Positions 1 to 64,000 of a stretch of 64,000 nucleotides of DNA are shown here, piece by piece. The first letter of the stretch is position 1. The number at the start of each line of letters is the position of its first letter. The notes beneath the pieces are model-generated. The model was not told where the DNA came from, did no database searches, and worked only from the letters and a program-made list of their open reading frames with translations. The stretch covers positions 286,481 through 350,480 of the forward strand of contig PBCF01000002.1 in NCBI GenBank assembly GCA_002716945.1, written 5' to 3'. Both the position numbers and the translations under genes were made by a program. Source of the DNA: Gammaproteobacteria bacterium (lineage in GTDB: Bacteria > Pseudomonadota > Gammaproteobacteria > GCA-002705445 > GCA-002716945).

Positions 1-332
1 TAGAAGATGTGGCTGATAATTTATTTAATCCTGATCCATATTTACAGCAAGGAGGAGATATGGTCAGAACAAAAGGTCTTAAATATACTATTACACCTCA
101 AGCAAAAGTTAATCACCGTATATCAGATTTAGCATTATCGAATGGGAATAAAATTGAATCAAACAAAACATACAAAGTAAGTGGATGGGCAAGTGTAAAT
201 CAAGAAGAATCAGGTAAACCAATTTGGGATATAACTAGTAAATATATACAAAATATTAAAAATTATGATATTAATACAAGTTTTGAACCAAAAATAAAAT
301 TAGAAAATGATAATATTGGAATAGAAACATAG
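1..332 (+). CDS. soxB: Thiosulfohydrolase SoxB, C-terminal part (5'-truncated by window edge)
   Basis: Frame is open from the window start and reads EDVADNLFNPDPYLQQGGDMVR...YKVSGWASV, the characteristic SoxB C-terminal motifs. Confidence 0.88.
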   Translation, partial: EDVADNLFNPDPYLQQGGDMVRTKGLKYTITPQAKVNHRISDLALSNGNKIESNKTYKVSGWASVNQEESGKPIWDITSKYIQNIKNYDINTSFEPKIKLENDNIGIET

Positions 333-396
333 TTACAACAAAGACATTAAATGTTAATATTTCTATGTTTTAGTATTTTCTATTTTTGGAGTTGGT

Positions 397-1668
397 ATGT
401 TTAGTGTTGATATGAAAATTGCTGGATTTGACGATGAATTAAATGAAGCAATTAAAAACGAGATCAAAAGACAAGAAGAGCATATAGAGCTAATAGCTTC
501 TGAAAATTATGCTAGTCCAAGAGTGTTAGAAGCTCAAGGTTCCCTATTAACAAACAAATATGCGGAAGGATACCCAGCAAAAAGATATTATGGTGGATGT
601 GAGAATGTTGATATCGCTGAGCAGCTCGCTATTGATAGATTAAAAGAATTATATAATGCTGATTATGCAAACGTACAACCTCACTCAGGATCGCAAGCTA
701 ATGCTGCAGTTTATTTAGCTTTACTAAATCCAGGTGACACTATACTTGGGATGAGTTTAGATGCCGGTGGTCATTTAACTCATGGAGCTAAAGTAAACTT
801 TTCTGGAAAAATTTTTAATGCGGTTCAATATGGTATAGATGATAATGGATTATTGGATTATGATGAAATTGAAAAACTCGCAATTCAACATAAACCAAAA
901 TTATTAATAGGTGGGTTTTCAGCATACTCTCAAGTTATAGATTGGGAAAGAATGGGAGAGATAGCAAAGAAAGTTGATGCATACTATTTAGTTGATATGG
1001 CACATGTATCAGGTTTAGTGGCTGCTAAATTATATCCATCACCAGTTCCATATGCTGATGTCGTAACATCTACCACACATAAAACTTTACGAGGACCTCG
1101 TGGAGGAATAATAGTATGTAAATCTAATCCTGATTTAGAGAAAAAGTTTAATTCATTAGTATTTCCTGGAACGCAAGGTGGACCATTAATGCATGTTATA
1201 GCTGCTAAAGCAGTAGCTTTTAAAGAGGCGTTGAGTGCAGAATTTATTGATTACCAAAAACAAGTACTTAAAAACGCTGATATATTAGCAAAGACTCTAA
1301 TTGAGAGAGGTTATAATATTGTTTCTGGAGGAACAAAGAATCATTTGATGTTAGTGAACTTGGTTAATAAAGGAATGACCGGCAAAGCAGCAGATGCTGC
1401 ATTACATCGAGCCAATATAACTGTTAATAAAAACTCTGTTCCAAATGACCCACAATCACCATTTGTTACTAGTGGAATTAGAATTGGCACACCTGCAATT
1501 ACGACAAGAGGATTCAAAGAAGCAGAAACAACCACACTAGGAAATTTAATATGTGATGTTTTAGATAACATAGAAAGCGAATCTGAAATAAACAACGTCA
1601 AAGAAAAAGTTTTAAATATTTGCTCTCAATTTCCAGTGTATTCAGCTAATAAAAAAGCTGTAGCTTAG
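397..1668 (+). CDS. glyA: Serine hydroxymethyltransferase
   Basis: [33 protein letters not shown] (PLP lysine); GGAG RBS upstream. Confidence 0.98.
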
Positions 1669-1677
1669 GAGCATCAA

Positions 1678-2178
1678 ATGCGCTGTCCATTTTGCGGGGA
1701 GCCTGACACCAAAGTCATAGATTCTAGATTAAATAATGACAACTTCGCAATTAAAAGAAGACGTGAGTGCCTATCATGTAAGACTAGATTTAATACACAA
1801 GAATTAACAGAAATATCATTTCCCAGAGTAATAAAGTCAGATAAATCAACTGAAATATTTTCAGAAGACAAAATAAAAAAAGGAGTTAATTTGGCACTAG
1901 AAAAAAGAAAAGTATCTGCAGAAGATATTGATATTACTTTGCAAAAAATTTTTACAAGATGCTCTACACATCTAGATAAAGAAATAACATCTAAACAAAT
2001 TGGAGAAATTGTTATGCAAGAATTAATAAAACTTGATCATGTAGCCTATATAAGATTTGCTTCAGTATATCTTAGTTTTGATAATATTGAATCATTTAGA
2101 AAAGTAGTAGAGACGCTTGAAAAAAATATTTCACCTGAAATGAAAAAATTACAACAAACACTATTAGATGATGACTAA
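1678..2178 (+). CDS. nrdR: Transcriptional repressor NrdR
   Basis: MRCPFC..VIDSR..RRRECLSC zinc ribbon, ATP cone, VAYIRFASVY; usual glyA-nrdR-ribD order. Confidence 0.97.
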   Translation: MRCPFCGEPDTKVIDSRLNNDNFAIKRRRECLSCKTRFNTQELTEISFPRVIKSDKSTEIFSEDKIKKGVNLALEKRKVSAEDIDITLQKIFTRCSTHLDKEITSKQIGEIVMQELIKLDHVAYIRFASVYLSFDNIESFRKVVETLEKNISPEMKKLQQTLLDDD

Positions 2179-3277
2179 AGAAGAGTTAGATAATTATTTT
2201 ATTAAAGAAACATTTAAGTTAGCAAAAAAAGGTGAATATATTGCAGATCCAAATCCAATGGTTGGTGCTGTATTAGTTAAAAATAATAAGATTATAAGTT
2301 CAGGATATCACAAAGGCCCTGGTAATTTTCATGCTGAGTATATTGCCATAAAAAAAGCAGGTAAACATTCTATGGGATCCACGCTATATGTAAATTTAGA
2401 ACCTTGTTGTCATTTTGGCAGAACACCTCCATGTTCTGATTACATAATAAAAAATAAAATAAAAAGAGTTGTTATATCTACAATAGATCCAAATCCATTA
2501 ATATCAGGTAAGAGTATTAAACAACTCAAAAAAAATGGGATTGAAGTTACAGTAGGAATATTTGAAAATGAAGCAAAAAAGATTAATGCTGGCTTTTTTA
2601 CTAAATTTAATTTTAGAAGACCCTATATAGTTGCAAAATCCGCTATATCATTAGATGGAAAAATCTCTACGGTTGACTCAAAAAGCAGATGGATTACATC
2701 TAAAGAAAGCAGGCAGGATGTACATATTGAAAGAGCTAAGTGTTCTGCAATACTTACTACAAGTAGTACTGTGTTGGCAGATGATCCAAAACTTAATGTA
2801 AGAGGTAAAGAAATATGTAAAAAGATTAATAGCCAACCATATTTGGTCTTATTAGATACAAACTTAAGAATATCAAATAATCATCTAATATTTAAAAATA
2901 TGAAGAGAAATATTATTATATTTACGTGCAAAAACATTACATCTAGAATTATAAATAAGTATAAAAAAAACGTACAACTTTTCAAAGTAAAGAAAAGTCA
3001 GAATGGTGTAGACTTAACTAAAACATTTCAAATTCTTGCCGACTTAAATATACATAAATTATTAGTTGAATCTGGAAATATTTTAATTAGTTCGTTGTTG
3101 AATAAGTCTTATATTGATGAATTCATTTTATATGTTGCACCAAAGATATTTGGTAATAATGCAAAAACATTTTCAGGGATAAATAATATAAATAAACTTT
3201 CAGATAAGATAGAATTTGATATAGATGATATACAACATATTAAATCAGATATAAAATTAAAATTAAAAAGAAAATAA
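2168..3277 (+). CDS. ribD: Riboflavin biosynthesis deaminase/reductase RibD
   Basis: PNPMVG, HAE, LEPCCHFGRTPPC, SLDGK, WITS, DDPKL motifs. Confidence 0.96.
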   Translation: MMTKEELDNYFIKETFKLAKKGEYIADPNPMVGAVLVKNNKIISSGYHKGPGNFHAEYIAIKKAGKHSMGSTLYVNLEPCCHFGRTPPCSDYIIKNKIKRVVISTIDPNPLISGKSIKQLKKNGIEVTVGIFENEAKKINAGFFTKFNFRRPYIVAKSAISLDGKISTVDSKSRWITSKESRQDVHIERAKCSAILTTSSTVLADDPKLNVRGKEICKKINSQPYLVLLDTNLRISNNHLIFKNMKRNIIIFTCKNITSRIINKYKKNVQLFKVKKSQNGVDLTKTFQILADLNIHKLLVESGNILISSLLNKSYIDEFILYVAPKIFGNNAKTFSGINNINKLSDKIEFDIDDIQHIKSDIKLKLKRK

Positions 3278-3864
3278 TGTTTACTGGAATAGTTGAAGAA
3301 GTTTGTAAAATTACCGATATAGATAATACTAATCGTGGTTATAAACTACATATAGAATTTCCACAATTTTTAAATAATCTCAAAATTGGAGATAGTATAT
3401 CTATTAATGGAACATGCTTAACAATTGAGAATATTATAGATTCTGTCTATACTTTTTCTTTATCTCCTGAAACATTAAAAATTACAACACTTAAAAATTA
3501 TAAAAATAATGACTTTGTGAATATAGAAACACCCTTAACAATAAATAAATTTGTAAGCGGACATATAGTTAATGGACATATTGATTGTAAAGCAAAATTA
3601 ATTAATATAGAAAAAGACATCAATTCATGGAAGATTGAACTAAAAATTGATCAAAATTTTACTAAATATATAATTCCAAAAGGATGTATATGTATTGATG
3701 GAGTTAGTTTAACTGTGAATTCAATTAATAATAATATATTTGATGTAATGATAATACCACATACATTTTCTAACACTATCATACAATATTATAAAAATGA
3801 TATTGAAGTTAACATAGAAGTTGATATGCTTCTCAAACATCTAGAAAAAATGAAAAATGATTAA
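3277..3864 (+). CDS. ribC: Riboflavin synthase (alpha chain)
   Basis: N-terminal MFTGIV, GDSISINGTCLT, GHIVNGHID, DGVSLTV. Confidence 0.96.
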   Translation: MFTGIVEEVCKITDIDNTNRGYKLHIEFPQFLNNLKIGDSISINGTCLTIENIIDSVYTFSLSPETLKITTLKNYKNNDFVNIETPLTINKFVSGHIVNGHIDCKAKLINIEKDINSWKIELKIDQNFTKYIIPKGCICIDGVSLTVNSINNNIFDVMIIPHTFSNTIIQYYKNDIEVNIEVDMLLKHLEKMKND

Positions 3865-4954
3865 TACTACAGAAGAAATTATAAATGCAATAAAAAAAGG
3901 CAAAATGGTTGTCATTATGGATGATGAGAATCGTGAAAACGAAGGTGATCTTGTAATCGCTTCACAATATATTAAACCTAAAGATATTAATTTTATGGCT
4001 TCTAAAGGTAGAGGGTTGATTTGTTTAACACTCACAAACAAAAAATGTAAAAAATTAGGACTAAGCTTATTAAAAAAAACAGGTAAATCAAATAAAGAAA
4101 CAAATTTTACTATATCAATCGAAGCTGCTCACGGTGTAACGACAGGTATATCTGCAGCTGATAGAGCTAAAACAATACAAGCCGCTGTTAACAAAAACGC
4201 CAAACCAAATGATTTAATACAACCCGGACATATTTTTCCACTAATGGCTAGTGAAGGAGGAGTTCTAGTAAGAGCTGGTCATACTGAAGCTGGTTGTGAT
4301 TTAGCAAGATTAGCTGGCCTAGAACCAAGCTCTGTTATTGTGGAAATATTAAAAGAAGATGGAAGCATGGCTAGAAAAAAAGATTTAATTGCATTCGCAA
4401 AACTTTATAAACTAAAAATTGGAACCATTGAAGATCTTATAAAGTATAGGATAAATAACGAAAAGACTATAAAGAGAATTGATGAATTCATTATTGATAC
4501 CGCATATGGAAAATTTACTTCAATATATTATGAAGATATTATAACTTCTCAAACACATTTTGTACTAATTAAAAATAAAATAATTAAAGATCAACCAACA
4601 TTAGTTAGAGTTCATGTTCAAAATGTGTTATCAGATACAATCAAATCTCTTAACACTACAAGCTGGCCTTTAGATAATGCTTTAAAGAAAATTGCTAAAT
4701 CTAAACAAGGTGCTATGGTATTTATTACCAACAATCTAACTTTATCTAATATTTCAAACACAAAAAATTTAAAAATGATAGCTAAAATAAATAAAAACAA
4801 AAAAAATAAACCAGATGACTATAGAACCATAGGATTAGGAGCACAGATACTGCGCGATATAGGTGTAAAAAAAATGATACTCATGAGTGCCCCAAAAATT
4901 TATCATGGATTGAACGCATTTGAATTAGATGTAATAAAATATGTGACAAAATAA
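3857..4954 (+). CDS. ribB: 3,4-dihydroxy-2-butanone-4-phosphate synthase fused to a degenerate GTP cyclohydrolase II-like domain (RibBX type)
   Basis: DDENRENEGD, TTGISAADR, RAGHTEA in the N domain. The C domain has VRVH and DYRTIGLGAQIL but no Zn-binding cysteines. Confidence 0.92.
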   Translation: MINTTEEIINAIKKGKMVVIMDDENRENEGDLVIASQYIKPKDINFMASKGRGLICLTLTNKKCKKLGLSLLKKTGKSNKETNFTISIEAAHGVTTGISAADRAKTIQAAVNKNAKPNDLIQPGHIFPLMASEGGVLVRAGHTEAGCDLARLAGLEPSSVIVEILKEDGSMARKKDLIAFAKLYKLKIGTIEDLIKYRINNEKTIKRIDEFIIDTAYGKFTSIYYEDIITSQTHFVLIKNKIIKDQPTLVRVHVQNVLSDTIKSLNTTSWPLDNALKKIAKSKQGAMVFITNNLTLSNISNTKNLKMIAKINKNKKNKPDDYRTIGLGAQILRDIGVKKMILMSAPKIYHGLNAFELDVIKYVTK

Positions 4955-5469
4955 TGAAATTAGATAATTTTGATACATCATCGCTGATAAATGAAAATGG
5001 TCTGGATTTTGAAGATCAACATGGAACGAGCATATATATTATTAAAAGCCAATATAATCAAAAGCTTGTTAATAGTATATCTTGTAGCGTAAGAAGAACA
5101 TTAGCAGAGCTAGGAATTACATCTGATGAAATTGGTATACAAACTATACCTGGAGGTGTATTTGAATTGATTCTTGCCATTAAAAGAATTATCAATCTTA
5201 GAGTGACCAAACCTGATATTGTAATAGCAATTGGATGTATAATAAAAGGAGATACTCAGCATTATGAGTTTTTATCATCAACTGTAATTAATGCAATCCG
5301 TAATATTAGCCTTGAAACTGACACACCCATAATAAATGGTATTATAACAACAGAAACCCTACAACAAGCAATTGACAGGGTTGGAACTAAAATGAATAAA
5401 GGAAAAGATCTAGCTGAAACTGCAATCAATATAAAAGATTATTATCGAAAATTGAAAGATAATGAATAA
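4954..5469 (+). CDS. ribH: 6,7-dimethyl-8-ribityllumazine synthase (divergent)
   Basis: PGGVFEL, AIGCIIKGDTQHYE, PIINGIIT, QAIDR, NKG; lies between ribB and nusB. Confidence 0.9.
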   Translation: MKLDNFDTSSLINENGLDFEDQHGTSIYIIKSQYNQKLVNSISCSVRRTLAELGITSDEIGIQTIPGGVFELILAIKRIINLRVTKPDIVIAIGCIIKGDTQHYEFLSSTVINAIRNISLETDTPIINGIITTETLQQAIDRVGTKMNKGKDLAETAINIKDYYRKLKDNE

Positions 5470-5860
5470 TAAACAAAGATCTTTGGCTAGAGAAAATATT
5501 GTAAAAATATTATATCAACAAGATATATCTGGAGATACATTCGTTTATATCTTGAAGTACTTTATTGAAAAAAGGAAGTATGATGAGATTTATTTTCTAG
5601 AAATGATAGATGCTTTAGATAATAACTTATTAAAAATTGATAAATTTATAGAATCAAAAAGCGATATAAAATTAAAATACACTGCCTCAATTGACAAAGC
5701 AATTTTGAGACTATCAATCTGCGAGCATTTATATAAATCTGATATACCAAGGAAAGTTATTATTGATGAAGGAATAAATATTGCTAAAAAATTTTCATCT
5801 GAAAAATCCTTCAAATTTATCAATAAAATGTTAGACAACCTTATTGAGTGCAAATCATGA
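5462..5860 (+). CDS. nusB: Transcription antitermination factor NusB
   Basis: RSLARE..LYQ, IDKAILRL, VIIDEGINIAKKF, FINKMLD; ribH-nusB-thiL synteny. Confidence 0.92.
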   Translation: MNNKQRSLARENIVKILYQQDISGDTFVYILKYFIEKRKYDEIYFLEMIDALDNNLLKIDKFIESKSDIKLKYTASIDKAILRLSICEHLYKSDIPRKVIIDEGINIAKKFSSEKSFKFINKMLDNLIECKS

Positions 5861-6807
5861 TTAAGAATGAAGAAGATCTAGTAAAATATATTTTATCAAA
5901 TATTAATACAAGTTCTTCCGAAATTATCCAAAGCATTGGAGATGATTGTTCTGTTTTAAAAATTAACCAAAAGAAATCATATATCATAACTACTGATACA
6001 TCACTTTTAGGGCCGCATTTTACAAAAGATTATAAACCTGATGAAATAGGGTATAAATCATTATCTACCAATTTAAGTGATATTGCAGCTATGGGATGTA
6101 TTCCAAAATTTTTTTTAATGTCAATAACTTTACCAAAGTTAGATGATAAATGGATTAAATCATTTTACAAAGGTGTAAATAAATTGGTCAGGCAATTTAA
6201 ACTAACATTAATTGGTGGTGATGTTAATAAGGGCCCATTAAGTATTACAATACAAGTTATAGGAGTTAATAAAAATAAAATACTTTACAGGTCAATGGCA
6301 AAAATTAACGATGATATTTATGTGACAGGTAAATTAGGAGGAGCAAGAGCAGCGCTTATATTTAAGAATAATAAAGATAATAAAAATTATAAAAGATTTG
6401 AAAGATATTTGAAACAACCATTACCGAGAATTGAAATAGGCAAGGAAATTAGTAAGATTGCCAATTCATGCATTGATGTATCTGATGGATTACTAAAAGA
6501 TCTTAATAATATAATATCAATGAGTAAAGTAGGTGCGGTTATTAATTTAGAAAAAATACCTACACACAGTAATTTAAAAAAAATTTTAAAGGATAATTTA
6601 TATTATCAAAGTATTATTGGTGGAGGGGAAGACTATGAACTATGTTTTACTGCTCATACTAAGATGAGAAATAAAATTAGAGATGTCGCAAGAAAAACTA
6701 ATACTAAAATAACCCCTATTGGTAAAATTACAAAAAAGAATCTTCTATTTATGCTTAATGGGTTAGAAAAGAAATTTAATTTTGGAGGATTTGATCATTT
6801 TGAATAA
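5857..6807 (+). CDS. thiL: Thiamine-monophosphate kinase
   Basis: IGDDCS, NLSDIAAMG, LIGGD, IDVSDGL, GGEDYEL. Start set at the ATG overlapping the nusB stop (ATGA). Confidence 0.95.
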   Translation: MIKNEEDLVKYILSNINTSSSEIIQSIGDDCSVLKINQKKSYIITTDTSLLGPHFTKDYKPDEIGYKSLSTNLSDIAAMGCIPKFFLMSITLPKLDDKWIKSFYKGVNKLVRQFKLTLIGGDVNKGPLSITIQVIGVNKNKILYRSMAKINDDIYVTGKLGGARAALIFKNNKDNKNYKRFERYLKQPLPRIEIGKEISKIANSCIDVSDGLLKDLNNIISMSKVGAVINLEKIPTHSNLKKILKDNLYYQSIIGGGEDYELCFTAHTKMRNKIRDVARKTNTKITPIGKITKKNLLFMLNGLEKKFNFGGFDHFE

Positions 6808-7273
6808 TTATTTCACACGGCTATGCATCTTCCTGAGCAGTGGTTTTGGTATAGGTTATATAAAATATGCACCGGGAACGGCCGGTACATTTTTAGGAAT
6901 CTTAATATTTTTTCTGCTTACATCTTTAAATATTTATTTTAATATATTGAGTTTAGTAATATTTGTTTTGGTTAGTATAATAATTTGTAACATAGCAAAT
7001 AATTATTATTCTGAAGATGATTCAAAGAAAATTGTATTAGACGAAATAGCAGGAGTATTTGTTGCAACTTATAATATAGATCCAACTGCGTTTAATATAA
7101 TTGCTATATTTATTTTATTTAGGTTATTCGATATATTCAAACCTTTTCCTATCTCATACATAGATGAAAAACTTAAAAATGGTATAGGGATTGTTGTTGA
7201 TGATGTTGTTGCTGGAATATATGCCAATATTACTTTTTTACTTGCATCGTTTTATTTTGTTAAGATATTATAA
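6800..7273 (+). CDS. pgpA: Phosphatidylglycerophosphatase A
   Basis: APGTAGT, IVLDEIAG, FRLFDIFKPFPI, GIVVDDVVAG. Start chosen at TTG 6800 downstream of GGAGG (track gives 6782). Confidence 0.94.
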   Translation: MNNYFTRLCIFLSSGFGIGYIKYAPGTAGTFLGILIFFLLTSLNIYFNILSLVIFVLVSIIICNIANNYYSEDDSKKIVLDEIAGVFVATYNIDPTAFNIIAIFILFRLFDIFKPFPISYIDEKLKNGIGIVVDDVVAGIYANITFLLASFYFVKIL

Positions 7274-7839
7274 TTAAATCTTTTCAAAAATTCTATTAAT
7301 TTTAAAACTGGTAAACCTACAATTGATGATGGATCTATGCCATGCATTTTTTTTACAAAAGCTATCGCCAGACCTTCTATTCTTATACTTCCTGCACAAT
7401 TCAACATATCTTCCTTGTTAATATAATTAATTATTTCTTTTTCAGTTATTTTTCTCATATAAATTTTAAAATTAGCAACCGATGTATATTTTTTCATTGA
7501 ATCAGAATCCATTACACATAAACCTGTTTTAAATGTTACAATCTTATTTGATAGATATTTTAGCTGTTTAATAGCATTTTTTTTTGTTAATGGTTTACCT
7601 AAAACTTTTTTATTCACAACTGCAACTTCATCAGATCCAATAACAAGTGCTTTCTTATATTTTTTAGCAACAGACTGTGCTTTTTCAAACGACAATCTTC
7701 TCACATATGAATTTATATTTTCATTATTATGTCTTGTTTCATTAATATTTGGACGTACAATCTCAAATTGTATTTTTAATTGATTCAGTAACTTTTTTCT
7801 ATGTATTGAGCTTGATGCCAATATAATTTGTTTTCTCAT
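7252..7839 (-). CDS. maf: Maf-family nucleotide pyrophosphatase (YceF-like)
   Basis: ILASSS..RKKLL, IGSDEV, LGKP, CAGSIRIEG, IVGLP; divergent from rpmF as yceF usually is. Confidence 0.92.
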   Translation of the reverse strand: MRKQIILASSSIHRKKLLNQLKIQFEIVRPNINETRHNNENINSYVRRLSFEKAQSVAKKYKKALVIGSDEVAVVNKKVLGKPLTKKNAIKQLKYLSNKIVTFKTGLCVMDSDSMKKYTSVANFKIYMRKITEKEIINYINKEDMLNCAGSIRIEGLAIAFVKKMHGIDPSSIVGLPVLKLIEFLKRFNYNILTK

Positions 7840-7892
7840 TTTCAGTATATTAGTATTTTAATGAAAATTATGCAAAAAAGAAGTTATATAAA

Positions 7893-7920
7893 TTGCTAGT
7901 ATTCTATTTTTTGTTACAAT
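7893..7920 (+). promoter_or_regulatory. Putative sigma70 promoter of rpmF-plsX-fabH
   Basis: TTGCTA-N16-TACAAT with extended -10 TG, 26 bp before the rpmF ATG. Confidence 0.5.
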
Positions 7921-7946
7921 AACGTTATTATTTGTGGATCATTATT

Positions 7947-8156
7947 ATGGCTGTACAAAAGAGTAGAAAATCAAAATCAAAAAAGAATATGCGGAGATCT
8001 CATGATTCCTTGCAATCACCGACTTATTCTGTAGATAAAACCACAGGAACCAAACATCTTAGACATAATATCGCTAAAGATGGTTTCTACAGGGGTAAAG
8101 AAATATTTACGCCCAAAGTTAAAAAACCTAAAGCAGTAGAAAACAAAGAAAGTTAA
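7947..8156 (+). CDS. rpmF: 50S ribosomal protein L32 (cysteine-free form)
   Basis: [31 protein letters not shown]; start at ATG 7947. Confidence 0.96.
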
Positions 8157-8179
8157 AACATACATACGTTGTTCCTATA

Positions 8180-9193
8180 ATGCAAAATAAAGTTACTATA
8201 GCATTAGACATGATGAGTGGAGACTCAGGGTTAGACATATCTGTTCCTGGTGCGCTAAAATGCATGCAAGAAATGAATGATATTTTTTTAATCTTGATTG
8301 GAGATCAAGAAAAAATTAAAAACAAATTAGGTAAAAGATTTCATGAGTATCAAGATAAGAAATTTTCAGTAATACATACAGATGAATATGTTGATATGAA
8401 TGATGACATATTAGTTGCATTAAGGTCAAAGAAAAATTCATCAATGAGATTATCTATAAACTCTGTTAAAGATAAAAATGCAGATGCTGCAGTTAGTGCA
8501 GGTAATACTGGAGCATTAATGGCATTATCAAAAGTAATATTAAATACTATCCCAGGAATTGATAGGCCAGCAATTTGTACTGCTTTACCAACAAAAACTG
8601 GACTAATGCATATGCTTGATTTGGGAGCGAATGTCGAATGTGACGCGACAAATCTTTTCCAATTTTCTGTTATGGGATCAGCATTAGTTCAATCATTAGA
8701 AATTTCATCAAATCCTTTAGTGGGTTTACTTAATATAGGATCAGAAGATATTAAAGGGAATGATACAATTAAACAAGCTGCCGCTTTATTACAATCATCC
8801 AAACTCAATTACTCAGGTTTTGTTGAAGGTGACGATATTTTTAGTGGCAGATTTGATGTTATTGTTGCTGATGGTTATGCTGGAAATATAGCATTAAAAA
8901 GTATAGAAGGAGTTGCTAATTTTATAAGTCATGTAATGAAGAATGAATTCAACAGAAACGCTTATAATAGACTTTCATCTTTAATTAGTTACCCTGTACT
9001 TAAAGGAGTAAAGAAAAAAGTAGACCCTAGACGATACAATGGGGCAAGTCTACTTGGATTACAAGGTGTTGTGGTAAAAAGCCATGGTAGTGCAGATGCT
9101 TATGCTTTTAGCCGTGCAATTAAAACAGCATATTATGAGGTAAAAAATCAAATTCTTGATAAAATAGAATCTTTAATTCAAACGAAATTATAA
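8180..9193 (+). CDS. plsX: Phosphate acyltransferase PlsX
   Basis: IALDMMSGD, SAGNTGALM, IDRPA, LDLGAN, GFVEG, KSHGS. Confidence 0.97.
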   Translation: MQNKVTIALDMMSGDSGLDISVPGALKCMQEMNDIFLILIGDQEKIKNKLGKRFHEYQDKKFSVIHTDEYVDMNDDILVALRSKKNSSMRLSINSVKDKNADAAVSAGNTGALMALSKVILNTIPGIDRPAICTALPTKTGLMHMLDLGANVECDATNLFQFSVMGSALVQSLEISSNPLVGLLNIGSEDIKGNDTIKQAAALLQSSKLNYSGFVEGDDIFSGRFDVIVADGYAGNIALKSIEGVANFISHVMKNEFNRNAYNRLSSLISYPVLKGVKKKVDPRRYNGASLLGLQGVVVKSHGSADAYAFSRAIKTAYYEVKNQILDKIESLIQTKL

Positions 9194-9197
9194 TAAA

Positions 9198-10142
9198 ATG
9201 GCTACAATATTTTCAAAACTTATTTCTAGTGGAAGTTACTTACCATCTAAAATTTTAACAAATAATGATATTGAGAAAATGGTAGATACAACTGATGAGT
9301 GGATTATGGAGAGGACTGGTATACAGCAAAGACACATTGCTTCAACGGAAGAATCTTCTGTTGATATGGCCTATCAAGCCTCAATGAAAGCTATTGATTT
9401 AGCTTCAATAAATAAACAGAAAATTGACATGATAATAGTTGCCACAACTACTCCTGAAAGAAAATTTCCTAGTAGTGCTGTGTTATTACAAAATAAGTTG
9501 GATATTAAAAACGCTTTTGCATTTGATGTCAATGCAGCTTGTACTGGTTTTATATTTGCTATTGATATTGCGGATAAATATATAAAAAATGGTAGCGTAA
9601 AAAACGTTCTCGTTGTTGGTACTGAAAAAATTACTTCCTTGTTAGATTGGACAGATCGTAACACTTGTGTTCTGTTTGGTGACGGGGCTGGATCTATAAT
9701 ACTTTCTGCTTCTGATAAACCTGGAATCTTATCAAGTTTTATTGAGTCTGATGGTTCGTATAAAGACCTATTAACCGTTAATACTGATGAAGAATTTATA
9801 GAAATGAAAGGTAATGATGTATTTAAAATTGCTGTAAATACACTTAGCCAAGTAGCACTTCATACTCTAAAGCAGAATAACATTAATTCAAATGAATTAG
9901 ATTGGTTTATTCCACATCAAGCTAATAGCAGAATTATTACATCAATAGCAAAGAAAATAAACCTACCTAAAGAAAAGATTATAATAACTGTAAACAAACA
10001 TGGTAATACTTCTGCAGCTTCTATTCCTTTAGCCTTAGATGATGCGTTTCTTGCTGGAAAAATTAAACAAAATGATTTGTTAATGTTAGAAGCTTTTGGA
10101 GCTGGTTTTACTTGGGGTTCAACTTTATTACGTTTTAATTAA
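9198..10142 (+). CDS. fabH: 3-oxoacyl-ACP synthase III
   Basis: AACTGF (Cys), PHQAN (His), HGNTSAAS (Asn), FGAGFTWG. Confidence 0.97.
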   Translation: MATIFSKLISSGSYLPSKILTNNDIEKMVDTTDEWIMERTGIQQRHIASTEESSVDMAYQASMKAIDLASINKQKIDMIIVATTTPERKFPSSAVLLQNKLDIKNAFAFDVNAACTGFIFAIDIADKYIKNGSVKNVLVVGTEKITSLLDWTDRNTCVLFGDGAGSIILSASDKPGILSSFIESDGSYKDLLTVNTDEEFIEMKGNDVFKIAVNTLSQVALHTLKQNNINSNELDWFIPHQANSRIITSIAKKINLPKEKIIITVNKHGNTSAASIPLALDDAFLAGKIKQNDLLMLEAFGAGFTWGSTLLRFN

Positions 10143-10148
10143 ACACTG

Positions 10149-10736
10149 ATGGATATAACTAGGTGTTCCAAATGCAGAAGACTTAATCAAAATTTTTTGA
10201 AGTTAAAGAAAATTTATCCATATTATTATAACTCTCCTATAAAGCCTTTTGGCAGTAATAAATCAAAAATATGTATAGTTGGACTAGCACCAGGTTTGCA
10301 TGGTGCTAATCGTACTGGTATTCCATTTGATGGTGACTTTGCAGGATTGTTTTTAAAAAATACACTCAAAAATTCAAAATATAACAACCATAATATATAC
10401 ATAACAAACGCATTAAAATGTTATCCTCCCAATAATCAACCATTGAATATTGAATTGAAAAATTGTCAGAATTATTTAAAAGACGAGCTATATAACCTTA
10501 AAAATTTAAGAGTAATATTATCTTTAGGGTTGATTGCCCATAACTCTATTTTAGATACTTTAGATCTACCAAGAAACAGTTATAAATTTAAACATGGTTA
10601 TTTGCATGAAATAAGTAATAATCTCTACCTGATAAATTCATATCATTGTAGTAAAATTAATATAAACACTGGAAGATTAACTAAAAAAATGTTTTCTCAC
10701 GTTGTTAAAAAATCTTTAAAAATTGCTTGTTCGTAA
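10149..10736 (+). CDS. Uracil-DNA glycosylase, family 5 (Fe-S, UdgB-like)
   Basis: CSKC, GLAPGLHGANRTGIPF, KCYPPNNQP..C, YHCS..NTGRL. Confidence 0.88.
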   Translation: MDITRCSKCRRLNQNFLKLKKIYPYYYNSPIKPFGSNKSKICIVGLAPGLHGANRTGIPFDGDFAGLFLKNTLKNSKYNNHNIYITNALKCYPPNNQPLNIELKNCQNYLKDELYNLKNLRVILSLGLIAHNSILDTLDLPRNSYKFKHGYLHEISNNLYLINSYHCSKININTGRLTKKMFSHVVKKSLKIACS

Positions 10737-10740
10737 ACAT

Positions 10741-12525
10741 ATGGATAAAACACATCTAAAATCTCTAACGTCAAAACCAGGTATTTATAAGATGCTAGAT
10801 AAACATAGAAATATAATTTATGTTGGTAAGGCCTCTAATTTAAGAAATAGGGTAAATTCATATTTCTCATCAACTAATAATTCAATTAAAACAAGCAAGC
10901 TAGTCGAGAAAATTTGTGATATTGATTTAATAATAACCAAAAACGAACAAGACGCTCTTATACTAGAAAACAATTTAATAAAAAAACACAAACCCAAATA
11001 TAATATCTTATTAAGAGATGATAAATCATATCCTTATATCTTTATTGATACAAAACATACATATCCATCTATTAAATTTTATAGAGGCAATCAAAATCGT
11101 ATAGGTAAATACTTTGGACCTTATACTAGCGTTAATACATTAAGATATATGTTAAATCTGATACAAAAAATTTTTAAAATAAGACAATGTGAAGACTCAT
11201 TTTTTAAAAATAGAAAAAAGCCATGTTTACAGTATCAAATAAAAAGATGTTCAGCGCCATGTGTAGATTATATAAATCAGTCCAATTATGAAAATTCTAT
11301 AAACGAAGCTATTCTATTGATGACTGGCAAAGATGAATCTATGCTGAAAAAACTTTCAATAAATATGAACCAATTATCTGAAGACAAAAAATACGAAGAT
11401 GCTGCAACTGTTAGAGATAAGATTGCTATGATTAGAAGGTTTACTCAGAATAAAAATGTACTCTTAGATCGTGATAATATTGATATTTTAACTATATCAT
11501 CAAAAGAGAATAAAACATGTATAGATGTATTTATGATTAGGAATGGTTTGAATATGGGAAATAAAACATTTAGCTTTACTATTCATGATAATTCTGACGA
11601 TGTTTATATTTTAAATTCATTTTTAAAGCAATATTATCTAAAAAATACTCCACCGGATAAAATAATTAGTAAGATAAAGATTATTGATAAATCATTATTG
11701 AAAAAATTATTTTATAAAAATTATAAAAAGCATGTAGATATTATTTGTAGTATACGTGGTTTATATAAAGAGTTATTTTATACATGTCAAGAAAATACAG
11801 ATAATAGATTAAATAGATTATTAAAATCAAAATCTAATTTATTTTCTACAGTTATTAAAGATTTAAGTATTGACAAAATCATTAATAATGTTATTTGTTT
11901 CGATATAAGTCATTCTAGTGGTAGACAAACCGTAGGATCGTCAATATGGTTTGATAATAATGGTCCTGTAAAAAAATATTATAGAAAATATAATCTAGAT
12001 TCAGTCAAGAGTTCTGATGATTATGGAGCTATACAGAACATTATATCTAGACGTTTATCAAAGTTAAAACAAGAAAATAATTTGCCAGATTTATTAATTG
12101 TTGATGGTGGTAAAGGACATGTTAAACAAGCAAATCAAGTGCTTCAAGATTTGTCTATAAAAAATATTTTAACCTTTGGTATTGTGAAAGGTGATAGAAG
12201 ATTGACTAAAAACGATAGAATTATAGATAGTCAATATATAGATATTACTAAAAAAATATCTAAAAAAACTCTAATTACTTTTCAAATTTTACGTGATGAA
12301 GCACATCGTTTTGCGATAGTAGCTCAGAGAAAAAGATTGCAGCGTAAACAGTTTAATTCTAAGTTAGATGATATTCCAGGTATAGGTAAAACTAGGAAAA
12401 TAGAAATTTTAAGACATTTTGGTGGTATAGATGGAGTAATTAAATCTAGCATAGATGAATTAAAAAAAGTTCATGGAATCAGCAATAAAATGGCTAAAAT
12501 TATATATAATTACTTACATAAATAA
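10741..12525 (+). CDS. uvrC: Excinuclease ABC subunit C
   Basis: GIY-YIG domain (PGIYKM, IIYVGKA, PKYN, DDKSYPY), FDISH, VDGGKG, RDEAHRFA, C-terminal HhH (IPGIG). Confidence 0.97.
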   Translation: MDKTHLKSLTSKPGIYKMLDKHRNIIYVGKASNLRNRVNSYFSSTNNSIKTSKLVEKICDIDLIITKNEQDALILENNLIKKHKPKYNILLRDDKSYPYIFIDTKHTYPSIKFYRGNQNRIGKYFGPYTSVNTLRYMLNLIQKIFKIRQCEDSFFKNRKKPCLQYQIKRCSAPCVDYINQSNYENSINEAILLMTGKDESMLKKLSINMNQLSEDKKYEDAATVRDKIAMIRRFTQNKNVLLDRDNIDILTISSKENKTCIDVFMIRNGLNMGNKTFSFTIHDNSDDVYILNSFLKQYYLKNTPPDKIISKIKIIDKSLLKKLFYKNYKKHVDIICSIRGLYKELFYTCQENTDNRLNRLLKSKSNLFSTVIKDLSIDKIINNVICFDISHSSGRQTVGSSIWFDNNGPVKKYYRKYNLDSVKSSDDYGAIQNIISRRLSKLKQENNLPDLLIVDGGKGHVKQANQVLQDLSIKNILTFGIVKGDRRLTKNDRIIDSQYIDITKKISKKTLITFQILRDEAHRFAIVAQRKRLQRKQFNSKLDDIPGIGKTRKIEILRHFGGIDGVIKSSIDELKKVHGISNKMAKIIYNYLHK

Positions 12526-12526
12526 A

Positions 12527-13078
12527 ATGATATTTAATATACCCAATAGTCTAACATTACTTCGAATTGCTCTGATACCAATTATGGTTTTTCTTGTCTT
12601 ATCAGATTCACCATCAAATAGAATTCTAGCGTCACTATTATTTTTACTCGCAGCAATAACAGACTATCTTGATGGTTTAATAGCGAGACAAATGAGGCAA
12701 CATACAAATTTTGGTGAATTTTTAGATCCTATTGCTGATAAATTACTTGTAATCATAATATTAGTTTTACTTTTATCAGAAAATAATCAATTATTTTTCT
12801 TACTACCTGCGATAATAATAATTACTAGAGAATTTTTAGTCGTTGCAATAAGACAACGTTTGGCTGAACTTGGAAATAAAATTATATTAAAAGTTACTAC
12901 TATTTCAAAAATAAAAACTGCTACTCAATTAACAGCATTATTTTTATTATTATATAAAGATCCTTTGCTTATGATAGATACTTATAACTTAGGAGTATTT
13001 TTTCTTCAAATCGCATCAATACTAACATTAATATCATTCATTTATTATGTTAAAAAGTCATGGAATGATATAATCTAG
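12527..13078 (+). CDS. pgsA: CDP-diacylglycerol--glycerol-3-phosphate phosphatidyltransferase
   Basis: NIPNSLTLLRI, TDYLDGLIAR..FGEFLDPIADK; uvrC-pgsA-tRNAGly synteny. Confidence 0.96.
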   Translation: MIFNIPNSLTLLRIALIPIMVFLVLSDSPSNRILASLLFLLAAITDYLDGLIARQMRQHTNFGEFLDPIADKLLVIIILVLLLSENNQLFFLLPAIIIITREFLVVAIRQRLAELGNKIILKVTTISKIKTATQLTALFLLLYKDPLLMIDTYNLGVFFLQIASILTLISFIYYVKKSWNDII

Positions 13079-13094
13079 GAGTTTAATTATTGTT

Positions 13095-13167
13095 GCGGGA
13101 ATAGCTCAGTTGGTAGAGCGCAACCTTGCCAAGGTTGAGGTCGCGAGTTCGAGCCTCGTTTCCCGCT
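13095..13167 (+). tRNA. tRNA-Gly(GCC)
   Basis: GCGGGAATAGCTCAGTTGGTAGAGCGCAACCTTGCCAAGGTTGAGGTCGCGAGTTCGAGCCTCGTTTCCCGCT folds as a cloverleaf; anticodon GCC; followed by TAT, not CCA. Confidence 0.97.
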
Positions 13168-13175
13168 TATTTAGT

Positions 13176-13246
13176 GGCTAAGTGGCAGAGTGGTAATGCA
13201 GCGGCCTGCAAAGCCGTCAACGCCGGTTCGATTCCGACCTTAGCCT
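13176..13246 (+). tRNA. tRNA-Cys(GCA)
   Basis: GGCTAAG...GCGGCCTGCAAAGCCGT...GGTTCGATTCC..CTTAGCCT; anticodon GCA, U discriminator; followed by CAA. Confidence 0.96.
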
Positions 13247-13308
13247 CAAAATATTTCTTATTACGGTTAACCATGTTAGATTAATTAATATAATAGTATT
13301 TAATTTTT

Positions 13309-13980
13309 ATGAAAAAGATAATAATTTTTGGTAGCGGAGATCATTCAAAAGTAATTTTATCAGAAATAATTCAAATCAAAGATTATGAAGTTCTGGGATT
13401 TATTGATGAGTATAAGGCTAAAGACTCAATTATTGAAACATTTGATTCTAAAGAATATAAAGTTTTGGGAAAAATTAATGATCTACAAAATATATTTGAT
13501 CATGAAACATATGGAATAATAGGAATTGGTTTAAATTATTTAAGATTACAAGTTTGTGAACAGATTTCACGAATATATACTGATATGAAATGGGCAACAA
13601 TTATATCTTCAAATAGTACAATTAATGGATCTGTAAAAATAGGAGAAGGAACTATTATACTTTCTGGCTCAATAATTAATACAGGAACATTAATTGGCAA
13701 ACATTGTATTATTAATACAAAATCTTCAATAGATCATGACAATAAAATAAATGATTATGTTAGTACAGGCCCAGGTGTCATTACTGGTGGAAATGTGACT
13801 ATTGGTAAATGTAGCCATTTAGGAATTAGATCAACCATTAATCAACAAATTAATATTGGCAATGATACAGTAGTAGGAGCAAACTCATTATGTATCAAAA
13901 ATTGCGATAGTAATTCTGTATACTATGGATCACCAGCAAAAAAAATAAAAACTAGAAAAATTGATGAAAATTACTTGTAA
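13309..13980 (+). CDS. NeuD/PglD/VioB-family sugar acetyltransferase (left-handed beta-helix)
   Basis: IIFGSGDHSKVI N-terminus, hexapeptide repeats, IDHD catalytic His, YYGSPAK. Confidence 0.88.
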   Translation: MKKIIIFGSGDHSKVILSEIIQIKDYEVLGFIDEYKAKDSIIETFDSKEYKVLGKINDLQNIFDHETYGIIGIGLNYLRLQVCEQISRIYTDMKWATIISSNSTINGSVKIGEGTIILSGSIINTGTLIGKHCIINTKSSIDHDNKINDYVSTGPGVITGGNVTIGKCSHLGIRSTINQQINIGNDTVVGANSLCIKNCDSNSVYYGSPAKKIKTRKIDENYL

Positions 13981-14085
13981 TACAAATGAATATGACTTAA
14001 AAGAACATTTATGTTATCTTTATTTAGGGTTATAAGGGCAAATTACAACATTAGTTAAAATGAATCTAGATATTAGTATTTGTTC

Positions 14086-14169
14086 GCCCGGGTGGCGGAA
14101 TTGGTAGACGCAAGGGACTTAAAATCCCTCGAGAGCAATCTCGTGCCGGTTCGACTCCGGCCCTGGGCA
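14086..14169 (+). tRNA. tRNA-Leu(TAA)
   Basis: GCCCGGG acceptor stem, GGAATTGGTAGAC D loop, AGGGA-CTTAAAA-TCCCT anticodon arm, long variable arm, GGTTCGACTCC; A discriminator followed by TAA, no CCA. Confidence 0.96.
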
Positions 14170-14176
14170 TAAAAAA

Positions 14177-14989
14177 ATGAAAAAATTATTTTTATTGATT
14201 ATATTCTTGTCGGGTTGTGCAAAATCAATTATACCTTTGCCTGAAACAGTTATTCCTGGAATCAATCCTAACCCATCACCGTCAGCAGACTATGGTTCAT
14301 ATCCTGCTAACTATCAAAAAATACTAAAAGATTTTCTTAAAGCAAATATCAAACAACCTGAAGATGCGAAACTTGAATTTGTTAATAAACCTAGAAAAAT
14401 TGCTCTAGATCATTTAGGTGATGATTATTATGGATATAGAATTTGTCTTTCAATTAATCAAAAAAACCCTAAATCAATATACACTGGATACAAAAACCAT
14501 TTCTTTCTTATCTATAATGATAAAATAACCCTACATTTATTTGATTCTGGTTTATTAAAAATACCTTTTGAGCTATGTGTGCATCGTACAGAAGATAGAA
14601 CAATATTTATTGATGATATACCTGATCTTCCAGTACCAGAGATTACTCCAGAAGTTACTATTGAAGAAATGGATGATCCAAGTTTGATTAATAAAGTTCC
14701 TAGAAAAGAACAAGATAAATCATATACACAAGATATATATATTTTATGCAACATTAATAATAAAGAATTTACATATGTATTTAATCAATCAAAAAATATG
14801 TTCAATGAATCTATTGGAATTGATACAGTACCTTTCGAAACTGTAGAATTTTCGAAGACACATATATTAGGCAAAATAGATGATAAAGAAATATTAATAA
14901 ATAGAGTTTCAGGTTCTATATATTACACTGATAATCAGTCATCTAACATCAAAGGTCAATGTGAGCTTCTTGATAATAAGAAATTTTAG
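14177..14989 (+). CDS. Hypothetical lipoprotein
   Basis: MKKLFLLIIFLSGC signal peptide with LSGC lipobox; two apparent domains separated by a Pro/acidic linker. Confidence 0.75.
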   Translation: MKKLFLLIIFLSGCAKSIIPLPETVIPGINPNPSPSADYGSYPANYQKILKDFLKANIKQPEDAKLEFVNKPRKIALDHLGDDYYGYRICLSINQKNPKSIYTGYKNHFFLIYNDKITLHLFDSGLLKIPFELCVHRTEDRTIFIDDIPDLPVPEITPEVTIEEMDDPSLINKVPRKEQDKSYTQDIYILCNINNKEFTYVFNQSKNMFNESIGIDTVPFETVEFSKTHILGKIDDKEILINRVSGSIYYTDNQSSNIKGQCELLDNKKF

Positions 14990-15007
14990 ACTAACTAATA
15001 CAACAAG

Positions 15008-15036
15008 TTGAAGATTTTTAGAATTCAGATTATAGT
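15008..15036 (+). promoter_or_regulatory. Putative sigma70 promoter of fhs (possibly fhs-waaL-ugd)
   Basis: TTGAAG-N17-TATAGT, followed by an AAGGGGG RBS before the fhs ATG. Confidence 0.6.
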
Positions 15037-15063
15037 AGATAAATATCTCAAAAAAGGGGAATT

Positions 15064-16737
15064 ATGAAAAGTGATATTGAAATAGCCCAAGCTTCTAAAC
15101 TTGATAAGATAACTTCTATTGCCAAGAAATTAGATATTCCTGAGAGTTCTCTTGAACCTTTTGGTCATTATAAAGCTAAAATTTCAATGGATTATATAAA
15201 TTCACTTTCTGATAGACCTGATGGTAAATTAATTTTAGTAACTGCTATAAGTCCTACACCTGCTGGTGAAGGAAAAACCACTACCTCTGTTGGACTTGGT
15301 GACGCACTAAATTATATAGGTAAAAAAGCATTGGTAACTATTAGAGAACCATCCCTAGGACCTGTTTTTGGAATGAAGGGAGGTGCTGCTGGTGGAGGAA
15401 TGGCACAGGTTGTCCCAATGGAAGATATTAATTTACATTTCACTGGTGATTTTAATGCCATACAGCTTGCTAACAATCTACTTGCGGCAATGTTAGATAA
15501 TCACATACATCATGGGAATCAACTTCAAATAGATTTAAGAAGAGTGACATGGAAAAGAGTATTAGATATGAATGATCGTGCACTAAGGAATACAGTTTGT
15601 TCATTAGGCTCGGTAGGCAATGGTTTTCCTCGAGAGGATGGTTTTGATATTGTTGTAGCATCAGAAATAATGGCAATTTTTTGTTTAGCTACATCTTTAA
15701 ACGACTTAAAAGAAAAATTAGGTAAAATAGTAGTTGCGTACACAAGAAAAAAAGAACCTATATTAGCAAAACAACTTAATGCTCATGGAGCAATGACAGT
15801 ACTACTTAAAAATGCTGTGATGCCAAATCTTGTTCAAACATTGGAGAATAATCCTGCAATGATTCATGGAGGTCCATTTGCTAATATTGCACATGGATGT
15901 AACTCTGTGATAGCTACTAAATCGTCTTTAAAGCTTGCCGACTATGTTGTAACAGAAGCTGGCTTTGGAGCAGATTTAGGCGCTGAAAAATTTTTAGATA
16001 TCAAATGCAGAAAAGCTAATTTAACACCATCTGTAGTTGTGCTTGTAGCTACAATTAGGGCGCTTAAATATCATGGTGGCTGTGATCTGGAAAATCTAAA
16101 TAAAGAAAGTTGTGAGTATCTAAAAAAAGGTCTCGTAAATCTTGAACGACATGTTAATAATTTAAAAAATCACTATGGCCTGCCTGTTGTTGTTGGTATA
16201 AATGGTTTTACATTCGATACAGACAAGGAAAGAGAAATATTGAAACAGAAATCAACAGAATTAGGCGTGCCAATAATATCTTCGACACACTGGGCAGACG
16301 GAGGAAAAGGGGCAAAAGAATTAGCAGAGACTGTAGTTGATACAATTGATAATGCTAAAAATAATTTTAAACTTTTATATGAAGACGAAATGGATTTATG
16401 GTCAAAGATGGAGACAGTTGCAACTAAAATATACGGTGCTTCAGGTATTTCAGCATCATCTGCGATAAAAAAACAAATTGAAGAGCTACAAAAATCGGGA
16501 TATGGTTCGTACCCAGTTTGTGTTGCTAAAACACAATATTCTTTCTCAACCGATCCTTCGCTTAGAGGTGCACCAACTGATCATATAATACCAATAAGAG
16601 AAGTAAGACTTGCAGCCGGTGCAGAATTTATAGTAATGGTATGTGGCGACATCATGACTATGCCTGGCTTGCCAAAAACACCTGCAGCTGAAAAAATTGA
16701 TTTAGATGATAATGGCAATATAATAGGATTGTTCTAA
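15064..16737 (+). CDS. fhs: Formate--tetrahydrofolate ligase
   Basis: [53 protein letters not shown]. Confidence 0.98.
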
Positions 16738-16739
16738 CC

Positions 16740-18248
16740 TTGTCTGACAATCATTCTTTTTTATTTGAAAAAAAAATATATCTATTTTTATTTTCTTTGA
16801 TCTTATTAACTATTTCTACTTTAGGGCCTCCAAACATACAAGTTCTTAATTTATTATATTCATTTAATGTTAGTGAAGCAGTAAAATTATTCAATGAATC
16901 CGATTCTTTTTTTAGAATGCCAAACACAAAGATTAGATTTACTTTGTATATAATTTCCACAATATTGTTTGTGATTTTTCTTTTTTTACCATCTACATTA
17001 TCAAAGAGTTTTATAAATGATAAATTTGCAAGATTTCTAATTTATTTATTTCTATTATTTATTCTAGTTTCAGACTACATATATAATATATCTGCAATAA
17101 TTTTAATATTATATTCAGTCTATTATTTAATATTCTATTCTTCTAAATCATTCACACAAAAAGAAATATTTTTTATTTTTGCGTACTTTTTTTTATATTT
17201 TTTACCTTTCATTCATTCTCTTTATTATCATACATCTTTACCAGAAGTCGATAATTATCTTCGCTTTTTATTTGCAATACCTTTATATATTTTAATTAGA
17301 GAAATTAATTTAAATACACTAGAATTTATTAATATCATATTTATATCATCTATTTTAATTGGAATAACTGCATTATACTTTTTAAGCACTGAAGAACTAT
17401 CAAGAATGAGAGGTTATACAAGCTCAGCAACAATATTTGGTAATATATCTTTTTTATTTTCAATAATGTCATTTATTAGTATTAAATATTATTTAAAGCA
17501 TAATAAAAATTATTTTATCCCTATCTTGTCTGTAATATTACCTTTTATTGCGTGGTCTTTAACATCATCCAGAGGACCACTTATAGCATTACTAATTATT
17601 TTTATAATTTATTTATTTAGATTTTTTAAAGCTGATTTAAGATCGTCTATATCAAAAATTTCATTATTATTAATATCATTTGCATTTGTTATCATTGCTT
17701 TTTCTGATATACCCAATCGGTTGTCACAAGCATATTATTCAACTTATAATTTTATGATAGATAAAGATAATCATAATTGGCGTCAAAAAGATAGTTTGAT
17801 ACCTCGTTACATAATATGGCAAGGATCGATGATTATGATCAAAAACAACCCTGTAATTGGCATTGGGCTTAATAATTTCAATACAGAATTACATAATTTA
17901 ATGAAAGATAATTCTATCAAACCCTTAAAACGGGACTTAAAAAACCCAACCGCAGGGATGAATCATGCTCATAATCAATATTTGGATATTTTTGCAAAAA
18001 CTGGTATTTTTGGATTTCTAAGCCTATTATTTTTTTTAATCATGAATATATATCATTTTAGAGATGGAATGCGTTATGAAGATGATGATTGTATATATTT
18101 TTCAACAATTGGACTGGTAGTTATGATAATTTACATATCATATATGTTTACTCATACAATATTAGCCCATCAACAATCTACTTTATTCATGATATTGTTA
18201 TTGACAATACTTTCAGGAACGTTAACTAGTAAAATAAATAATAAATAA
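16740..18248 (+). CDS. O-antigen ligase family (WaaL / Wzy_C domain) membrane protein
   Basis: Many TM segments, TSSRG, R..IW..G.GL loop, HAHNQYLD; TTG start. Confidence 0.82.
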   Translation: MSDNHSFLFEKKIYLFLFSLILLTISTLGPPNIQVLNLLYSFNVSEAVKLFNESDSFFRMPNTKIRFTLYIISTILFVIFLFLPSTLSKSFINDKFARFLIYLFLLFILVSDYIYNISAIILILYSVYYLIFYSSKSFTQKEIFFIFAYFFLYFLPFIHSLYYHTSLPEVDNYLRFLFAIPLYILIREINLNTLEFINIIFISSILIGITALYFLSTEELSRMRGYTSSATIFGNISFLFSIMSFISIKYYLKHNKNYFIPILSVILPFIAWSLTSSRGPLIALLIIFIIYLFRFFKADLRSSISKISLLLISFAFVIIAFSDIPNRLSQAYYSTYNFMIDKDNHNWRQKDSLIPRYIIWQGSMIMIKNNPVIGIGLNNFNTELHNLMKDNSIKPLKRDLKNPTAGMNHAHNQYLDIFAKTGIFGFLSLLFFLIMNIYHFRDGMRYEDDDCIYFSTIGLVVMIIYISYMFTHTILAHQQSTLFMILLLTILSGTLTSKINNK

Positions 18249-18253
18249 ATGAT

Positions 18254-19591
18254 ATGAAAATTACAGTAATTGGAATTGGATATGTTGGATTAGTTACAGG
18301 AACTTGCTTATCAGAGATAGGTCATAATGTTATTTGTCTAGATATAGATAAAAAAAAGATAGAAAAACTAAAAAAAGGTAAACTCTCGATCTATGAACAT
18401 GGCTTACAAGATTTAGTTGAATCAAATATAAAAGAAAAAAGATTAAAATTCACTTGTAGTTATGAAAAAGCTGTAAATCATTCTGATATTATATTTTTAG
18501 CAGTAGATACACCATCAGACAAAAATGGTGATACAGATTTAAAAAGTATTAAAAAATCTTGTATTGAAATATCTAAATATATGAATACATCGAAAATCAT
18601 AGTTGAAAAATCCACTGTACCTGTTGGAACAAATACATTATTAAAAAAAACCATTACAAACAATTTAAAGAAGCTAAACAAAGATATTTATTTCTCTATT
18701 GTCTCTAATCCAGAATTTTTAAAAGAAGGGAGTGCGGTTAATGATTTCATGAAACCAGATCGTATTATTATTGGAATTGATGATAATAACTTAAAACCTA
18801 TATTCGATGAGATATATTCTGCTTTCAATAGAAAATTTAATAAAATTCAATATATGGATGTAAACTCAGCAGAATTAACCAAATATGCTTCTAATGCAAT
18901 GTTAGCAACTAAAATAAGTTTTATTAATGAATTGGCAATAATTTCTGATAAATATGGAGTAGATATTGAAAATGTTAGAAAAGGAATGGGTGCTGATAAA
19001 CGAATTGGAACTGAGTTTTTATATCCAGGTTGTGGTTATGGGGGATCTTGTTTTCCTAAAGACATTAACTCATTGATTTACAGTGCTAAGAAAAAATCTT
19101 ACAATGCTTCATTATTAAAATCTGTAAATACTATTAATGAAAATCAAAAAAATTATTTGTTTCTTAAAATTAATAAATATTTTAATACGAACATCAAAAA
19201 TAAAGTTTTTACTATATGGGGGTTATCTTTTAAGCCAAACACAGATGATACTCGTTGTGCCCCCAGTCTTGCTATTATAAATTCTATTTTAAAAAATGGT
19301 GGAGTAGTTAAAGCCTACGATCCCGTTGCTACAATTATACCTACAATAAAAAATAAAAATTATACTGAATGCAATACAGCTACAAAAGCATTAAAAAACT
19401 CTGATGCTCTTGTAATATGTACCGAGTGGAAAGAATTTTGGTCTATTGATATTGATGTATTTAAAAGAAATATGAATGATGCTGTAATATTTGATGGTAG
19501 AAACATTTACAATCCAAAAAAGATGGAAAAACATAATATAACTTATTTCGGTGTAGGTCGAGGCAGAAGAATAGACTTGAATATACCTTGA
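18254..19591 (+). CDS. ugd: UDP-glucose 6-dehydrogenase
   Basis: GIGYVG, KSTVPVGT, NPEFLKEG, GYGGSCFPKD, FKPNTDD. Confidence 0.95.
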   Translation: MKITVIGIGYVGLVTGTCLSEIGHNVICLDIDKKKIEKLKKGKLSIYEHGLQDLVESNIKEKRLKFTCSYEKAVNHSDIIFLAVDTPSDKNGDTDLKSIKKSCIEISKYMNTSKIIVEKSTVPVGTNTLLKKTITNNLKKLNKDIYFSIVSNPEFLKEGSAVNDFMKPDRIIIGIDDNNLKPIFDEIYSAFNRKFNKIQYMDVNSAELTKYASNAMLATKISFINELAIISDKYGVDIENVRKGMGADKRIGTEFLYPGCGYGGSCFPKDINSLIYSAKKKSYNASLLKSVNTINENQKNYLFLKINKYFNTNIKNKVFTIWGLSFKPNTDDTRCAPSLAIINSILKNGGVVKAYDPVATIIPTIKNKNYTECNTATKALKNSDALVICTEWKEFWSIDIDVFKRNMNDAVIFDGRNIYNPKKMEKHNITYFGVGRGRRIDLNIP

Positions 19592-19616
19592 TATTTCAGT
19601 AATTATTATATATTCT
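19588..19616 (+). promoter_or_regulatory. Putative sigma70 promoter of rfaH
   Basis: TTGATA-N17-TATTCT directly before palindrome copy 1; other -10 choices are possible in this AT-rich stretch. Confidence 0.45.
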
Positions 19617-19637
19617 TATGTTCATGGGGTGAACATA
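19617..19637. promoter_or_regulatory. Palindromic operator-like site, copy 1 (TATGTTCA-N5-TGAACATA)
   Basis: TATGTTCA TGGGG TGAACATA; the spacer holds the rfaH RBS and the last base is the A of the rfaH ATG. Confidence 0.7.
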
Positions 19638-20131
19638 TGTGGATAGTGGCTAAAACCAAGCCGAAGCAAGAAAATAAGGCAGAAAAAAACCTTATGAATC
19701 AAGGATATAAGACATACCTGCCACTTCTTGAAATAAAAAAATTTATTAATAATAAGTGGATTATGCAAAAAGAAGTATTATTTGCTAGCTATATATTCAT
19801 TGATCTAGAAAATACAAGCAAACTACATAAAATTAACTATACATATGGTATTTCTAGACTCTTAATTAGCGCAGAATCTGGGGCTCCATATCTTATAAAT
19901 CCTACCATTATTAATCAAATTCGTACCAACTTAAACCTATATAATCCTTTAAATATCAATAGTTTAAAAAAAGGTGATAATGTTGTTGTAACTAAAGGTA
20001 AATTGTCATCATTAAAAGGAATATTTTTAGAAAAATGTAGCAAATATAGATCTAAGTTATTACTGCAATTCCTTAATAATCAACGAATTGTTGTTGTTGA
20101 TAGTCAATATTTACAACGATTATATGCATAA
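19637..20131 (+). CDS. rfaH: Transcription/translation elongation factor RfaH (NusG paralog)
   Basis: W...TKPKQE.KA..NL..QG..YLP, LF.SYIF, GISRL, C-terminal KOW (GDNVVVTKG); ops element lies just downstream. Confidence 0.88.
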   Translation: MWIVAKTKPKQENKAEKNLMNQGYKTYLPLLEIKKFINNKWIMQKEVLFASYIFIDLENTSKLHKINYTYGISRLLISAESGAPYLINPTIINQIRTNLNLYNPLNINSLKKGDNVVVTKGKLSSLKGIFLEKCSKYRSKLLLQFLNNQRIVVVDSQYLQRLYA

Positions 20132-20146
20132 TTTCTAGTATATTTC

Positions 20147-20175
20147 TTGCTTATCTTCAATTATTAACTTAAAAT
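20147..20175 (+). promoter_or_regulatory. Putative sigma70 promoter of the glycan operon
   Basis: TTGCTT-N17-TAAAAT upstream of palindrome copy 2 and ops. Confidence 0.6.
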
Positions 20176-20176
20176 C

Positions 20177-20199
20177 ATATGTTCAACGCATGAACATAT
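20177..20199. promoter_or_regulatory. Palindromic operator-like site, copy 2 (ATATGTTCA-N5-TGAACATAT)
   Basis: Perfect 9-bp inverted repeat with spacer ACGCA; same arms as copy 1. Confidence 0.72.
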
Positions 20200-20209
20200 A
20201 AATCCTGCC

Positions 20210-20221
20210 GGCGGTAGCGTT
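20210..20221 (+). promoter_or_regulatory. ops element (RfaH loading site, JUMPstart core)
   Basis: GGCGGTAGCGTT, a GC-rich island in an AT-rich leader, matching the ops core GGCGGTAG; ends 15 bp before the first operon ATG. Confidence 0.9.
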
Positions 20222-20236
20222 GTAAATCAAAAATAA

Positions 20237-21166
20237 ATGTCTGAAATAAGCATTGTAATACCTTTTTATAATGAGTCTGATTCTATTACTAAAACATTAG
20301 ACTCATTGAACAAACAAACTTATCAGCCTGATGAAGTGATATTAGTTGATTCGGGATCGGATGATAATACGTGTAATCTTATAAATAAATGGATTGAAGA
20401 TAATCAGACTAATAAGTTTAAAATTATTTATTCAGGGAAGATGTCACCAAGCTCGTCAATTAATCTTGGAGTAAGAAATGCCAAAAATAATTTAATTGGA
20501 TATTTAGATTGTGGTTTGTTCGTTCCAAATAATTGGATTGAATCAAACGTCAAAATTATAAAACAATCCAATTGCGATATGGTTTCGGTAATGATATATA
20601 CAAAAGGTCAAAATTATATAGATAAATCATTAGTAGCTCAATCATATGGTTATAAAAACAAAACAGCATGTTTAACGGGTTCTATAATTAAAAAAAGTAT
20701 TATAAAAAAATTAAATTATTTTTTAGAAAATTGTCGGGCTAGTTATGATATTGATTTTATAAATAAATTCAAAAAAAATAATTATACAAGAGAAGTAAAC
20801 ACAAAAATAATATTAAACTATTATGATATAAATTTTTCATCAAATTACCATGAAGCAATACAAAAAGTTTTCAGGTATTCTAAAAATGCTTGGTTAGCTT
20901 ATGGAGATCTAAAACCAATAAGTTATATTTTATTGACAGTATTTATTATTATTATCCCTTATAACTATTACTATAATATAATCTTATTTTATTTTATTTT
21001 ACGTGGTTATATAACTCCATATTTAAAGTCAAAAAATTTAGAATTATTTAAAGAAATACCATTATTAGCCTTACTTCCTTTATCTGGATTTATTTTTGAT
21101 ATAAGCAGACTCGCAGGATATATATATTCATTACCATCTAGTATTATAAATGACAAACAAAATTAA
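20237..21166 (+). CDS. Glycosyltransferase family 2
   Basis: ISIVIPFYNE, VDSGSDD, NLGV..A, YLDCG; hydrophobic C-terminus. Confidence 0.85.
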   Translation: MSEISIVIPFYNESDSITKTLDSLNKQTYQPDEVILVDSGSDDNTCNLINKWIEDNQTNKFKIIYSGKMSPSSSINLGVRNAKNNLIGYLDCGLFVPNNWIESNVKIIKQSNCDMVSVMIYTKGQNYIDKSLVAQSYGYKNKTACLTGSIIKKSIIKKLNYFLENCRASYDIDFINKFKKNNYTREVNTKIILNYYDINFSSNYHEAIQKVFRYSKNAWLAYGDLKPISYILLTVFIIIIPYNYYYNIILFYFILRGYITPYLKSKNLELFKEIPLLALLPLSGFIFDISRLAGYIYSLPSSIINDKQN

Positions 21167-21842
21167 AAAAATTTTATTATATATTAATGATAAATTTAGA
21201 ACACTTTTTATCTCCTTTCTTAGTGATAAAAATAAGTTTAAATTTATTTATAAAAATAAATATTGGCAAAATATTGAAAATGGCTCTTTATCTGGTTCTG
21301 GTTCAAATGAAGATACAACTAAAAATCTAATTAAAGAATTATCTACATTTGTTAAAGATAAAGAAATTAAAACGATTTTAGATATTCCGTGTGGTGATTG
21401 GAGATGGATATCAAAAATAAATTTAGACGGCAAAAGATATATTGGGGCTGACATTGTGCCAGACTTAATTACAGAAAACACAAAAAAATATACAAATGAT
21501 AATGTTAAATTTAAATGTTTAGATTTAAAGACAGACATTTTACCTAATAGCGATCTTATCATAGTCAGAGATCTTCTGTTTCATTTAACCATCCAAGATA
21601 TAGAAAAATGCTTAAAAAATATTTTTAAACATAATTTTAAATTTATTGCTATAACAAACCATAATACAGATTTATCTAATCAAAACACTTATGTAGGTGA
21701 TAGATGGAGACCGATTAATTTATTAAAATCTCCATTTAACTTACCCGAACCTAACTATAAATTATCTGATTATAGTACTAATAACCCACATGATATAAAT
21801 AAAGTTTTAGCTATATGGGATAAAGATAGTTTTACTTTTTAA
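21150..21842 (+). CDS. Class I SAM-dependent methyltransferase (glycan-locus type)
   Basis: SGSGS, ILDIPCGD, GADIV, RDLLFHL, WRPINL..PF. Confidence 0.75.
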   Translation: MTNKIKKILLYINDKFRTLFISFLSDKNKFKFIYKNKYWQNIENGSLSGSGSNEDTTKNLIKELSTFVKDKEIKTILDIPCGDWRWISKINLDGKRYIGADIVPDLITENTKKYTNDNVKFKCLDLKTDILPNSDLIIVRDLLFHLTIQDIEKCLKNIFKHNFKFIAITNHNTDLSNQNTYVGDRWRPINLLKSPFNLPEPNYKLSDYSTNNPHDINKVLAIWDKDSFTF

Positions 21843-21846
21843 AATT

Positions 21847-22197
21847 ATGACAGATAACAACAAAAATAATGATAAAGATTTAGAAGTATTAAGGTACCTC
21901 GAAAATCAAGAAAAGATCAGTCAAAGAGAATTATCGGCTAATTTAGGTATAAGCCTAGGTAAAGTAAATTTTATTTTAAAAGCACTTGTAGAAAAAGGAA
22001 ATGTAAAAGCCAGAAATTTTATAAATAACAAAAACAAAAGAGCGTACGCTTACTATTTGACACCCAAAGGAATTGAAGAAAAAACAAGACTGACTATAAA
22101 TTTTTTCAAAAGAAAGATGCAAGAATATGATGATATAAAAAAAGAATTAAAACAATTAGAAGATGAAATAAATAAAAATAAAAAAGAAAATGAATAA
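21847..22197 (+). CDS. MarR-family EPS-associated transcriptional regulator
   Basis: SQRELSANLGISLGKVNFILKAL..KG, NKRAYAYYLTPKGIEEK signature. Confidence 0.92.
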   Translation: MTDNNKNNDKDLEVLRYLENQEKISQRELSANLGISLGKVNFILKALVEKGNVKARNFINNKNKRAYAYYLTPKGIEEKTRLTINFFKRKMQEYDDIKKELKQLEDEINKNKKENE

Positions 22198-23353
22198 TAT
22201 TTTATTTGAAAAACTAGTTAAAGATATTAAATCTTGTTCTTGCCATAATAAAAAGGATTATTATGTACACGAACCAATTGGAATGCAAAATTGCAAAAAA
22301 GATGTAATAGACTGTATTCAATCAACATATGTATCTACATCGGGAAAGTATTTAGATAAATTTAAAAATGAAATAAAAAAATTAACAAAATCTAATTATG
22401 TTGTTCTTACAAATACAGGAACATCTGCGCTATTTATGTCTTTAAAAATGATAGATATAAAAAATACAGAAATATTAATACCTTCAATGACATTTGTGAC
22501 AACTACAAATGTCGTTAAATACTTAGATGGTATTCCTCATTTTATAGATTGTGAAAAAAAATATCCAACCATAGATCTTATGAAACTTAAAAATTATTTA
22601 TCTGACCATTGTTATATGAAAAGTAAAAAATGTATTAACAAAAAAACTAATAAACATATAAAAGGACTTATTGCTGTACATGCCTTTGGGTATCCAGTTG
22701 ATATTCCTAATCTAAAAAAATTATGCTCTAAATATAATATAGAAATTATTGAGGATGGAGCAGGAGCTTTAGGTAGCTATATTAATAATAAACATATCGG
22801 TACTTTTAACAATTTTGGAATATTAAGTTTTAATGGTAATAAAATTGTAACGACAGGAATGGGTGGAGCTATCCTTATAAAATACAAAAAAGATTATTTA
22901 AAAATTAATCATTTAATAAATGTTGCTAAAAAACCACATGATTGGAAACTTGAACATAATGACATTGGTTACAATTTTAAAATGTCAAATATAAATGCAT
23001 CATTAGGATATCGGCAATTAAAAAATATTAAAAAAACTTTAAAAAGAAAAAGAAATCTCCACAATACTTATCTAAAGAAATTTATTAAATATAAATTTCT
23101 AGATATAATGGTTAAAAATAATGGAAGTGATCCAAATTATTGGTTAAATAATTTAATCATTAATAAACGTGATATAAACATACAAACCTTAATCAAAAAA
23201 CTTCATAAAAATAGAATTTATGTCAGAGAATTATGGAAACCTCAACATTTACTTCCTATGTTTAAAAACTATCCCAAAATGAATTTATCTAATTCAATTA
23301 ATTTATGGAAAACTACAATCAGTCTACCGAGTAGCTACATTGAAAAAAACTAA
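22190..23353 (+). CDS. LegC-type DegT/DnrJ PLP aminotransferase
   Basis: VHEP, GTSAL, EDGAGALGS, SFNGNKIVTTGMGG, GYNFKMSNINA, SLPSS. Confidence 0.85.
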   Translation: MNNILFEKLVKDIKSCSCHNKKDYYVHEPIGMQNCKKDVIDCIQSTYVSTSGKYLDKFKNEIKKLTKSNYVVLTNTGTSALFMSLKMIDIKNTEILIPSMTFVTTTNVVKYLDGIPHFIDCEKKYPTIDLMKLKNYLSDHCYMKSKKCINKKTNKHIKGLIAVHAFGYPVDIPNLKKLCSKYNIEIIEDGAGALGSYINNKHIGTFNNFGILSFNGNKIVTTGMGGAILIKYKKDYLKINHLINVAKKPHDWKLEHNDIGYNFKMSNINASLGYRQLKNIKKTLKRKRNLHNTYLKKFIKYKFLDIMVKNNGSDPNYWLNNLIINKRDINIQTLIKKLHKNRIYVRELWKPQHLLPMFKNYPKMNLSNSINLWKTTISLPSSYIEKN

Positions 23354-24506
23354 ACGTAAAATTTGTGTTATCACATCTAGCAGAGCTGATTATAGTCATC
23401 TCTACCCATTAATGTTGGGATTGAAAAAGTCCAAATTACTGACTCTTCAGATTATTGCAACAGGAATGCATCTTCTTAAAAACTATGGATATACTTATAA
23501 AGATATTTCGAATGATGGTTTCACTATTAATCAAAAAGTTAATACTAACCAAAAGAATACATCATCAACGAGTATAATTAAATCCATGTCGGTAGAATTA
23601 ACTGGAATAGAAAAGGCGCTTAAAAGACTGAAACCAGACTTAATTGTTATTTTGGGGGATAGGTATGATATTTTTCCAGCGGCAATAGTGGCACATATTA
23701 AACAAATACCTATTTGTCATATTCATGGAGGAGAGGTAACTTCAGGTTCAATTGATGATAGCGTAAGACATTGTTTAACAAAAATATCACATATTCATTT
23801 AGTAGCATCTGAAATATTTAAAAAAAGAGTTATTCAATTAGGTGAAGATAAAAACAATGTATTTAATGTAGGTAGTTTGGGTATCCATTCTATCTTGTCG
23901 CTACCTAAATTAGCCAAAGTAAATGTATATAAATATTTCAATATCAAATTTAACAAAGATTATTTAGTTATTTCTATTCATCCCGAGACTATTAATGAAA
24001 AAAATTTGCTTATGATTAAAAATTTACTCGAAGTATTAAAAAATGATAATAATTATAATTACATTTTTACATCTCCAAATTCAGATACAGGTGCAAATCT
24101 TATAGATCAAGAAATTAGAAAATTTGTTAAAAAAAACAAACATACCTCTTTGTATATCAAGTCGGCTGGTAGAACAATGTTTATTAATTTGTTAAGATTT
24201 TCTAAAGGTATAATAGGTAATTCATCTTCAGGACTCATAGAAGCGCCAGCACTGAATATACCTTCTATAAATATTGGTAATAGACAGAAAGGAAGACCAT
24301 TGTCTTCTACTGTGGATGACATATCATACTCTAAAAAAGAAATAGATTATGCTATAAAAAAGTTAAAACTTTATAAGAAACAAAATAGTCAAGAGATACA
24401 TTATCAAAATAAAAAACCAATAAATAAGATTTTAAAAATATTTAACAATTTTAATTCTAAAAAAATTTTAAATAAGAAATTTGTTGATAATTTTATTTCA
24501 TTATGA
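23340..24506 (+). CDS. neuC: Hydrolysing NDP-diacetamido-sugar 2-epimerase (NeuC/LegG)
   Basis: TSSRADY, GMHL, LGDRYD, HIHGGE, GNSSSG, GNRQKGR. Confidence 0.92.
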   Translation: MKKTKRKICVITSSRADYSHLYPLMLGLKKSKLLTLQIIATGMHLLKNYGYTYKDISNDGFTINQKVNTNQKNTSSTSIIKSMSVELTGIEKALKRLKPDLIVILGDRYDIFPAAIVAHIKQIPICHIHGGEVTSGSIDDSVRHCLTKISHIHLVASEIFKKRVIQLGEDKNNVFNVGSLGIHSILSLPKLAKVNVYKYFNIKFNKDYLVISIHPETINEKNLLMIKNLLEVLKNDNNYNYIFTSPNSDTGANLIDQEIRKFVKKNKHTSLYIKSAGRTMFINLLRFSKGIIGNSSSGLIEAPALNIPSINIGNRQKGRPLSSTVDDISYSKKEIDYAIKKLKLYKKQNSQEIHYQNKKPINKILKIFNNFNSKKILNKKFVDNFISL

Positions 24507-25597
24507 GAGCACATAAAACATATATAATTGCTGAAATTGGTGTAAACCATAATGGAAGTATCAAGATTGCTAAAAATCTAATTCAGGAAGCAAAAAAATT
24601 AGGTGCCAATGCAGTAAAATTTCAAAAATTTATACCTAATTTAATGATTTTAGATAACACTAAAAAAACTAGTTATCAAAATAAGTCAACTAAAACAAAA
24701 GAATCACAAAAAGTAATGCTCAATCGTTATGTTTTGTCCGATAAAGATTATATTAATTTGCAAAAAACATGCAAAAAAAATAATATTGATTTTTTATGCA
24801 CACCATTTGATGATGAAAGTCTATATTTTTTATTAAAAAAATTAAAACTAAAAATAATTAAAATTTCTTCAACTGATTTGACAAATATTCCATTTTTAAT
24901 AAAAATTGCACAAAGTAATGTCCAAGTATATTTATCAACAGGTATGTCAAATATTGAAGAAGTAGATATTGCTTTATCTGCATTAGTCCATGGTTATAAA
25001 AAATTTAAAACTAAATTTAATCCTAAATTACATAAAAACATTTTTAAAAAATATACTAAAATTCTTTCGAAAAAAGTTACTTTAATGCACTGCACATCTC
25101 AATATCCTGCACCTACAAACGAGTTAAATTTAAATATACTAGATATGTATAAGTCAAGATATAGTATACCAATAGGCTATTCTGATCATTCTAAAAATTT
25201 TTTGACTCCCATAATTGCAGTAGCAAAAAATATTGATATTATTGAAGTACATATTACAATGAGTAATAAACTTACTGGACCAGATCATAAAAGTTCATTG
25301 AATATTAAAGACTTTAAAAAATATATAAATTTAATCAAGAAATCAGAAATTATATTAGGCCATTCAAATAAAACAGTTACTTCTTCTGAAATTAATGTTA
25401 GAAAATATGCCAGAAAAAGTTTAACAACTACTTGTTCAATTAAAAAAGGAGAGATAATTAAAGAAAAACATTTTTCTGTCAAGAGACCTGGTTATGGTAT
25501 TTCTCCAATTCATTATTATCAATATATTGGTAAAAAAATTATGGATGATTTAAGTGAAAACAAAATTTTAGTAAAAGAACATTTTGAAAAAAAATAA
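24503..25597 (+). CDS. neuB: Nonulosonate synthase (NeuB/LegI), copy 1
   Basis: IAEIGVNHNG, STGM, HCTSQYP, GYSDH, GPDH, C-terminal SAF domain KRPGYGISP. Confidence 0.92.
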   Translation: MRAHKTYIIAEIGVNHNGSIKIAKNLIQEAKKLGANAVKFQKFIPNLMILDNTKKTSYQNKSTKTKESQKVMLNRYVLSDKDYINLQKTCKKNNIDFLCTPFDDESLYFLLKKLKLKIIKISSTDLTNIPFLIKIAQSNVQVYLSTGMSNIEEVDIALSALVHGYKKFKTKFNPKLHKNIFKKYTKILSKKVTLMHCTSQYPAPTNELNLNILDMYKSRYSIPIGYSDHSKNFLTPIIAVAKNIDIIEVHITMSNKLTGPDHKSSLNIKDFKKYINLIKKSEIILGHSNKTVTSSEINVRKYARKSLTTTCSIKKGEIIKEKHFSVKRPGYGISPIHYYQYIGKKIMDDLSENKILVKEHFEKK

Positions 25598-26387
25598 TCT
25601 AATAACAAAGCTTACTGGTAAAGTAACTTGTGTTACCGGAGCATCAGGCTATATAGGTAAGGTAATTGCAGAAACATTATGTCAATTAGATTCAAATCTA
25701 ATATTAGTTGATATAAATTCTAAAAATCTTAACAAATTAAAACTAGATCTTAGTAAAAGATATCACGTTCAAATAGATACATTGTGCATGGATCTTACAA
25801 AGAAAAATAATATACACAAGCTTAAATCTTTTATTATGACCAAATATAAACATTTACATATTTTAATAAACTCACTAGGATTTGTTGGAAGTAATAAATT
25901 AAAAGGTTGGTCGGTTGATTACGATAAACAAACAGAACATGGATGGAATAAAGCTATTGAAGTAAACTTAACATCTGTTTTTTTTCTAATACAATCTTTA
26001 CATAAAATAATGAAAAAAACTAAGAATGCATCAATTATAAATATTTCATCTATTTATGGTTCTCATGCGCCAGATTATGATATTTATTCAAATACGAATA
26101 TAAAAAATCCTGCTGGCTATGCTATTAGTAAAGCAGGATTAAATCATTTAACTAAATGGTTAGCGGTAACACTATCGCCTGAAATAAGAGTTAATACTAT
26201 TTCACCAGGTGGCATTTTTAGAAAACAAGATCCTGTATTTGTAAAAAAATATATTAAAAAAACACCTCTCAATAGAATGGGAACTGAAAGTGATATCGTA
26301 GGAGCAATAATTTTACTATCAACAGATATGTCTTTATACATAACTGGTCAAAATATTGTCGTTGATGGGGGATGGACTCTTAAATAA
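25584..26387 (+). CDS. SDR oxidoreductase (PtmA-like)
   Basis: TGASGYIG, SSIYG, YAISK, RVNTISPGG, VDGGW. Confidence 0.85.
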   Translation: MKKNNLITKLTGKVTCVTGASGYIGKVIAETLCQLDSNLILVDINSKNLNKLKLDLSKRYHVQIDTLCMDLTKKNNIHKLKSFIMTKYKHLHILINSLGFVGSNKLKGWSVDYDKQTEHGWNKAIEVNLTSVFFLIQSLHKIMKKTKNASIINISSIYGSHAPDYDIYSNTNIKNPAGYAISKAGLNHLTKWLAVTLSPEIRVNTISPGGIFRKQDPVFVKKYIKKTPLNRMGTESDIVGAIILLSTDMSLYITGQNIVVDGGWTLK

Positions 26388-26458
26388 TATAATATGAATT
26401 TCAATATTACAAATTCATGTATAATAGAAAAATATATAATTGATGAAGATAATATATT

Positions 26459-27481
26459 GTGATTGATAATAAAATTCAAATAGGTCCTATTGACACCATC
26501 TTTTTATTAGGAGGAGGAAAGATTGTTTCTGAATTAATTCAGAGAATAAATGATGATATGTCAAAAACGATTAAAGTCATATCATCTCCTAGACATTTAA
26601 AAGAGATTCATAATGATCAGAGTTTTGCTGATTTTTTGAGTAAAAAAAACATCAATTATCTATCAATAGAATCAATGAATGATTCCAAGCTTAAAAATTT
26701 TATTAAACATAATGATAATAATTTTTATTTATCTATAGGTGCTGCTTGGATTTTTAAAAAACAACATATTGATGGACTATTTCATAATAAATTATTAAAT
26801 TTACACAGCACACGATTACCACAAAATAGAGGCGGTGGCGGATTTAGTTGGCAAATACTAACTAAAAATAGATTTGGATTTTGTACAATTCATATGGTAG
26901 ATGAAGGTATCGATACCGGTGATATAGTTTTTTGTAATGAATTCCTTTATCCCGCTCATTGCAGAATACCTAGTGATTATGAGAAATTTTATATTCCTAA
27001 TAATGTTAATAGCATAATGAAGTTTATTTCATTGCATGAAAAAAAAAGTAACACTATTAAACTTATTAAACAAACAGAGTATTTTTCAAGTTATTGGCCT
27101 AGATTAAATACTGATTTAAATAGCTGGATAGATTGGTCTATAGATTATAATCATTTAGAAACATTTATTTGTGCATTTGATGACCCATACCTTGGTGCTA
27201 AAACATACTTAAATCATAAACCTGTTTATCTAAAAAAATGTATGGTTAATAATCAGGATGGTATTTTTCATAGTTATCAAAGTGGAATAATTTACAGAAA
27301 AACTGATAAATGGTTATGTGTTTCAGCCAATGGCGGAGGAATTATTATAGAAGAGGTTACAAATGAAAAAGGGGAAAGTATCTTAGAAGATATTGTTGTA
27401 GGAGATAGGTTTGTTACTCCTCATGAAAAAATTAATGAATCAAAATTAAGAGTTAAATATACTTCAACCGGTATAAAGTAG
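26459..27481 (+). CDS. Formyltransferase-family protein (putative sugar N-formyltransferase)
   Basis: LLNLHSTRLP, RGGGG, IHMVDEGIDTGDI (N-H-D triad positions), FDDPYLGA. Confidence 0.82.
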   Translation: MIDNKIQIGPIDTIFLLGGGKIVSELIQRINDDMSKTIKVISSPRHLKEIHNDQSFADFLSKKNINYLSIESMNDSKLKNFIKHNDNNFYLSIGAAWIFKKQHIDGLFHNKLLNLHSTRLPQNRGGGGFSWQILTKNRFGFCTIHMVDEGIDTGDIVFCNEFLYPAHCRIPSDYEKFYIPNNVNSIMKFISLHEKKSNTIKLIKQTEYFSSYWPRLNTDLNSWIDWSIDYNHLETFICAFDDPYLGAKTYLNHKPVYLKKCMVNNQDGIFHSYQSGIIYRKTDKWLCVSANGGGIIIEEVTNEKGESILEDIVVGDRFVTPHEKINESKLRVKYTSTGIK

Positions 27482-27625
27482 ATAAAATATTTAATAAATC
27501 CAATAAAAAAAATTATTTTAAATCATAACATCCTATCAATTTCATTTATAACAGGAAATCATCCTAATAATAAAATATTAGAAAACAAGGATGATGTAAT
27601 TAATATCTATTTTAGATAAAGTTGT

Positions 27626-28663
27626 ATGAAAATTATTAATAAAATATCTAATTATCTTGTTGATAAAAAAACTAAAATCAGTTCAGTAATAGAATTACTA
27701 CAAAATAATCCTATAAAATTAATTATTGTAGTCTCTAAGAAGAATCAACTAGAAGGAAGTATTACAGATGGTGATGTTAGAAGAGGTTTGCTTAATGGAA
27801 TAGATATAAATTGCAACTGTGAAAATATAATGAATGCTAAGCCTCGTAGTGTTATTAATAATGATTTTAAAAAAATTGATAAGTTATTTAATGAATATAA
27901 AATTAAACATCCAATTATCATAAATGAAAAAAATCAAGTAACAGGTATTGTTGTTAAAAAAGATTACACAAAAATAGAATCACGTTCAAACTATATTGTA
28001 ATTATGGCAGGTGGTGAAGGGAAACGTTTATTACCGTTAACACTTGAAACACCAAAACCACTTCTAAATATAAATAATAGACCAATTATTGATACTATTA
28101 TTAGTAGATTTATTAAATATAATTTTAACAATATGTTTATCTCATTAAGATATAAATCAGAAAAATTTATTAAATATTTTTCTGATAATAAAAAATATAA
28201 TGCAAATATCAAATTCTTAATAGAAAAGAAACCATTAGGTACCGCAGGTTGTCTATCTCTGTTAAATACTAAAGATATTATTGAACCAGTTATTGTCATA
28301 AACGGTGATGTTTTATCAGAAATTAATTTCAATCAATTGATAGACTTTCATCTCAAAAACAAAAAAGCTATAACTTTGTGCGTATCTGAGTATATTAATA
28401 CAATTCCTTTTGGCATTATTAAATTAAATAAAGGAAAAATATCTGAGATACATGAAAAACCAAATAATAAATATTTAATAAATGCAGGTATTTATGTAAT
28501 TAACCCTGAAGTAATAATAAAAATGAAAAAAAATATAAAAATTGATATGACAGACTTAATTGATACTTACATAGAAAAAAAATTAGTTTCTGTATTTCCT
28601 ATACATGAACAATGGACGGATATAGGAACCAAAGATGATTATAGCAAGGCAAATAAAAAATAG
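27626..28663 (+). CDS. CBS-domain nucleotidyltransferase (PtmE-like)
   Basis: N-terminal CBS pair (ITDGDVRRGLL), MAGGEGKRL.PLT..PKP, PLGTAG, NGD, WTDIG. Confidence 0.88.
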   Translation: MKIINKISNYLVDKKTKISSVIELLQNNPIKLIIVVSKKNQLEGSITDGDVRRGLLNGIDINCNCENIMNAKPRSVINNDFKKIDKLFNEYKIKHPIIINEKNQVTGIVVKKDYTKIESRSNYIVIMAGGEGKRLLPLTLETPKPLLNINNRPIIDTIISRFIKYNFNNMFISLRYKSEKFIKYFSDNKKYNANIKFLIEKKPLGTAGCLSLLNTKDIIEPVIVINGDVLSEINFNQLIDFHLKNKKAITLCVSEYINTIPFGIIKLNKGKISEIHEKPNNKYLINAGIYVINPEVIIKMKKNIKIDMTDLIDTYIEKKLVSVFPIHEQWTDIGTKDDYSKANKK

Positions 28664-29398
28664 ATGTATAAAGACAAATCTATAATAGCAATTATACCCG
28701 CAAGATCTGGTAGTGTTGGATTAAAAAATAAAAATATTCTGAAATTAAAAGATAAACCTTTAGTTTCGTGGCCAATTATGGCTGCAAAAAAATCAGCTTA
28801 TATAGATTCAATTATAGTTAGTACTGATTCAAAAAAGATTGCTAAAATAGCAAAAAAACATGGAATTGATATACCATTCTTAAGACCAAAAAAACTTTCT
28901 GGAAATAAAGCAACTACAATTGAAGTAATAGATCATGTTATTAAGTATTTAAATAACGAATCTATAAGTTGTGATTATATTATAGTTTTAGAACCTACAT
29001 CTCCATTTACAAATTCTAATGATATTGATAAATGCATAGAGAACTTATATAAGAAGAGAAATAGTTTTGATTCACTGGTAGGTGTTTGTAGAAACGATAA
29101 ATATCATCCAAATTTTAGTTTGTATACTGATAAAAATAATAAAGTAAAGAATATACAATCATCATTATCCAAGCATACTCGTAGACAAGATTGTACAGAA
29201 ATTTTATATCCAGATGGTTCAATCTATATAACTACTAAATCATCGTTTATTAAAAATAAAACTTTTTATCATTCAAGAACGTTAGGTTATAAATTTCCAA
29301 AATGGAAATCAATAGAGATAGATGATGAAATAGATTTTATAACTGCTCAAAAACTTGCAACTAAGATAAAATATTTAGAAAAAAAATATAATGAATAA
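28664..29398 (+). CDS. neuA: CMP-nonulosonate synthetase (NeuA/LegF), copy 1
   Basis: IPARSGSVGLKNKN, VSTDS, LRP..L, LEPTSP, RRQD, EIDDE.D. Confidence 0.9.
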   Translation: MYKDKSIIAIIPARSGSVGLKNKNILKLKDKPLVSWPIMAAKKSAYIDSIIVSTDSKKIAKIAKKHGIDIPFLRPKKLSGNKATTIEVIDHVIKYLNNESISCDYIIVLEPTSPFTNSNDIDKCIENLYKKRNSFDSLVGVCRNDKYHPNFSLYTDKNNKVKNIQSSLSKHTRRQDCTEILYPDGSIYITTKSSFIKNKTFYHSRTLGYKFPKWKSIEIDDEIDFITAQKLATKIKYLEKKYNE

Positions 29399-30698
29399 AA
29401 TTAATTTACAAAAACTGTTATCTAATGCAAAAAAGATCATTCCTGGAGGAAATCAACTAATATCTAAAAGAAGCGAAATGTTCTTACCTGGATTATGGCC
29501 TAATTTTTATAAAAAAGCTAAAGGATGTTCGATTTGGGATTTAAATAATAATCATTACTATGATTTTTGTGGTATGGGAGTTACAAGTTGTGTTTTAGGT
29601 TATTCAGATAATGAAATTAATCAACAAATAGTCAAAGCTATAAAAAATGGTTCTATGTCCACATTAAACTCTTACGAAGAATATGAATTAGCTAAAAAAC
29701 TAATTAATATTCATCCATGGAGTTCGATGGTTAAATTTACTAGATCTGGAGGTGAAGCATGTTCAGTAGCAATACGAATTGCTAGAGCATATTCCGGAAA
29801 AGATAAAATTGCTATTTGTGGCTATCACGGTTGGCATGATTGGTATTTATCTTTAAATCTGAAAAATAAAAATAATTTAGATAAACAACTACTACCAGGT
29901 TTGAAAACTATTGGAGTTCCAAAGTCTTTGTCAAAAACAACAGTTCCATTTTCTTTTAATGATAAAAAATCATTTGACAAGATAATTAATAAAAAGATAG
30001 GTGTAATTATAATGGAACCTATGAGAGACAAATTACCAGATTTAGATTTTTTAAGACATGTTCGCTCAACAGCTAAAAAGATAAATGCAGTACTTATATT
30101 TGATGAAATAACATCAGGATTCCATGATAATTATGGTGGCATTCATTTAAAATTTGGAATTAATCCAGATATTGTAATTTTTGGCAAAGCATTAGGTAAT
30201 GGGCATCCTATATCAGCAATTGTCGGTAAAAAAAACATAATGAATAGATCCCAAGATACATTTATTAGTTCTACAATGTGGACAGAAAGAGTTGGCTTTG
30301 TTGCTGGTATTGCAACATTAAATAAAATGAAAAAAATTAATGTTCAAATAAAAAATATAAATAAAGGTAATTATTTAAGAATGAAATTATATAAAGTAGC
30401 AAAAAAATATAATATTAATATATCAATTTGCGGACTTGAATCGATACCAATATTGAAGTTTTTACATAAAGATTCAGATAGATTAATGACATATTATACC
30501 CAAGAAATGTTAAAAGTAGGTTACTTAGCTGGATCACAAATAGTTATGTCTTCATCACATACACAATCTATAATTAATCAATATATTAAAGCTGCAGATG
30601 AAGTATTTAAAAGTATATCCAAATATATAAGCAGTAATAAAAAAGTTCCACTTAAAGGGGCTGTTAAACATAACACTTTTAAGAGATTGACAACGTAA
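29391..30698 (+). CDS. Class III (GSA-aminomutase-like) PLP aminotransferase
   Basis: SGGEA, YHGWHDW, FDEITSGF, FGKALGNG, ISST. Confidence 0.88.
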   Translation: MNKINLQKLLSNAKKIIPGGNQLISKRSEMFLPGLWPNFYKKAKGCSIWDLNNNHYYDFCGMGVTSCVLGYSDNEINQQIVKAIKNGSMSTLNSYEEYELAKKLINIHPWSSMVKFTRSGGEACSVAIRIARAYSGKDKIAICGYHGWHDWYLSLNLKNKNNLDKQLLPGLKTIGVPKSLSKTTVPFSFNDKKSFDKIINKKIGVIIMEPMRDKLPDLDFLRHVRSTAKKINAVLIFDEITSGFHDNYGGIHLKFGINPDIVIFGKALGNGHPISAIVGKKNIMNRSQDTFISSTMWTERVGFVAGIATLNKMKKINVQIKNINKGNYLRMKLYKVAKKYNINISICGLESIPILKFLHKDSDRLMTYYTQEMLKVGYLAGSQIVMSSSHTQSIINQYIKAADEVFKSISKYISSNKKVPLKGAVKHNTFKRLTT

Positions 30699-30737
30699 TT
30701 GTTTGTATATACTATATTTTACTATCAATAATTTAAA

Positions 30738-31781
30738 ATGACACAAGATATTAATTTAACAAATTTTATTAATACACTTAAAGAAAAAAAAAGAGTTGCA
30801 CAAATTATTGTCGTAGCATCTTTAGTTCTTTCTATAATTTATTCACTAACAGCTCAAAAATTATATAAGTCTAGTATATACGTTATACCCCCACAATCTA
30901 AATATGTAAATATGCTTAACGTATTCGATGATGATGGCAAATTACTTATAAACAGAGAAATTCGAGTAAAAGATGTTTATAAAGTATTTGTATTAAATGC
31001 ACAATCACGAAAACATCAAAGAAACTTTTTTTTTAAAAATGAATTGTATAAACATTTTAGTGAATCTAATCAAGAAATATCATTTGAAGAAAATTTTCAC
31101 AAAAAATTAAAGTTTGTTATAGACTCTGGTGTTATGTCAAGAGAAATCAGAGATGAACAGTTCTTAACAATTTCTTTTATACATACAGACCCTAAAATAG
31201 CAGCAAAGTGGTTAAATGAATATGTAGATATGTCAAATAAATTAACTTCAAAAGAATTGGCTGATAGTATTAATGAGTTAATTCAAAACACTAAAAATCA
31301 ACTAGTTGGACAAGCTTTGAGTAAAAGAAATTTAGCTAAAAAAACTATGGAAGACAGAATTATTCAACTAGAAGAAGCATTAAAGATAGCAAATCAATTA
31401 AATATCACAGAAAGATCAAGTGCAAGCTCTAATCAACAAAGTGTAATTTTATCTGATGGAGAGAATTTGGTTGCTGAAGATCCTTTATATTTAATTGGCT
31501 CAAAAGCACTTATGGTTGAAATTGATGCAATAAAGAATAGAAAATCTGCAGAATCTTTTATACCAGGATTAAGAAGAATTGAACAAAGAATTCAATCGCT
31601 TGATTCTATTATTGTAGATGGAAATTTAATAAAATCAGCTGAAATTGATCAGAAAGCTATAGCACCATCAAATAGATTTGCGCCTAAAAGAAAACTGATT
31701 GTTTTGTTGGGTACTAGTTTCGGTGTTTTCTTAGCATTCATATATCTTTTAATTTCAGCTTTTATATCAAGAAAAATATAA
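30738..31781 (+). CDS. wzz: Chain-length determinant Wzz
   Basis: N-terminal TM, coiled-coil periplasmic region (RIIQLEEALKIA), PKRKLIVLLG C-terminal TM. Confidence 0.88.
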   Translation: MTQDINLTNFINTLKEKKRVAQIIVVASLVLSIIYSLTAQKLYKSSIYVIPPQSKYVNMLNVFDDDGKLLINREIRVKDVYKVFVLNAQSRKHQRNFFFKNELYKHFSESNQEISFEENFHKKLKFVIDSGVMSREIRDEQFLTISFIHTDPKIAAKWLNEYVDMSNKLTSKELADSINELIQNTKNQLVGQALSKRNLAKKTMEDRIIQLEEALKIANQLNITERSSASSNQQSVILSDGENLVAEDPLYLIGSKALMVEIDAIKNRKSAESFIPGLRRIEQRIQSLDSIIVDGNLIKSAEIDQKAIAPSNRFAPKRKLIVLLGTSFGVFLAFIYLLISAFISRKI

Positions 31782-31826
31782 TTCTTTCATTTTTATCATA
31801 TCTGAAATTTATTCATTAATTAATAA

Positions 31827-33623
31827 ATGAATTACAAAAATATTCATATAAATAGAATTTTTAAAATTCTAGATAATAAAGATCAAATATATTTAATATT
31901 TATTTTTGTTCTAGCATTTTTATCAGGACTATTAGAAATAGCAGGTATTGCGTCTATAATCCCTTTCATAGGTATAATTTCAGATCCTCAATATCTTGAT
32001 AATAAAGAATATTTAACAAATATTACAAACTACCTAGGCTATGATTATAATGATGCAAGAATATTTTTTGGTGTGCTGAGTATCGTATTATTTATTTCAA
32101 TAAACCTATACAATATATTTTATAATTGGAAAACAGTTATGTTTACTGCATATTTAGAATCCAAGATGTCTGCAATTGTATTAAAGAAATATCTTGATCA
32201 ATCTTATAGCTTTTTTGTTAATTCTAATCCATCAGTATTAATGAAAAATGTATTAGATGAATCTTCACAGCTCTGTACTGGCTTTATATATCCATATATT
32301 GAGATCATTGCTAGAATAATGATATTAACACTAATTTCAATACTACTTATTAATGTAAATTATAAATTATTCATTGGGTCAACATTATTAATCTCAATTA
32401 TTTATTTATTAATTTATAGATTTTTAAAGAATACAATGAGCGATTATGGTAAAAAGAAAATAATTCTAAATAGTTTAAGGTTTAAAACAGTAAAAGAAGT
32501 TTTTGATAATTTAAAAGATGTAAAATTTTATTCTATTGAAGACTATTATACTAAAATGTTTTCAAAATCAGCTAGTGATTTTTCTCTTAATGCAGGACGT
32601 GCAGCTATTTATCAAACAATACCCAGGTATATTATAGAAATAATTCTATTTGGTGGTATTTTCTTATCAATTATTTATTTACTATCTACTAATAGTACTT
32701 TGGTTTCATATTTACCTACCATCAGCGTCTTTATATTAGCAGCATATAGATCAATCCCTATGTTACAAAACATATTTGTTAATCTTACTAACGTAAAACT
32801 CAATTATCCAGTTTTAAAAATTGTAGAAGATGCAATCAATCTTGATCAGAAAAAACCAATAATTAATAAAACTATGCCTTTATTACAGGACTCTATAAGA
32901 TTTGAGAATATTACTTTTGGTTATAAGGATAATAATAATATTATTGATTCATTATCTTTTAAAATACAAAAAGGTGAAATGACTTCAATTATAGGTACTA
33001 CCGGAATTGGTAAAACTACTTTGATTGATATTTTTTTAGGATTTTATAATCAAAAAAATGGGTACATTAAGATTGATGATAACATTGTAACAGATGAAAA
33101 TAGAGCAAATATGCTTAAATCTATAGGTTATGTATCACAAACAACATCTTTGCAACAAAAGAGTATAGTTGAAAATATTGCTGTAGGAATTGATGCTAAA
33201 TACATTGACTATGATCGCATTAAAAAAGTATCAAGAATAGTTGAATTAGATGAACTCATAAAACAGTTAGATGATAGTTATGAAACTGATATTGGAGAAA
33301 AAGGAGTAAAAATTAGTGGCGGTCAAAGACAGAAAATTGGAATAGCACGAGCACTTTATTTACAACCTTCAATTCTTATATTAGATGAATCAACCAACGC
33401 TCTTGATACAGTTAGTGAAAGTAGAATTATTAAAAATATTAAAAAATTTAATAAAGATATAACAATTATTATGATTACACATAGGATATCTGCATTAAAA
33501 TTATCTGATACAATACTTATGCTAAAAAATAATAAAATGTTTAATTTAAAACTCTCTAATAAGAAAAATTTAAATAAAATTGATAGAATTATTAATGACT
33601 ATGACGAGAGAAATAAATGTTAA
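31827..33623 (+). CDS. ABC transporter TMD-NBD fusion (PglK/Wzk-like glycan flippase)
   Basis: TM domain, then Walker A GTTGIGKT, signature ISGGQRQ, Walker B ILDEST, THR. Confidence 0.85.
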   Translation: MNYKNIHINRIFKILDNKDQIYLIFIFVLAFLSGLLEIAGIASIIPFIGIISDPQYLDNKEYLTNITNYLGYDYNDARIFFGVLSIVLFISINLYNIFYNWKTVMFTAYLESKMSAIVLKKYLDQSYSFFVNSNPSVLMKNVLDESSQLCTGFIYPYIEIIARIMILTLISILLINVNYKLFIGSTLLISIIYLLIYRFLKNTMSDYGKKKIILNSLRFKTVKEVFDNLKDVKFYSIEDYYTKMFSKSASDFSLNAGRAAIYQTIPRYIIEIILFGGIFLSIIYLLSTNSTLVSYLPTISVFILAAYRSIPMLQNIFVNLTNVKLNYPVLKIVEDAINLDQKKPIINKTMPLLQDSIRFENITFGYKDNNNIIDSLSFKIQKGEMTSIIGTTGIGKTTLIDIFLGFYNQKNGYIKIDDNIVTDENRANMLKSIGYVSQTTSLQQKSIVENIAVGIDAKYIDYDRIKKVSRIVELDELIKQLDDSYETDIGEKGVKISGGQRQKIGIARALYLQPSILILDESTNALDTVSESRIIKNIKKFNKDITIIMITHRISALKLSDTILMLKNNKMFNLKLSNKKNLNKIDRIINDYDERNKC

Positions 33624-34630
33624 CTAAAAATCTAAAAAATAAAAATATTTTAATAACTGGCGCCGATGGTTTTATTGGATCACACTTAACTGAAGCATTA
33701 TTTAAATTTAATTGTAATCTTAGAGTTATGACAATGTACAACTCATTTAATACATGGGGTTGGTTAGATACAATCGATAAGAAAGTTTTAAAAAATATAG
33801 AAGTTATATCTGGAGATATACGAGATAAAAAGTTTGTTAATAATGCATGTAAAAATATTGATTATATTTTTCATTTAGCATCATTAATCGCAATTCCACA
33901 TTCATATAATTCACCATATGCATATTTAGAAACTAATGCATTAGGAACACTAAATTTAGTTGAATCAAGTTTAGAAAATAATATTAAAAAAATAATACAC
34001 ACATCAACAAGTGAAGTATATGGAGAGTCATCTAAAATTCCAATAAATGAGTCAGAATTAATCAAAGCGAAATCTCCTTATTCAGCAATGAAAATAGCTG
34101 CTGATCAAATAGCCTATTCTTATTTTAGTACTTATAATTTACCTGTAACTATTCTTCGCCCATTCAATACATTTGGCCCTAGACAATCATGTAGAGCTAT
34201 AATACCTACAATAATTACACAATTATTAAATACAAAAAATAAAATTAAATTAGGATCATTATATCCTACAAGAGATTTTTTATATGTAACTGACACAGTA
34301 GACGGATTTATCAAAAGTTTGTTATCAGAAAAAAATATAGGTGAAATTATTAATATTGGCTCAGGATATGAAATTTCTATTGGTAATTTAGTACAAATGA
34401 TTCAAAAGATTATGAAAACTAAATTTTTAGTTACCACTGATAAGGATAGAATTCGACCTAAACCTGGAGAAGTGTTTAGATTAAAAGCAGATATTAAGAA
34501 AGCTAAAAAACTATTAAACTGGAAACCAAAATACACAGGGAAAGATGGTCTCCAAAAATCATTGTTAATTACTATTAAATGGTTTAAAGATAACAAACAT
34601 TTATATAAGGATGATTTATATAATCAATAG
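33617..34630 (+). CDS. NDP-GlcNAc 4,6-dehydratase (LegB-like)
   Basis: TGADGFIGSHL, YNSFNTWGWLD, LIAIPHSY, STSEVYG, YSAMK, RPFNTFGPRQS. Confidence 0.88.
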   Translation: MLTKNLKNKNILITGADGFIGSHLTEALFKFNCNLRVMTMYNSFNTWGWLDTIDKKVLKNIEVISGDIRDKKFVNNACKNIDYIFHLASLIAIPHSYNSPYAYLETNALGTLNLVESSLENNIKKIIHTSTSEVYGESSKIPINESELIKAKSPYSAMKIAADQIAYSYFSTYNLPVTILRPFNTFGPRQSCRAIIPTIITQLLNTKNKIKLGSLYPTRDFLYVTDTVDGFIKSLLSEKNIGEIINIGSGYEISIGNLVQMIQKIMKTKFLVTTDKDRIRPKPGEVFRLKADIKKAKKLLNWKPKYTGKDGLQKSLLITIKWFKDNKHLYKDDLYNQ

Positions 34631-34635
34631 GAAGT

Positions 34636-35682
34636 ATGTTACATCAAAACAATAAAATTACAATTCAACCAAAATTTGATTACAAATTATTATTTAAAAA
34701 TTTTTTAAAATATAATAAATATTTATCTAAAAAATATCTTTTTTCCTCAGGAAGAATGTCATTGTATTATGGAATTAGTAGTTTGCAAAAACGTCTAAAT
34801 ATAAAAAAGGTATTATTACCGAGTTTAATTTGCGAAGAAATAATACCTGTATTCAAAATGTTAGGAATTGAAATTATATATTATCAACTTAATGAAAATC
34901 TTGAAATTGATTATAATTATATTGAAAAATGTGTAAAAGAAGATAATTATTTTGTATTTATTATTAATTATTTTGGATATCCATCAAATTGGAAGAAAAT
35001 TTTAGAATTAAAGAGTAAATATGGTTTTATGATAATTGAAGATAATGCACATTCTTTATATGGAAAATATAATGAAAAGAAACTTGGACTATTTGGCGAT
35101 ATATCATTTACAAGTTTTAGAAAAATTCTACCATTATTAACTGGATCTGAACTTAAAATTAATATAAAACATGAACGAATAGTATTAAATAAATTAACTA
35201 AATTTCCATCAAAAGATGAATTTATTTACTTATTTCGAAATTTTAAACCATCATTTTTAAACCCTAATATCAAAAAAAATAACTATACCGATAAAATAGA
35301 TATTGAAAAGTGTCAAATGGATTATTTATCATATAAAATCTACACTAACAATATTTTTGATGAGTTGTATATTGAATCAATAAGATATAAAAATTTTTTA
35401 TACTGGAAAAACTTTTTAATTAATTCAGATCTTAAGTATTTTAATTTTATAAAAAATAAATTTTGTCCATATGTTTTTCCATGTATTGCTCCAACTCAAC
35501 AAGAGAAAGAATATTGGATTAATTGGGGAACTAAAAATAATATTAGTATAATAAATTGGCCAAAACTACCAAACTCTGAAAATTATTACATTGATAATAA
35601 TCAATTAAAAAATATCATATTTTTCCCAGTTAATCATCATAATGATATTTCATTAAACGCTAATTACTATGCTTATAATTAA
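34636..35682 (+). CDS. Divergent DegT/DnrJ-like PLP-dependent protein
   Basis: SGRMSL, INYFG, IEDNAHS, FTSFRKIL. Confidence 0.7.
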   Translation: MLHQNNKITIQPKFDYKLLFKNFLKYNKYLSKKYLFSSGRMSLYYGISSLQKRLNIKKVLLPSLICEEIIPVFKMLGIEIIYYQLNENLEIDYNYIEKCVKEDNYFVFIINYFGYPSNWKKILELKSKYGFMIIEDNAHSLYGKYNEKKLGLFGDISFTSFRKILPLLTGSELKINIKHERIVLNKLTKFPSKDEFIYLFRNFKPSFLNPNIKKNNYTDKIDIEKCQMDYLSYKIYTNNIFDELYIESIRYKNFLYWKNFLINSDLKYFNFIKNKFCPYVFPCIAPTQQEKEYWINWGTKNNISIINWPKLPNSENYYIDNNQLKNIIFFPVNHHNDISLNANYYAYN

Positions 35683-37009
35683 GAATTACCAGATAAATTA
35701 TTTAAATTATTTAATAATAACCATCTTTTTTATAACATTTGGTATTCTATTTAAAAGCATTGGTTTGAAAATTCCATTTGTATTGTTACAATTTGGATTA
35801 CTTGTTATTGCACTCTTATATTCTATTGTTTGTTTGTCATGCACAAAGATAGAAAACAATAATGTCTTAATATTTTATCTTTTTATTTTATACATATTTA
35901 TTTATAACTTTTTATATGTATTTATCCGTTATAACGAAGTTGACAGTTCATTTTTTGATGTTTTATATTATGCTTTGAGTGAATTTAGACTTTCAACAAT
36001 AGGTTATTTTTTTCCATTAATATTTATACCACTTATTAATCATAATCTTGAAAAACTAGAGAATTCATTATTTATTATTATTAAAATAATTGTAATTTAT
36101 ACATTATTAGAACAATTTATATCTTTGATTGGTTTTAGAAGTTTTTTTGAAAGTTTTTATATGAATGCCGGTATTATTCATAGTAATCAAATTGGAATGA
36201 AAAGTGGATTGGGATTATATAGAATTTGGGGATTAATTGGAACTCCATCACTCTTAGGGCTTTTTCATGTAATTACTTTATCTTATTTTTTATACAAAAA
36301 AGATAGTACATGGGTACTATTAAGTATTCTTGCAGTAATCATGAGTACATCAAGAAGTGCATACCTGGCGTTATTAATTGTATTTTTTCTATATCTACTT
36401 ATAAATCGTAAATATTTTATGCTTACAGTTATATTTGTTTCGTTATCATTATTATTATTTTCAATGTTTGAATATGTTCATTATTTAGAAGATAAGAATT
36501 CAATGGAACATATAGGATTACAAAAATTTATTTGGGGTATTGAAGGATATTTTTTACTATTATTTAAAGAGATAGATTATATAGGTACAGATGCTTCAAT
36601 TTATGTAGAATTACAACGTGGTGATCTGATAATGCTTATAGATTATTTTTCAAACAATCCAATGGAAATTCTTTTTGGTAAAGGAATAACATATATGTTT
36701 ATTCATTCAAATATTCTAAATTTAACACCTTTTTCACAACACGTTCCCATTGGTGGAGATTATTATATTTTGACTTTTTTTGAACAATACGGAATAGTTG
36801 GATTGATATTATTAATATCTACTTATATTATTTTTCCTTTCATTAATCTGATAAAAAGCAAAAATTATCTAAATTTTATTCCTATTATGTTTTTTGTTAG
36901 TTTGATGCATTATCCACCCCAACATGTTAAAATCTTAATGATATTTGTTGGATATGCTGTTTGGAAAATATATTTTTTAAAGAATGATCAAGATAAAGAA
37001 TATACATAA
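35669..37009 (+). CDS. Putative O-antigen polymerase Wzy
   Basis: Multi-pass membrane protein with R..GLIGTP, STSRSA, LFGKG, EQYGIVG; same locus as wzz. Confidence 0.62.
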   Translation: MLIIKNYQINYLNYLIITIFFITFGILFKSIGLKIPFVLLQFGLLVIALLYSIVCLSCTKIENNNVLIFYLFILYIFIYNFLYVFIRYNEVDSSFFDVLYYALSEFRLSTIGYFFPLIFIPLINHNLEKLENSLFIIIKIIVIYTLLEQFISLIGFRSFFESFYMNAGIIHSNQIGMKSGLGLYRIWGLIGTPSLLGLFHVITLSYFLYKKDSTWVLLSILAVIMSTSRSAYLALLIVFFLYLLINRKYFMLTVIFVSLSLLLFSMFEYVHYLEDKNSMEHIGLQKFIWGIEGYFLLLFKEIDYIGTDASIYVELQRGDLIMLIDYFSNNPMEILFGKGITYMFIHSNILNLTPFSQHVPIGGDYYILTFFEQYGIVGLILLISTYIIFPFINLIKSKNYLNFIPIMFFVSLMHYPPQHVKILMIFVGYAVWKIYFLKNDQDKEYT

Positions 37010-37062
37010 ATTATTACACTATAGATAATAATAAAATATGATTTAGATAATTAAAGAGACTA

Positions 37063-38994
37063 ATGCAAAATTTTTTAATTCAATTACCTAGAAACTTAAA
37101 AAGATTATTACTTATATCAATCGATGTAATAAGTATATGGATTGCATTCTGGCTTGCATTGATGATTCGTTTAGATGACTTTTTTTGGATTAAAGATGGA
37201 TATACGTTAACTAAGGCATCTCCTGATCAACTATATAATACTTTTTTGATAATTACATCGGTAACAATTCCAATATTAATTTTATTTAGACTGTATAGAT
37301 CAATCACTAGATATATATCTATAGAAACGTATATAAAAATATTGCAAGCAACCTTGATTTCTGTACTAATCTCAACTTTGATTATATATTACATAAATCA
37401 TCCTATACCAAAATCAGCTTTACTATTGTATTTTATTATATTAACAGTATTTATGTTCATTAGTAGATTTATGGCAAAAAGTTATTTATTATCTAGAACA
37501 AAACTTTTTAGAAAGAAAATATTAATATTTGGTCTGGATCAACCATCAATACATCTAGCAAATATTTTGAAAAATGATCATGAAGTTAAACCGGTTGGTT
37601 TTATAAGTAATAACAATATTGATAAAAAAACAACTGTTTCAGAATTACCTGTTTACATGAGTTACGATATTGAAAATATTGTCAAAAAGAAAAACATACA
37701 TGAGATATTAATTATACCAACCGAATCACCAACAGAACTTAGTAATATTATAAATTCATTAGAGTCATGTGAAGCGAAATTAAGAAAAGTTCCTAATATA
37801 AACCTAGTAGCAAAGGGAAATATAAAAATTAATGACTTTAAGAAAATAGATATAGAAGATTTACTGGGAAGAGATTCTGTTAAACCAGATCCGTATTTAT
37901 TAAAATCATGTGTTGAAAAAAAAATTGTCATGATAACAGGAGCAGGTGGATCTATAGGTTCTGAATTATCGCGTCAAATTATAAATCTTAAACCTAAAAA
38001 AATAATTTTAGTAGAGTTATCTGAATTCTTTTTATATGAAATAGATAATGAATTAAATGATATTAATAAAAAAGAAAATATGGATGTTACCATCAAATCT
38101 TATCTTGGCTCTGTAACAGATCAAGATTTTGTACAATCAATTTTTGAATACGATAATATAGATACCGTTTATCATGCCGCTGCGTATAAACATGTTCCAT
38201 TGGTAGAACATAATCCAATTTCAGCAATAAAAACTAATATAATCGGAACCAATATTCTTGCTCAACACGCATATAAAACAAATGTAGAAAACTTTGTTTT
38301 AATATCAAGTGATAAAGCAGTTCGTCCAACGAACATTATGGGTGCTACAAAAAGATTTACTGAAATTATTCTACAAGCTCTTCAAGATGTAGTTGAAGAT
38401 TTACCAACAAAAAAATGTAGGACGAAGTTTTGTATGGTTAGATTTGGTAATGTACTTGATACATCTGGATCGGTGGTACCATTATTTAAAAAACAAATTG
38501 AGAAAGGTGGTCCTGTAACAGTAACAGATGCTAGAGTAATTAGATATTTTATGACAATCAAAGAAGCAGCAGAATTAGTTATACAAGCTGGTTCCTTAAG
38601 CAAAGGCGGAGATGTATTTCTTTTAGAAATGGGTGAACCTGTTAGTATTCTAGAATTAGCAAAAAAGATAATAAAATTATCTGGTCATGAAATAAAAACA
38701 CCTGAAAAACCTGATGTTGGAATAGAGATTGTTTTTACAGGTTTGAGAGCCGGAGAGAAATTATATGAAGAGTTATTAATTGGAGATAATGTTAATAAAA
38801 CAGTACATCCATATATAATGTCTTCAAATGAAGAAAAACTAAGTTATGATGAAATTTTAGAATTTATAACAAAGTTTGATAAGCTCTCATTAATGACTCC
38901 ATTAGATGAAGTACATAAAATATTATATCAATCTGTAAAAGGGTATATACCTTATAAAGATAATGTCGTAGATATAGCTTCTACAAAAAAATAA
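37063..38994 (+). CDS. Membrane-bound UDP-GlcNAc 4,6-dehydratase (WbpM/CapD/PglF)
   Basis: N-terminal TMs, TGAGGSIGSEL, HAAAYKHVP, SDKAVRPTNIMGATK, RFGNVL, GEKLYEEL. Confidence 0.93.
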   Translation: MQNFLIQLPRNLKRLLLISIDVISIWIAFWLALMIRLDDFFWIKDGYTLTKASPDQLYNTFLIITSVTIPILILFRLYRSITRYISIETYIKILQATLISVLISTLIIYYINHPIPKSALLLYFIILTVFMFISRFMAKSYLLSRTKLFRKKILIFGLDQPSIHLANILKNDHEVKPVGFISNNNIDKKTTVSELPVYMSYDIENIVKKKNIHEILIIPTESPTELSNIINSLESCEAKLRKVPNINLVAKGNIKINDFKKIDIEDLLGRDSVKPDPYLLKSCVEKKIVMITGAGGSIGSELSRQIINLKPKKIILVELSEFFLYEIDNELNDINKKENMDVTIKSYLGSVTDQDFVQSIFEYDNIDTVYHAAAYKHVPLVEHNPISAIKTNIIGTNILAQHAYKTNVENFVLISSDKAVRPTNIMGATKRFTEIILQALQDVVEDLPTKKCRTKFCMVRFGNVLDTSGSVVPLFKKQIEKGGPVTVTDARVIRYFMTIKEAAELVIQAGSLSKGGDVFLLEMGEPVSILELAKKIIKLSGHEIKTPEKPDVGIEIVFTGLRAGEKLYEELLIGDNVNKTVHPYIMSSNEEKLSYDEILEFITKFDKLSLMTPLDEVHKILYQSVKGYIPYKDNVVDIASTKK

Positions 38995-39003
38995 AATATA
39001 TTA

Positions 39004-40671
39004 ATGACAAGAACTGGTCTCCTCGTTACATCTTACAAGGATGTTGCACTAACTAATGATTATCCTGAATCCACATGGATTGCTATGGATTATCTTATAA
39101 CACAATTATTTCCAAAAAAGGAATTCCAATATTTTTTCAAAAACAAAACTTATAGTAATGATTTGAATTATATACCATATAAAATTGCACATAATTGGTA
39201 CCGAGATAATAAGGGAATAGACATATCAAGTGGTCCTTATTCTGTAGGAATGGTTTTGGAGCATAGATTAAATTATATATTAAGTAATTTAATTAACTAT
39301 TATTATGCTTTTAAATATTGGGTTAATAAGAATGATATTATCTATGTACCCAAAACTAACAATACATTTTTCAATATATTATGTGATAACTTTATTGATA
39401 ATATAAAATATATTAATGGAAATTATGAAATAAGTCCTCAAATAGACATATTTATAAAAAATAAATGTACCATAAGACCTGTTAATATTAAGAAAAAATC
39501 ATATATAGCAAAACTTATTCAAAAAATGCTGTTTATTAAAAATACTAACAAGGTAATGGTTTTTCCAGATTGGACATATAAAAGTTTAAAACATAAAAAT
39601 TACATATATTTTAATTCATATAATCTATTTAATTGTTTTTATATGGATAATAATCCTAATACAGAAACAATTGTTAATGATTCAATATCTAAGATTCCAG
39701 AAATTTCTAACACATTAGACGATATCATTTGTCAGTCTTTTCCAAACGACGATATAGAATCTTTTGCTTCATTGATTAAGCAAAATATACAGTATGAGTA
39801 TATCAATGCAATTAAGAATACAAATAGAATTTTTAGTCTTTTTACAGATGTAATATCAACATATAAACCAAAATCAATTGTTATTCCAGATTATGGAATA
39901 AGTCCATGGTACAACATAATTGCGCAAATTGCTGAACAACATAATATAAAGTTATATTCTGTAATAGATGGGTTTCATATCTTTATGCAAAATTGGACAT
40001 TAAAGAAAAATAGAAAAGGTAATAATAACTTAATAAAGAATTTTGCATCAATGGGATCAATGAATGATAGTTTTTTAAAAAAATATATTAGCCATGATAA
40101 TGTTATTAATATACAAACACCGTTAGCTAATAATTTAGAAATAAAGAAAAATACAGACATAATATACGATGCAATAATTCTAATGCCTTATTGCTGGAAT
40201 AGCGTCAATGCTGATGATGACAAAAGATATAAATATCTTTTTGATGTTATTAAAGTATTAAAATCTATAAATATTAATAAAATAGCAATTAAATTCAAAG
40301 AAGGGAAAGTTATAGGACCAAATGATACTGGTGAAAAAATAGTAACAGAACAATTAATTAATTTAAATAAATATAAAAATATTAGTTTAATAAGTGGAAG
40401 TTTTTCTGATTATGTTAATAAAACAAAAATTGTTATAGGTCAAGTTGGAACAAGTTTAATCGAATCTGTAATTTGTGAAACTCCATATTTTTTATATGAA
40501 CCAATTGAAAATGGATTATATGATTATAATTTTATAAATTCAATGATTTGCGATAAATCATATGCAAAAAATATTAGTGATTTAAAAAAAAATATATTAT
40601 CAAATAATTGTGTAGAATTAGTTAAAGATAAAATAGTTGACGGTAAATCAATTAATTTAGTTATTAATTAA
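39004..40671 (+). CDS. Hypothetical protein, candidate GT-B-like (nonulosonyl) transferase
   Basis: 555-aa soluble ORF in the glycan locus; weak C-terminal IG..GTSLIES..CETP pattern; no family recognised. Confidence 0.45.
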   Translation: MTRTGLLVTSYKDVALTNDYPESTWIAMDYLITQLFPKKEFQYFFKNKTYSNDLNYIPYKIAHNWYRDNKGIDISSGPYSVGMVLEHRLNYILSNLINYYYAFKYWVNKNDIIYVPKTNNTFFNILCDNFIDNIKYINGNYEISPQIDIFIKNKCTIRPVNIKKKSYIAKLIQKMLFIKNTNKVMVFPDWTYKSLKHKNYIYFNSYNLFNCFYMDNNPNTETIVNDSISKIPEISNTLDDIICQSFPNDDIESFASLIKQNIQYEYINAIKNTNRIFSLFTDVISTYKPKSIVIPDYGISPWYNIIAQIAEQHNIKLYSVIDGFHIFMQNWTLKKNRKGNNNLIKNFASMGSMNDSFLKKYISHDNVINIQTPLANNLEIKKNTDIIYDAIILMPYCWNSVNADDDKRYKYLFDVIKVLKSININKIAIKFKEGKVIGPNDTGEKIVTEQLINLNKYKNISLISGSFSDYVNKTKIVIGQVGTSLIESVICETPYFLYEPIENGLYDYNFINSMICDKSYAKNISDLKKNILSNNCVELVKDKIVDGKSINLVIN

Positions 40672-40677
40672 AAATAA

Positions 40678-41370
40678 ATGAAATATCAAAAAAATATAAA
40701 TGCAATCATATTATGCGGTGGAAAAGGTTTAAGGTTAAGACCTATAACAAAAGACATTCCAAAACCACTGATAAAAATAGGCGAAAAACCTATATTATTT
40801 TATATAATAAAACATTTGTTAAAGTATAAAATTAAAAATTTCATAATAGCAACAGGTTACAAATCTAAAAAAATCGAAGATTTTATGATAAATAGCTTCC
40901 CATTACTTAATTACAGAATTGTTAATTCTGGTAATGTAGCCATTTTAGATAGAATTAAAGATTGTCTTCAGTACATTAAAGGAGATTTTATTTTAAATTA
41001 CGGAGATACATTGTCTAATATTAATATTGAGAAGTTAATTAAATTTCATAATAAAAAATCTAGTCATGTGACGATTACATCATTTCCAATAACAATACCA
41101 TTTGGTGTAATGCAATTACATCCGAATGGAATTGTTAAAGATTTTCAAGAAAAACCAACTTTACAGGAAGTGATGAATATAGGCTATTATTATTTTACAA
41201 CTGCATCTCATGATAAAATCAAGAAAAGCAATGATCTAGTAAAGTTAATAAAATCACTTATCAAATCTAATCAATTAAAATGTTATCAACATAAAGGATT
41301 ACATATAACAATAAATACTATATCTGAGCTAGAATATGCTCAAAAAAATATCAGATCTATAATTAAATAA
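40678..41370 (+). CDS. Sugar-1-phosphate nucleotidyltransferase (RfbF-like)
   Basis: ILCGGKGLRL..PKPL, GYK, YGD, FQEKP. Confidence 0.85.
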   Translation: MKYQKNINAIILCGGKGLRLRPITKDIPKPLIKIGEKPILFYIIKHLLKYKIKNFIIATGYKSKKIEDFMINSFPLLNYRIVNSGNVAILDRIKDCLQYIKGDFILNYGDTLSNINIEKLIKFHNKKSSHVTITSFPITIPFGVMQLHPNGIVKDFQEKPTLQEVMNIGYYYFTTASHDKIKKSNDLVKLIKSLIKSNQLKCYQHKGLHITINTISELEYAQKNIRSIIK

Positions 41371-41385
41371 ATTTTAAGATATAAG

Positions 41386-42123
41386 ATGAGTAAATTATCT
41401 GTAAATAAAATAATCAAAGAAACATTAGGTTATATATACTATAATTCATACAAAAGATATAAACGTCAATTTGGCAACAGATCTTTAATATATCATGCAT
41501 TTGGAAGTAAACTATCGCATGATACATACGGAATAAGTATAAATATAAATGATTTTAAAAATCATCTGATTTTTTTAAAAAATAACTATGATTTTTGTCA
41601 TATAACTGATGTAAACAACTCAAATAAGCTAAAAATATCAATTACTATAGATGATGGTTATAAAGATACTTTATTGGCAGCAGAATATTTAAATTTATAC
41701 AAAATACCTTTTACTTTATTTATAACAACAGATTTTATTGGTAAAAAGCATTATTTATCTAAAAACAATATACAAGAGCTTTGTAAGTTGGATAACTGTA
41801 TAATTGGCAGTCATGGCAAAACTCATGCAAAGTTTGGAATGATTTCAAAAGACAATATTTATAAAGAGCTACATGATAGTAAATTGGTTCTTGAAGATAT
41901 TTGTGGTGTACAAATTTATGGATTAGCCTATCCACATGGTTCATATAATCATGAAACAATTAAAATAGCTAAAAAATTAGATTATCTATGGGCAGCTTCA
42001 AGTATTAAAGGTATCAATAATAAATATTCAAATAAATATCTTTTAAATAGATCTGAAGTCATTAGAACAGATAAGATAAAGGATCTTACAAAAAAAATAA
42101 ATGGTTTTTATGATTATTATTAA
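41386..42123 (+). CDS. Polysaccharide deacetylase (NodB/CE4)
   Basis: LIYH, ITIDDGY, IGSHGKTH, AYPHG. Confidence 0.85.
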   Translation: MSKLSVNKIIKETLGYIYYNSYKRYKRQFGNRSLIYHAFGSKLSHDTYGISININDFKNHLIFLKNNYDFCHITDVNNSNKLKISITIDDGYKDTLLAAEYLNLYKIPFTLFITTDFIGKKHYLSKNNIQELCKLDNCIIGSHGKTHAKFGMISKDNIYKELHDSKLVLEDICGVQIYGLAYPHGSYNHETIKIAKKLDYLWAASSIKGINNKYSNKYLLNRSEVIRTDKIKDLTKKINGFYDYY

Positions 42124-42143
42124 TAAAATATTTAGAAAAATTA

Positions 42144-43196
42144 ATGACTAAAATTATATCAAAACAATATTTAAACAGAAAATTCTGGAAAAATAAAACA
42201 ATTTTATTGACTGGTATTAACGGTTTTATTGGAGGAAATTTAGCTAAAATATTAATAGAATATGGTGCTAAAGTAATTGGATTAACAAATACAAATAAAA
42301 AGAATAAATTTTTAGAATATGAAAAAATATATTCAAAATTAAAAATATATAATGTTGATATAAAGAATTATTCAAAAATTGATAATATTTTAAAAAAAAA
42401 TACTATTGATATATGTTTTCATTTAGCTGCACAGGTTGACGTAAATGTTGCTAAAAATAATCCATTTCAGACTTTTGAAACTAATATTAGGGGTACTTAT
42501 AATTTATTAGAAATATTGAGACATCATAAGAGTATTAAATCAATAATAGTTGCTTCATCAGATAAGGCTTATGGTGATTATAATATCAAAGATTTACCAT
42601 ATACAGAAAATCATGATTTAAGACCTTCTTTTCCATACGATGTGTCTAAGGCTTCTGCAGATATGATAGCCAAATCATATTCAACAAATATTTTTAATCT
42701 TCCAATAATTATTACAAGATTTGCTAATATTTATGGCCCAGGACAATTGAATTTTACTGCTTTAATCCCCGATGTTATTTTAAATATATTAGGATATAGA
42801 AATTTTATTCCAAGAAGTAATGGGTTACATACACGAGATTTTTTATACGTCGATGATGTTGCATATTTATATATGTGCTTAGCATATAATTTATTTAAAG
42901 ATAAGAGACTATCAGGGGAGATATTTAATGCTGGAACTGATAAAGCATACAAGATTAAAGATATAATTTTTAAATTATGTAAAATTTCTAACAATAGCGC
43001 ATTGATGAATAAAATAAAAAAAGATTTTATGAATAAGAAACCATCTGGTGAAATACTTCATCAATCTATGTCATATAAAAAATTAAATAATTATTTTGAC
43101 TGGAAACCTACATTTAGTATGGATGACGGTATCTTTACTACAATCAAATGGTATAAAGAATTTCTCAAGAAATATAGTTATAAGAATTTTTTATGA
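42144..43196 (+). CDS. NAD-dependent dehydratase (CDP-glucose 4,6-dehydratase-like)
   Basis: FWKNK.ILLTGINGFIG, HLAAQ, ASSDKAYG, PYDVSK, NIYGPG. Confidence 0.8.
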   Translation: MTKIISKQYLNRKFWKNKTILLTGINGFIGGNLAKILIEYGAKVIGLTNTNKKNKFLEYEKIYSKLKIYNVDIKNYSKIDNILKKNTIDICFHLAAQVDVNVAKNNPFQTFETNIRGTYNLLEILRHHKSIKSIIVASSDKAYGDYNIKDLPYTENHDLRPSFPYDVSKASADMIAKSYSTNIFNLPIIITRFANIYGPGQLNFTALIPDVILNILGYRNFIPRSNGLHTRDFLYVDDVAYLYMCLAYNLFKDKRLSGEIFNAGTDKAYKIKDIIFKLCKISNNSALMNKIKKDFMNKKPSGEILHQSMSYKKLNNYFDWKPTFSMDDGIFTTIKWYKEFLKKYSYKNFL

Positions 43197-44347
43197 AAAA
43201 TAAAATGAAAATTATGATATTAGGTGCGGATGGTTATCTTGGATGGCCAATGGCAATAGATTTATGCTTTAAACAGTATAATTTAATTCTTATTGATAAT
43301 TATATAAAACGTAAATTGCAAAAGAAATACAAAAGATTACCATTAGATAATATCTCTAAAATAGAAAGTAAATTAAAAATACTTAAGAAAATTAACAAAA
43401 ATATTGATTTTTATAATATAGATTGTACTAATTTTGATGCTTTATCTAAAATATTTAAAAAAACTAAACCAGACGCTGTAATACATTTTGCAGAATTACC
43501 TTCAGCTCCTTATTCTATGTTTGGTTCGAATGAGTCTTGGAAAACTTTACAAAACAATCTTCAAAGTACATTTAATTTGGCTTGGTGTGTTAAAACATAT
43601 AATTCAAATTGTCATATTATAAAACTTGGAACAATGGGCGAATATGGTACACCAAATATTGATATTGAAGAAGGGTGGATTGATATAAATCATAAAAAAA
43701 GAAATCAAAAATTTTTATATCCAAGACAAGGAAGTAGTTTATATCATACATCTAAAATTATGGATACTGACTTATTATGGTTTTATGTAAGACTTTATAA
43801 TTTACGTGTAACAGATCTGATGCAGGGACCTGTTTATGGTATAAATACACATAACGAATTAGATACATCCTTATATCCTATGTTTACTTATGATGATATG
43901 TTTGGAACAATAATAAATCGTTTTATAGTTCAGGCAGTTGCTGGAATACCTTTAACTATATATGGATCAGGACATCAAATTAGAGGCTACATTAATATAA
44001 AAGATACTATTAAATGTATTAATTTAGCTATCAAGAATCAGCCAAGAAGAGGAGACTTGAAAATATTTAATCAGTTTACTGAACAATTCAATGTTAAAGA
44101 TTTAGCTAATAAAATATCAAAATCACTCAAACTTCTTGATATAAAAACAAAAATACAAAAAATAAATAATCCAAGAATTGAAAAAGAAAAGCACTATTAT
44201 AATGCTAAAAACTCTGGTATGAAAAAATTAGGATTAAAACCAACATTATTAACAGATAAAATTATAATAGAGATTGCCAAATATGTAATAAGTAATAAGG
44301 ATAAAATTAATAAATCTATTATACTTCCTAGAAGTAATTGGAAATGA
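43193..44347 (+). CDS. sqdB: UDP-sulfoquinovose synthase (SqdB/Agl3 family)
   Basis: GADGYLGWP, HFAELPSAPYSM, KLGTMGEYG, YHTSK, TDLMQGPVYG, GTIINRF, FNQFTE, NPRIE. Confidence 0.88.
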   Translation: MKNKMKIMILGADGYLGWPMAIDLCFKQYNLILIDNYIKRKLQKKYKRLPLDNISKIESKLKILKKINKNIDFYNIDCTNFDALSKIFKKTKPDAVIHFAELPSAPYSMFGSNESWKTLQNNLQSTFNLAWCVKTYNSNCHIIKLGTMGEYGTPNIDIEEGWIDINHKKRNQKFLYPRQGSSLYHTSKIMDTDLLWFYVRLYNLRVTDLMQGPVYGINTHNELDTSLYPMFTYDDMFGTIINRFIVQAVAGIPLTIYGSGHQIRGYINIKDTIKCINLAIKNQPRRGDLKIFNQFTEQFNVKDLANKISKSLKLLDIKTKIQKINNPRIEKEKHYYNAKNSGMKKLGLKPTLLTDKIIIEIAKYVISNKDKINKSIILPRSNWK

Positions 44348-45327
44348 AAATATTAATAACAGGTGGATTAGGATTTGTTGGAAGTAATTTAGTAGAATAT
44401 CTATTAAAGTATAAAAATATAAAGAAAATTATCATAGTTGATAACTTCTCATCTTCGTCAATTCAATATATAGAAAAATTTACTAAATATAAATTCTTTA
44501 AATCATATAATCATTACAAAAAATCTATATCTAAAGTAGAAATTATTAAAGCAAATATAAATAATTTTAATATAGCTAAAAAAATTACAAAAAACATTGA
44601 CTGTATAATTCATCTAGCAGCAGAATCTGGTATAGACAAATCTATTACAGATCCATTAAATGCTTTTAATGTTAATGTTGTTGGTACATTTAATTACCTT
44701 GAAGCAGCTAGAATAAATAAAGTTAAACAATTTATTTTGGCTTCTAGTGGAGCAGTATTTGGTAATCAAAAACCACCATTTAAAGAAATATATGAAAGAA
44801 ATCCAATATCACCATATGGGTCAAGCAAACTAACAGCTGAAACTTTTTGTCAAACATATGGTATGACGTTTAAAATACAAACAACAATTCTTAGATTTAG
44901 CAATGCTTATGGAAAATATTCTAAACATAAAAATAGTGTAATAGCTAAATTTATTAATAATATTATAAATAGTAAACAGATTGTAATAAACGGCAATGGC
45001 AAGATAACAAGAGATTATATATATGTTGAAGATATTTGTTCAGCTATTTATAAATGTTTACAAAATAAGAAAAAATCTACTATTTACCATGTATCAACAA
45101 ATAAAGAAACGTCATTAAATGATTTAATAAAAAAAATAGAGCATACATTTAATATAATATTAAATTCCCCGTTACAGATTAAAAAAAAATATGGAAAAAA
45201 TCGTTTGGGTGATATGAAAAGTAATTCTCAGTCAAATAATAAAATTAAAAAAGAAATGAACTGGAGTCCTAAAACTAACCTTAATCAAGGTTTACTAAAG
45301 ACCTTAGAATGGTTTATATTAAATTAA
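44344..45327 (+). CDS. NAD-dependent epimerase/reductase
   Basis: MKILITGGLGFVGS, HLAA, PYGSSK, RFSNAYG, TRDYIYV. Confidence 0.85.
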   Translation: MKILITGGLGFVGSNLVEYLLKYKNIKKIIIVDNFSSSSIQYIEKFTKYKFFKSYNHYKKSISKVEIIKANINNFNIAKKITKNIDCIIHLAAESGIDKSITDPLNAFNVNVVGTFNYLEAARINKVKQFILASSGAVFGNQKPPFKEIYERNPISPYGSSKLTAETFCQTYGMTFKIQTTILRFSNAYGKYSKHKNSVIAKFINNIINSKQIVINGNGKITRDYIYVEDICSAIYKCLQNKKKSTIYHVSTNKETSLNDLIKKIEHTFNIILNSPLQIKKKYGKNRLGDMKSNSQSNNKIKKEMNWSPKTNLNQGLLKTLEWFILN

Positions 45328-45336
45328 TAAAATTCA

Positions 45337-46461
45337 TTGAATAATAAAAATAAAACAATCACATTAGTATCAAATAATTACTGGACATTATATAAATTTA
45401 GATATGATGTAATAGAAATGTTTGTAAAAAAAGGATATAAAGTTAATCTTATTGCCCACAAGGATAAGTATCATCTGAATTTTGATTCAGAAAGAATAAA
45501 TAAATATTTCATACCAGTAGAAGTAAGAAGCACAAATATATTAACTGAGCTAAAAACTTTTATATCTTTATATAATATTTATAAAGATCTTAAAACTGAT
45601 ATTATTATACATTTTACTATTAAACCTAATATTTATGGTTCTATCCTGGCACGTTATTTTAAGATAAAATCTATTTCATTTATAACAGGTGTTGGCTATA
45701 TCTTTACTTCTAAAAAATATTTCTTAAGAAAAATTATTGCTTTATTATATAGATATTCACTCAAAAATAACTATGAAGTATGGTTTACAAATAATAGTGA
45801 TAAAATGCTTTTTTTAAAAAATAAGATAATAGATAAATCTCAAAAAACTGATATAGTCCCAGGAGCAGGTATTAATTTTTGTGATACTTTAAATAAGAAC
45901 ATTAAAAAGGATAAAAGTAATAAAATTAAATTTTTAATGATATCAAGAGTAGTCAAGGATAAAGGTGTTCTAGAATTTATTAAGACTGCACAACATTTTA
46001 AATCACAAGCAAAGTTGGAGTTTACTCTTATTGGATCATACAATAAAGATATAACTGGAAGTATTGATCATAATATTTTACAAGAAGCAATAAATAATAA
46101 AACTATAACTTATTATGATTATCAAGATAATATTTTAGAATATATAGAACAATCAACATGTATTGTTCAACCATCTTATCGTGAAGGAATATCAACAATA
46201 CTTCTTGAATCTGCTTCATTAAAAAAACCTATTATAACAACAGATGTCCCTGGATGTATTGATGTTATTCCTGATAATAACTATGGAATAATATGTAAAT
46301 CAAAAGATTATAAGTCATTAATATTAGCAATTGAAAAATTTTTAACTTTAACTACAGATCAAATAGATTCTATGGTTAATAATACATATAAATATGTAAA
46401 ATCAAACTTTAATAGAAAAGATATACTAAAAAAATATGAATATATTATTAGCAATTGTTAG
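45337..46461 (+). CDS. Glycosyltransferase family 4 (PglA-like)
   Basis: FTIKPNIYG, ITGVG, RVVKDKG..EF, PSYREG...LLES, TTDVPGC. Confidence 0.9.
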   Translation: MNNKNKTITLVSNNYWTLYKFRYDVIEMFVKKGYKVNLIAHKDKYHLNFDSERINKYFIPVEVRSTNILTELKTFISLYNIYKDLKTDIIIHFTIKPNIYGSILARYFKIKSISFITGVGYIFTSKKYFLRKIIALLYRYSLKNNYEVWFTNNSDKMLFLKNKIIDKSQKTDIVPGAGINFCDTLNKNIKKDKSNKIKFLMISRVVKDKGVLEFIKTAQHFKSQAKLEFTLIGSYNKDITGSIDHNILQEAINNKTITYYDYQDNILEYIEQSTCIVQPSYREGISTILLESASLKKPIITTDVPGCIDVIPDNNYGIICKSKDYKSLILAIEKFLTLTTDQIDSMVNNTYKYVKSNFNRKDILKKYEYIISNC

Positions 46462-47494
46462 CTCATTTATACTTACATTGATTGTCAGTTATATTTTAAT
46501 TAAAAAACCAATAGCTATTTCTCAACCAACATCACGTGGATTACATGATAATGAAATATCAACATCTGGTGGCATTGCAATATTTTTTGGTTATATTTCT
46601 GCTGCTATATTAATAATTAATGAAATCAATATTTATAATATTTTGTTACTCTTAATACCATTTTTTGTAGTATTACTTGGATTTTTAGATGATAGATATT
46701 CTATAACAAACACAATTAGATTTTTATTTCAAATATTATTAAGTACATTAATTGTTGTTATAAATACTATAGTACTTTTAAATAGTACAGACTTATCAAA
46801 CTTATGGATTTATATATTATTTTCAATAATATTTTTTGTTTATTTTATAAATATATATAACTTTATGGATGGAATTGATTTAATTGCGACAATACAAGGA
46901 TTATTTATCCTTGTTGGAATACTCTCATATTATGTATTGATGGCAAATTATTGGAATATTTGGATATTAATTTTAATTCCGGCTCTAATTGCTTTTATAA
47001 TATTTAATTATTCTCCAGCAAAATTATTTTTAGGAAGTTCAGGTAGTTATTTAATTGCATTACTAGTTGGCCAAGAAATATATATTATGAGTACTTCTTA
47101 TTTACTTGTTGGAATCTCATCAAATACGAATGACATTTGGGCAGCACATCTAATTTTCATATTAATACTAGCAACAATATTTTTAGCAGATTCAACATAT
47201 ACAATTATTGTGAGATTTATAAAAAAACTTATGGATAATACCAGTACATTATTTGAATGCATCCTATATATAACAACACCCCATAGAACTCATAATTATC
47301 AAAAACTAGCATTACTATATGGAAGTCATAAAAAAGTAAATTTATATCTATTTTTCTATAATATTTTATGGTGTTTACCGCTAGCAGTAATTTGTATACA
47401 GATACAAGAATATAAATATTTATGTTTGTTATTTAGTTACATACCATACTTATTTTGGTGTTATATAAATAGAGCTGGAATAGAAGATAAATAA
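46436..47494 (+). CDS. Undecaprenyl-phosphate HexNAc-1-phosphate transferase (WbpL/WecA, MraY-like)
   Basis: RGLH...SGGIA, GFLDD, NIYNFMDGID, PAKLFLG, PHRTH.YQ. Confidence 0.88.
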   Translation: MNILLAIVSSFILTLIVSYILIKKPIAISQPTSRGLHDNEISTSGGIAIFFGYISAAILIINEINIYNILLLLIPFFVVLLGFLDDRYSITNTIRFLFQILLSTLIVVINTIVLLNSTDLSNLWIYILFSIIFFVYFINIYNFMDGIDLIATIQGLFILVGILSYYVLMANYWNIWILILIPALIAFIIFNYSPAKLFLGSSGSYLIALLVGQEIYIMSTSYLLVGISSNTNDIWAAHLIFILILATIFLADSTYTIIVRFIKKLMDNTSTLFECILYITTPHRTHNYQKLALLYGSHKKVNLYLFFYNILWCLPLAVICIQIQEYKYLCLLFSYIPYLFWCYINRAGIEDK

Positions 47495-47495
47495 A

Positions 47496-48455
47496 ATGGA
47501 TAAGGAAATATTATGTTTTTTAAAATATAACCTCATACAAGGAAATATATTCAATACATTAAAGTTTTATAGCATAAAATTCATAAAAAAAATTAGAAAA
47601 ATAAGTAGAATTAAAAATTATCCATCACGCTATAAATATTTATTAAAAGAAGATCTGATAAATATAAAAGATAATAATAAAGTTACTCAAATAATACATG
47701 ATTCATTTGTTAATGTTGATATAAAACTAGCATCTCGAGCTTTTAATATTAAAACTGTTTCTGATATACATAAAAAGTTTAACGATCCAGAAGATTTTGA
47801 ATCATTACATCGTTTTATGTGGTTAAGAACATTAGATATTGACAAATTAAATATAAATAAAATAAATCAAATAGAAAAAATAATTATATATTGGTGCCAG
47901 GTTAATAATCAGTTAAAGAGTAATTCGTTATTAATATGGCATCCATATACAATATCTGAAAGAATTATAAATATTTTATATTATTATTCTAAAATAAAAA
48001 AAAATATTCCTTTAACTGTTCGTAATAATATACATGCTTCAACTAATCTTCTTATAAAAAACCTAGAATTTTATGAAATAGGGTATGGTAATCATCTTAT
48101 AAATAACATTAGATCGATATTAACGTATTCATTATATTTTGATAACAAACAATTGCAGGATATATTTACAACCATGTTTGAGGAATATCTAGATAATTTT
48201 TTAGTAGATGGTTTTTCTAAAGATTATTCCTCTCATTATCAATTATTATTATGTTATTGGTTATTTGATTTAAAACAATTTCTAAAAATATATAAGAATA
48301 ATTCTATACTGGAAATAATTGATAATTATTATGATTTAATTAAATCTAGAGCATTGTTCTTTTATAATAAAAAAAATAATTATTTTACTTTCTTTGGTGA
48401 TATTTCACCTGATTATTCAGCCAAATTTTTATTAGAAAATATTACCTCTCAATAG
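47496..48455 (+). CDS. Heparinase II/III-like protein, N-terminal (alpha-toroid) part
   Basis: LHRFMWL, WHPYTISERIINI, NHLINN, DG...YSSHY, FGDISPD. Confidence 0.7.
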   Translation: MDKEILCFLKYNLIQGNIFNTLKFYSIKFIKKIRKISRIKNYPSRYKYLLKEDLINIKDNNKVTQIIHDSFVNVDIKLASRAFNIKTVSDIHKKFNDPEDFESLHRFMWLRTLDIDKLNINKINQIEKIIIYWCQVNNQLKSNSLLIWHPYTISERIINILYYYSKIKKNIPLTVRNNIHASTNLLIKNLEFYEIGYGNHLINNIRSILTYSLYFDNKQLQDIFTTMFEEYLDNFLVDGFSKDYSSHYQLLLCYWLFDLKQFLKIYKNNSILEIIDNYYDLIKSRALFFYNKKNNYFTFFGDISPDYSAKFLLENITSQ

Positions 48456-48459
48456 TTTT

Positions 48460-49134
48460 ATGTGGGAAAAAACAAACTTTAATAAATGGTCGTTGATTAT
48501 GAGATCTTCTGATAAATTTTCATATCTTCCTAATCACGAACATCATGATTTGTTGCATTTTGTATTATTTTATAATGAGTTACCAGTTTTGGTAGATTCA
48601 GGAAGGGCAAGTTATAACCCTATTGATGTACATGCAAAATCATATTTACCAGAATATCATAACAGCATCAGAATTGATGGATTAGGGTATATACCTGATA
48701 GTAAACACTTATATCCAAATAATTATAATTATCAAGATAGTAACATAATTACAAAAGTTGAAAATAAAACATTAGAAATTTTAATCAGAACACAAGGTTT
48801 TAATAGAATTGATAATAAAATTAACTTTACAAGAAGAATTCTTGTGAATCAAAATAAGATTGAAATAATTGATTCATCTCAATCATTAAAGTCACATGTG
48901 ATAGATAATTATTTTCATTTTCATCCTCAAGTTAAAATAAATAAAGATAAAAATAATTATAGTTTTAAAATTAATAATAAATATTTCATATTTTCACCAG
49001 TAAATAAAAATAAAGATAAAGATATTTCATATTTTTCAAATGAATATGGTCATATTGAAGAAAAGTTTGTGATCCATAATACTCATACCATCAGTAAAGA
49101 TAATGAAATTAGACATAATTTGGAAATAAGTTAA
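48460..49134 (+). CDS. Heparinase II/III-like protein, C-terminal part
   Basis: HEHHDLLHF, VDSGRASY, YHNSI.IDG, FHFHP, FSNEYG. Confidence 0.75.
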   Translation: MWEKTNFNKWSLIMRSSDKFSYLPNHEHHDLLHFVLFYNELPVLVDSGRASYNPIDVHAKSYLPEYHNSIRIDGLGYIPDSKHLYPNNYNYQDSNIITKVENKTLEILIRTQGFNRIDNKINFTRRILVNQNKIEIIDSSQSLKSHVIDNYFHFHPQVKINKDKNNYSFKINNKYFIFSPVNKNKDKDISYFSNEYGHIEEKFVIHNTHTISKDNEIRHNLEIS

Positions 49135-50981
49135 TGTGTGGTATTTGCGGTTATATAAGTTTAAAAGATAATCATAATTTAGATAATCATGCAATAAATA
49201 ATATGGTTAATACTATGCATCATCGTGGTCCCGATGAAGACGGGTATTATAAAAATAATTATGTTAATTTTGGAATGAGAAGATTAATTATTATAGATAA
49301 AGAAAATGGATCTCAACCAATTATCTCAAAAAATAATGAAACAGTAATAATTATGAATGGAGAAATATTTAACTACAAAGAACTTAGAAATATGTTAATT
49401 ACTAATCATAATTCAAAATTCAGAACAAACTCAGATACAGAAGTATTATTGGAAATGTATAAAAATTATGGGACACAAGCAATTAAATATTTAGATGGTA
49501 TGTTTTCATTTGCAATATATGATAGTAAAAAAGATTTAATATGGATTGCTAGAGATAGATTTGGTATAAAACCACTTTATTATTATTATGATGATAAACA
49601 ATTAATATTCGGATCTACTATAGATTCAATCATTGAATCTAAAAAAATTAAAGCTAAAATAAATAATACTTCTGTACAATTATATCTATTACTATCATAT
49701 GTACCATCACCTTTATCAATATATAATAATATTTATAAATTATTACCTGGTCATGAAATTTTTATAAAAAATAAGAAAATAAAAATACAAAAATATTGGG
49801 ATATAAATGAATATATTGATATTAAAAAAGATACAGATGTTAATAATAAATTTGAAAACTTACTTAATTCGTCTGTATTAAAACACTCAGTATCCGATCA
49901 ACCTGTAGGTACATTTCTAAGTGGCGGGCTTGATAGTTCAGTAATAACTAAAAAATACAAATCTCTTAATCACAATAATTTTAATTCATACACTGCTGAT
50001 TTTGATAATAAAAAACATGATGATTCTGTATTTGCAAAAATAGTTGCCAATAAACTAGACATAAAACATCATAATTATAAAATTAACAGCAATGATTTTT
50101 TACCTATAATAGATGAATTAATGGAATACATTGATGAGCCGGTATACGATTCAGCCATGGTTCCTTCATATATACTATCAAAACAAGCTAAGGACGATAA
50201 TTTAAAAGTTCTATTAGCTGGAAATGGAGCTGATGAAATATTAGGCGGCTATAAAAGACATTATAATCAGTTTCCTGATTTTTTAAAAGGTTCGTGTTCA
50301 TCAATCAGTGAAGACGTACTAAACTATTTATCTAAAATGAAATTATTAAGTTTTCATAAACTATTACAATTGAAATATAAATTTATTGGTTATGCCATTA
50401 CATTTTCTGGAATTAATTTAGAAAGTTATAAAATATTAACAAAAAATTGTAATTTTTATACTTTAGAAAAGCAACTATCTAATTATTTTAGTAATAATGA
50501 TAATAAAAATATTTCTAATTTAAAAAAATTAATGATTAGAGATTTGAAAACATATTTAGTAGATAATGGATTAAGTATACTTGATAAAACTACAATGGCC
50601 ACATCAATAGAAGGAAGAGTACCATATTTGGACCATAAATTAGTAGAGTATCTAATTTCTTTAGATGATAGTGTTTATTTAAGTAATAATTATAAAAACT
50701 CCAAATCATTGCTTAGGAATTTAGCAAAAAAGAATAATTTAAAAGAAATCACTCAACGAAATAAAATTGGATTTAATCACCCATTAAACGGAGTAATAGA
50801 TAATAATCATAATCTTAATAAGATAAAAAAAACTATATTAAGTGCAAAGCATATACTTAATGAATTTATTAACTACGATCAAATAAATATTATTTTAGAT
50901 AATTATAAAAAAGAAAATAATGAGAATATTATGAATTTATATATCTTAGCAACTTGGGTTAATAATAAATGTTATCAATAA
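49134..50981 (+). CDS. asnB: Glutamine-hydrolysing amidotransferase, asparagine synthase family (probable sugar amidotransferase)
   Basis: MCGICG, HRGPD, NGEIFN, RDRFGIKPL, LSGGLDSS, GADE, EGRVPYLD. Confidence 0.92.
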   Translation: MCGICGYISLKDNHNLDNHAINNMVNTMHHRGPDEDGYYKNNYVNFGMRRLIIIDKENGSQPIISKNNETVIIMNGEIFNYKELRNMLITNHNSKFRTNSDTEVLLEMYKNYGTQAIKYLDGMFSFAIYDSKKDLIWIARDRFGIKPLYYYYDDKQLIFGSTIDSIIESKKIKAKINNTSVQLYLLLSYVPSPLSIYNNIYKLLPGHEIFIKNKKIKIQKYWDINEYIDIKKDTDVNNKFENLLNSSVLKHSVSDQPVGTFLSGGLDSSVITKKYKSLNHNNFNSYTADFDNKKHDDSVFAKIVANKLDIKHHNYKINSNDFLPIIDELMEYIDEPVYDSAMVPSYILSKQAKDDNLKVLLAGNGADEILGGYKRHYNQFPDFLKGSCSSISEDVLNYLSKMKLLSFHKLLQLKYKFIGYAITFSGINLESYKILTKNCNFYTLEKQLSNYFSNNDNKNISNLKKLMIRDLKTYLVDNGLSILDKTTMATSIEGRVPYLDHKLVEYLISLDDSVYLSNNYKNSKSLLRNLAKKNNLKEITQRNKIGFNHPLNGVIDNNHNLNKIKKTILSAKHILNEFINYDQINIILDNYKKENNENIMNLYILATWVNNKCYQ

Positions 50982-51781
50982 TATGCCCATGTTATAATTC
51001 AGAAACTCATATAGTAAGATTGAGTGACTCATTATTATCACAAATAGAAACTACAAAGCCATATGAAATAATTTTTATTGATGACGGATCAAGTGATAGA
51101 ACATTAGAATTATTACATTCCCATTCAATATTATTTAAAAATAAAAATATTGACATAAAAATAATAACTCAATCACATAAAGGGCCTGGATCTGCAAGAA
51201 ATTTAGGAATAAAAAATTCAAAATATGAATATATTGCATTTATAGATTCAGATGATATTTGGTATAAAAATAAAATCAATGAAACAATTAATATAATTAC
51301 AAAATATGGTAATGAATATAATACCTTTGTCCATGATGAAATATATAAAAAATCAAATGGAGAATCACTAAAAATTACAAGCGGCATTCTCATATCACAG
51401 AATGTGAGTGAATCTTTATATAAAAGAAATTGTCTCTCTACTTCGGCAACTATAATTTCTAAAAAGATATTAGTTGATACAGGAGGTTTTGATGAATCAT
51501 TAATGTCTAGTCAAGATTATGATCTATGGTTAAAAATATCATCAAAAATGAAACTTTATAAAATTAATAAAGTATTAGGAGAATATATTGAGTCTGAAAA
51601 TAGTATTACATCTAAATATTATTTATATAGATGTTTTGATCAATTAAAAATTGCAATTAGATATAAGAATTTTGTAAATTTTCATATTTTTTTAATAAAA
51701 GTATTAAAAATTATATTTAGTAAACAATGGATTTATGGTTTATCAAATATTTTTACAAATAAAAAAGGACATAATTATTAA
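50969..51781 (+). CDS. Glycosyltransferase family 2
   Basis: SIICPCYN, IDDGSSD, GPGSARNLG, FIDSDD, QDYDLW. Confidence 0.92.
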   Translation: MLSIICPCYNSETHIVRLSDSLLSQIETTKPYEIIFIDDGSSDRTLELLHSHSILFKNKNIDIKIITQSHKGPGSARNLGIKNSKYEYIAFIDSDDIWYKNKINETINIITKYGNEYNTFVHDEIYKKSNGESLKITSGILISQNVSESLYKRNCLSTSATIISKKILVDTGGFDESLMSSQDYDLWLKISSKMKLYKINKVLGEYIESENSITSKYYLYRCFDQLKIAIRYKNFVNFHIFLIKVLKIIFSKQWIYGLSNIFTNKKGHNY

Positions 51782-52469
51782 TAATTTAATAATTTTTATT
51801 TTAGTAGGAGGTTTTGGTACAAGACTTAAGACTGTTGTGTCTAATATTCCAAAACCAATGGCTCCAATCAATAACAAACCATTTCTAGATTATAAAATTG
51901 ATCATTTTAGAAATTATTTTCCAAACAATCAAATAATTCTTTTGACTTATTATTTATCTAATTATATTGAAAATTATTACAAAGACTATATAGATATAGT
52001 GTGCATTAAAGAAGATGAACCATTAGGCACAGGTGGAGCATTAAAAAATGCAATACAAACATTAGATCTAAAAAATAATCAGCCTATAATTCTTACGAAT
52101 GGAGATACATACATTAAACCAAACTATCAAGACTTTATTAATTATAATGGAGATATACGCATTATGTGTAGCTACAAAGAAAATATTGATCGTTATGGCA
52201 CTGTTGGTATTAATAATAATATTATTGAAAAATTTTCTACTAAATCAAAATCTAATAATTCATATATAAACACAGGATGTTATTTTTTTAAAAAATTATC
52301 ATTTATTAAAAGTATAAATAAGAAGAAATTTGCTATTGAAGATGAATTTGAAAAAATGATAAAAAAAGAAGAACTTGGAGCATATGTATATGATGATATA
52401 TTTATAGATATTGGTATTCCTGAGGATTATAAATTATTACAAAGAGAGATTAATGAATATGAAAAATAA
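51735..52469 (+). CDS. HddC-like sugar-1-phosphate nucleotidyltransferase (start uncertain)
   Basis: LVGGFGTRL..PKPMAPI, PLGTGGA, NGDTY, FIDIGIPEDY. Confidence 0.85.
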   Translation: MVYQIFLQIKKDIIINNLIIFILVGGFGTRLKTVVSNIPKPMAPINNKPFLDYKIDHFRNYFPNNQIILLTYYLSNYIENYYKDYIDIVCIKEDEPLGTGGALKNAIQTLDLKNNQPIILTNGDTYIKPNYQDFINYNGDIRIMCSYKENIDRYGTVGINNNIIEKFSTKSKSNNSYINTGCYFFKKLSFIKSINKKKFAIEDEFEKMIKKEELGAYVYDDIFIDIGIPEDYKLLQREINEYEK

Positions 52470-53829
52470 AAACTTTATTGTAAAAAAAACAGACACAATT
52501 TTAACAGCACTTGAAAAAATTGAAAAAAATCATATGGGTGCAATTTTTATTGAAGATAAGTCTAAAATAATTGGAATAGCAACCGATGGTGATATTAGAA
52601 GAGCTTTAATGAAAAAAAGTGATATGAGTCAGCAAATAAGCAAAATTATAAATAAAAAATATGTATATCTTTATGAAAAAGATGCTACTAAAGAACATAT
52701 TCTAAAGTTATTGGATACAAGAATTAAAATAATTCCAATATTAGATAATCAACATAAATTATTATCTATTGTTACTGAAAAGAATATAAATTGGAATGAA
52801 AATGAAAAAATTATTTCAAAATCTAAATCACCAGTAAGAATTAGTTTTGCTGGTGGTGGTACAGATTTAACAACATATTTTTATGAAGAATCTGGTATAG
52901 TATTAAATGCTACAATTAATAAATTTACTCATGCTGTACTCGAAAAAAGAGATGATAATAAAATTCAAATATATTCAAATGATTTAAATAAAAAAATAAC
53001 TTTTAAAAATATTCAAGAAATTAAAATAAATGGGGAAATGGATTTAATCAAGTCGGTTATATTAAAATTAGAACCAAATTTTGGATTTAACCTTGTAACA
53101 TATAGTGATGTACCACCAGGTTCAGGGTTAGGAGGTTCGGCAGTTCTTTTAAGTACAATAATTGGTGTATTCAATAATTTTCGTGAAAATAAATTTAATG
53201 ATTATGAAATTGCTGAATTAGCATTTCATGCTGAACGTGTAGTACTTGAATTGTCAGGAGGTTGGCAGGATCAATATGCCACAGTTTTTGGAGGTTTTAA
53301 CTATATAGAATTTAAAAATAATGAAAATATTGTTAATCCTTTAAGAATTACAGATGATATTAAAAGTGAATTAGAAGATTCATTAATATTATGTTATAGC
53401 GGAATTAATCATGATTCAGCAAAGATCCATGATGATCAAAAAAAACAAATGAAAAATAAAAAGCAAAAAGAATTTGCTACAAAATCAAAAGAGATTGCTT
53501 ATCAAATGAAATCAAGATTACTTAAAGGGAAATTAGATGATTTTGGAGAACTACTGGGTAAAGCTTGGAAAATTAAAAAGAAATTTTCATCAAAAATAAC
53601 TACACCATTCTTAGATGAAATTTATGATTATGCTATAGAAAACGGCGCATTAGGAGGTAAATTATTAGGAGCAGGCAATGGGGGATATTTTTTATTTTAT
53701 GTTCCAACTCAAAATAAACTTAACCTAATAAATTCTTTAAAAAACAAAGGTTTATCAATAGAAACTTTTACTTTTGATAATGTAGGACTTAGATCTTGGA
53801 TAACAAAAAGAAAACATGATCATAGATAA
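52453..53829 (+). CDS. CBS-domain-fused GHMP sugar kinase (HddA-like)
   Basis: N-terminal CBS (TDGDIRRAL), then PVRISFAGGGTD, PGSGLGGS, GGWQDQYA, GGKLLGAGNGG; start at ATG 52453 or 52459. Confidence 0.88.
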   Translation: MNMKNKNFIVKKTDTILTALEKIEKNHMGAIFIEDKSKIIGIATDGDIRRALMKKSDMSQQISKIINKKYVYLYEKDATKEHILKLLDTRIKIIPILDNQHKLLSIVTEKNINWNENEKIISKSKSPVRISFAGGGTDLTTYFYEESGIVLNATINKFTHAVLEKRDDNKIQIYSNDLNKKITFKNIQEIKINGEMDLIKSVILKLEPNFGFNLVTYSDVPPGSGLGGSAVLLSTIIGVFNNFRENKFNDYEIAELAFHAERVVLELSGGWQDQYATVFGGFNYIEFKNNENIVNPLRITDDIKSELEDSLILCYSGINHDSAKIHDDQKKQMKNKKQKEFATKSKEIAYQMKSRLLKGKLDDFGELLGKAWKIKKKFSSKITTPFLDEIYDYAIENGALGGKLLGAGNGGYFLFYVPTQNKLNLINSLKNKGLSIETFTFDNVGLRSWITKRKHDHR

Positions 53830-55702
53830 ATACAAAATTGGAACAGCACATATATTTATCATTGCTGAAATAGGCATGAACCATAATGGTAATTATAAAA
53901 ATGCTACAAAATTAATTGATCAAGCCATCAAAGCAGGAGCAGATTGTGTAAAATTTCAAATGAGAAATTTAAATGAATTGTATAGTAAATCAGCATTGGA
54001 TATAACATCGACTGATTTAGGAACACAATACACATTAGGTTTGTTAAAGAAATTTGAATTAAGTTTTGATGATTATAAACGTTTATCAGAATATTCAAGA
54101 AAAAAAGGTATTTTATTTTTATGTACACCTTGGGATAAATCTAGTGTTGATAAACTTGAAAAATTAAATGTCAAAGCATATAAAATTGCATCAGCTGATT
54201 TAACAAATATTGATCTTATTGATTATATAATATCTAAGAAAAAACCAATTATTTTATCTACCGGAATGAGTAATGAGGATGAAATTAAAGATACAATAAA
54301 ATTTCTAAAAACTAAAAAGGCAGTGTTTTCTATTTTACATTGTAATTCAACATATCCAGCTCCTTTAAAAGATATAAATCTAAATTATATAAAAAATTTA
54401 GAGAAATATAATGTACCTGTTGGTTATTCTGGACACGAAAGAGGGATTGCTACATCTTTAGGGGCAGTAGCAATAGGAGCTAAAATAATAGAACGACATA
54501 TAACTTTAGACAGAAATATGGAAGGACCAGATCATGCTGCGAGTCTTGAATTTGATGATTTTGAATTATTAGTTAAGGGAATCAGAGAGCTTCAAAAATC
54601 TATAGGTGTTCAAAACAAAAGGTCAATGACACAAGGTGAAATGATTAATAGAGAGAACTTATCTAAAAGTATTTTTGCAAAAAAATCAATTAAAAAAGGA
54701 GAGCAAATTAAAAAAGATATGTTAGAAATTAAAAGTCCAGGGCAAGGACTATCACCACAATATTTAACAAAAATAATTGGGAAAAAACCCTGTAAAGATA
54801 TAGAAAAAAATAAACCTATTTTCATTACAGATATATCAGGAAAAATAAATTCAAAAAAGATATATAAATTTAATAGAAAGTGGGGTATACCTGTTAGGTT
54901 CCATGATTTAAAAACTTTATTAAATAATTTAAAACCTTCGTTAGTTGAATTCCACTTAAGTTTTAATGATTTGAACGAGGATATTTCTAAATTAATCGCA
55001 AAAAAATATAATTGTGAATTTGTAGTCCATGCTCCAGAATTATTTAAAAATGACCATTTATTGGATTTATGTACGCCAAATAAAAAGTATAGAAATGAAT
55101 CAATAAATAATTTACAAAATGTTATTGACTTAACTGTTAAATTAAAAAATTATTTTATTAATATAAATAAACCTAAAATTATTATTAATGCAGGCGGTTT
55201 CACAAGAGATGATTTTCTAGATCCGGCTTACAAAACTGAATATTACCAAAATTTAATAAATTCATTGAATAAATTAAAGTCCAATGAAGTTGAAATAATT
55301 CCACAAAATATGGCTCCTTTTCCATGGCATTTTGGGGGACAAAGGTATCAAAATTTGTTAGTTTTACCCGAAGAAATAATAAATTTTTGTAAATCTACTG
55401 GTATGAGAATATGCCATGATATTTCACATTCTTATATGACTTGCAAAAAATATAAACTCGATCATATTGATTTTACAGAAAAAATAGCACCACTAGTAAC
55501 TCATTATCACATTGCTGATGCAATTGGCATTGACGGTGAAGGATTACAAATAGGTATTGGGGATATAAACTTTAAGAAAATATTACAAATAATTAATAAA
55601 TATTCACCAGAAGCATCTTTTATACCGGAAGTTTGGCAAGGACATAAAAATAATGGTGAAGGATTTTGGATTGCTTTCAAAAAATTGGAAAATAAACTTT
55701 GA
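53816..55702 (+). CDS. NeuB-family synthase + SAF + xylose-isomerase-like TIM-barrel fusion, copy 2
   Basis: IAEIGMNHNG, HCNSTYP, GYSGHE, GPDH, KSPGQG, then VVHAPE, PWHFGGQ, DISHS, HIADA, PEVWQGH. Confidence 0.88.
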   Translation: MIIDKYKIGTAHIFIIAEIGMNHNGNYKNATKLIDQAIKAGADCVKFQMRNLNELYSKSALDITSTDLGTQYTLGLLKKFELSFDDYKRLSEYSRKKGILFLCTPWDKSSVDKLEKLNVKAYKIASADLTNIDLIDYIISKKKPIILSTGMSNEDEIKDTIKFLKTKKAVFSILHCNSTYPAPLKDINLNYIKNLEKYNVPVGYSGHERGIATSLGAVAIGAKIIERHITLDRNMEGPDHAASLEFDDFELLVKGIRELQKSIGVQNKRSMTQGEMINRENLSKSIFAKKSIKKGEQIKKDMLEIKSPGQGLSPQYLTKIIGKKPCKDIEKNKPIFITDISGKINSKKIYKFNRKWGIPVRFHDLKTLLNNLKPSLVEFHLSFNDLNEDISKLIAKKYNCEFVVHAPELFKNDHLLDLCTPNKKYRNESINNLQNVIDLTVKLKNYFININKPKIIINAGGFTRDDFLDPAYKTEYYQNLINSLNKLKSNEVEIIPQNMAPFPWHFGGQRYQNLLVLPEEIINFCKSTGMRICHDISHSYMTCKKYKLDHIDFTEKIAPLVTHYHIADAIGIDGEGLQIGIGDINFKKILQIINKYSPEASFIPEVWQGHKNNGEGFWIAFKKLENKL

Positions 55703-55723
55703 AAATTATATACTCAAAATCAT

Positions 55724-56455
55724 ATGTTTAATGTATCACAAAAAAAAATATTAATTACAGGCGGATCTAGCGGTATTGGCGAAGCGTTGGCAAAAGGTTT
55801 TAGTGATGCAAATGCAATAGTGGCCATCATAGATATTCAAAATCCAATAAAGTCCAATAATATAGATTTTATTAAATGTGATTTAAGTAAATTGAAATCT
55901 ATTGATCTAGCTTTAAATAAATACAAAAAAAAATATTTTTGCCCTGATGTTATTATAAATTGTGCAGGCGTTGCAATATCAAAAGAATCTCACAACTATA
56001 GTCAAACAGACTGGCAAAACACAATTGATATTAATTTATCAGCTATTTTTTATATTTGTAAACAGATTGGCAAGATAATGATTAAGTCAAAAATTAAAGG
56101 CAGCATAATCAATATTACAAGTATAGGAGCTGAACAAGGCTTTCCGAATAATCCTGCTTATCAAGCTTCAAAAGGTGCTGTTAAACAATTAACAAAGGCT
56201 ATGGCTGTTGATTGGGGGCAATATGGTATACGTGTGAATAATATAGTACCAGGTTATACAAATACTCCAATGAACAAGAAAAGTTGGAATAACAAAAAAC
56301 TCCGCAAGGCTAGGTCAGATAATACATTATTAAAGCGATGGGCTAATCCAAATGAAATGGTTGGACCATCTATATTTTTAGCCTCGGATGCATCTAGTTA
56401 TATTACAGGAATAGATTTAATTGTAGACGGCGGATGGTTAGCTAAAGGTATTTAA
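55724..56455 (+). CDS. SDR oxidoreductase (gluconate 5-dehydrogenase-like)
   Basis: TGGSSGIG, NCAG, YQASK, VDGGW. Confidence 0.88.
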   Translation: MFNVSQKKILITGGSSGIGEALAKGFSDANAIVAIIDIQNPIKSNNIDFIKCDLSKLKSIDLALNKYKKKYFCPDVIINCAGVAISKESHNYSQTDWQNTIDINLSAIFYICKQIGKIMIKSKIKGSIINITSIGAEQGFPNNPAYQASKGAVKQLTKAMAVDWGQYGIRVNNIVPGYTNTPMNKKSWNNKKLRKARSDNTLLKRWANPNEMVGPSIFLASDASSYITGIDLIVDGGWLAKGI

Positions 56456-56458
56456 TTA

Positions 56459-57172
56459 ATGAATAAGAATGTTATTGCAATTATATTGGCAAGAGGTGGA
56501 TCAAAAGGAATACCAAATAAAAATATATTAAATTTTTGCGGAAAACCATTAGTAGCATGGTCTGTCATTCAAGCTAAACTTACAAAAGAAATTGATGATG
56601 TATATATAAGTTCTGATTCAGATAAAATTTTAGAAATAGCAGCAAACTATGGTGCAAAAAAAATTAAAAGACCAAATGAAATATCAGGTGATGAAGCAAA
56701 ATCAGAAGAAGCAATATTGCATGCATTAAATATCATTGATAGAAACTGTGAATGTATAATTATGTTAGAGCCAACAGCTCCATTAAGACAACCAGATGAC
56801 TTATCAAACGCAATAAAGCTATTTTATAAAAATAAATGGGATTCAGCATTTTCAAGTGCTGAATTACAAGATTTTTTAATTTGGAAAAAAGATGAAAACA
56901 ATAAACTAAAAGGGCTAAACTATGATTATAAAATACAAGAGCCTAGACAATTAAGAGAAACAGAATATGTAGAAAATGGTGCAATATATATGTTTAAGCC
57001 AGATATAATAATTAATGAATCAAATAGATTTGGCGGTGAAATTGGAATGATTCCCAATAAGTTTTGGCAGTCATTTGAAATAGATGAAAAAGAAGATTGG
57101 GAGTTTTTAGAGTTAATATTTAATCATTATTTACTCAATGAATATAATAAACGAATGATAGGAAATAAATAA
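56459..57172 (+). CDS. CMP-ulosonate synthetase (NeuA family), copy 2
   Basis: ILARGGSKGIPNKN, SSDS, LEPTAPLR, ENGAIY, EIDE.ED. Confidence 0.9.
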   Translation: MNKNVIAIILARGGSKGIPNKNILNFCGKPLVAWSVIQAKLTKEIDDVYISSDSDKILEIAANYGAKKIKRPNEISGDEAKSEEAILHALNIIDRNCECIIMLEPTAPLRQPDDLSNAIKLFYKNKWDSAFSSAELQDFLIWKKDENNKLKGLNYDYKIQEPRQLRETEYVENGAIYMFKPDIIINESNRFGGEIGMIPNKFWQSFEIDEKEDWEFLELIFNHYLLNEYNKRMIGNK

Positions 57173-57173
57173 T

Positions 57174-58169
57174 ATGAAACCAAATAGAGTTGTTTATCAA
57201 AATGGTAAATATGTTAGCGAAAAAGATGCAAAAATATCAATATTTGATTCTGCATTAATGTGGGGCGACATGGTCTTTGAAATGACCAGGTCTTTTAATC
57301 AAAAGCAACATAAATTAAGAGAACACCTAGAGAGAATGTACACAGGTATCAGAATATTAAGAATACCTATGAAGCTTACAATTGATGAACTTGAAGAAAT
57401 ATGCTACGAAACAATAGAAAAAAATAAAGATGCATTTGAACCACATGATGAACATAGATTATTAATTAATGTTAGCCGAGGACCTTTGGGGATATATTCG
57501 ACAGTTTTTGATAACAAAATGGAACCAACGGTTATAGTTGCAGATTTCCCTCTAAAATGGACTGTGGCTGGCATGGATGAATTAATAGACGAGGGGATTA
57601 ATGCTGTTGTCGTAAGTCAAAGAGCTATACCTGCACATTTAATGGAACCTAAAATTAAAAATAGAAGTAGAATGTGGTATCAAATGGCAAATATAGAAGC
57701 TTCATTATTTTCAGGAAAAAATAATTGGGCATTATTACTAGATACTGATGGATTTATTGCTGAAGGAACTGGTGATAATATATTTTTTGCTAAAAATGGA
57801 AAAGTTTATACTCCTGAACCTAGAAATATATTAATTGGAATTACAAGAAATTATATTTTTGATCTTTGCAAAGAGTTAAACATTGAATGCATTGAAAAAA
57901 ATATTGAAACATATGATGCTTATACAGCTGACGAGTCATTTATGACAGCAACTCCATTTTGTTTGCTCCCTGTAACGAAAATAAATGGCTTAGATATTGG
58001 AAATGGTAAGCTTGGTCCAATAACTCAAAAATTACATGATCAATGGAGTAAAAACGTTGGATTAGATATATTTAAACAAATTAAAGATTACTCAAAAGAA
58101 TGTATTAATTTAAATAAAGACCAACCTACACCATATGTATTTAAAACACAAAACAATGAAAATGATTGA
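57174..58169 (+). CDS. Class IV PLP aminotransferase (branched-chain/D-amino-acid type)
   Basis: GDMVFE, HLER, PKIK (PLP Lys), EGTGDN, LIGITR, ADESF. Confidence 0.88.
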   Translation: MKPNRVVYQNGKYVSEKDAKISIFDSALMWGDMVFEMTRSFNQKQHKLREHLERMYTGIRILRIPMKLTIDELEEICYETIEKNKDAFEPHDEHRLLINVSRGPLGIYSTVFDNKMEPTVIVADFPLKWTVAGMDELIDEGINAVVVSQRAIPAHLMEPKIKNRSRMWYQMANIEASLFSGKNNWALLLDTDGFIAEGTGDNIFFAKNGKVYTPEPRNILIGITRNYIFDLCKELNIECIEKNIETYDAYTADESFMTATPFCLLPVTKINGLDIGNGKLGPITQKLHDQWSKNVGLDIFKQIKDYSKECINLNKDQPTPYVFKTQNNEND

Positions 58170-58701
58170 GTTTAAAAATTTAATTGGAGCTAAAGTAAAT
58201 TTAATTGATCTAGACCTAAAATATCTTGATGATATGTTTGAATATTCGAGTGACAAAAGACTGTATGAGCATTTGGAATTTGAACCTCATAATAACAAAA
58301 AAGATACCGAAAAGTATTTAATTAATTTAATAAAAAGATCAAACGAACAAAATGCACATTGGTGGTTTATTCAACTTAAAGATACATTAAAAGTCATTGG
58401 TTCTTTTGGTATACATGATATTAATATGAACAGAAGTTCATGTGAAATTAGCTATGCGCTATCACCAAAATATTGGGGAGAAAAAATATTCTCTGACGTA
58501 ATGAAATCTGTATTAGATTACCTTATTGATGATTTGTCCTTTCATAGAATAATGGTTACTACTGCAAAAAAAAATATTAGATCAATTGGCGCAATAAAAA
58601 AATTTAACTTTGAACAAGAAGGTATGCTAAAAGACTTTTACCATGACTCAAATAATAATCGATTTGATGCAGTAATTTATTCACTTGTACAAAAAACATA
58701 G
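58135..58701 (+). CDS. GNAT (RimJ/RimL-like) acyltransferase
   Basis: EISYAL..YWG, N.RS....KKFNF.QEG.L; true start probably the ATG near 58156-58162. Confidence 0.85.
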   Translation: MYLKHKTMKMIEFKNLIGAKVNLIDLDLKYLDDMFEYSSDKRLYEHLEFEPHNNKKDTEKYLINLIKRSNEQNAHWWFIQLKDTLKVIGSFGIHDINMNRSSCEISYALSPKYWGEKIFSDVMKSVLDYLIDDLSFHRIMVTTAKKNIRSIGAIKKFNFEQEGMLKDFYHDSNNNRFDAVIYSLVQKT

Positions 58702-59929
58702 AGCTATAATATTGAATAAATATTTGAATAAAATAAATAAGATTAAAAGCAAACATGCTAAATTTTCTCATAAAGAAACTGATTATGTATTAAATGTTCT
58801 GGATAATAACAATAATGAAAACTATATTGTTAAATTAGAAAAGAAATTCTCACAAATATTTAAACGAAAATATTCTATTGCTTGTAATTCCGGAACATCT
58901 GGATTACATGCAAGCTTATCTGCTTTAAATCTAAAGCCGGGAGATGAGGTTATCGTTCCTGGGCTTACTGTAGTAATGGATGCTTATGCTGCAATACATC
59001 TTGGTGCAACTCCTATTTTTGCTGATGTTCACGAAGATACCTTTTTAATTACTGCAAAATCTATTGAGGAAAAAATTTCTAAAAAAACTAAAGCGGTAAT
59101 AGTAGTATCATTACAAGGATTACCAGTAGATATTGATCCTATAATGAAATTATCAAGAAAACATAAATTTTATGTTATTGAAGATAATGCCCAAGATTTT
59201 AGTGGTGTCTACAAAAAGAGAATATCAGGCTGTACTGGACATATTGGTATATGGAGTTTTGAAAACAAAAAACATTTAAGCGGGGCAACAGAAGGTGGAA
59301 TGATCTGTACAAATAATAAGAAATTAGCAACTAATATTAGAAAATTTGCTGGCATAGGTTATAAAAACATGACTGCAACTGGTGGGAGAACTTCTTTGGC
59401 TATATCACAAGTCCAAGATCCGAACTATTGCAGATTTGATACCATTGGTCTAAATTATCGTATGCCGAATATCGTTGCGGCAGTATGCCTTGGTCAATTG
59501 GAATCATATAAATCAATCATCTCTAGAAGGCAAAAAGTTGCAGCAATATTTAGAGAAGCAATCAATGGTTGTGATTGGTTGATTGAGCAAGGTAATCCAG
59601 ATAAATATACGCATACACACTATACATTTGCTGTGCGCTATTTAGGTAAAGAGCATTTCGGTGTCCCATGGAAAACATTCTATAATGAGTATAAAAAATT
59701 AGGAGGTGATGGGTTCTATGGAGCATGCGTTTGTCCTCATCTAGAACCATCAATTCTTAAATATATAAAGATGAGTAAGTATAAACATAAAATTATAATA
59801 CCAATAGCTGAAAAAATTCAAAAGCAAATAATGCAATTTAAAACTAACTACAGAAATCTTAAAACTGCAGAAAAAAAAGCAACCATCCTTAAAAAACTAA
59901 TTAATAAGTTCAATAAGAAGTATGTCTAA
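58685..59929 (+). CDS. DegT/DnrJ/EryC1 PLP aminotransferase
   Basis: NSGTSGLH, EDNAQ, SFENKKHL, EGGM, GLNYRM. Confidence 0.88.
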   Translation: MYKKHRAIILNKYLNKINKIKSKHAKFSHKETDYVLNVLDNNNNENYIVKLEKKFSQIFKRKYSIACNSGTSGLHASLSALNLKPGDEVIVPGLTVVMDAYAAIHLGATPIFADVHEDTFLITAKSIEEKISKKTKAVIVVSLQGLPVDIDPIMKLSRKHKFYVIEDNAQDFSGVYKKRISGCTGHIGIWSFENKKHLSGATEGGMICTNNKKLATNIRKFAGIGYKNMTATGGRTSLAISQVQDPNYCRFDTIGLNYRMPNIVAAVCLGQLESYKSIISRRQKVAAIFREAINGCDWLIEQGNPDKYTHTHYTFAVRYLGKEHFGVPWKTFYNEYKKLGGDGFYGACVCPHLEPSILKYIKMSKYKHKIIIPIAEKIQKQIMQFKTNYRNLKTAEKKATILKKLINKFNKKYV

Positions 59930-60737
59930 AAGTTTAAAATTTGGAATCATCCAAGGTCGTCTTACAAATTCTCCACCTGGTTGTTTGCAATGGTTTCCAC
60001 AAAATGAATGGCAAGATGAATTTCACAAAGCGTCTGAGCTTGGTATAAATTTCATTGAACTGATTGCTGAAATTAACCATAATCCTAATAATCCAATCTG
60101 GACAGATCAAGGTTTAAATAAAATAAAACAGCTAACTTTAAATAACAATTTATCTCTACACAGCTTATGTAATGATTATATTATTGAACACAATATTAAT
60201 GACGATAAGGTAATAGAACAAAATCTAAATCTATTAAAACAATGTTCTAAAATCGGTATAAAAAAATATATAATGCCATTCTTTGAAAAAAGTGAAATAA
60301 ACTCAAAAAACTATAATGAATTTATATCAACGATAACTATGATTGCAGATGAAGCTGAAAAATTAAATATTTCCTTATCTTTAGAAACTATACTAACTGG
60401 GAAAGAATTATTAAATTTATTAGAACTAGTAAATCATAAGAATATTAAAATTGTTTACGATACAGGTAATAGAGTCGCTTTTGGTCATGATCTTTCTGGA
60501 GATATTGAATTGTTATCACAAAACATTAACCATATACATATCAAAGATAAAAATATTAAAAATGATAATGTATTATTAGGAACTGGATTAGTTAATTTCC
60601 ATGACGTTTTTCAATCACTTATAAAAATAAAATACAAGGGGTCTTATGTTTTTGAGACAACTCGTGGTAAATACCCAATGAAAACTGCAGCATATAATAT
60701 GCAATTAGTTAACTTTTTTGTAGAAAATCTAACTTGA
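59922..60737 (+). CDS. Sugar-phosphate isomerase/epimerase (xylose-isomerase-like TIM barrel)
   Basis: GIIQGRL, LET, YDTGN, HIHIKD, LGTG, FET. Confidence 0.82.
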   Translation: MSKSLKFGIIQGRLTNSPPGCLQWFPQNEWQDEFHKASELGINFIELIAEINHNPNNPIWTDQGLNKIKQLTLNNNLSLHSLCNDYIIEHNINDDKVIEQNLNLLKQCSKIGIKKYIMPFFEKSEINSKNYNEFISTITMIADEAEKLNISLSLETILTGKELLNLLELVNHKNIKIVYDTGNRVAFGHDLSGDIELLSQNINHIHIKDKNIKNDNVLLGTGLVNFHDVFQSLIKIKYKGSYVFETTRGKYPMKTAAYNMQLVNFFVENLT

Positions 60738-60773
60738 ATACTATTTTATCTCTAATGGTTTATAATATAAATA

Positions 60774-61604
60774 ATGAATATATCATCTAAATTTAATTTA
60801 TCTAATGATATTGCTGTTGTTACCGGTGGAGCAGGATTACTTGGTTTAAAACATTGTGAAGCGCTACTTGAAGCTGAGTCTAAGGTAATTATAATGGATT
60901 TAGATAAAAAAGCCCTTGCTAAAGCAGCTGATATATTTACAGATAAATATAATGGACAGTTTTTGGCTTTAGATGTAGACGTTACGAAAGAAAAACAAAT
61001 TATTTTAGCAAAAGAAAAAATTTACAAGAAATTTAATTCTTATCCAACAATATTAATTAATAATGCAGCAATAGATACAAAATATGAAACCGATAACATA
61101 GTTAATAAAACTAGATTAGAAGAATTTGATCTTGAGCAATGGAACATTGAAATTTCTGTTGGCTTATCTGGAGCTTTTTTATGTTGTAAACATTTTGGAA
61201 TTGAAATGTCTAAAAAAAGCAGAGGAGTTATTCTTAACATTTCATCGGACCTGGGTCTAATTGCACCTAGTCAGTTCTTGTATGAAGATAAACAGTTATC
61301 AAATGAAAATCAATCCGTGAAACCTATTACATACTCTGTAATTAAACATGGTCTGATAGGGCTAACTAGGTACATGTCTACATATTGGGCAAAAAACGGA
61401 GTCAGATGCAATGCCTTAGCACCTGGAGGTGTCTATAATGAGCATGATAAAAATTTTGTAAATAAGCTCTCTAATTTAATTCCTATAGGAAGAATGGCTA
61501 GAATTGATGAATATAAATCAACAATAGTTTTTATGTGTAGTGACGCGAGTAGTTATATGAATGGCGCTGTTCTAGTCATGGACGGCGGAAGAACTACTTG
61601 GTAA
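60774..61604 (+). CDS. SDR oxidoreductase (PtmA-like)
   Basis: TGGAGLLG, NNAA, YSVIK, NALAPGGV, DGG.T.W. Confidence 0.88.
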   Translation: MNISSKFNLSNDIAVVTGGAGLLGLKHCEALLEAESKVIIMDLDKKALAKAADIFTDKYNGQFLALDVDVTKEKQIILAKEKIYKKFNSYPTILINNAAIDTKYETDNIVNKTRLEEFDLEQWNIEISVGLSGAFLCCKHFGIEMSKKSRGVILNISSDLGLIAPSQFLYEDKQLSNENQSVKPITYSVIKHGLIGLTRYMSTYWAKNGVRCNALAPGGVYNEHDKNFVNKLSNLIPIGRMARIDEYKSTIVFMCSDASSYMNGAVLVMDGGRTTW

Positions 61605-61627
61605 TTTAATTAAAAAATATCTAAATT

Positions 61628-63448
61628 ATGAAATCTTTAATTCTTACAAAAAGATTGGTATTTCCATGGTTATATAGAAATTTTTTATTATTTGGAAGAA
61701 AATCGTATCTTAAAAACAAATCAAATCATACTGTAGTACAAGAAGATTTATTTATGGCTAAAAACTACAGAAATTGTGATCATGAAGCTTCATGCAGTGA
61801 AGATTATTTAATTAATAAGTTAACAGATAATAAAAATTTTAAATTTTTAATTGATTGGGCGGGTGAGAGATATACTAATTATGTTGTTGGTAAGCATTTA
61901 ATATTTGAAGCTAAAAAGATTTTTAAATCATTTAGATATGCTGAATTAATTAGTGAAAAATATACTTTAAAGAATAATGTATATCTTTACCCTGATAATT
62001 TTGATATTTCTATATATAATATATTGAGACAAAAATTAACAAAAAAAATAAAACTTCCATATCTGTCATTAATTTATATGACTTTAAGAAGTGTGTTTAA
62101 GTCTGTATATTTTAATTTTAAAACATTATTATATCCTGAGTTTCTACTAATAAAATCCTGTCAAAGATCAAAGTTAGGGATCAACAAATATAAATTTTGT
62201 ATTCATATAGATGATGGATTGAAAGATCTGGCAATTCATCCACATGATTTATTTGTAATAAATAAAAATATTACTAAAAAAGATATATTATTTGTTAGTT
62301 TATCTAAAACAAAGCAAAAATGGATATCCCATTATTTAAAAAATAACTATAATGTTTTAGATATTAATAAAGTCAATAATTATATATCTAAATCTATGTA
62401 TTTTTCTAACATATACTGTAAATCATTTAAATTTAGATTTAAACTTTTTTGGCTTGGTATCAAATATCCTTGGCTATCATCTTCAATATTTAATATTTTA
62501 AAACAAAAAATCTTATGGGATATATTTCACGAATTAATCAAAACAAAATGTATTATAAGAATTATGACAGCTGAAGATATAACAGCATCAGTCGTACATA
62601 AATACAATAATGTGGACACGCTTTTTCTTTATTTATCAACAACAGAAAAAATAATACAATCTGATATAAAAAAAGGTAAGAGTAATGATCATGATTATAC
62701 TCATATGATATCAAAATACTCAGTTAGCAACGTTGTTTCGAATAATTGGTTAAAAAAACTTGAAAATAATATTGATAAATATATTGATATAGGTCCATTA
62801 TTTTCAGATTTAATACACGAGGCTTATAAAAACAAACAAATAATATTCAAGAAAATTAATATAACGAATAATAATCCTATAATTACTTTCCTTGATCATA
62901 CAGCAGGACACCATGGTGTAATGAATTTTAAAGCTTATAAAGATTTTCTAGAAAGCTTTCTAAAATTATCTAAAAAAAATTTAAATATAAATTATATATA
63001 TAAGAGTAAAAAATCTATTTCATCCATGAAAGAATACTTTGATAATGATATTATTGACTTGATTGAGGTTATTCGTAGTCGCAATAATTGTTGGTATGCT
63101 AATGACTATAAACTCAGTTCATATCAAATATGTGGAGTAGCAGATTTAATTGTTTCTGCACCAATGTCATCTGTAATATTTGAAGCATTCTGTGGTAATA
63201 AAAAAATAATTTCGTATGATAGTACATCAAAGTATAAAGATTTTGATTTTATTTTAAAAAAAGTTCCATATCTACACGCATATACTCATGAACAATTAGA
63301 GAAATTAATTGATCATTGGCTCTTGCAAACAGATAATAATTATTTTAAAAATTATATGAATAAATATATTAAACCGCTGATTGGATTAAATTGTAATAAT
63401 CATGGTAAAATTAAACAATTTAATGAATTTTTAGAAAATATAAATTAA
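61628..63448 (+). CDS. Surface-carbohydrate biosynthesis protein (PFTS-motif-like), candidate transferase
   Basis: C-terminal DLIVSAPMSSVIFEA...ISYD resembles the PFTS-motif polysaccharide proteins (variant PMSS); family call tentative. Confidence 0.5.
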   Translation: MKSLILTKRLVFPWLYRNFLLFGRKSYLKNKSNHTVVQEDLFMAKNYRNCDHEASCSEDYLINKLTDNKNFKFLIDWAGERYTNYVVGKHLIFEAKKIFKSFRYAELISEKYTLKNNVYLYPDNFDISIYNILRQKLTKKIKLPYLSLIYMTLRSVFKSVYFNFKTLLYPEFLLIKSCQRSKLGINKYKFCIHIDDGLKDLAIHPHDLFVINKNITKKDILFVSLSKTKQKWISHYLKNNYNVLDINKVNNYISKSMYFSNIYCKSFKFRFKLFWLGIKYPWLSSSIFNILKQKILWDIFHELIKTKCIIRIMTAEDITASVVHKYNNVDTLFLYLSTTEKIIQSDIKKGKSNDHDYTHMISKYSVSNVVSNNWLKKLENNIDKYIDIGPLFSDLIHEAYKNKQIIFKKINITNNNPIITFLDHTAGHHGVMNFKAYKDFLESFLKLSKKNLNINYIYKSKKSISSMKEYFDNDIIDLIEVIRSRNNCWYANDYKLSSYQICGVADLIVSAPMSSVIFEAFCGNKKIISYDSTSKYKDFDFILKKVPYLHAYTHEQLEKLIDHWLLQTDNNYFKNYMNKYIKPLIGLNCNNHGKIKQFNEFLENIN

Positions 63449-63450
63449 AT

Positions 63451-64000
63451 ATGAATAATATTGAAACTTATAAAAATAAATATAAAAATAATGGTTATTT
63501 TATCGTAAAAGATGTTTTTGATAAAAATACTATCAACAAAGTTATATCTGAAATTGATGTAGCACAAGATGTGCAAAAATATACAGATAAAAAAGGAAAT
63601 TTAAGAAGAATAGAGAGATTATATGACAAAGGGATCTATCTAAAAAAAATTAATTCATCTGTTCTTTCTATATTAAAAAAAATTTTTGATAAAGATTTTA
63701 CAATTTTTAAAGATAAATGTAATTCAAAACCACCTGGTGGCGAAGGTTTTTTTGCTCACTATGATGGTATATTCTTGTTTAAAAATAATAATGGTAAAAA
63801 AGAGAAGGGTTGGTATAAATATACTGATTTTTTTATTAATGTTTTAATAGCATTAGACGATTGTAATAAAGAAAATGGAACGATTGAAATCTCAAATGCT
63901 CATTCTGGTGATTTTGATCAGCTTTTATTAAATACAAAACAAAATGGAACTCCAGATATACTAAATAATATTGAGCAAAGTATTGATTTTGAACCAATTG
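63451..64000 (+). CDS. PhyH-family Fe(II)/2-oxoglutarate dioxygenase (3'-truncated by window edge, absent from ORF track)
   Basis: Manual translation: MNNIETYKNKYKNNGYFIVKDVF...FKDKCNSKPPGGEGFFAHYDG...IALDDCNKENGTI; HxD facial motif; open to the window end. Confidence 0.85.
   Translation, partial: MNNIETYKNKYKNNGYFIVKDVFDKNTINKVISEIDVAQDVQKYTDKKGNLRRIERLYDKGIYLKKINSSVLSILKKIFDKDFTIFKDKCNSKPPGGEGFFAHYDGIFLFKNNNGKKEKGWYKYTDFFINVLIALDDCNKENGTIEISNAHSGDFDQLLLNTKQNGTPDILNNIEQSIDFEPI

Follow-up and report, generated by a model that had tools for sequence, protein, structure and literature searches.

Two palindromes, one at the start of an rfaH-like gene and the other in front of the surface-glycan operon that follows it, are, at a probability that we put at roughly three in four, both operators of a MarR_EPS regulator (TIGR04176) encoded in that operon. 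Bound there, the regulator would block initiation at the rfaH-like and operon promoters alike, and so would limit the antiterminator too. The features concerned lie in the window, by which we mean the whole 64,000-nucleotide stretch of DNA that was analysed, and are as follows.

19588-19616, + strand: putative sigma-70-type promoter P1 of the rfaH-like gene, TTGATA (19588-19593), 17 nt, TATTCT (19611-19616)
19617-19637, no strand: candidate operator 1, TATGTTCA-TGGGG-TGAACATA, read from the sequence
19637-20131, + strand: RfaH-like NusG paralogue, 164 aa (Pfam, NCBIfam, PDB sequence search)
20147-20175, + strand: putative promoter P2 of the ops operon, TTGCTT (20147-20152), 17 nt, TAAAAT (20170-20175)
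20177-20199, no strand: candidate operator 2, ATATGTTCA-ACGCA-TGAACATAT, core 20181-20195
20210-20221, + strand: ops-like element GGCGGTAGCGTT, read from the sequence, 16 nt before the first operon gene
20237-21166, + strand: family-2 glycosyltransferase, first operon gene (ORF list, Pfam)
21150-21842, + strand: methyltransferase, second operon gene (ORF list, Pfam)
21847-22197, + strand: MarR_EPS regulator, 116 aa, third operon gene (TIGR04176, 139.7 bits against a cut-off of 88)
22190-63448, + strand: rest of the co-directional surface-glycan array (ORF list; Pfam on ORFs up to 48455)

The palindromes, their promoters and the proteins of the locus

Both palindromes lie exactly where a preliminary description had placed them, with the two different spacers, TGGGG and ACGCA, that it gave. 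The core halves of operator 1 are GTTCA (19620-19624) and TGAAC (19630-19634), so that the core spans 19620-19634. That this copy covers the ribosome binding site and first base of rfaH, as had been claimed, is borne out: a Shine-Dalgarno-like GGGG at 19626-19629 falls within the spacer, and the final base of the palindrome is the A of the rfaH-like ATG (19637). Operator 2 was likewise correctly said to end 10 nt before the ops element. When the window was scanned with the 16 specified bases, allowing up to two mismatches, matches were found at these two places only, compared with a mean of 0.16 in shuffled sequences, of which 2 in 100 reached two matches. In the 1,089,911-base genome the exact ATGTTCA-N5-TGAACAT is present only as the two window copies, and the two one-mismatch matches are both inside ORFs. 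For the 10-base core, GTTCA-N5-TGAAC, the 1.09 Mb contain two copies, both in the window, and other spacings occur 0-2 times. Judged on this one genome, a chance origin of the two palindromes is only moderately unlikely; it is the comparative data given below that make chance untenable. Both chance and a duplication remnant were rejected as origins, given that the two spacers are unlike, that the arms are kept across phyla and that the sites stand at promoters.

The -35 and -10 hexamers quoted previously are present before both copies, each pair with a 17-nt spacer. P1 scored 9/12 in a promoter scan. P2 was read by eye and was missed by the scan, its -35 matching at only 3/6 positions, and the number of scan calls in this AT-rich region of the window was not above that in shuffles; the nearest relative has TTGATA-17-TAAAAT at the place of P2. 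Because each operator, counted from its core, begins 3-5 nt past the -10 hexamer (3 nt for operator 1 and 5 nt for operator 2), the two would cover the expected transcription starts. In two marine metatranscriptome runs (two samples of one study), about 11% of the words of 18300-22300 were present, in a few contigs of around 160 nt each. Two of these contigs, perfect matches to 20183-20343 and 20188-20348, have their first base within operator 2, close to where the -10 hexamer would place the start; such contigs show no start, strand or level, stretches without a contig are uninformative, and the library may contain DNA.

The RfaH-like protein has an NGN domain (Pfam PF02357, 51.8 bits against a cut-off of 22.2). 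Its best NCBIfam model among the NusG paralogues is RfaH, TIGR01955, with 103.3 bits, which is under the cut-off of 144.5, and its best PDB sequence match is E. coli RfaH (E 1.7e-11), with residues 2-149 aligned by phmmer. The excerpted account in PMC5995543 gives K10, H20, R23 and R73 as side chains of RfaH that contact ops; in the phmmer alignment, which is of low identity and tentative, these correspond to K, N, N and Y, so that one of the four is kept. The preliminary description, which names the gene rfaH, needs correcting on this point: on these comparisons the protein is divergent, being below the TIGR01955 cut-off and changed at three of the four contact positions. The ops-like GGCGGTAGCGTT differs in its final base from GGCGGTAGCGTG, the form found in most related loci. 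There are five matches to GCGGTAGC in the genome, and the GG prefix is found only on the window copy and on a match at C1:49379, about 40 nt past an ATG in what is apparently coding sequence.

The genome has a single MarR_EPS-type gene, that at 21847-22197, and this sits within a surface-glycan cluster, as the family name leads one to expect; the array includes a DegT-type aminotransferase, a NeuC-like epimerase, NeuB, a cytidylyltransferase, Wzz, an ABC exporter, dehydratases and glycosyltransferases. The protein combines a winged helix with a C-terminal amphipathic helix of 3-4 hydrophobic spacing, through which MarR_EPS seems to pair. Its scores for the canonical MarR Pfam models are under the gathering cut-offs (MarR, 22.2 against 24.6; MarR_2, 22.6 against 27), and HTH_24 is the only one of these Pfam models that it passes (44.8 against 21.9); by its profile matches it is a winged-helix relative rather than a clear canonical MarR. 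A PDB profile search found no close solved structure of MarR_EPS, the best matches being LrpA (4e-7) and a MarR-family chain (2e-4). From the symmetry of the site and the heptad-like pattern of the helix we infer that the protein is a dimer. Members of the family are about 105-130 aa long, and for this short form the ESM Atlas clusters are named MarR_EPS only. For the C-terminal part of the related long form, the Atlas gave values of 0.77-0.84 with the names C2185-like_N/PglD_N on a minority of members, which is below a meaningful level.

Position of the sites and the direction of control

Since rfaH, the MarR_EPS gene and the site are physically linked in the 37 genomes of the window's family, their co-occurrence there does not distinguish the regulator from rfaH. 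The site abuts the rfaH start in 17/17 family loci (14 exact, two with one core mismatch and one with a 4-nt spacer), always with a G-rich spacer that provides a Shine-Dalgarno-like G-run, and in 8/17 loci a site is also found between rfaH and ops. A TTGnnn-16..18-TAnnnT pair lies 0-5 nt before all 17 of the rfaH-proximal sites, and a -35/-10 pair of the same type lies at the same distance before seven of the eight sites between rfaH and ops. Because the promoter-site arrangement is kept at 17/17 and 7/8 of these sites, it is well supported, as a reading of the sequence, that one regulator controls rfaH and the ops operon alike. The twin operators flanking rfaH that were originally described are indeed present in the window, but the module has several layouts, and this is one of them. 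In other lineages, 27 loci have rfaH beside a short MarR_EPS gene, and in 10 of them the site precedes rfaH by 40-170 nt; four further loci have the order site, marR_EPS, rfaH, ops; and in four loci with the long-form regulator the site is 80-97 nt upstream of rfaH. Two loci of Marinobacter persicus are arranged as operator, ops, marR_EPS.

We propose that the regulator recognises GTTCA-N5-TGAAC. With 10 bp, or about one helical turn, between the centres of its half-sites, this core would fit a symmetric dimer reading successive major grooves on one face of the DNA. Such a dimer would occlude the transcription starts of both P1 and P2. As the regulator is made from the operon that it would repress, negative autoregulation is expected, and the same protein would limit the RfaH-like antiterminator acting at ops, 10 nt downstream of operator 2. 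On release of the regulator, initiation and processivity should rise together, and in an array of more than 40 kb the two effects on the distal genes would multiply. Binding by the regulator, repression rather than activation, and the behaviour of the whole as a two-tier switch are what we infer from the arrangement of sites, promoters and genes.

The same regulator and sites could instead serve activation or counter-silencing of the AT-rich glycan locus, or a dual role that depends on position. Counter-silencers are known in the MarR family, SlyA and RovA among them, and activator-type positions do exist: five family genomes have a second site about 9 nt upstream of the -35, and five Leptospira loci have the site about 10 nt before a conserved TTGACA, whereas the window sites follow the -10 hexamer. 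Regulation may have a different sign in different lineages, since the Leptospira sites precede TTGACA and do not follow a -10. However, the commonest position of the site covers the start, and this is hard to square with activation. It is seen at 24 family sites and, outside the family, in 17 of the 25 calls made near sites under a strict promoter definition; those 17 end between -2 and 9 nt ahead of the core, and the definition found a promoter at only 15/108 of the sites there. In addition, some sites overlap the MarR_EPS gene's own start codon, which suggests autorepression. We therefore consider activation or a dual role unlikely, while giving it more weight than the other alternatives discussed below.

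Linkage of the site to the MarR_EPS gene

Whether the site and the regulator gene travel together was examined in 110 MarR_EPS (TIGR04176) loci, all outside the window's family, made up of 30 class-level and 80 further loci. GTTC-N7-GAAC was present in 29/30 of the class-level loci, which come from 25 families with G+C contents of 37-71%, mostly 10-70 nt before the MarR_EPS gene start. The 80 further loci (472 kb) are assigned by their record titles to Gammaproteobacteria, betaproteobacteria, Leptospira and other Spirochaetota, Acidobacteriota, Nitrospina, Thermodesulfatator, Krumholzibacteriia and others; in these, GTTCA-N5-TGAAC occurred 82 times, compared with 0-2 times for spacers of 0-4 or 6-12 nt and for the reversed arrangement. 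Taking all loci together, an exact site lies upstream of the MarR_EPS gene in 104/110, within 150 nt in 67 of them, although the loci are kin to one another and their counts overstate independence. Three of the six loci lacking an exact upstream site have one with a single mismatch. The total is 110 sites in 266 kb of upstream sequence against two in 303 kb downstream. The enrichment near MarR_EPS loci in other genomes that the preliminary description had proposed looking for is thus found.

As for ops, an element of consensus GGCGGTAGCGTGCC is present within 900 nt after the operator 49 times in the 110 loci. An operator-then-ops composite was found in 8/401 class genomes, compared with three matches for a control pattern; seven of the eight are MarR_EPS-positive, against a MarR_EPS prevalence of 49/400. 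By contrast with these positional results, genome-wide counts of the core do not separate genomes carrying MarR_EPS (15 sites in five genomes) from those without (11 sites in five). With or without the regulator, a 3 Mb genome holds 1-5 copies of the 10-base core, and position alone discriminates.

It is conceivable that another protein travelling with these loci binds the palindrome and that MarR_EPS binds elsewhere. The eighth composite genome (G032) points this way, having no MarR_EPS match at E <= 1e-20, but its contig ends at ops. Against such a protein, the site follows the MarR_EPS gene across many phyla and G+C contents, often at the regulator's own start, and the MarR_EPS-type gene is the only one common to all the scanned loci. 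Moreover, when the best 30 RfaH loci are divided by whether a MarR_EPS-type gene is adjacent, the site is found in 14 of the 15 that have one and in none of the 15 that do not. We regard binding by some other protein as very unlikely. The assignment of the palindrome to the MarR/EPS regulator, already made in the preliminary description, is in our view strongly supported by comparison of these loci, through the 104/110 upstream sites, the strict N5 spacing, the contrast of 14/15 with 0/15 and the presence of a single such gene in the genome.

The 108 unique sites give a logo with fixed arms and a variable spacer. The half-sites form an inverted repeat at a fixed spacing, the exceptions being the 4-nt spacers of two family genomes. 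Spacers of this length are unexpected for a rigid dimer. The strict 5-nt spacing is a protein-like constraint, and bears on the last alternative, that the palindromes work at the RNA level as hairpins, perhaps as a 5' stabiliser or by presenting the rfaH Shine-Dalgarno in a loop. Both copies can indeed fold as RNA (-10.1 and -13.3 kcal/mol), with the G-run of copy 1 in the loop, but the folds are weak (z -1.6 and -1.8), 13 and 15 of 200 shuffles being as good. The arm sequence is fixed across phyla and does not covary. The pair flanking the core is TA in 34, CA in 27, CG in 22 and TG in 18 of the 108 unique sites, and since this is near independence there is no RNA-stem covariation; the C/A mismatch is common at this first flanking pair (27/108). 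Furthermore, since 0-5 nt separate the -10 from the core, transcription would be expected to start inside the left arm or spacer, leaving the left arm mostly untranscribed. A hairpin function is the least probable of the readings considered.

Comparison with known regulators of glycan loci

A literature search found no defined site, regulon or structure for the MarR_EPS family, which was named from its gene neighbourhood only. With a 15-bp core present at more than 100 loci, the target sequence becomes directly testable. The core also predicts the control point of O-antigen, capsule and EPS loci in many bacteria, including the serovar-determining rfb locus of Leptospira. The MarR gene that opens this rfb (O-antigen) locus belongs to the same family, Leptospira loci having been recovered with the MarR_EPS alignment. 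In five of the six Leptospira loci the core precedes the gene by 138-350 nt, and in the sixth by about 1.2 kb; neither ops nor rfaH was seen in the six.

More speculatively, and we hold this to be possible rather than probable, GTTCA-N5-TGAAC may be the universal operator of a widespread winged-helix family, comprising the short TIGR04176 proteins and the long form of about 200 aa, which carries an extra domain at its C-terminus. Combined with an RfaH-type antiterminator and ops, this family would form a portable cassette for long surface-glycan operons in several phyla, the head of Leptospira rfb included. One protein would then set initiation and, where it gates rfaH, processivity, and the extra domain of the long form might sense a nucleotide-sugar or pathway intermediate, giving end-product feedback. 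In several lineages the antiterminator gene is behind the same operator as its target operon, which would couple initiation to the control of elongation and bears on what regulates the availability of an operon-specific antiterminator. In the window, one regulator and two sites would on our proposal govern an array amounting to about 4% of a streamlined marine chromosome of 1.09 Mb.

The type case of an autoregulated MarR-family repressor, with palindromic operators over its promoter, is E. coli MarR/marO. MarR_EPS resembles it in being a winged-helix protein with an inverted repeat at the promoter or start and with the regulator inside its own operon. It differs in scoring below the Pfam MarR gathering cut-off, in its probable pairing through the C-terminal helix, and in its core, GTTCA-N5-TGAAC.

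A second locus-encoded regulator beside a NusG-like antiterminator is also known from Bacteroides fragilis. There, according to the excerpted account in PMC7593976, capsule loci each encode the antiterminator UpxY and a second regulator, UpxZ, which hinders heterologous upx operons from being expressed. The window shares this pairing but, as far as that account goes, UpxZ is not a DNA-binding repressor of the antiterminator promoter and has no operator. The same excerpts (Wang et al. 2020) describe an RfaH cluster, CL4, that is probably the association seen in the window, and in them it is given without a regulator family, a site or a regulatory logic.

The elongation arm has a close parallel in the E. 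coli RfaH/ops system: there, as in the window, a very long glycan operon has a GGCGGTAG-type ops in its leader and a NusG paralogue to go with it. E. coli RfaH is described in PMC7593976, in the part excerpted, as monocistronic, acting in trans and without common gene neighbours. In contrast, the rfaH-like gene of the window abuts its target, shares an operator with it and encodes a divergent protein.

Putative operators and gene order in the window

The preliminary description placed two palindromes around an rfaH-like gene, and a check of the sequence bears out both copies (core GTTCA-N5-TGAAC), including the overlap of copy 1 with the first base of rfaH and the 10 nt between copy 2 and an ops-like element. 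The features are as follows.

Upstream: genes for formate-tetrahydrofolate ligase, a Wzy_C/O-antigen-ligase-type protein and UDP-glucose dehydrogenase
19617-19637: putative operator 1 (copy 1), TATGTTCA-TGGGG-TGAACATA, its last base being the first of the start codon (ATG) of the gene for a 164-aa NusG paralogue
20177-20199: putative operator 2 (copy 2), ATATGTTCA-ACGCA-TGAACATAT
20210-20221: ops-like element GGCGGTAGCGTT, downstream of copy 2
Downstream, first: genes for a family-2 glycosyltransferase, a methyltransferase and then the 116-aa MarR_EPS protein
Next in the array: genes for a DegT-type aminotransferase, a NeuC-like epimerase, NeuB, a cytidylyltransferase, Wzz, an ABC exporter, dehydratases and glycosyltransferases

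Copy 2 lies 37 nt from the first gene of this long co-directional array. Every ORF of at least 120 aa between 20237 and 63448, a distance of >43 kb, is on the same strand, and the one-strand run extends to at least 63448; the Pfam scan of the array covers ORFs up to 48455. This glycan array makes up ∼4% of the genome (1,089,911 bases, 29% G+C). In a whole-genome scan the exact pattern of 14 specified bases had no other copy, its two one-mismatch matches both fell within ORFs, and the 10-base core was found only at copies 1 and 2. The genome has one MarR_EPS-type gene, of the short form, whose product scores 139.7 bits against TIGR04176 (cut-off 88). Marine metatranscriptome contigs of ∼160–250 nt, from two samples of one study, match parts of 18570-21595 at 99–100%, so the organism or a very close strain was present in those samples.

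Linkage of the site to the regulator

Within the window's family (37 genomes), rfaH-like genes were found in 17 genomes; MarR_EPS was likewise found in 17, and its locus was the same each time. One genus of 13 genomes lacks both an exact site and MarR_EPS, and rfaH, sought in six of these, was found in none. Since the site is physically linked here to both rfaH and marR_EPS, the family alone cannot tell which of the two proteins owns the site.

Outside the family, MarR_EPS was found in 49 of 400 sampled class genomes (E ≤ 1e-20), and GTTC-N7-GAAC was present in 29 of the 30 class MarR_EPS loci fetched (25 families, G+C 37–71%), mostly 10–70 nt before the gene start and often immediately preceded by a recognisable -35/-10 pair. 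A further 80 loci came from a search of named genome records in which an alignment of the class MarR_EPS proteins was the query; by record title they include Lysobacterales, Marinobacter, betaproteobacteria, six Leptospira species, other Spirochaetota, Acidobacteriota, Nitrospina, Thermodesulfatator and Krumholzibacteriia, among others. The exact core occurs 82 times in the 472 kb of these loci, whereas spacers of 0–4 and 6–12 nt, and the reversed TGAAC-Nk-GTTCA, occur 0–2 times each. When the two sets are pooled, an exact site precedes the MarR_EPS gene at 104 of 110 loci; the upstream sequence (266 kb) holds 110 sites, and the downstream sequence (303 kb) holds 2. The 110 loci are mutually related, so that these counts are not independent events, though many families and several phyla are represented. 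The nearest upstream site is within 60 nt at 38 loci, at 61–150 nt in 29, 151–400 nt in 15, 401–1000 nt in 16 and further in 6. Three of the six loci without an exact upstream site have one with a single mismatch. The logo of 108 unique sites reads T-n-Y-GTTCA-A-y-n-r-T-TGAAC-R-n-A, the core being invariant by construction of the search. One genome (G214:C1:3795084 and 3797332) carries two further identical sites 9–11 kb from marR_EPS, possibly extra targets in trans.

RfaH loci served as a control. RfaH (TIGR01955, E ≤ 1e-25) was found in 79 of 400 class genomes, namely 24 of 49 with MarR_EPS and 55 of the 351 others (lists compared by hand), and the site was present in 14 of the 30 best RfaH loci (±1.5 kb scanned). 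Many of these site-bearing genomes had first scored as MarR_EPS-negative, the E-value threshold having missed a long form of the regulator. This is a ∼200-aa gene beside rfaH, the first 90 residues of whose product score 62–68 bits against TIGR04176, below the cut-off of 88, and whose C-terminal part is an unannotated domain of ∼110 aa (L160:2021-2614, L173:2037-2636 and L184:2068-2673; also loci L161–L163, L168, L170, L172, L174, L175, L177, L178 and L181). The extra domain is an obvious candidate sensor; its Atlas look-alikes, C2185-like_N and PglD_N at 0.77–0.84, are below a meaningful score. With the long form counted, 15 of the 30 RfaH loci have a MarR_EPS-type gene (14 long, 1 short), and the exact site is found at 14 of these 15 but at none of the other 15, which indicates that the site tracks the regulator and not rfaH. 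In nine long-form loci, ordered rfaH, site/regulator, ops, the site overlaps the regulator's start codon, the right arm supplying the ATG and an Asn codon (Met-Asn). In four RfaH loci the site lies 80–97 nt upstream of rfaH, in the order site, rfaH, regulator, ops. Together, the cross-locus linkage and the RfaH-locus control uphold the earlier assignment of the palindrome to the MarR-EPS regulator as its putative binding site.

Could the palindromes act instead as RNA hairpins? This is disfavoured. The arm sequence is fixed from Leptospira to Gammaproteobacteria while the spacers vary, and the 5-nt spacing is strict. The bases flanking the core pair at a rate near independence (57 Watson–Crick pairs, 50.6 expected), with C/A mismatches in 27 of 108. 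The predicted RNA folds are unremarkable (-10.1 and -13.3 kcal/mol, z = -1.6 and -1.8). Further, the -10 box ends 0–5 nt before the core, which would place the usual start in the left arm or spacer and leave the left arm mostly untranscribed. A DNA site is favoured, and the half-site centres, 10 bp apart, suit a symmetric dimer on one helix face. The MarR_EPS family is highly conserved across the helix-turn-helix and wing (invariant residues R27, G34, S36, G38, G51, K54, F58, K64, Y67, T72 and G75), and its C-terminal helix, with hydrophobic residues at 3–4 spacing, is plausibly a coiled-coil dimer contact. A sequence search gave no close solved structure.

Layouts of the site, rfaH and ops

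All 17 family rfaH genes have a site directly 5′ of them (14 exact, 2 with one core mismatch, 1 with a 4-nt spacer), and each has a TTGnnn-16..18-TAnnnT pair ending 0–5 nt before the core. The spacer is G-rich throughout (nGGGG or GGGGn) and lies 6–12 nt before the start codon, and so also serves as the ribosome-binding site. The position of a second site varies. Eight genomes, including the window's, have it between rfaH and ops, with its own -35/-10 pair in seven and Ns in the sequence of the eighth. In five it lies ∼9 nt 5′ of the -35 of the rfaH promoter, which is then sandwiched by two sites; one genome, G051, has an exact site inside the rfaH coding sequence (L151:2904-2918) and none between rfaH and ops, and in three no second site was seen. 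Thus the twin sites flanking rfaH are present in the window, as first described, but are only one layout of the family, the constant being the operator over the rfaH start. In G052 the two sites that precede rfaH (L152:4113-4190), and in G019 the second upstream site (L016, ∼1431), have 4-nt spacers, odd for a rigid dimer; 5-nt spacers are seen in other members of the same genus.

Beyond the family, ops lies within 150 nt downstream of the site in 29 of the 110 short-form loci. Within 900 nt there are 49 cases of ops after the site; the extended ops consensus, GGCGGTAGCGTGCC, marks them as genuine ops elements rather than chance 7-mers. Of the 80 named loci, 27 carry an rfaH-like gene no more than 3 kb from marR_EPS. 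Ten loci read site, rfaH, ops, marR_EPS; seven with rfaH near, and two more with rfaH further off, read rfaH, site, ops, marR_EPS; four read site, marR_EPS, rfaH, ops; the remainder are irregular or lack an exact site. A composite of the site, 13–73 nt and GGCGGTAG occurs in 8 of 401 class genomes (control hits, 3), seven of them MarR_EPS-positive. One of these, G139, has the composite (C44:12274-12341, L159) and the regulator gene on separate contigs, pointing to a second target in trans. The eighth genome, G032, gave no MarR_EPS match, and its contig ends exactly at ops. Ops-like GGCGGTAG/GCGGTAGC also follows the site in L146, L124 and L095, titled Nitrospina, Thermodesulfatator and Krumholzibacteriia, where the window's query found no rfaH-like gene within 3 kb; this may mean that ops is used beyond Proteobacteria, or that the MAG labels are loose.

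Proposed control and relation to known systems

In the mechanism we propose, the regulator would bind both operators, occluding the starts of P1 (the putative promoter of the rfaH-like gene) and P2 (that of the ops operon). As the third gene from P2 it would control its own synthesis, hence autoregulation, and it would also restrict the supply of antiterminator, so derepression would lift both initiation and read-through at once. That the regulator represses is inferred from where the sites lie. Sites in other positions, upstream of the -35 in five family genomes and before a conserved TTGACA in Leptospira, could indicate activation or cooperative binding. In five Leptospira loci (L083, L085, L086, L134 and L112) the site is ∼10 nt upstream of that TTGACA, and an invariant ∼25-nt block with CCCGGCGAAGCT lies ∼55 nt downstream of the site, before the MarR gene.

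Antitermination, the other half of the scheme, stands on weaker ground than the preliminary description assumed. RfaH is the best NusG-paralogue model for the window protein (19637-20131), yet the score is below the TIGR01955 cut-off; the best PDB match is E. coli RfaH (1.7e-11). According to the text covered of PMC5995543, four side chains of E. coli RfaH contact ops: K10, H20, R23 and R73. Only K10 is kept, the others being N, N and Y (phmmer, low identity). The window retains an ops-like element despite these replacements.

A literature search returned nothing under TIGR04176, and, at the level of the search listing, papers pairing ‘EPS-associated transcriptional regulator’ with MarR have neither term in title or abstract. 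In the portions covered, the Leptospira MarR_EPS gene serves as the landmark opening the rfb locus (PMC10958091), and RfaH ‘lacks common gene neighbors’ (PMC7593976); the text covered of the latter gives no regulator family, site or logic, and its supplements may name the regulator.

The initial observation is confirmed and its interpretation supported. A family hitherto known by annotation only can now be tested as a regulator whose defined site heads the surface-glycan loci of many bacteria. The novelty, in our view, lies in the operator motif, the linkage of this motif across phyla to both regulator forms, and the placing of rfaH behind it; the winged-helix autoregulator and antitermination by a NusG paralogue at ops are of already known kinds.

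Follow-up and report, generated by a model that had tools for sequence, protein, structure and literature searches.

A conserved cassette with a CBS-linked HddA-like kinase and a NeuB-TIM fusion that may direct synthesis of a ten-carbon ulosonic acid

Positions 51735-64000 of the window, by which we mean the whole analysed stretch of 64,000 nucleotides of gammaproteobacterial DNA, hold a block of 12 genes that comparison with related loci indicates to be one conserved cassette, widespread yet unstudied (Table 1). The block probably specifies an acidic cell-surface sugar that is unusual, carries amino substitution and may have ten carbons. We propose, at a probability of roughly 0.4, that cassettes of this type (type A, defined below) make a CMP-activated, heptose-based ulosonic acid of ten carbons, which would be oxidised, transaminated and acetylated after condensation.

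Table 1. Genes of the block and its 5' neighbour, with positions in the window and supporting profile matches.
Gene product	Position	Strand	Profile evidence and remarks
GT2 glycosyltransferase	50969..51781	+	Glycos_transf_2, E 4.6e-29; just 5' of the 12-gene block
HddC-like sugar-1-phosphate nucleotidyltransferase	51735..52469	+	NTP_transferase, E 7.5e-23; best NCBIfam model HddC
CBS-pair + GHMP kinase, HddA-like	52411..53829	+	CBS, GHMP_kinases_N, GHMP_kinases_C
NeuB-SAF-TIM fusion, 628 aa	53816..55702	+	NeuB, E 9.5e-85; SAF; AP_endonuc_2, E 8.6e-21
SDR1, classical, KduD/GolD-like	55724..56455	+	adh_short_C2, E 7.5e-57
CMP-ulosonate synthetase-like cytidylyltransferase	56459..57172	+	CTP_transf_3, E 1.5e-22; PseF model 124.7 bits
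Class IV (BCAT/DAAT-fold) aminotransferase	57174..58169	+	Aminotran_4, E 1.8e-45
GNAT N-acyltransferase	58135..58701	+	Acetyltransf_3, E 4.8e-20
DegT-family sugar aminotransferase	58685..59929	+	DegT_DnrJ_EryC1, E 1.4e-65
TIM2, free-standing xylose-isomerase-like TIM barrel	59922..60737	+	AP_endonuc_2, E 1.9e-26
SDR2, PtmA-like	60774..61604	+	adh_short_C2, E 6.7e-36
PFTS-motif protein	61628..63448	+	no Pfam match; PFTS model 46 bits, cut-off 100
PhyH-family dioxygenase	63451..64000, on to 64197	+	PhyH 29.8 bits, cut-off 22

The 12 open reading frames all lie on the + strand and touch or overlap, and every domain that the original prediction had read from the letters alone was recovered with Pfam and NCBIfam profiles. 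The predicted absences were found as well: at E <= 0.001, none of the 12 block proteins matched Epimerase_2 (NeuC), a 4,6-dehydratase family, SIS (GmhA) or HAD (GmhB) in either collection. Dehydratases and one NeuC lie upstream in the window (23340-24506, 33617-34630, 37063-38994 and 42144-45327), the sole NeuC of the window being that at 23340-24506, within module 1. A Leg-like module occupies 22190-30698 of the same window.

The NeuC_NnaA profile found no match among the 12 proteins, which sets the block apart from the Neu5Ac pathway, and the synthase scores 346.1 bits on the NeuB_NnaB equivalog, under the cut-off of 399.65 (NCBIfam). From the legionaminic acid set (LegB, C, H, G, I, F), both the dehydratase and the NeuC-type hydrolase/epimerase are missing from 51735-64000. 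For pseudaminic acid, neither PseB nor PseG was found in the block with NCBIfam, and the profiles PseI (267.6 versus 340.25 bits), PseF (124.7 versus 205.7) and PseC (173.5 versus 423.5) all score under their cut-offs. Judged by these profiles, the block fits no Neu, Leg or Pse gene set. A sister clade of the window's fusion matches the architecture described for a Serratia NeuB that is needed for Kdn (PMC9000132).

HddA and HddC, the names first given to the kinase and nucleotidyltransferase, are indeed their best-matching, full-length models. Both scores reach only about half the equivalog cut-offs (kinase 290.9 bits against 600, covering profile positions 2-336 of 338; nucleotidyltransferase 151.9 bits against 300; NCBIfam), and HddA-like and HddC-like here denote, on sequence grounds, a family resemblance under the NCBI cut-offs and no membership. 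The CBS part of the kinase scores best on KpsF/GutQ; canonical HddA, with 338 positions, has no CBS pair. The PtmE-like enzyme of the window's Leg-like module also carries a CBS pair, which is likewise nearest KpsF/GutQ. We propose that CBS pairs mark the entry enzymes of ulosonate routes and that the CBS-kinase is the regulated entry step here.

The GDP-D-glycero-alpha-D-manno-heptose pathway (NCBIfam models NF049969, NF049965, TIGR00441 and TIGR00213) comprises GmhA, HddA, GmhB and HddC. The original prediction had suggested a search of the rest of the genome for gmhA and gmhB, and both are available outside the block: a GmhA-like gene at C4:110394-110975 (253 bits, cut-off 276) and a GmhB-like gene at C1:114733-115275 (162 bits, cut-off 178), each slightly under its cut-off. 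HldE (362 bits) and HldD (377 bits), which are also encoded elsewhere in the genome, exceed their cut-offs of 345 and 275. The presence of these housekeeping genes suggests that heptose 7-phosphate is available in this genome.

NeuB, SAF and AP_endonuc_2 stand in one chain in all of at least 120 homologues among the matches listed (52-64% identity), and 80 metagenome loci with the fusion were recovered. The window protein has these domains and full-length homology to the other fusions listed, a family of the type described from Serratia and Leptospira. As these are described, NeuB-TIM fusions were in print in 2012 and 2022, and the family is not a new one (PMC3438082, PMC9000132). The predicted model of the fused TIM domain (pLDDT 92.4) gives tied Foldseek matches to MJ1311, endonuclease IV and ketose 3-epimerases, with endonuclease IV 5zhz in third rank (TM 0.68) beside the epimerases. 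Alignment with E. coli Nfo by hhalign was weak (probability 15%) and took in the C-terminal half alone (DxxH, His, Glu). In the fused TIM family, a nearly invariant Gln takes the place of the Glu that usually serves as the first metal ligand, at a position that we take to be that of Nfo Glu145.

The related loci fall into two types: type A, with a CBS-HddA-like kinase and the fusion, and type B, with a longer CBS-NeuB-SAF-TIM protein. Of the 63 loci whose sequence extends 1.6 kb or more upstream of the fusion, 44 have the kinase (41-67% identical) directly 5' of it; the other 19 carry the CBS pair on the synthase itself, with a CMP-synthetase only and no kinase, and there are zero exceptions to this split. 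On the tree, all type B proteins group in one clade (22 rows, 1 change, SH-aLRT 92), so that the split amounts to about one evolutionary event. The proposed check by NeuB phylogeny and neighbourhood places the window fusion in the type A clade, without an N-terminal extension and separate from the 22-row type B clade, although within a fusion family already known in print. It is thus not the Kdn-linked long form, which has an N-terminal CBS pair and the CMP-synthetase as sole partner.

The order nucleotidyltransferase, CBS-kinase, NeuB-TIM is kept in loci where the fusion is just 47-62% identical, among them those of relatives named Sulfurimonas and Arcobacter and of a genome with the very fusion protein that is listed at NCBI under Bradyrhizobium daqingense. 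In most type A loci, the nucleotidyltransferase adjoins the kinase on its 5' side, and it is present in 14 of the 20 well-flanked ones. This comparison indicates a conserved trio and no chance neighbours, in agreement with the suggested tie of kinase and nucleotidyltransferase to NeuB. SDR2 is the most constant type A accessory gene (20/20 well-flanked loci, 45-63% identity), and tblastn found SIS in 13 and HAD in 8 of the same 20. A SIS_2 protein follows right 3' of the fusion in four of six Pfam-scanned type A loci and precedes it in a fifth; on the gmhA model, whose cut-off is 209, the five main SIS proteins reach 161-208 bits. Locus L085 encodes a GmhB above cut-off (176 versus 150) and L037 a nucleotidyltransferase-GmhB fusion. 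GmhA-like and GmhB genes beside the fusion in related cassettes lend the heptose idea comparative support. No 4,6-dehydratase or NeuC-type gene lies inside the cassette in any of seven Pfam-scanned type A loci, dehydratase-family genes occurring at the outer edges only. Polysaccharide genes found near the fusions encode Wzx, Wza/Wzc, glycosyltransferases and Maf-like proteins.

In type B, the CMP-synthetase is the only constant partner of the fusion (9/9 loci); Fe-ADH and DegT adjoin it in L005. The type B genome G042 (98% complete, the only one of known completeness) has a GmhA-like and no HddA-like gene, and the L005 genome, for which completeness is not given, has neither at E <= 1e-10. Without an HddA-like gene in these genomes, the fusion can apparently work without the GDP-heptose route, as in Serratia Kdn.

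At the 5' edge, a GT2 homologue (52-53% identical) lies directly 5' of the nucleotidyltransferase in L040, L041 and L042, indicating that this gene travels with the cassette in its closest marine relatives. SDR1 scores 195 bits on GolD/DthD and 175 on KduD, both under cut-off (NCBIfam), and SDR1-type genes adjoin a class IV aminotransferase in L060 and L065. The class IV aminotransferase is a recurrent accessory (58-66% identical in 10 metagenome loci, 93% in L041). DegT orthologues (48-52% identical) occur in L058, L062, L069, L071, L080 and L081, adjoining TIM2 in five of them, with no TIM2 match in L069; GNAT accompanies this sub-module in L058, L062 and L080. TIM2 itself, 53-57% identical in L058, L071, L080 and L081, has D-allulose/ketose 3-epimerases and UlaE as best solved relatives (E ~1e-5). 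On the PtmA model, which has a cut-off of 350, SDR2 reaches 104 bits.

Homologues of the PFTS protein (37-39% identical) hold the same place in L040 and L041. As a lead only, its nearest protein-atlas cluster (0.98) has PFTS_polysacc in 52% of members, and its atlas neighbours belong to the PFTS_polysacc, LIC12162, Glyphos_transf and Capsule_synth families; it may transfer or polymerise the activated sugar. PhyH, whose reading frame extends 197 bases beyond the window end, had been counted with the block. It is followed by a cytidylyltransferase-PEP mutase, a phosphonopyruvate decarboxylase, an Fe-ADH and a B12-radical-SAM protein, and this phosphonate module also comes after the cassette in L040 and L041. 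PhyH lies between PFTS and PEP mutase in L041 and is absent from L040, a placement by which it probably belongs to the downstream module.

In the pathway that we propose for type A, housekeeping GmhA would convert sedoheptulose 7-phosphate to D-glycero-D-manno-heptose 7-phosphate, which would become NDP-heptose through the HddA-like kinase, under control of its CBS pair, together with housekeeping GmhB and the HddC-like transferase. The fused TIM barrel would cut a phosphoester, either releasing the nucleotide before condensation, in place of NeuC/LegG/PseG, or removing a terminal phosphate afterwards. The NeuB domain would condense the free aldose with PEP. Kdn is formed from PEP and mannose, and mannose has its seven-carbon homologue in D-glycero-D-manno-heptose; as a heptose-based homologue of Kdn, the proposed product would probably have ten carbons. 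Two sets of enzymes, SDR1 plus the class IV aminotransferase and DegT plus TIM2 and SDR2, may then oxidise, epimerise and transaminate the acid, with SDR1 acting on a hydroxyl of the keto-deoxy acid. GNAT would acylate an amine, the cytidylyltransferase would form the CMP-sugar, and the PFTS protein or a neighbouring glycosyltransferase could pass the sugar to a surface polysaccharide. The aldose had been pictured as aminated ahead of NeuB; the pairs of KduD-like SDR and aminotransferase make amination after condensation most likely. If the TIM barrel were a product phosphatase, as proposed for Leptospira, heptose 7-phosphate would be enough, and nothing would account for the kinase and transferase. 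The tied TIM folds, the weak Nfo alignment, the Gln for Glu and the half-cut-off HddA/HddC scores count against the ten-carbon reading, as do the single type B clade and the type B genomes that lack an HddA-like gene.

Its main live rival, possible but in our view rather unlikely, is that the cassette makes two sugars side by side, which is also the case that the original prediction had named as contradicting it. As in Serratia, NeuB-TIM and the cytidylyltransferase would here make CMP-Kdn or a tailored C9 acid, the starting sugar being mannose, Man-6-P or GDP-mannose. Separately, the HddA/HddC-like pair, served by GmhA/GmhB, would make GDP-heptose; the SDRs and TIM2 may modify this heptose, which would join the same polysaccharide as a heptose residue. 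In capsule and S-layer loci, hddC-gmhA-hddA sets are known that form complete GDP-heptose operons by themselves, and the GT2 encoded directly 5' of the transferase, here and in L040-L042, could use NDP-heptose. A cassette that is passed on whole keeps its synteny even if its genes are not functionally coupled, and type B goes back to about one event. Type B moreover needs only the fusion and CMP-synthetase (9/9), and the matching Serratia pair is described as giving Kdn (PMC9000132). However, in four of six scanned type A loci the fusion separates the kinase from the GmhA-like gene, and the kinase has gained a CBS pair like those of ulosonate entry enzymes, which the 338-position HddA does not have. 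The tailoring enzymes resemble KduD, IolO and UlaE, whose substrates are keto-deoxy acids and ketoses in free form, whereas GDP-heptose modifiers are extended SDR and cupin enzymes. The lack of a GT9 heptosyltransferase in all seven Pfam-scanned type A loci is a weak argument, because other GT families can transfer heptose.

It is decidedly improbable that the kinase/transferase pair activates a hexose or hexosamine, with kinase and phosphatase as a mutase bypass, towards a new C9 Leg- or Neu-like acid. The HddA-like (291 of 600) and HddC-like (152 of 300) scores, far under the equivalog cut-offs, would allow this; the Leg route of C. jejuni begins with a GDP-hexosamine, which a CBS-nucleotidyltransferase forms with the help of PtmF (SIS) and PtmA (SDR), and SDR2 has its 104 bits on the PtmA model. 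Yet the co-located SIS proteins come close to the gmhA cut-off (161-208 against 209), a co-located HAD exceeds that of GmhB, and both 4,6-dehydratase and hydrolysing 2-epimerase are missing from the cassette. Hardly probable at all is a non-glycan product of the NeuB-family domain, such as an intermediate of a neighbouring phosphonate or small molecule: the PEP mutase module stands right after PhyH here and in L040 and L041, but PEP mutase is nearby in just 2 of 83 related loci, and what constantly accompanies the fusion is a cytidylyltransferase of the CMP-ulosonate type, along with polysaccharide genes.

Several known systems resemble the cassette. With the GDP-heptose pathway, it shares the GmhA-like and GmhB genes that flank the NeuB fusion in related cassettes of other taxa; it differs in the added CBS pair of the window kinase and, in this genome, in GmhA/GmhB lying outside the block. 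CMP-legionaminic acid synthesis in Campylobacter jejuni uses GDP-linked precursors, a 4,6-dehydratase, amination before condensation and release by a NeuC homologue. The route proposed here would likewise have a dedicated NDP-sugar, a CBS-bearing entry enzyme, a free aldose, a NeuB homologue and CMP activation, but the block has no 4,6-dehydratase, NDP-hexose amination or NeuC homologue. In Shewanella Kdo8N synthesis, KdnB (an Fe-ADH-type oxidase) and then KdnA (an aminotransferase) act on the formed ulosonic acid. The SDR/aminotransferase pairs of the block and the Fe-ADH and DegT beside the type B fusion in L005 recall this order, although Kdo has eight carbons and the oxidoreductase families differ from those of the block.

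In the Serratia marcescens KL1/KL2 capsule locus, a 2241 bp neuB with an extra sugar-phosphate isomerase/epimerase (COG1082) domain, paired with a CMP-synthetase gene, is reported between wzc/wzx, and deletion of neuA-neuB is described as abolishing sialic acid, with Kdn, a non-aminated ulosonic acid, as the main species found (Anderson et al. 2022, PMC9000132). Likened by architecture as described there, the type B locus L098 has equal layout and ORF length (2241 bp, wzc/wzx). The named close relatives of L098 are Klebsiella. The window fusion differs from Serratia and type B in having no N-terminal CBS pair and in standing behind a CBS-kinase and nucleotidyltransferase, and its block adds to the Serratia set SDRs, a second TIM barrel and two aminotransferases. 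In Leptospira interrogans, the C-terminal domain of the NulO synthase is described as homologous to phosphodiester-cleaving endonucleases and proposed, by inference, as a phosphatase for the phosphorylated product (Ricaldi et al. 2012, PMC3438082). By that description, the Leptospira pathway would lead from a six-carbon sugar phosphate to Neu5Ac, with no heptose genes. Finally, Magnetospirillum gryphiswaldense is reported, by mass spectrometry only, to contain alpha-keto acids linked to CMP that show a C10 marker fragment, one of which exceeds the Leg/Pse backbone by a single carbon and bears two N-acetyl groups plus one O-acetyl; the SugarBase preprint's account of them gives no gene cluster (doi 10.64898/2026.04.20.719630). 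An acid of this sort could be what the block produces.

The genome analysed here (1.09 Mb in six contigs, ~29% G+C) carries a long surface-polysaccharide region that begins near window position 13309, and the block forms its far end. Twelve open reading frames, all on the + strand, run from 51735 to the window end, with neighbours that touch or overlap. Pfam and NCBIfam searches recovered every domain that the original prediction had named for them. It was also right about what is missing, as 0/12 block proteins matched NeuC, a 4,6-dehydratase, GmhA or GmhB. The block had been called a second ulosonic-acid module, a fair title, because a legionaminic-acid-like module precedes it in the window. 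The formyltransferase of that upstream module hints at an N-formylated derivative, and several dehydratases, glycosyltransferases, a Wzy_C protein and an ABC exporter are encoded in the same upstream region. The surface-glycan genes of the window (13309-64000) and of the contig just past its end (L003:1-8368) cover about 59 kb, ~5% of the genome; G+C is 22-26% across 20-52 kb of the window vs ~29% for the contig.

One gene probably belongs elsewhere. PhyH had been counted as part of the ulosonic block, and a phosphonate module, interspersed with TupB/TupA-like ABC transporter genes, follows straight after it outside the window. Among the closest relatives, locus L041 has the order PFTS, PhyH, PEP mutase, decarboxylase, and in L040 PFTS is followed directly by PEP mutase. 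Because of these gene orders, we group PhyH with the phosphonate genes. From its gene content, the phosphonate module would appear to make a hydroxyalkylphosphonate that is cytidylyl-activated, possibly methylated, and attached to the glycan.

The NeuB-SAF-TIM fusion belongs to a family that is large but patchy. All 120 homologues among the matches listed (52-64% identity) combine NeuB with a TIM barrel, with Sulfurimonas, Arcobacter and Campylobacterota among their source names. In metagenomes, 569 stretches were found to encode a relative, and the best 80 were kept. Scanning genome contigs with one protein as query gave only 3 loci, and among 400 other genomes sampled evenly across the phylum only 2 held the full-length fusion, with a fragment at a contig end in a third (G318). 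We compared the window proteins with 83 loci by tblastn (coverage at least 50%). Type A loci, which include the block, show the order nucleotidyltransferase, CBS-kinase and ~630-residue fusion, and this cassette is widespread. Type B loci encode a protein of ~750 residues with the CBS pair at the synthase N-terminus; its sole constant partner is the cytidylyltransferase (9/9 loci), and heptose genes, TIM2 and kinase are all absent from these loci. Where at least 1.6 kb of upstream sequence was available (n=63), 44 loci were type A, 19 type B and 0 mixed.

Genes of the two ulosonic-acid modules and the phosphonate module, with best-model scores in bits (cut-off in brackets) and occurrence in well-flanked type A loci
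Feature	Location	Assignment and score	Type A loci
Legionaminic-acid-like module	22190-30698		
LegC-family aminotransferase	within 22190-30698	392 (420)	
NeuC	within 22190-30698	405 (236), above cut-off	
NeuB	within 22190-30698	368 (400)	
PtmA-like SDR	within 22190-30698		
Formyltransferase	within 22190-30698		
CBS-nucleotidyltransferase	within 22190-30698	PtmE-like	
Cytidylyltransferase	within 22190-30698		
Class III aminotransferase	within 22190-30698		
Block	51735-64000		
Nucleotidyltransferase (NTP_transferase)		best NCBIfam model HddC, 152 (300)	14/20
CBS-kinase (CBS pair and GHMP kinase, one protein)		best model HddA, 291 across whole profile (600)	
Fusion (NeuB, SAF, xylose-isomerase-like TIM barrel; 628 residues)	53816-55702	NeuB_NnaB 346 (400); PseI 268 (340)	
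SDR1	55724-56455	KduD/GolD-like SDR	
Cytidylyltransferase		CTP_transf_3	13/20 (tblastn undercounts; Pfam recovers it in L058, L080)
Class IV aminotransferase			4/20
GNAT			
DegT aminotransferase			10/20
TIM2	59922-60737	second TIM barrel of block	15/20
SDR2	60774-61604	PtmA-like SDR	20/20
PFTS-like protein		46 (100)	
PhyH protein	ORF ends 197 bases beyond window end		
Other genes counted in type A loci			
Another SDR			20/20
SIS protein			13/20
GmhB-like HAD			8/20
Phosphonate module	L003:611-8368 (G000:C4:350610-358367)		
Cytidylyltransferase-PEP mutase fusion	phosphonate module	388 (320), above cut-off	
Phosphonopyruvate decarboxylase	phosphonate module	475 (313), above cut-off	
Fe-ADH	phosphonate module		
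B12-radical-SAM enzyme	phosphonate module	nearest a P-methyltransferase family, 225 (575)	
TagF-like transferase	phosphonate module		

A maximum-likelihood tree of 81 fusions (L039 was excluded for an internal stop) groups the window fusion with L040, L041 and L042 inside type A, with a support of 100. The type B rows (22/22) form one group, neighbouring the type A locus L092, and are explained by one change (SH-aLRT 92). The A/B split therefore amounts to about one evolutionary event, not many independent correlations, and the placement of CBS domains on the kinase or on the synthase was accordingly set aside as weak evidence for coupling. Type B CBS pairs are no nearer to the kinase CBS (~22-35% identity) than to the PtmE-like CBS (25-35%).

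Several loci show local peculiarities. Identity between L041:2-9973 and window 50969-61604 is 49-67% for the GT2, nucleotidyltransferase, kinase and fusion and 78-93% for the five genes from SDR1 to DegT, and L041 lacks TIM2; this mosaic suggests that recombination may have occurred within the cassette between related marine lineages. An in-frame stop at L039:4485-6374 splits the fusion gene into ORFs of 198 and 409 residues, which may reflect a broken gene or an assembly error. L080 encodes, besides its full fusion, a second, short NeuB-family protein (6245-7105; 287 residues, lacking SAF and TIM parts) between nucleotidyltransferase and flippase. Among type B loci, L038 (G042:C42; 6591-9185 and 3582-6592) places the CBS-NeuB-TIM gene next to genes for a Maf-like protein with an MptE-like domain and TPR proteins, a setting of flagellin glycosylation, not capsule. 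L005:6641-14992, likewise type B, encodes a cytidylyltransferase, Fe-ADH, DegT, the CBS-NeuB-TIM fusion, a methyltransferase and a polysialyltransferase-family protein.

The link to heptose comes from the gene neighbourhoods of other taxa. Pfam scans of six metagenome type A loci (L039, L054, L058, L080, L085, L095) found a SIS_2 gene directly after the fusion in L054, L058, L085 and L095, and one upstream, beside the nucleotidyltransferase, in L080; the scan of L039 found no SIS_2 protein. On the gmhA model (cut-off 209), all five of these SIS proteins reach 161-208 bits; L095 has another, more remote SIS protein at 68 bits. L085 also encodes a GmhB above its cut-off (176 vs 150 bits), and L037 carries a GmhB-like HAD domain fused to the nucleotidyltransferase. 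With SIS and GmhB genes beside the fusion, a full four-enzyme set of predicted GDP-heptose type wraps around the fusion gene in these taxa. In the source genome, a search for gmhA and gmhB, as the original prediction had proposed, located candidates for both outside the block, one GmhA-like at 253 bits (cut-off 276) and one GmhB-like at 162 bits (cut-off 178), so that heptose 7-phosphate and the bisphosphate phosphatase are available. HldE and HldD, both above their cut-offs, likewise lie outside the block.

The 8-Mb genome of L037 encodes a fusion that is 100% identical to a protein labelled Bradyrhizobium daqingense at NCBI and at least 89% identical to a fusion from the Bradyrhizobium japonicum group. 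At G056:C1:6300054-6304876 (L136, L137), ~360 kb from the cassette, the same genome has another, less closely related HddA-like gene (121 bits) with a GmhA-like gene (166 bits) ~4 kb away, possibly a separate heptose route.

In the fused barrel, certain His, Asp and Glu residues are invariant across 52 aligned TIM domains, among them H380, H405, D535, H538 and H565 in protein numbering, and the AlphaFold model has a pLDDT of 92.4. Sequence searches of solved structures returned MJ1311 only (E 8e-4), a 'tagatose 3-epimerase-like' protein. By Foldseek, the nearest solved structures are MJ1311 again (TM 0.69), the endonuclease IV of M. tuberculosis (0.68) and numerous ketose 3-epimerases, a tie between endonuclease IV and sugar epimerases. 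A weak profile alignment with E. coli Nfo (probability 15%, C-terminal half only) shares DxxH, His and Glu positions, and a nearly invariant Gln stands where the first metal-binding Glu of Nfo aligns, by the Nfo ligand numbering. TIM2 is clearly nearer to ketose 3-epimerases and UlaE.

To our knowledge, all three described bacterial nonulosonate routes use a dedicated hydrolase that frees the aldose from its nucleotide sugar before NeuB-type condensation. The cassette lacks NeuC and PseG homologues, and its synthase carries a fused metal-dependent barrel. Kdn is formed from PEP and mannose, and D-glycero-D-manno-heptose is mannose plus one carbon. We consider a heptose-derived ulosonic acid as a candidate cassette product, with a probability of about 0.42. 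An NDP-heptose would be formed under CBS control, the fused barrel would cleave the phosphoester, condensation would yield a ten-carbon Kdn homologue, and the acid would be tailored and then CMP-activated. The condensation product would have the formula C10H18O10, vs C9H16O9 for Kdn. This is the simplest reading that uses all the conserved genes, and the most likely one. Against it, type B shows that the fusion can do without a GDP-heptose route: in G042 (98% complete) a GmhA-like gene is present and an HddA-like gene is not, and neither gene was found in the L005 genome (completeness not stated). If the barrel were a phosphatase acting on the product, heptose 7-phosphate alone would suffice and the kinase would be left without explanation. 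The main rival, which we rate as somewhat less likely, is that the cassette yields a nine-carbon acid of Kdn type and, in parallel, GDP-heptose as a second donor, which the product of a GT2 gene directly upstream here and in L040-L042 could consume. A new nonulosonate built on a hexose is improbable, and other readings are more improbable still.

Under the heptose reading, amination apparently would follow condensation in the type A cassette. SDR1, of the keto-deoxy acid dehydrogenase (KduD) type, adjoins the class IV aminotransferase in L060 and L065. DegT adjoins TIM2 (53-57% identical) in L058, L071, L080 and L081, often accompanied by a GFO-type oxidoreductase and a GNAT. Both pairs occur in the window and in L041, and their composition suggests that the finished acid may be oxidised and transaminated. 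Kdo8N is made in this way, by oxidation and transamination on the finished acid, and the Fe-ADH and DegT/aminotransferase beside the type B fusion of L005 recall its formation, a hint of the same logic. In its fullest form, the proposal is a ten-carbon, twice-aminated CMP-'deculosonic' acid: GDP-D-glycero-D-manno-heptose would be purpose-made under CBS control, the barrel would free the heptose in place of NeuC/LegG/PseG, NeuB would add PEP, and the SDR/aminotransferase pairs would aminate the free acid afterwards. That all of these details hold together is rather doubtful.

Bacterial surfaces and flagella are capped by ulosonic acids, among them Kdo and the sialic, legionaminic and pseudaminic acids, which determine how hosts, phages and immune lectins recognise the cell. 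Every route described for these acids, as far as we know, leads to eight or nine carbons. If a heptose enters a NeuB-type synthase, a ten-carbon class would be added, and the deculosonic reading would imply a logic unlike that of Neu, Leg or Pse. If instead the rival is right, a common cassette for a Kdn-type acid and GDP-heptose would be defined, and a large fusion family would gain a function. Since the cassette occurs with proteins labelled by their sources as from cultured Bradyrhizobium species, the question is open to bench testing.

The observation behind the original prediction is confirmed, and its interpretation is supported in part. The heptose-linked type A cassette is an unstudied variant of ulosonic-acid biosynthesis, with heptose genes wrapped around the fusion elsewhere; neither the fusion family nor its branch linked to Kdn is new, as two papers had put the fusion in print. 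In the Serratia marcescens KL1/KL2 capsule loci, as described by Anderson et al. (2022, PMC9000132), neuA and neuB come first, the latter 2241 bp long and with an extra sugar-phosphate isomerase/epimerase domain; deletion of neuB abolishes sialic acid and capsule, and the acids are Kdn and Neu5Ac (~20:1). Layout and ORF length are those of type B, a likeness drawn from the description, not from sequence. L098 has the order wza, wzb, wzc, cytidylyltransferase, 746-residue fusion and wzx, and Klebsiella are the named close relatives of its protein among the matches listed. In the excerpts of Ricaldi et al. (2012, PMC3438082), the Leptospira NulO synthase has a C-terminal domain homologous to phosphodiester-cleaving endonucleases, which its authors infer to act as a phosphatase on the phosphorylated product.

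The literature searched held no description of a type A cassette with heptose genes, no paper combining nonulosonic acid with a GHMP kinase, and no deculosonic or ten-carbon sugar names ('decose' matches were irrelevant). Among the papers listed, no title joined HddA and NeuB in one pathway and nothing relevant linked Bradyrhizobium to nonulosonic acid; by term search, a large NulO-synthase phylogeny (PMC8208679) makes no mention of fusions, CBS or isomerase domains. The bicyclic C10 sugar bradyrhizose was dropped as a candidate product, as no link to the cassette was found in the excerpted source (PMC4743980), which describes the bradyrhizose genes as unknown and proposes, for photosynthetic strains, a cluster of 11 genes that includes a dTDP-glucose 4,6-dehydratase. 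For Magnetospirillum gryphiswaldense, the SugarBase preprint, as excerpted, reports alpha-keto acids that are CMP-linked, show a C10 marker fragment and bear two N-acetyl groups and one O-acetyl group; these excerpts name no gene cluster (doi 10.64898/2026.04.20.719630). Among the source names in three protein listings, this organism does not occur. If a heptose enters the synthase, the cassette would offer candidate genes for such acids; under the deculosonic reading, it would provide the first genes for C10 CMP-ulosonic acids, which in that source are seen by mass spectrometry only. The M. gryphiswaldense acids are the kind of product that would be expected from the cassette.
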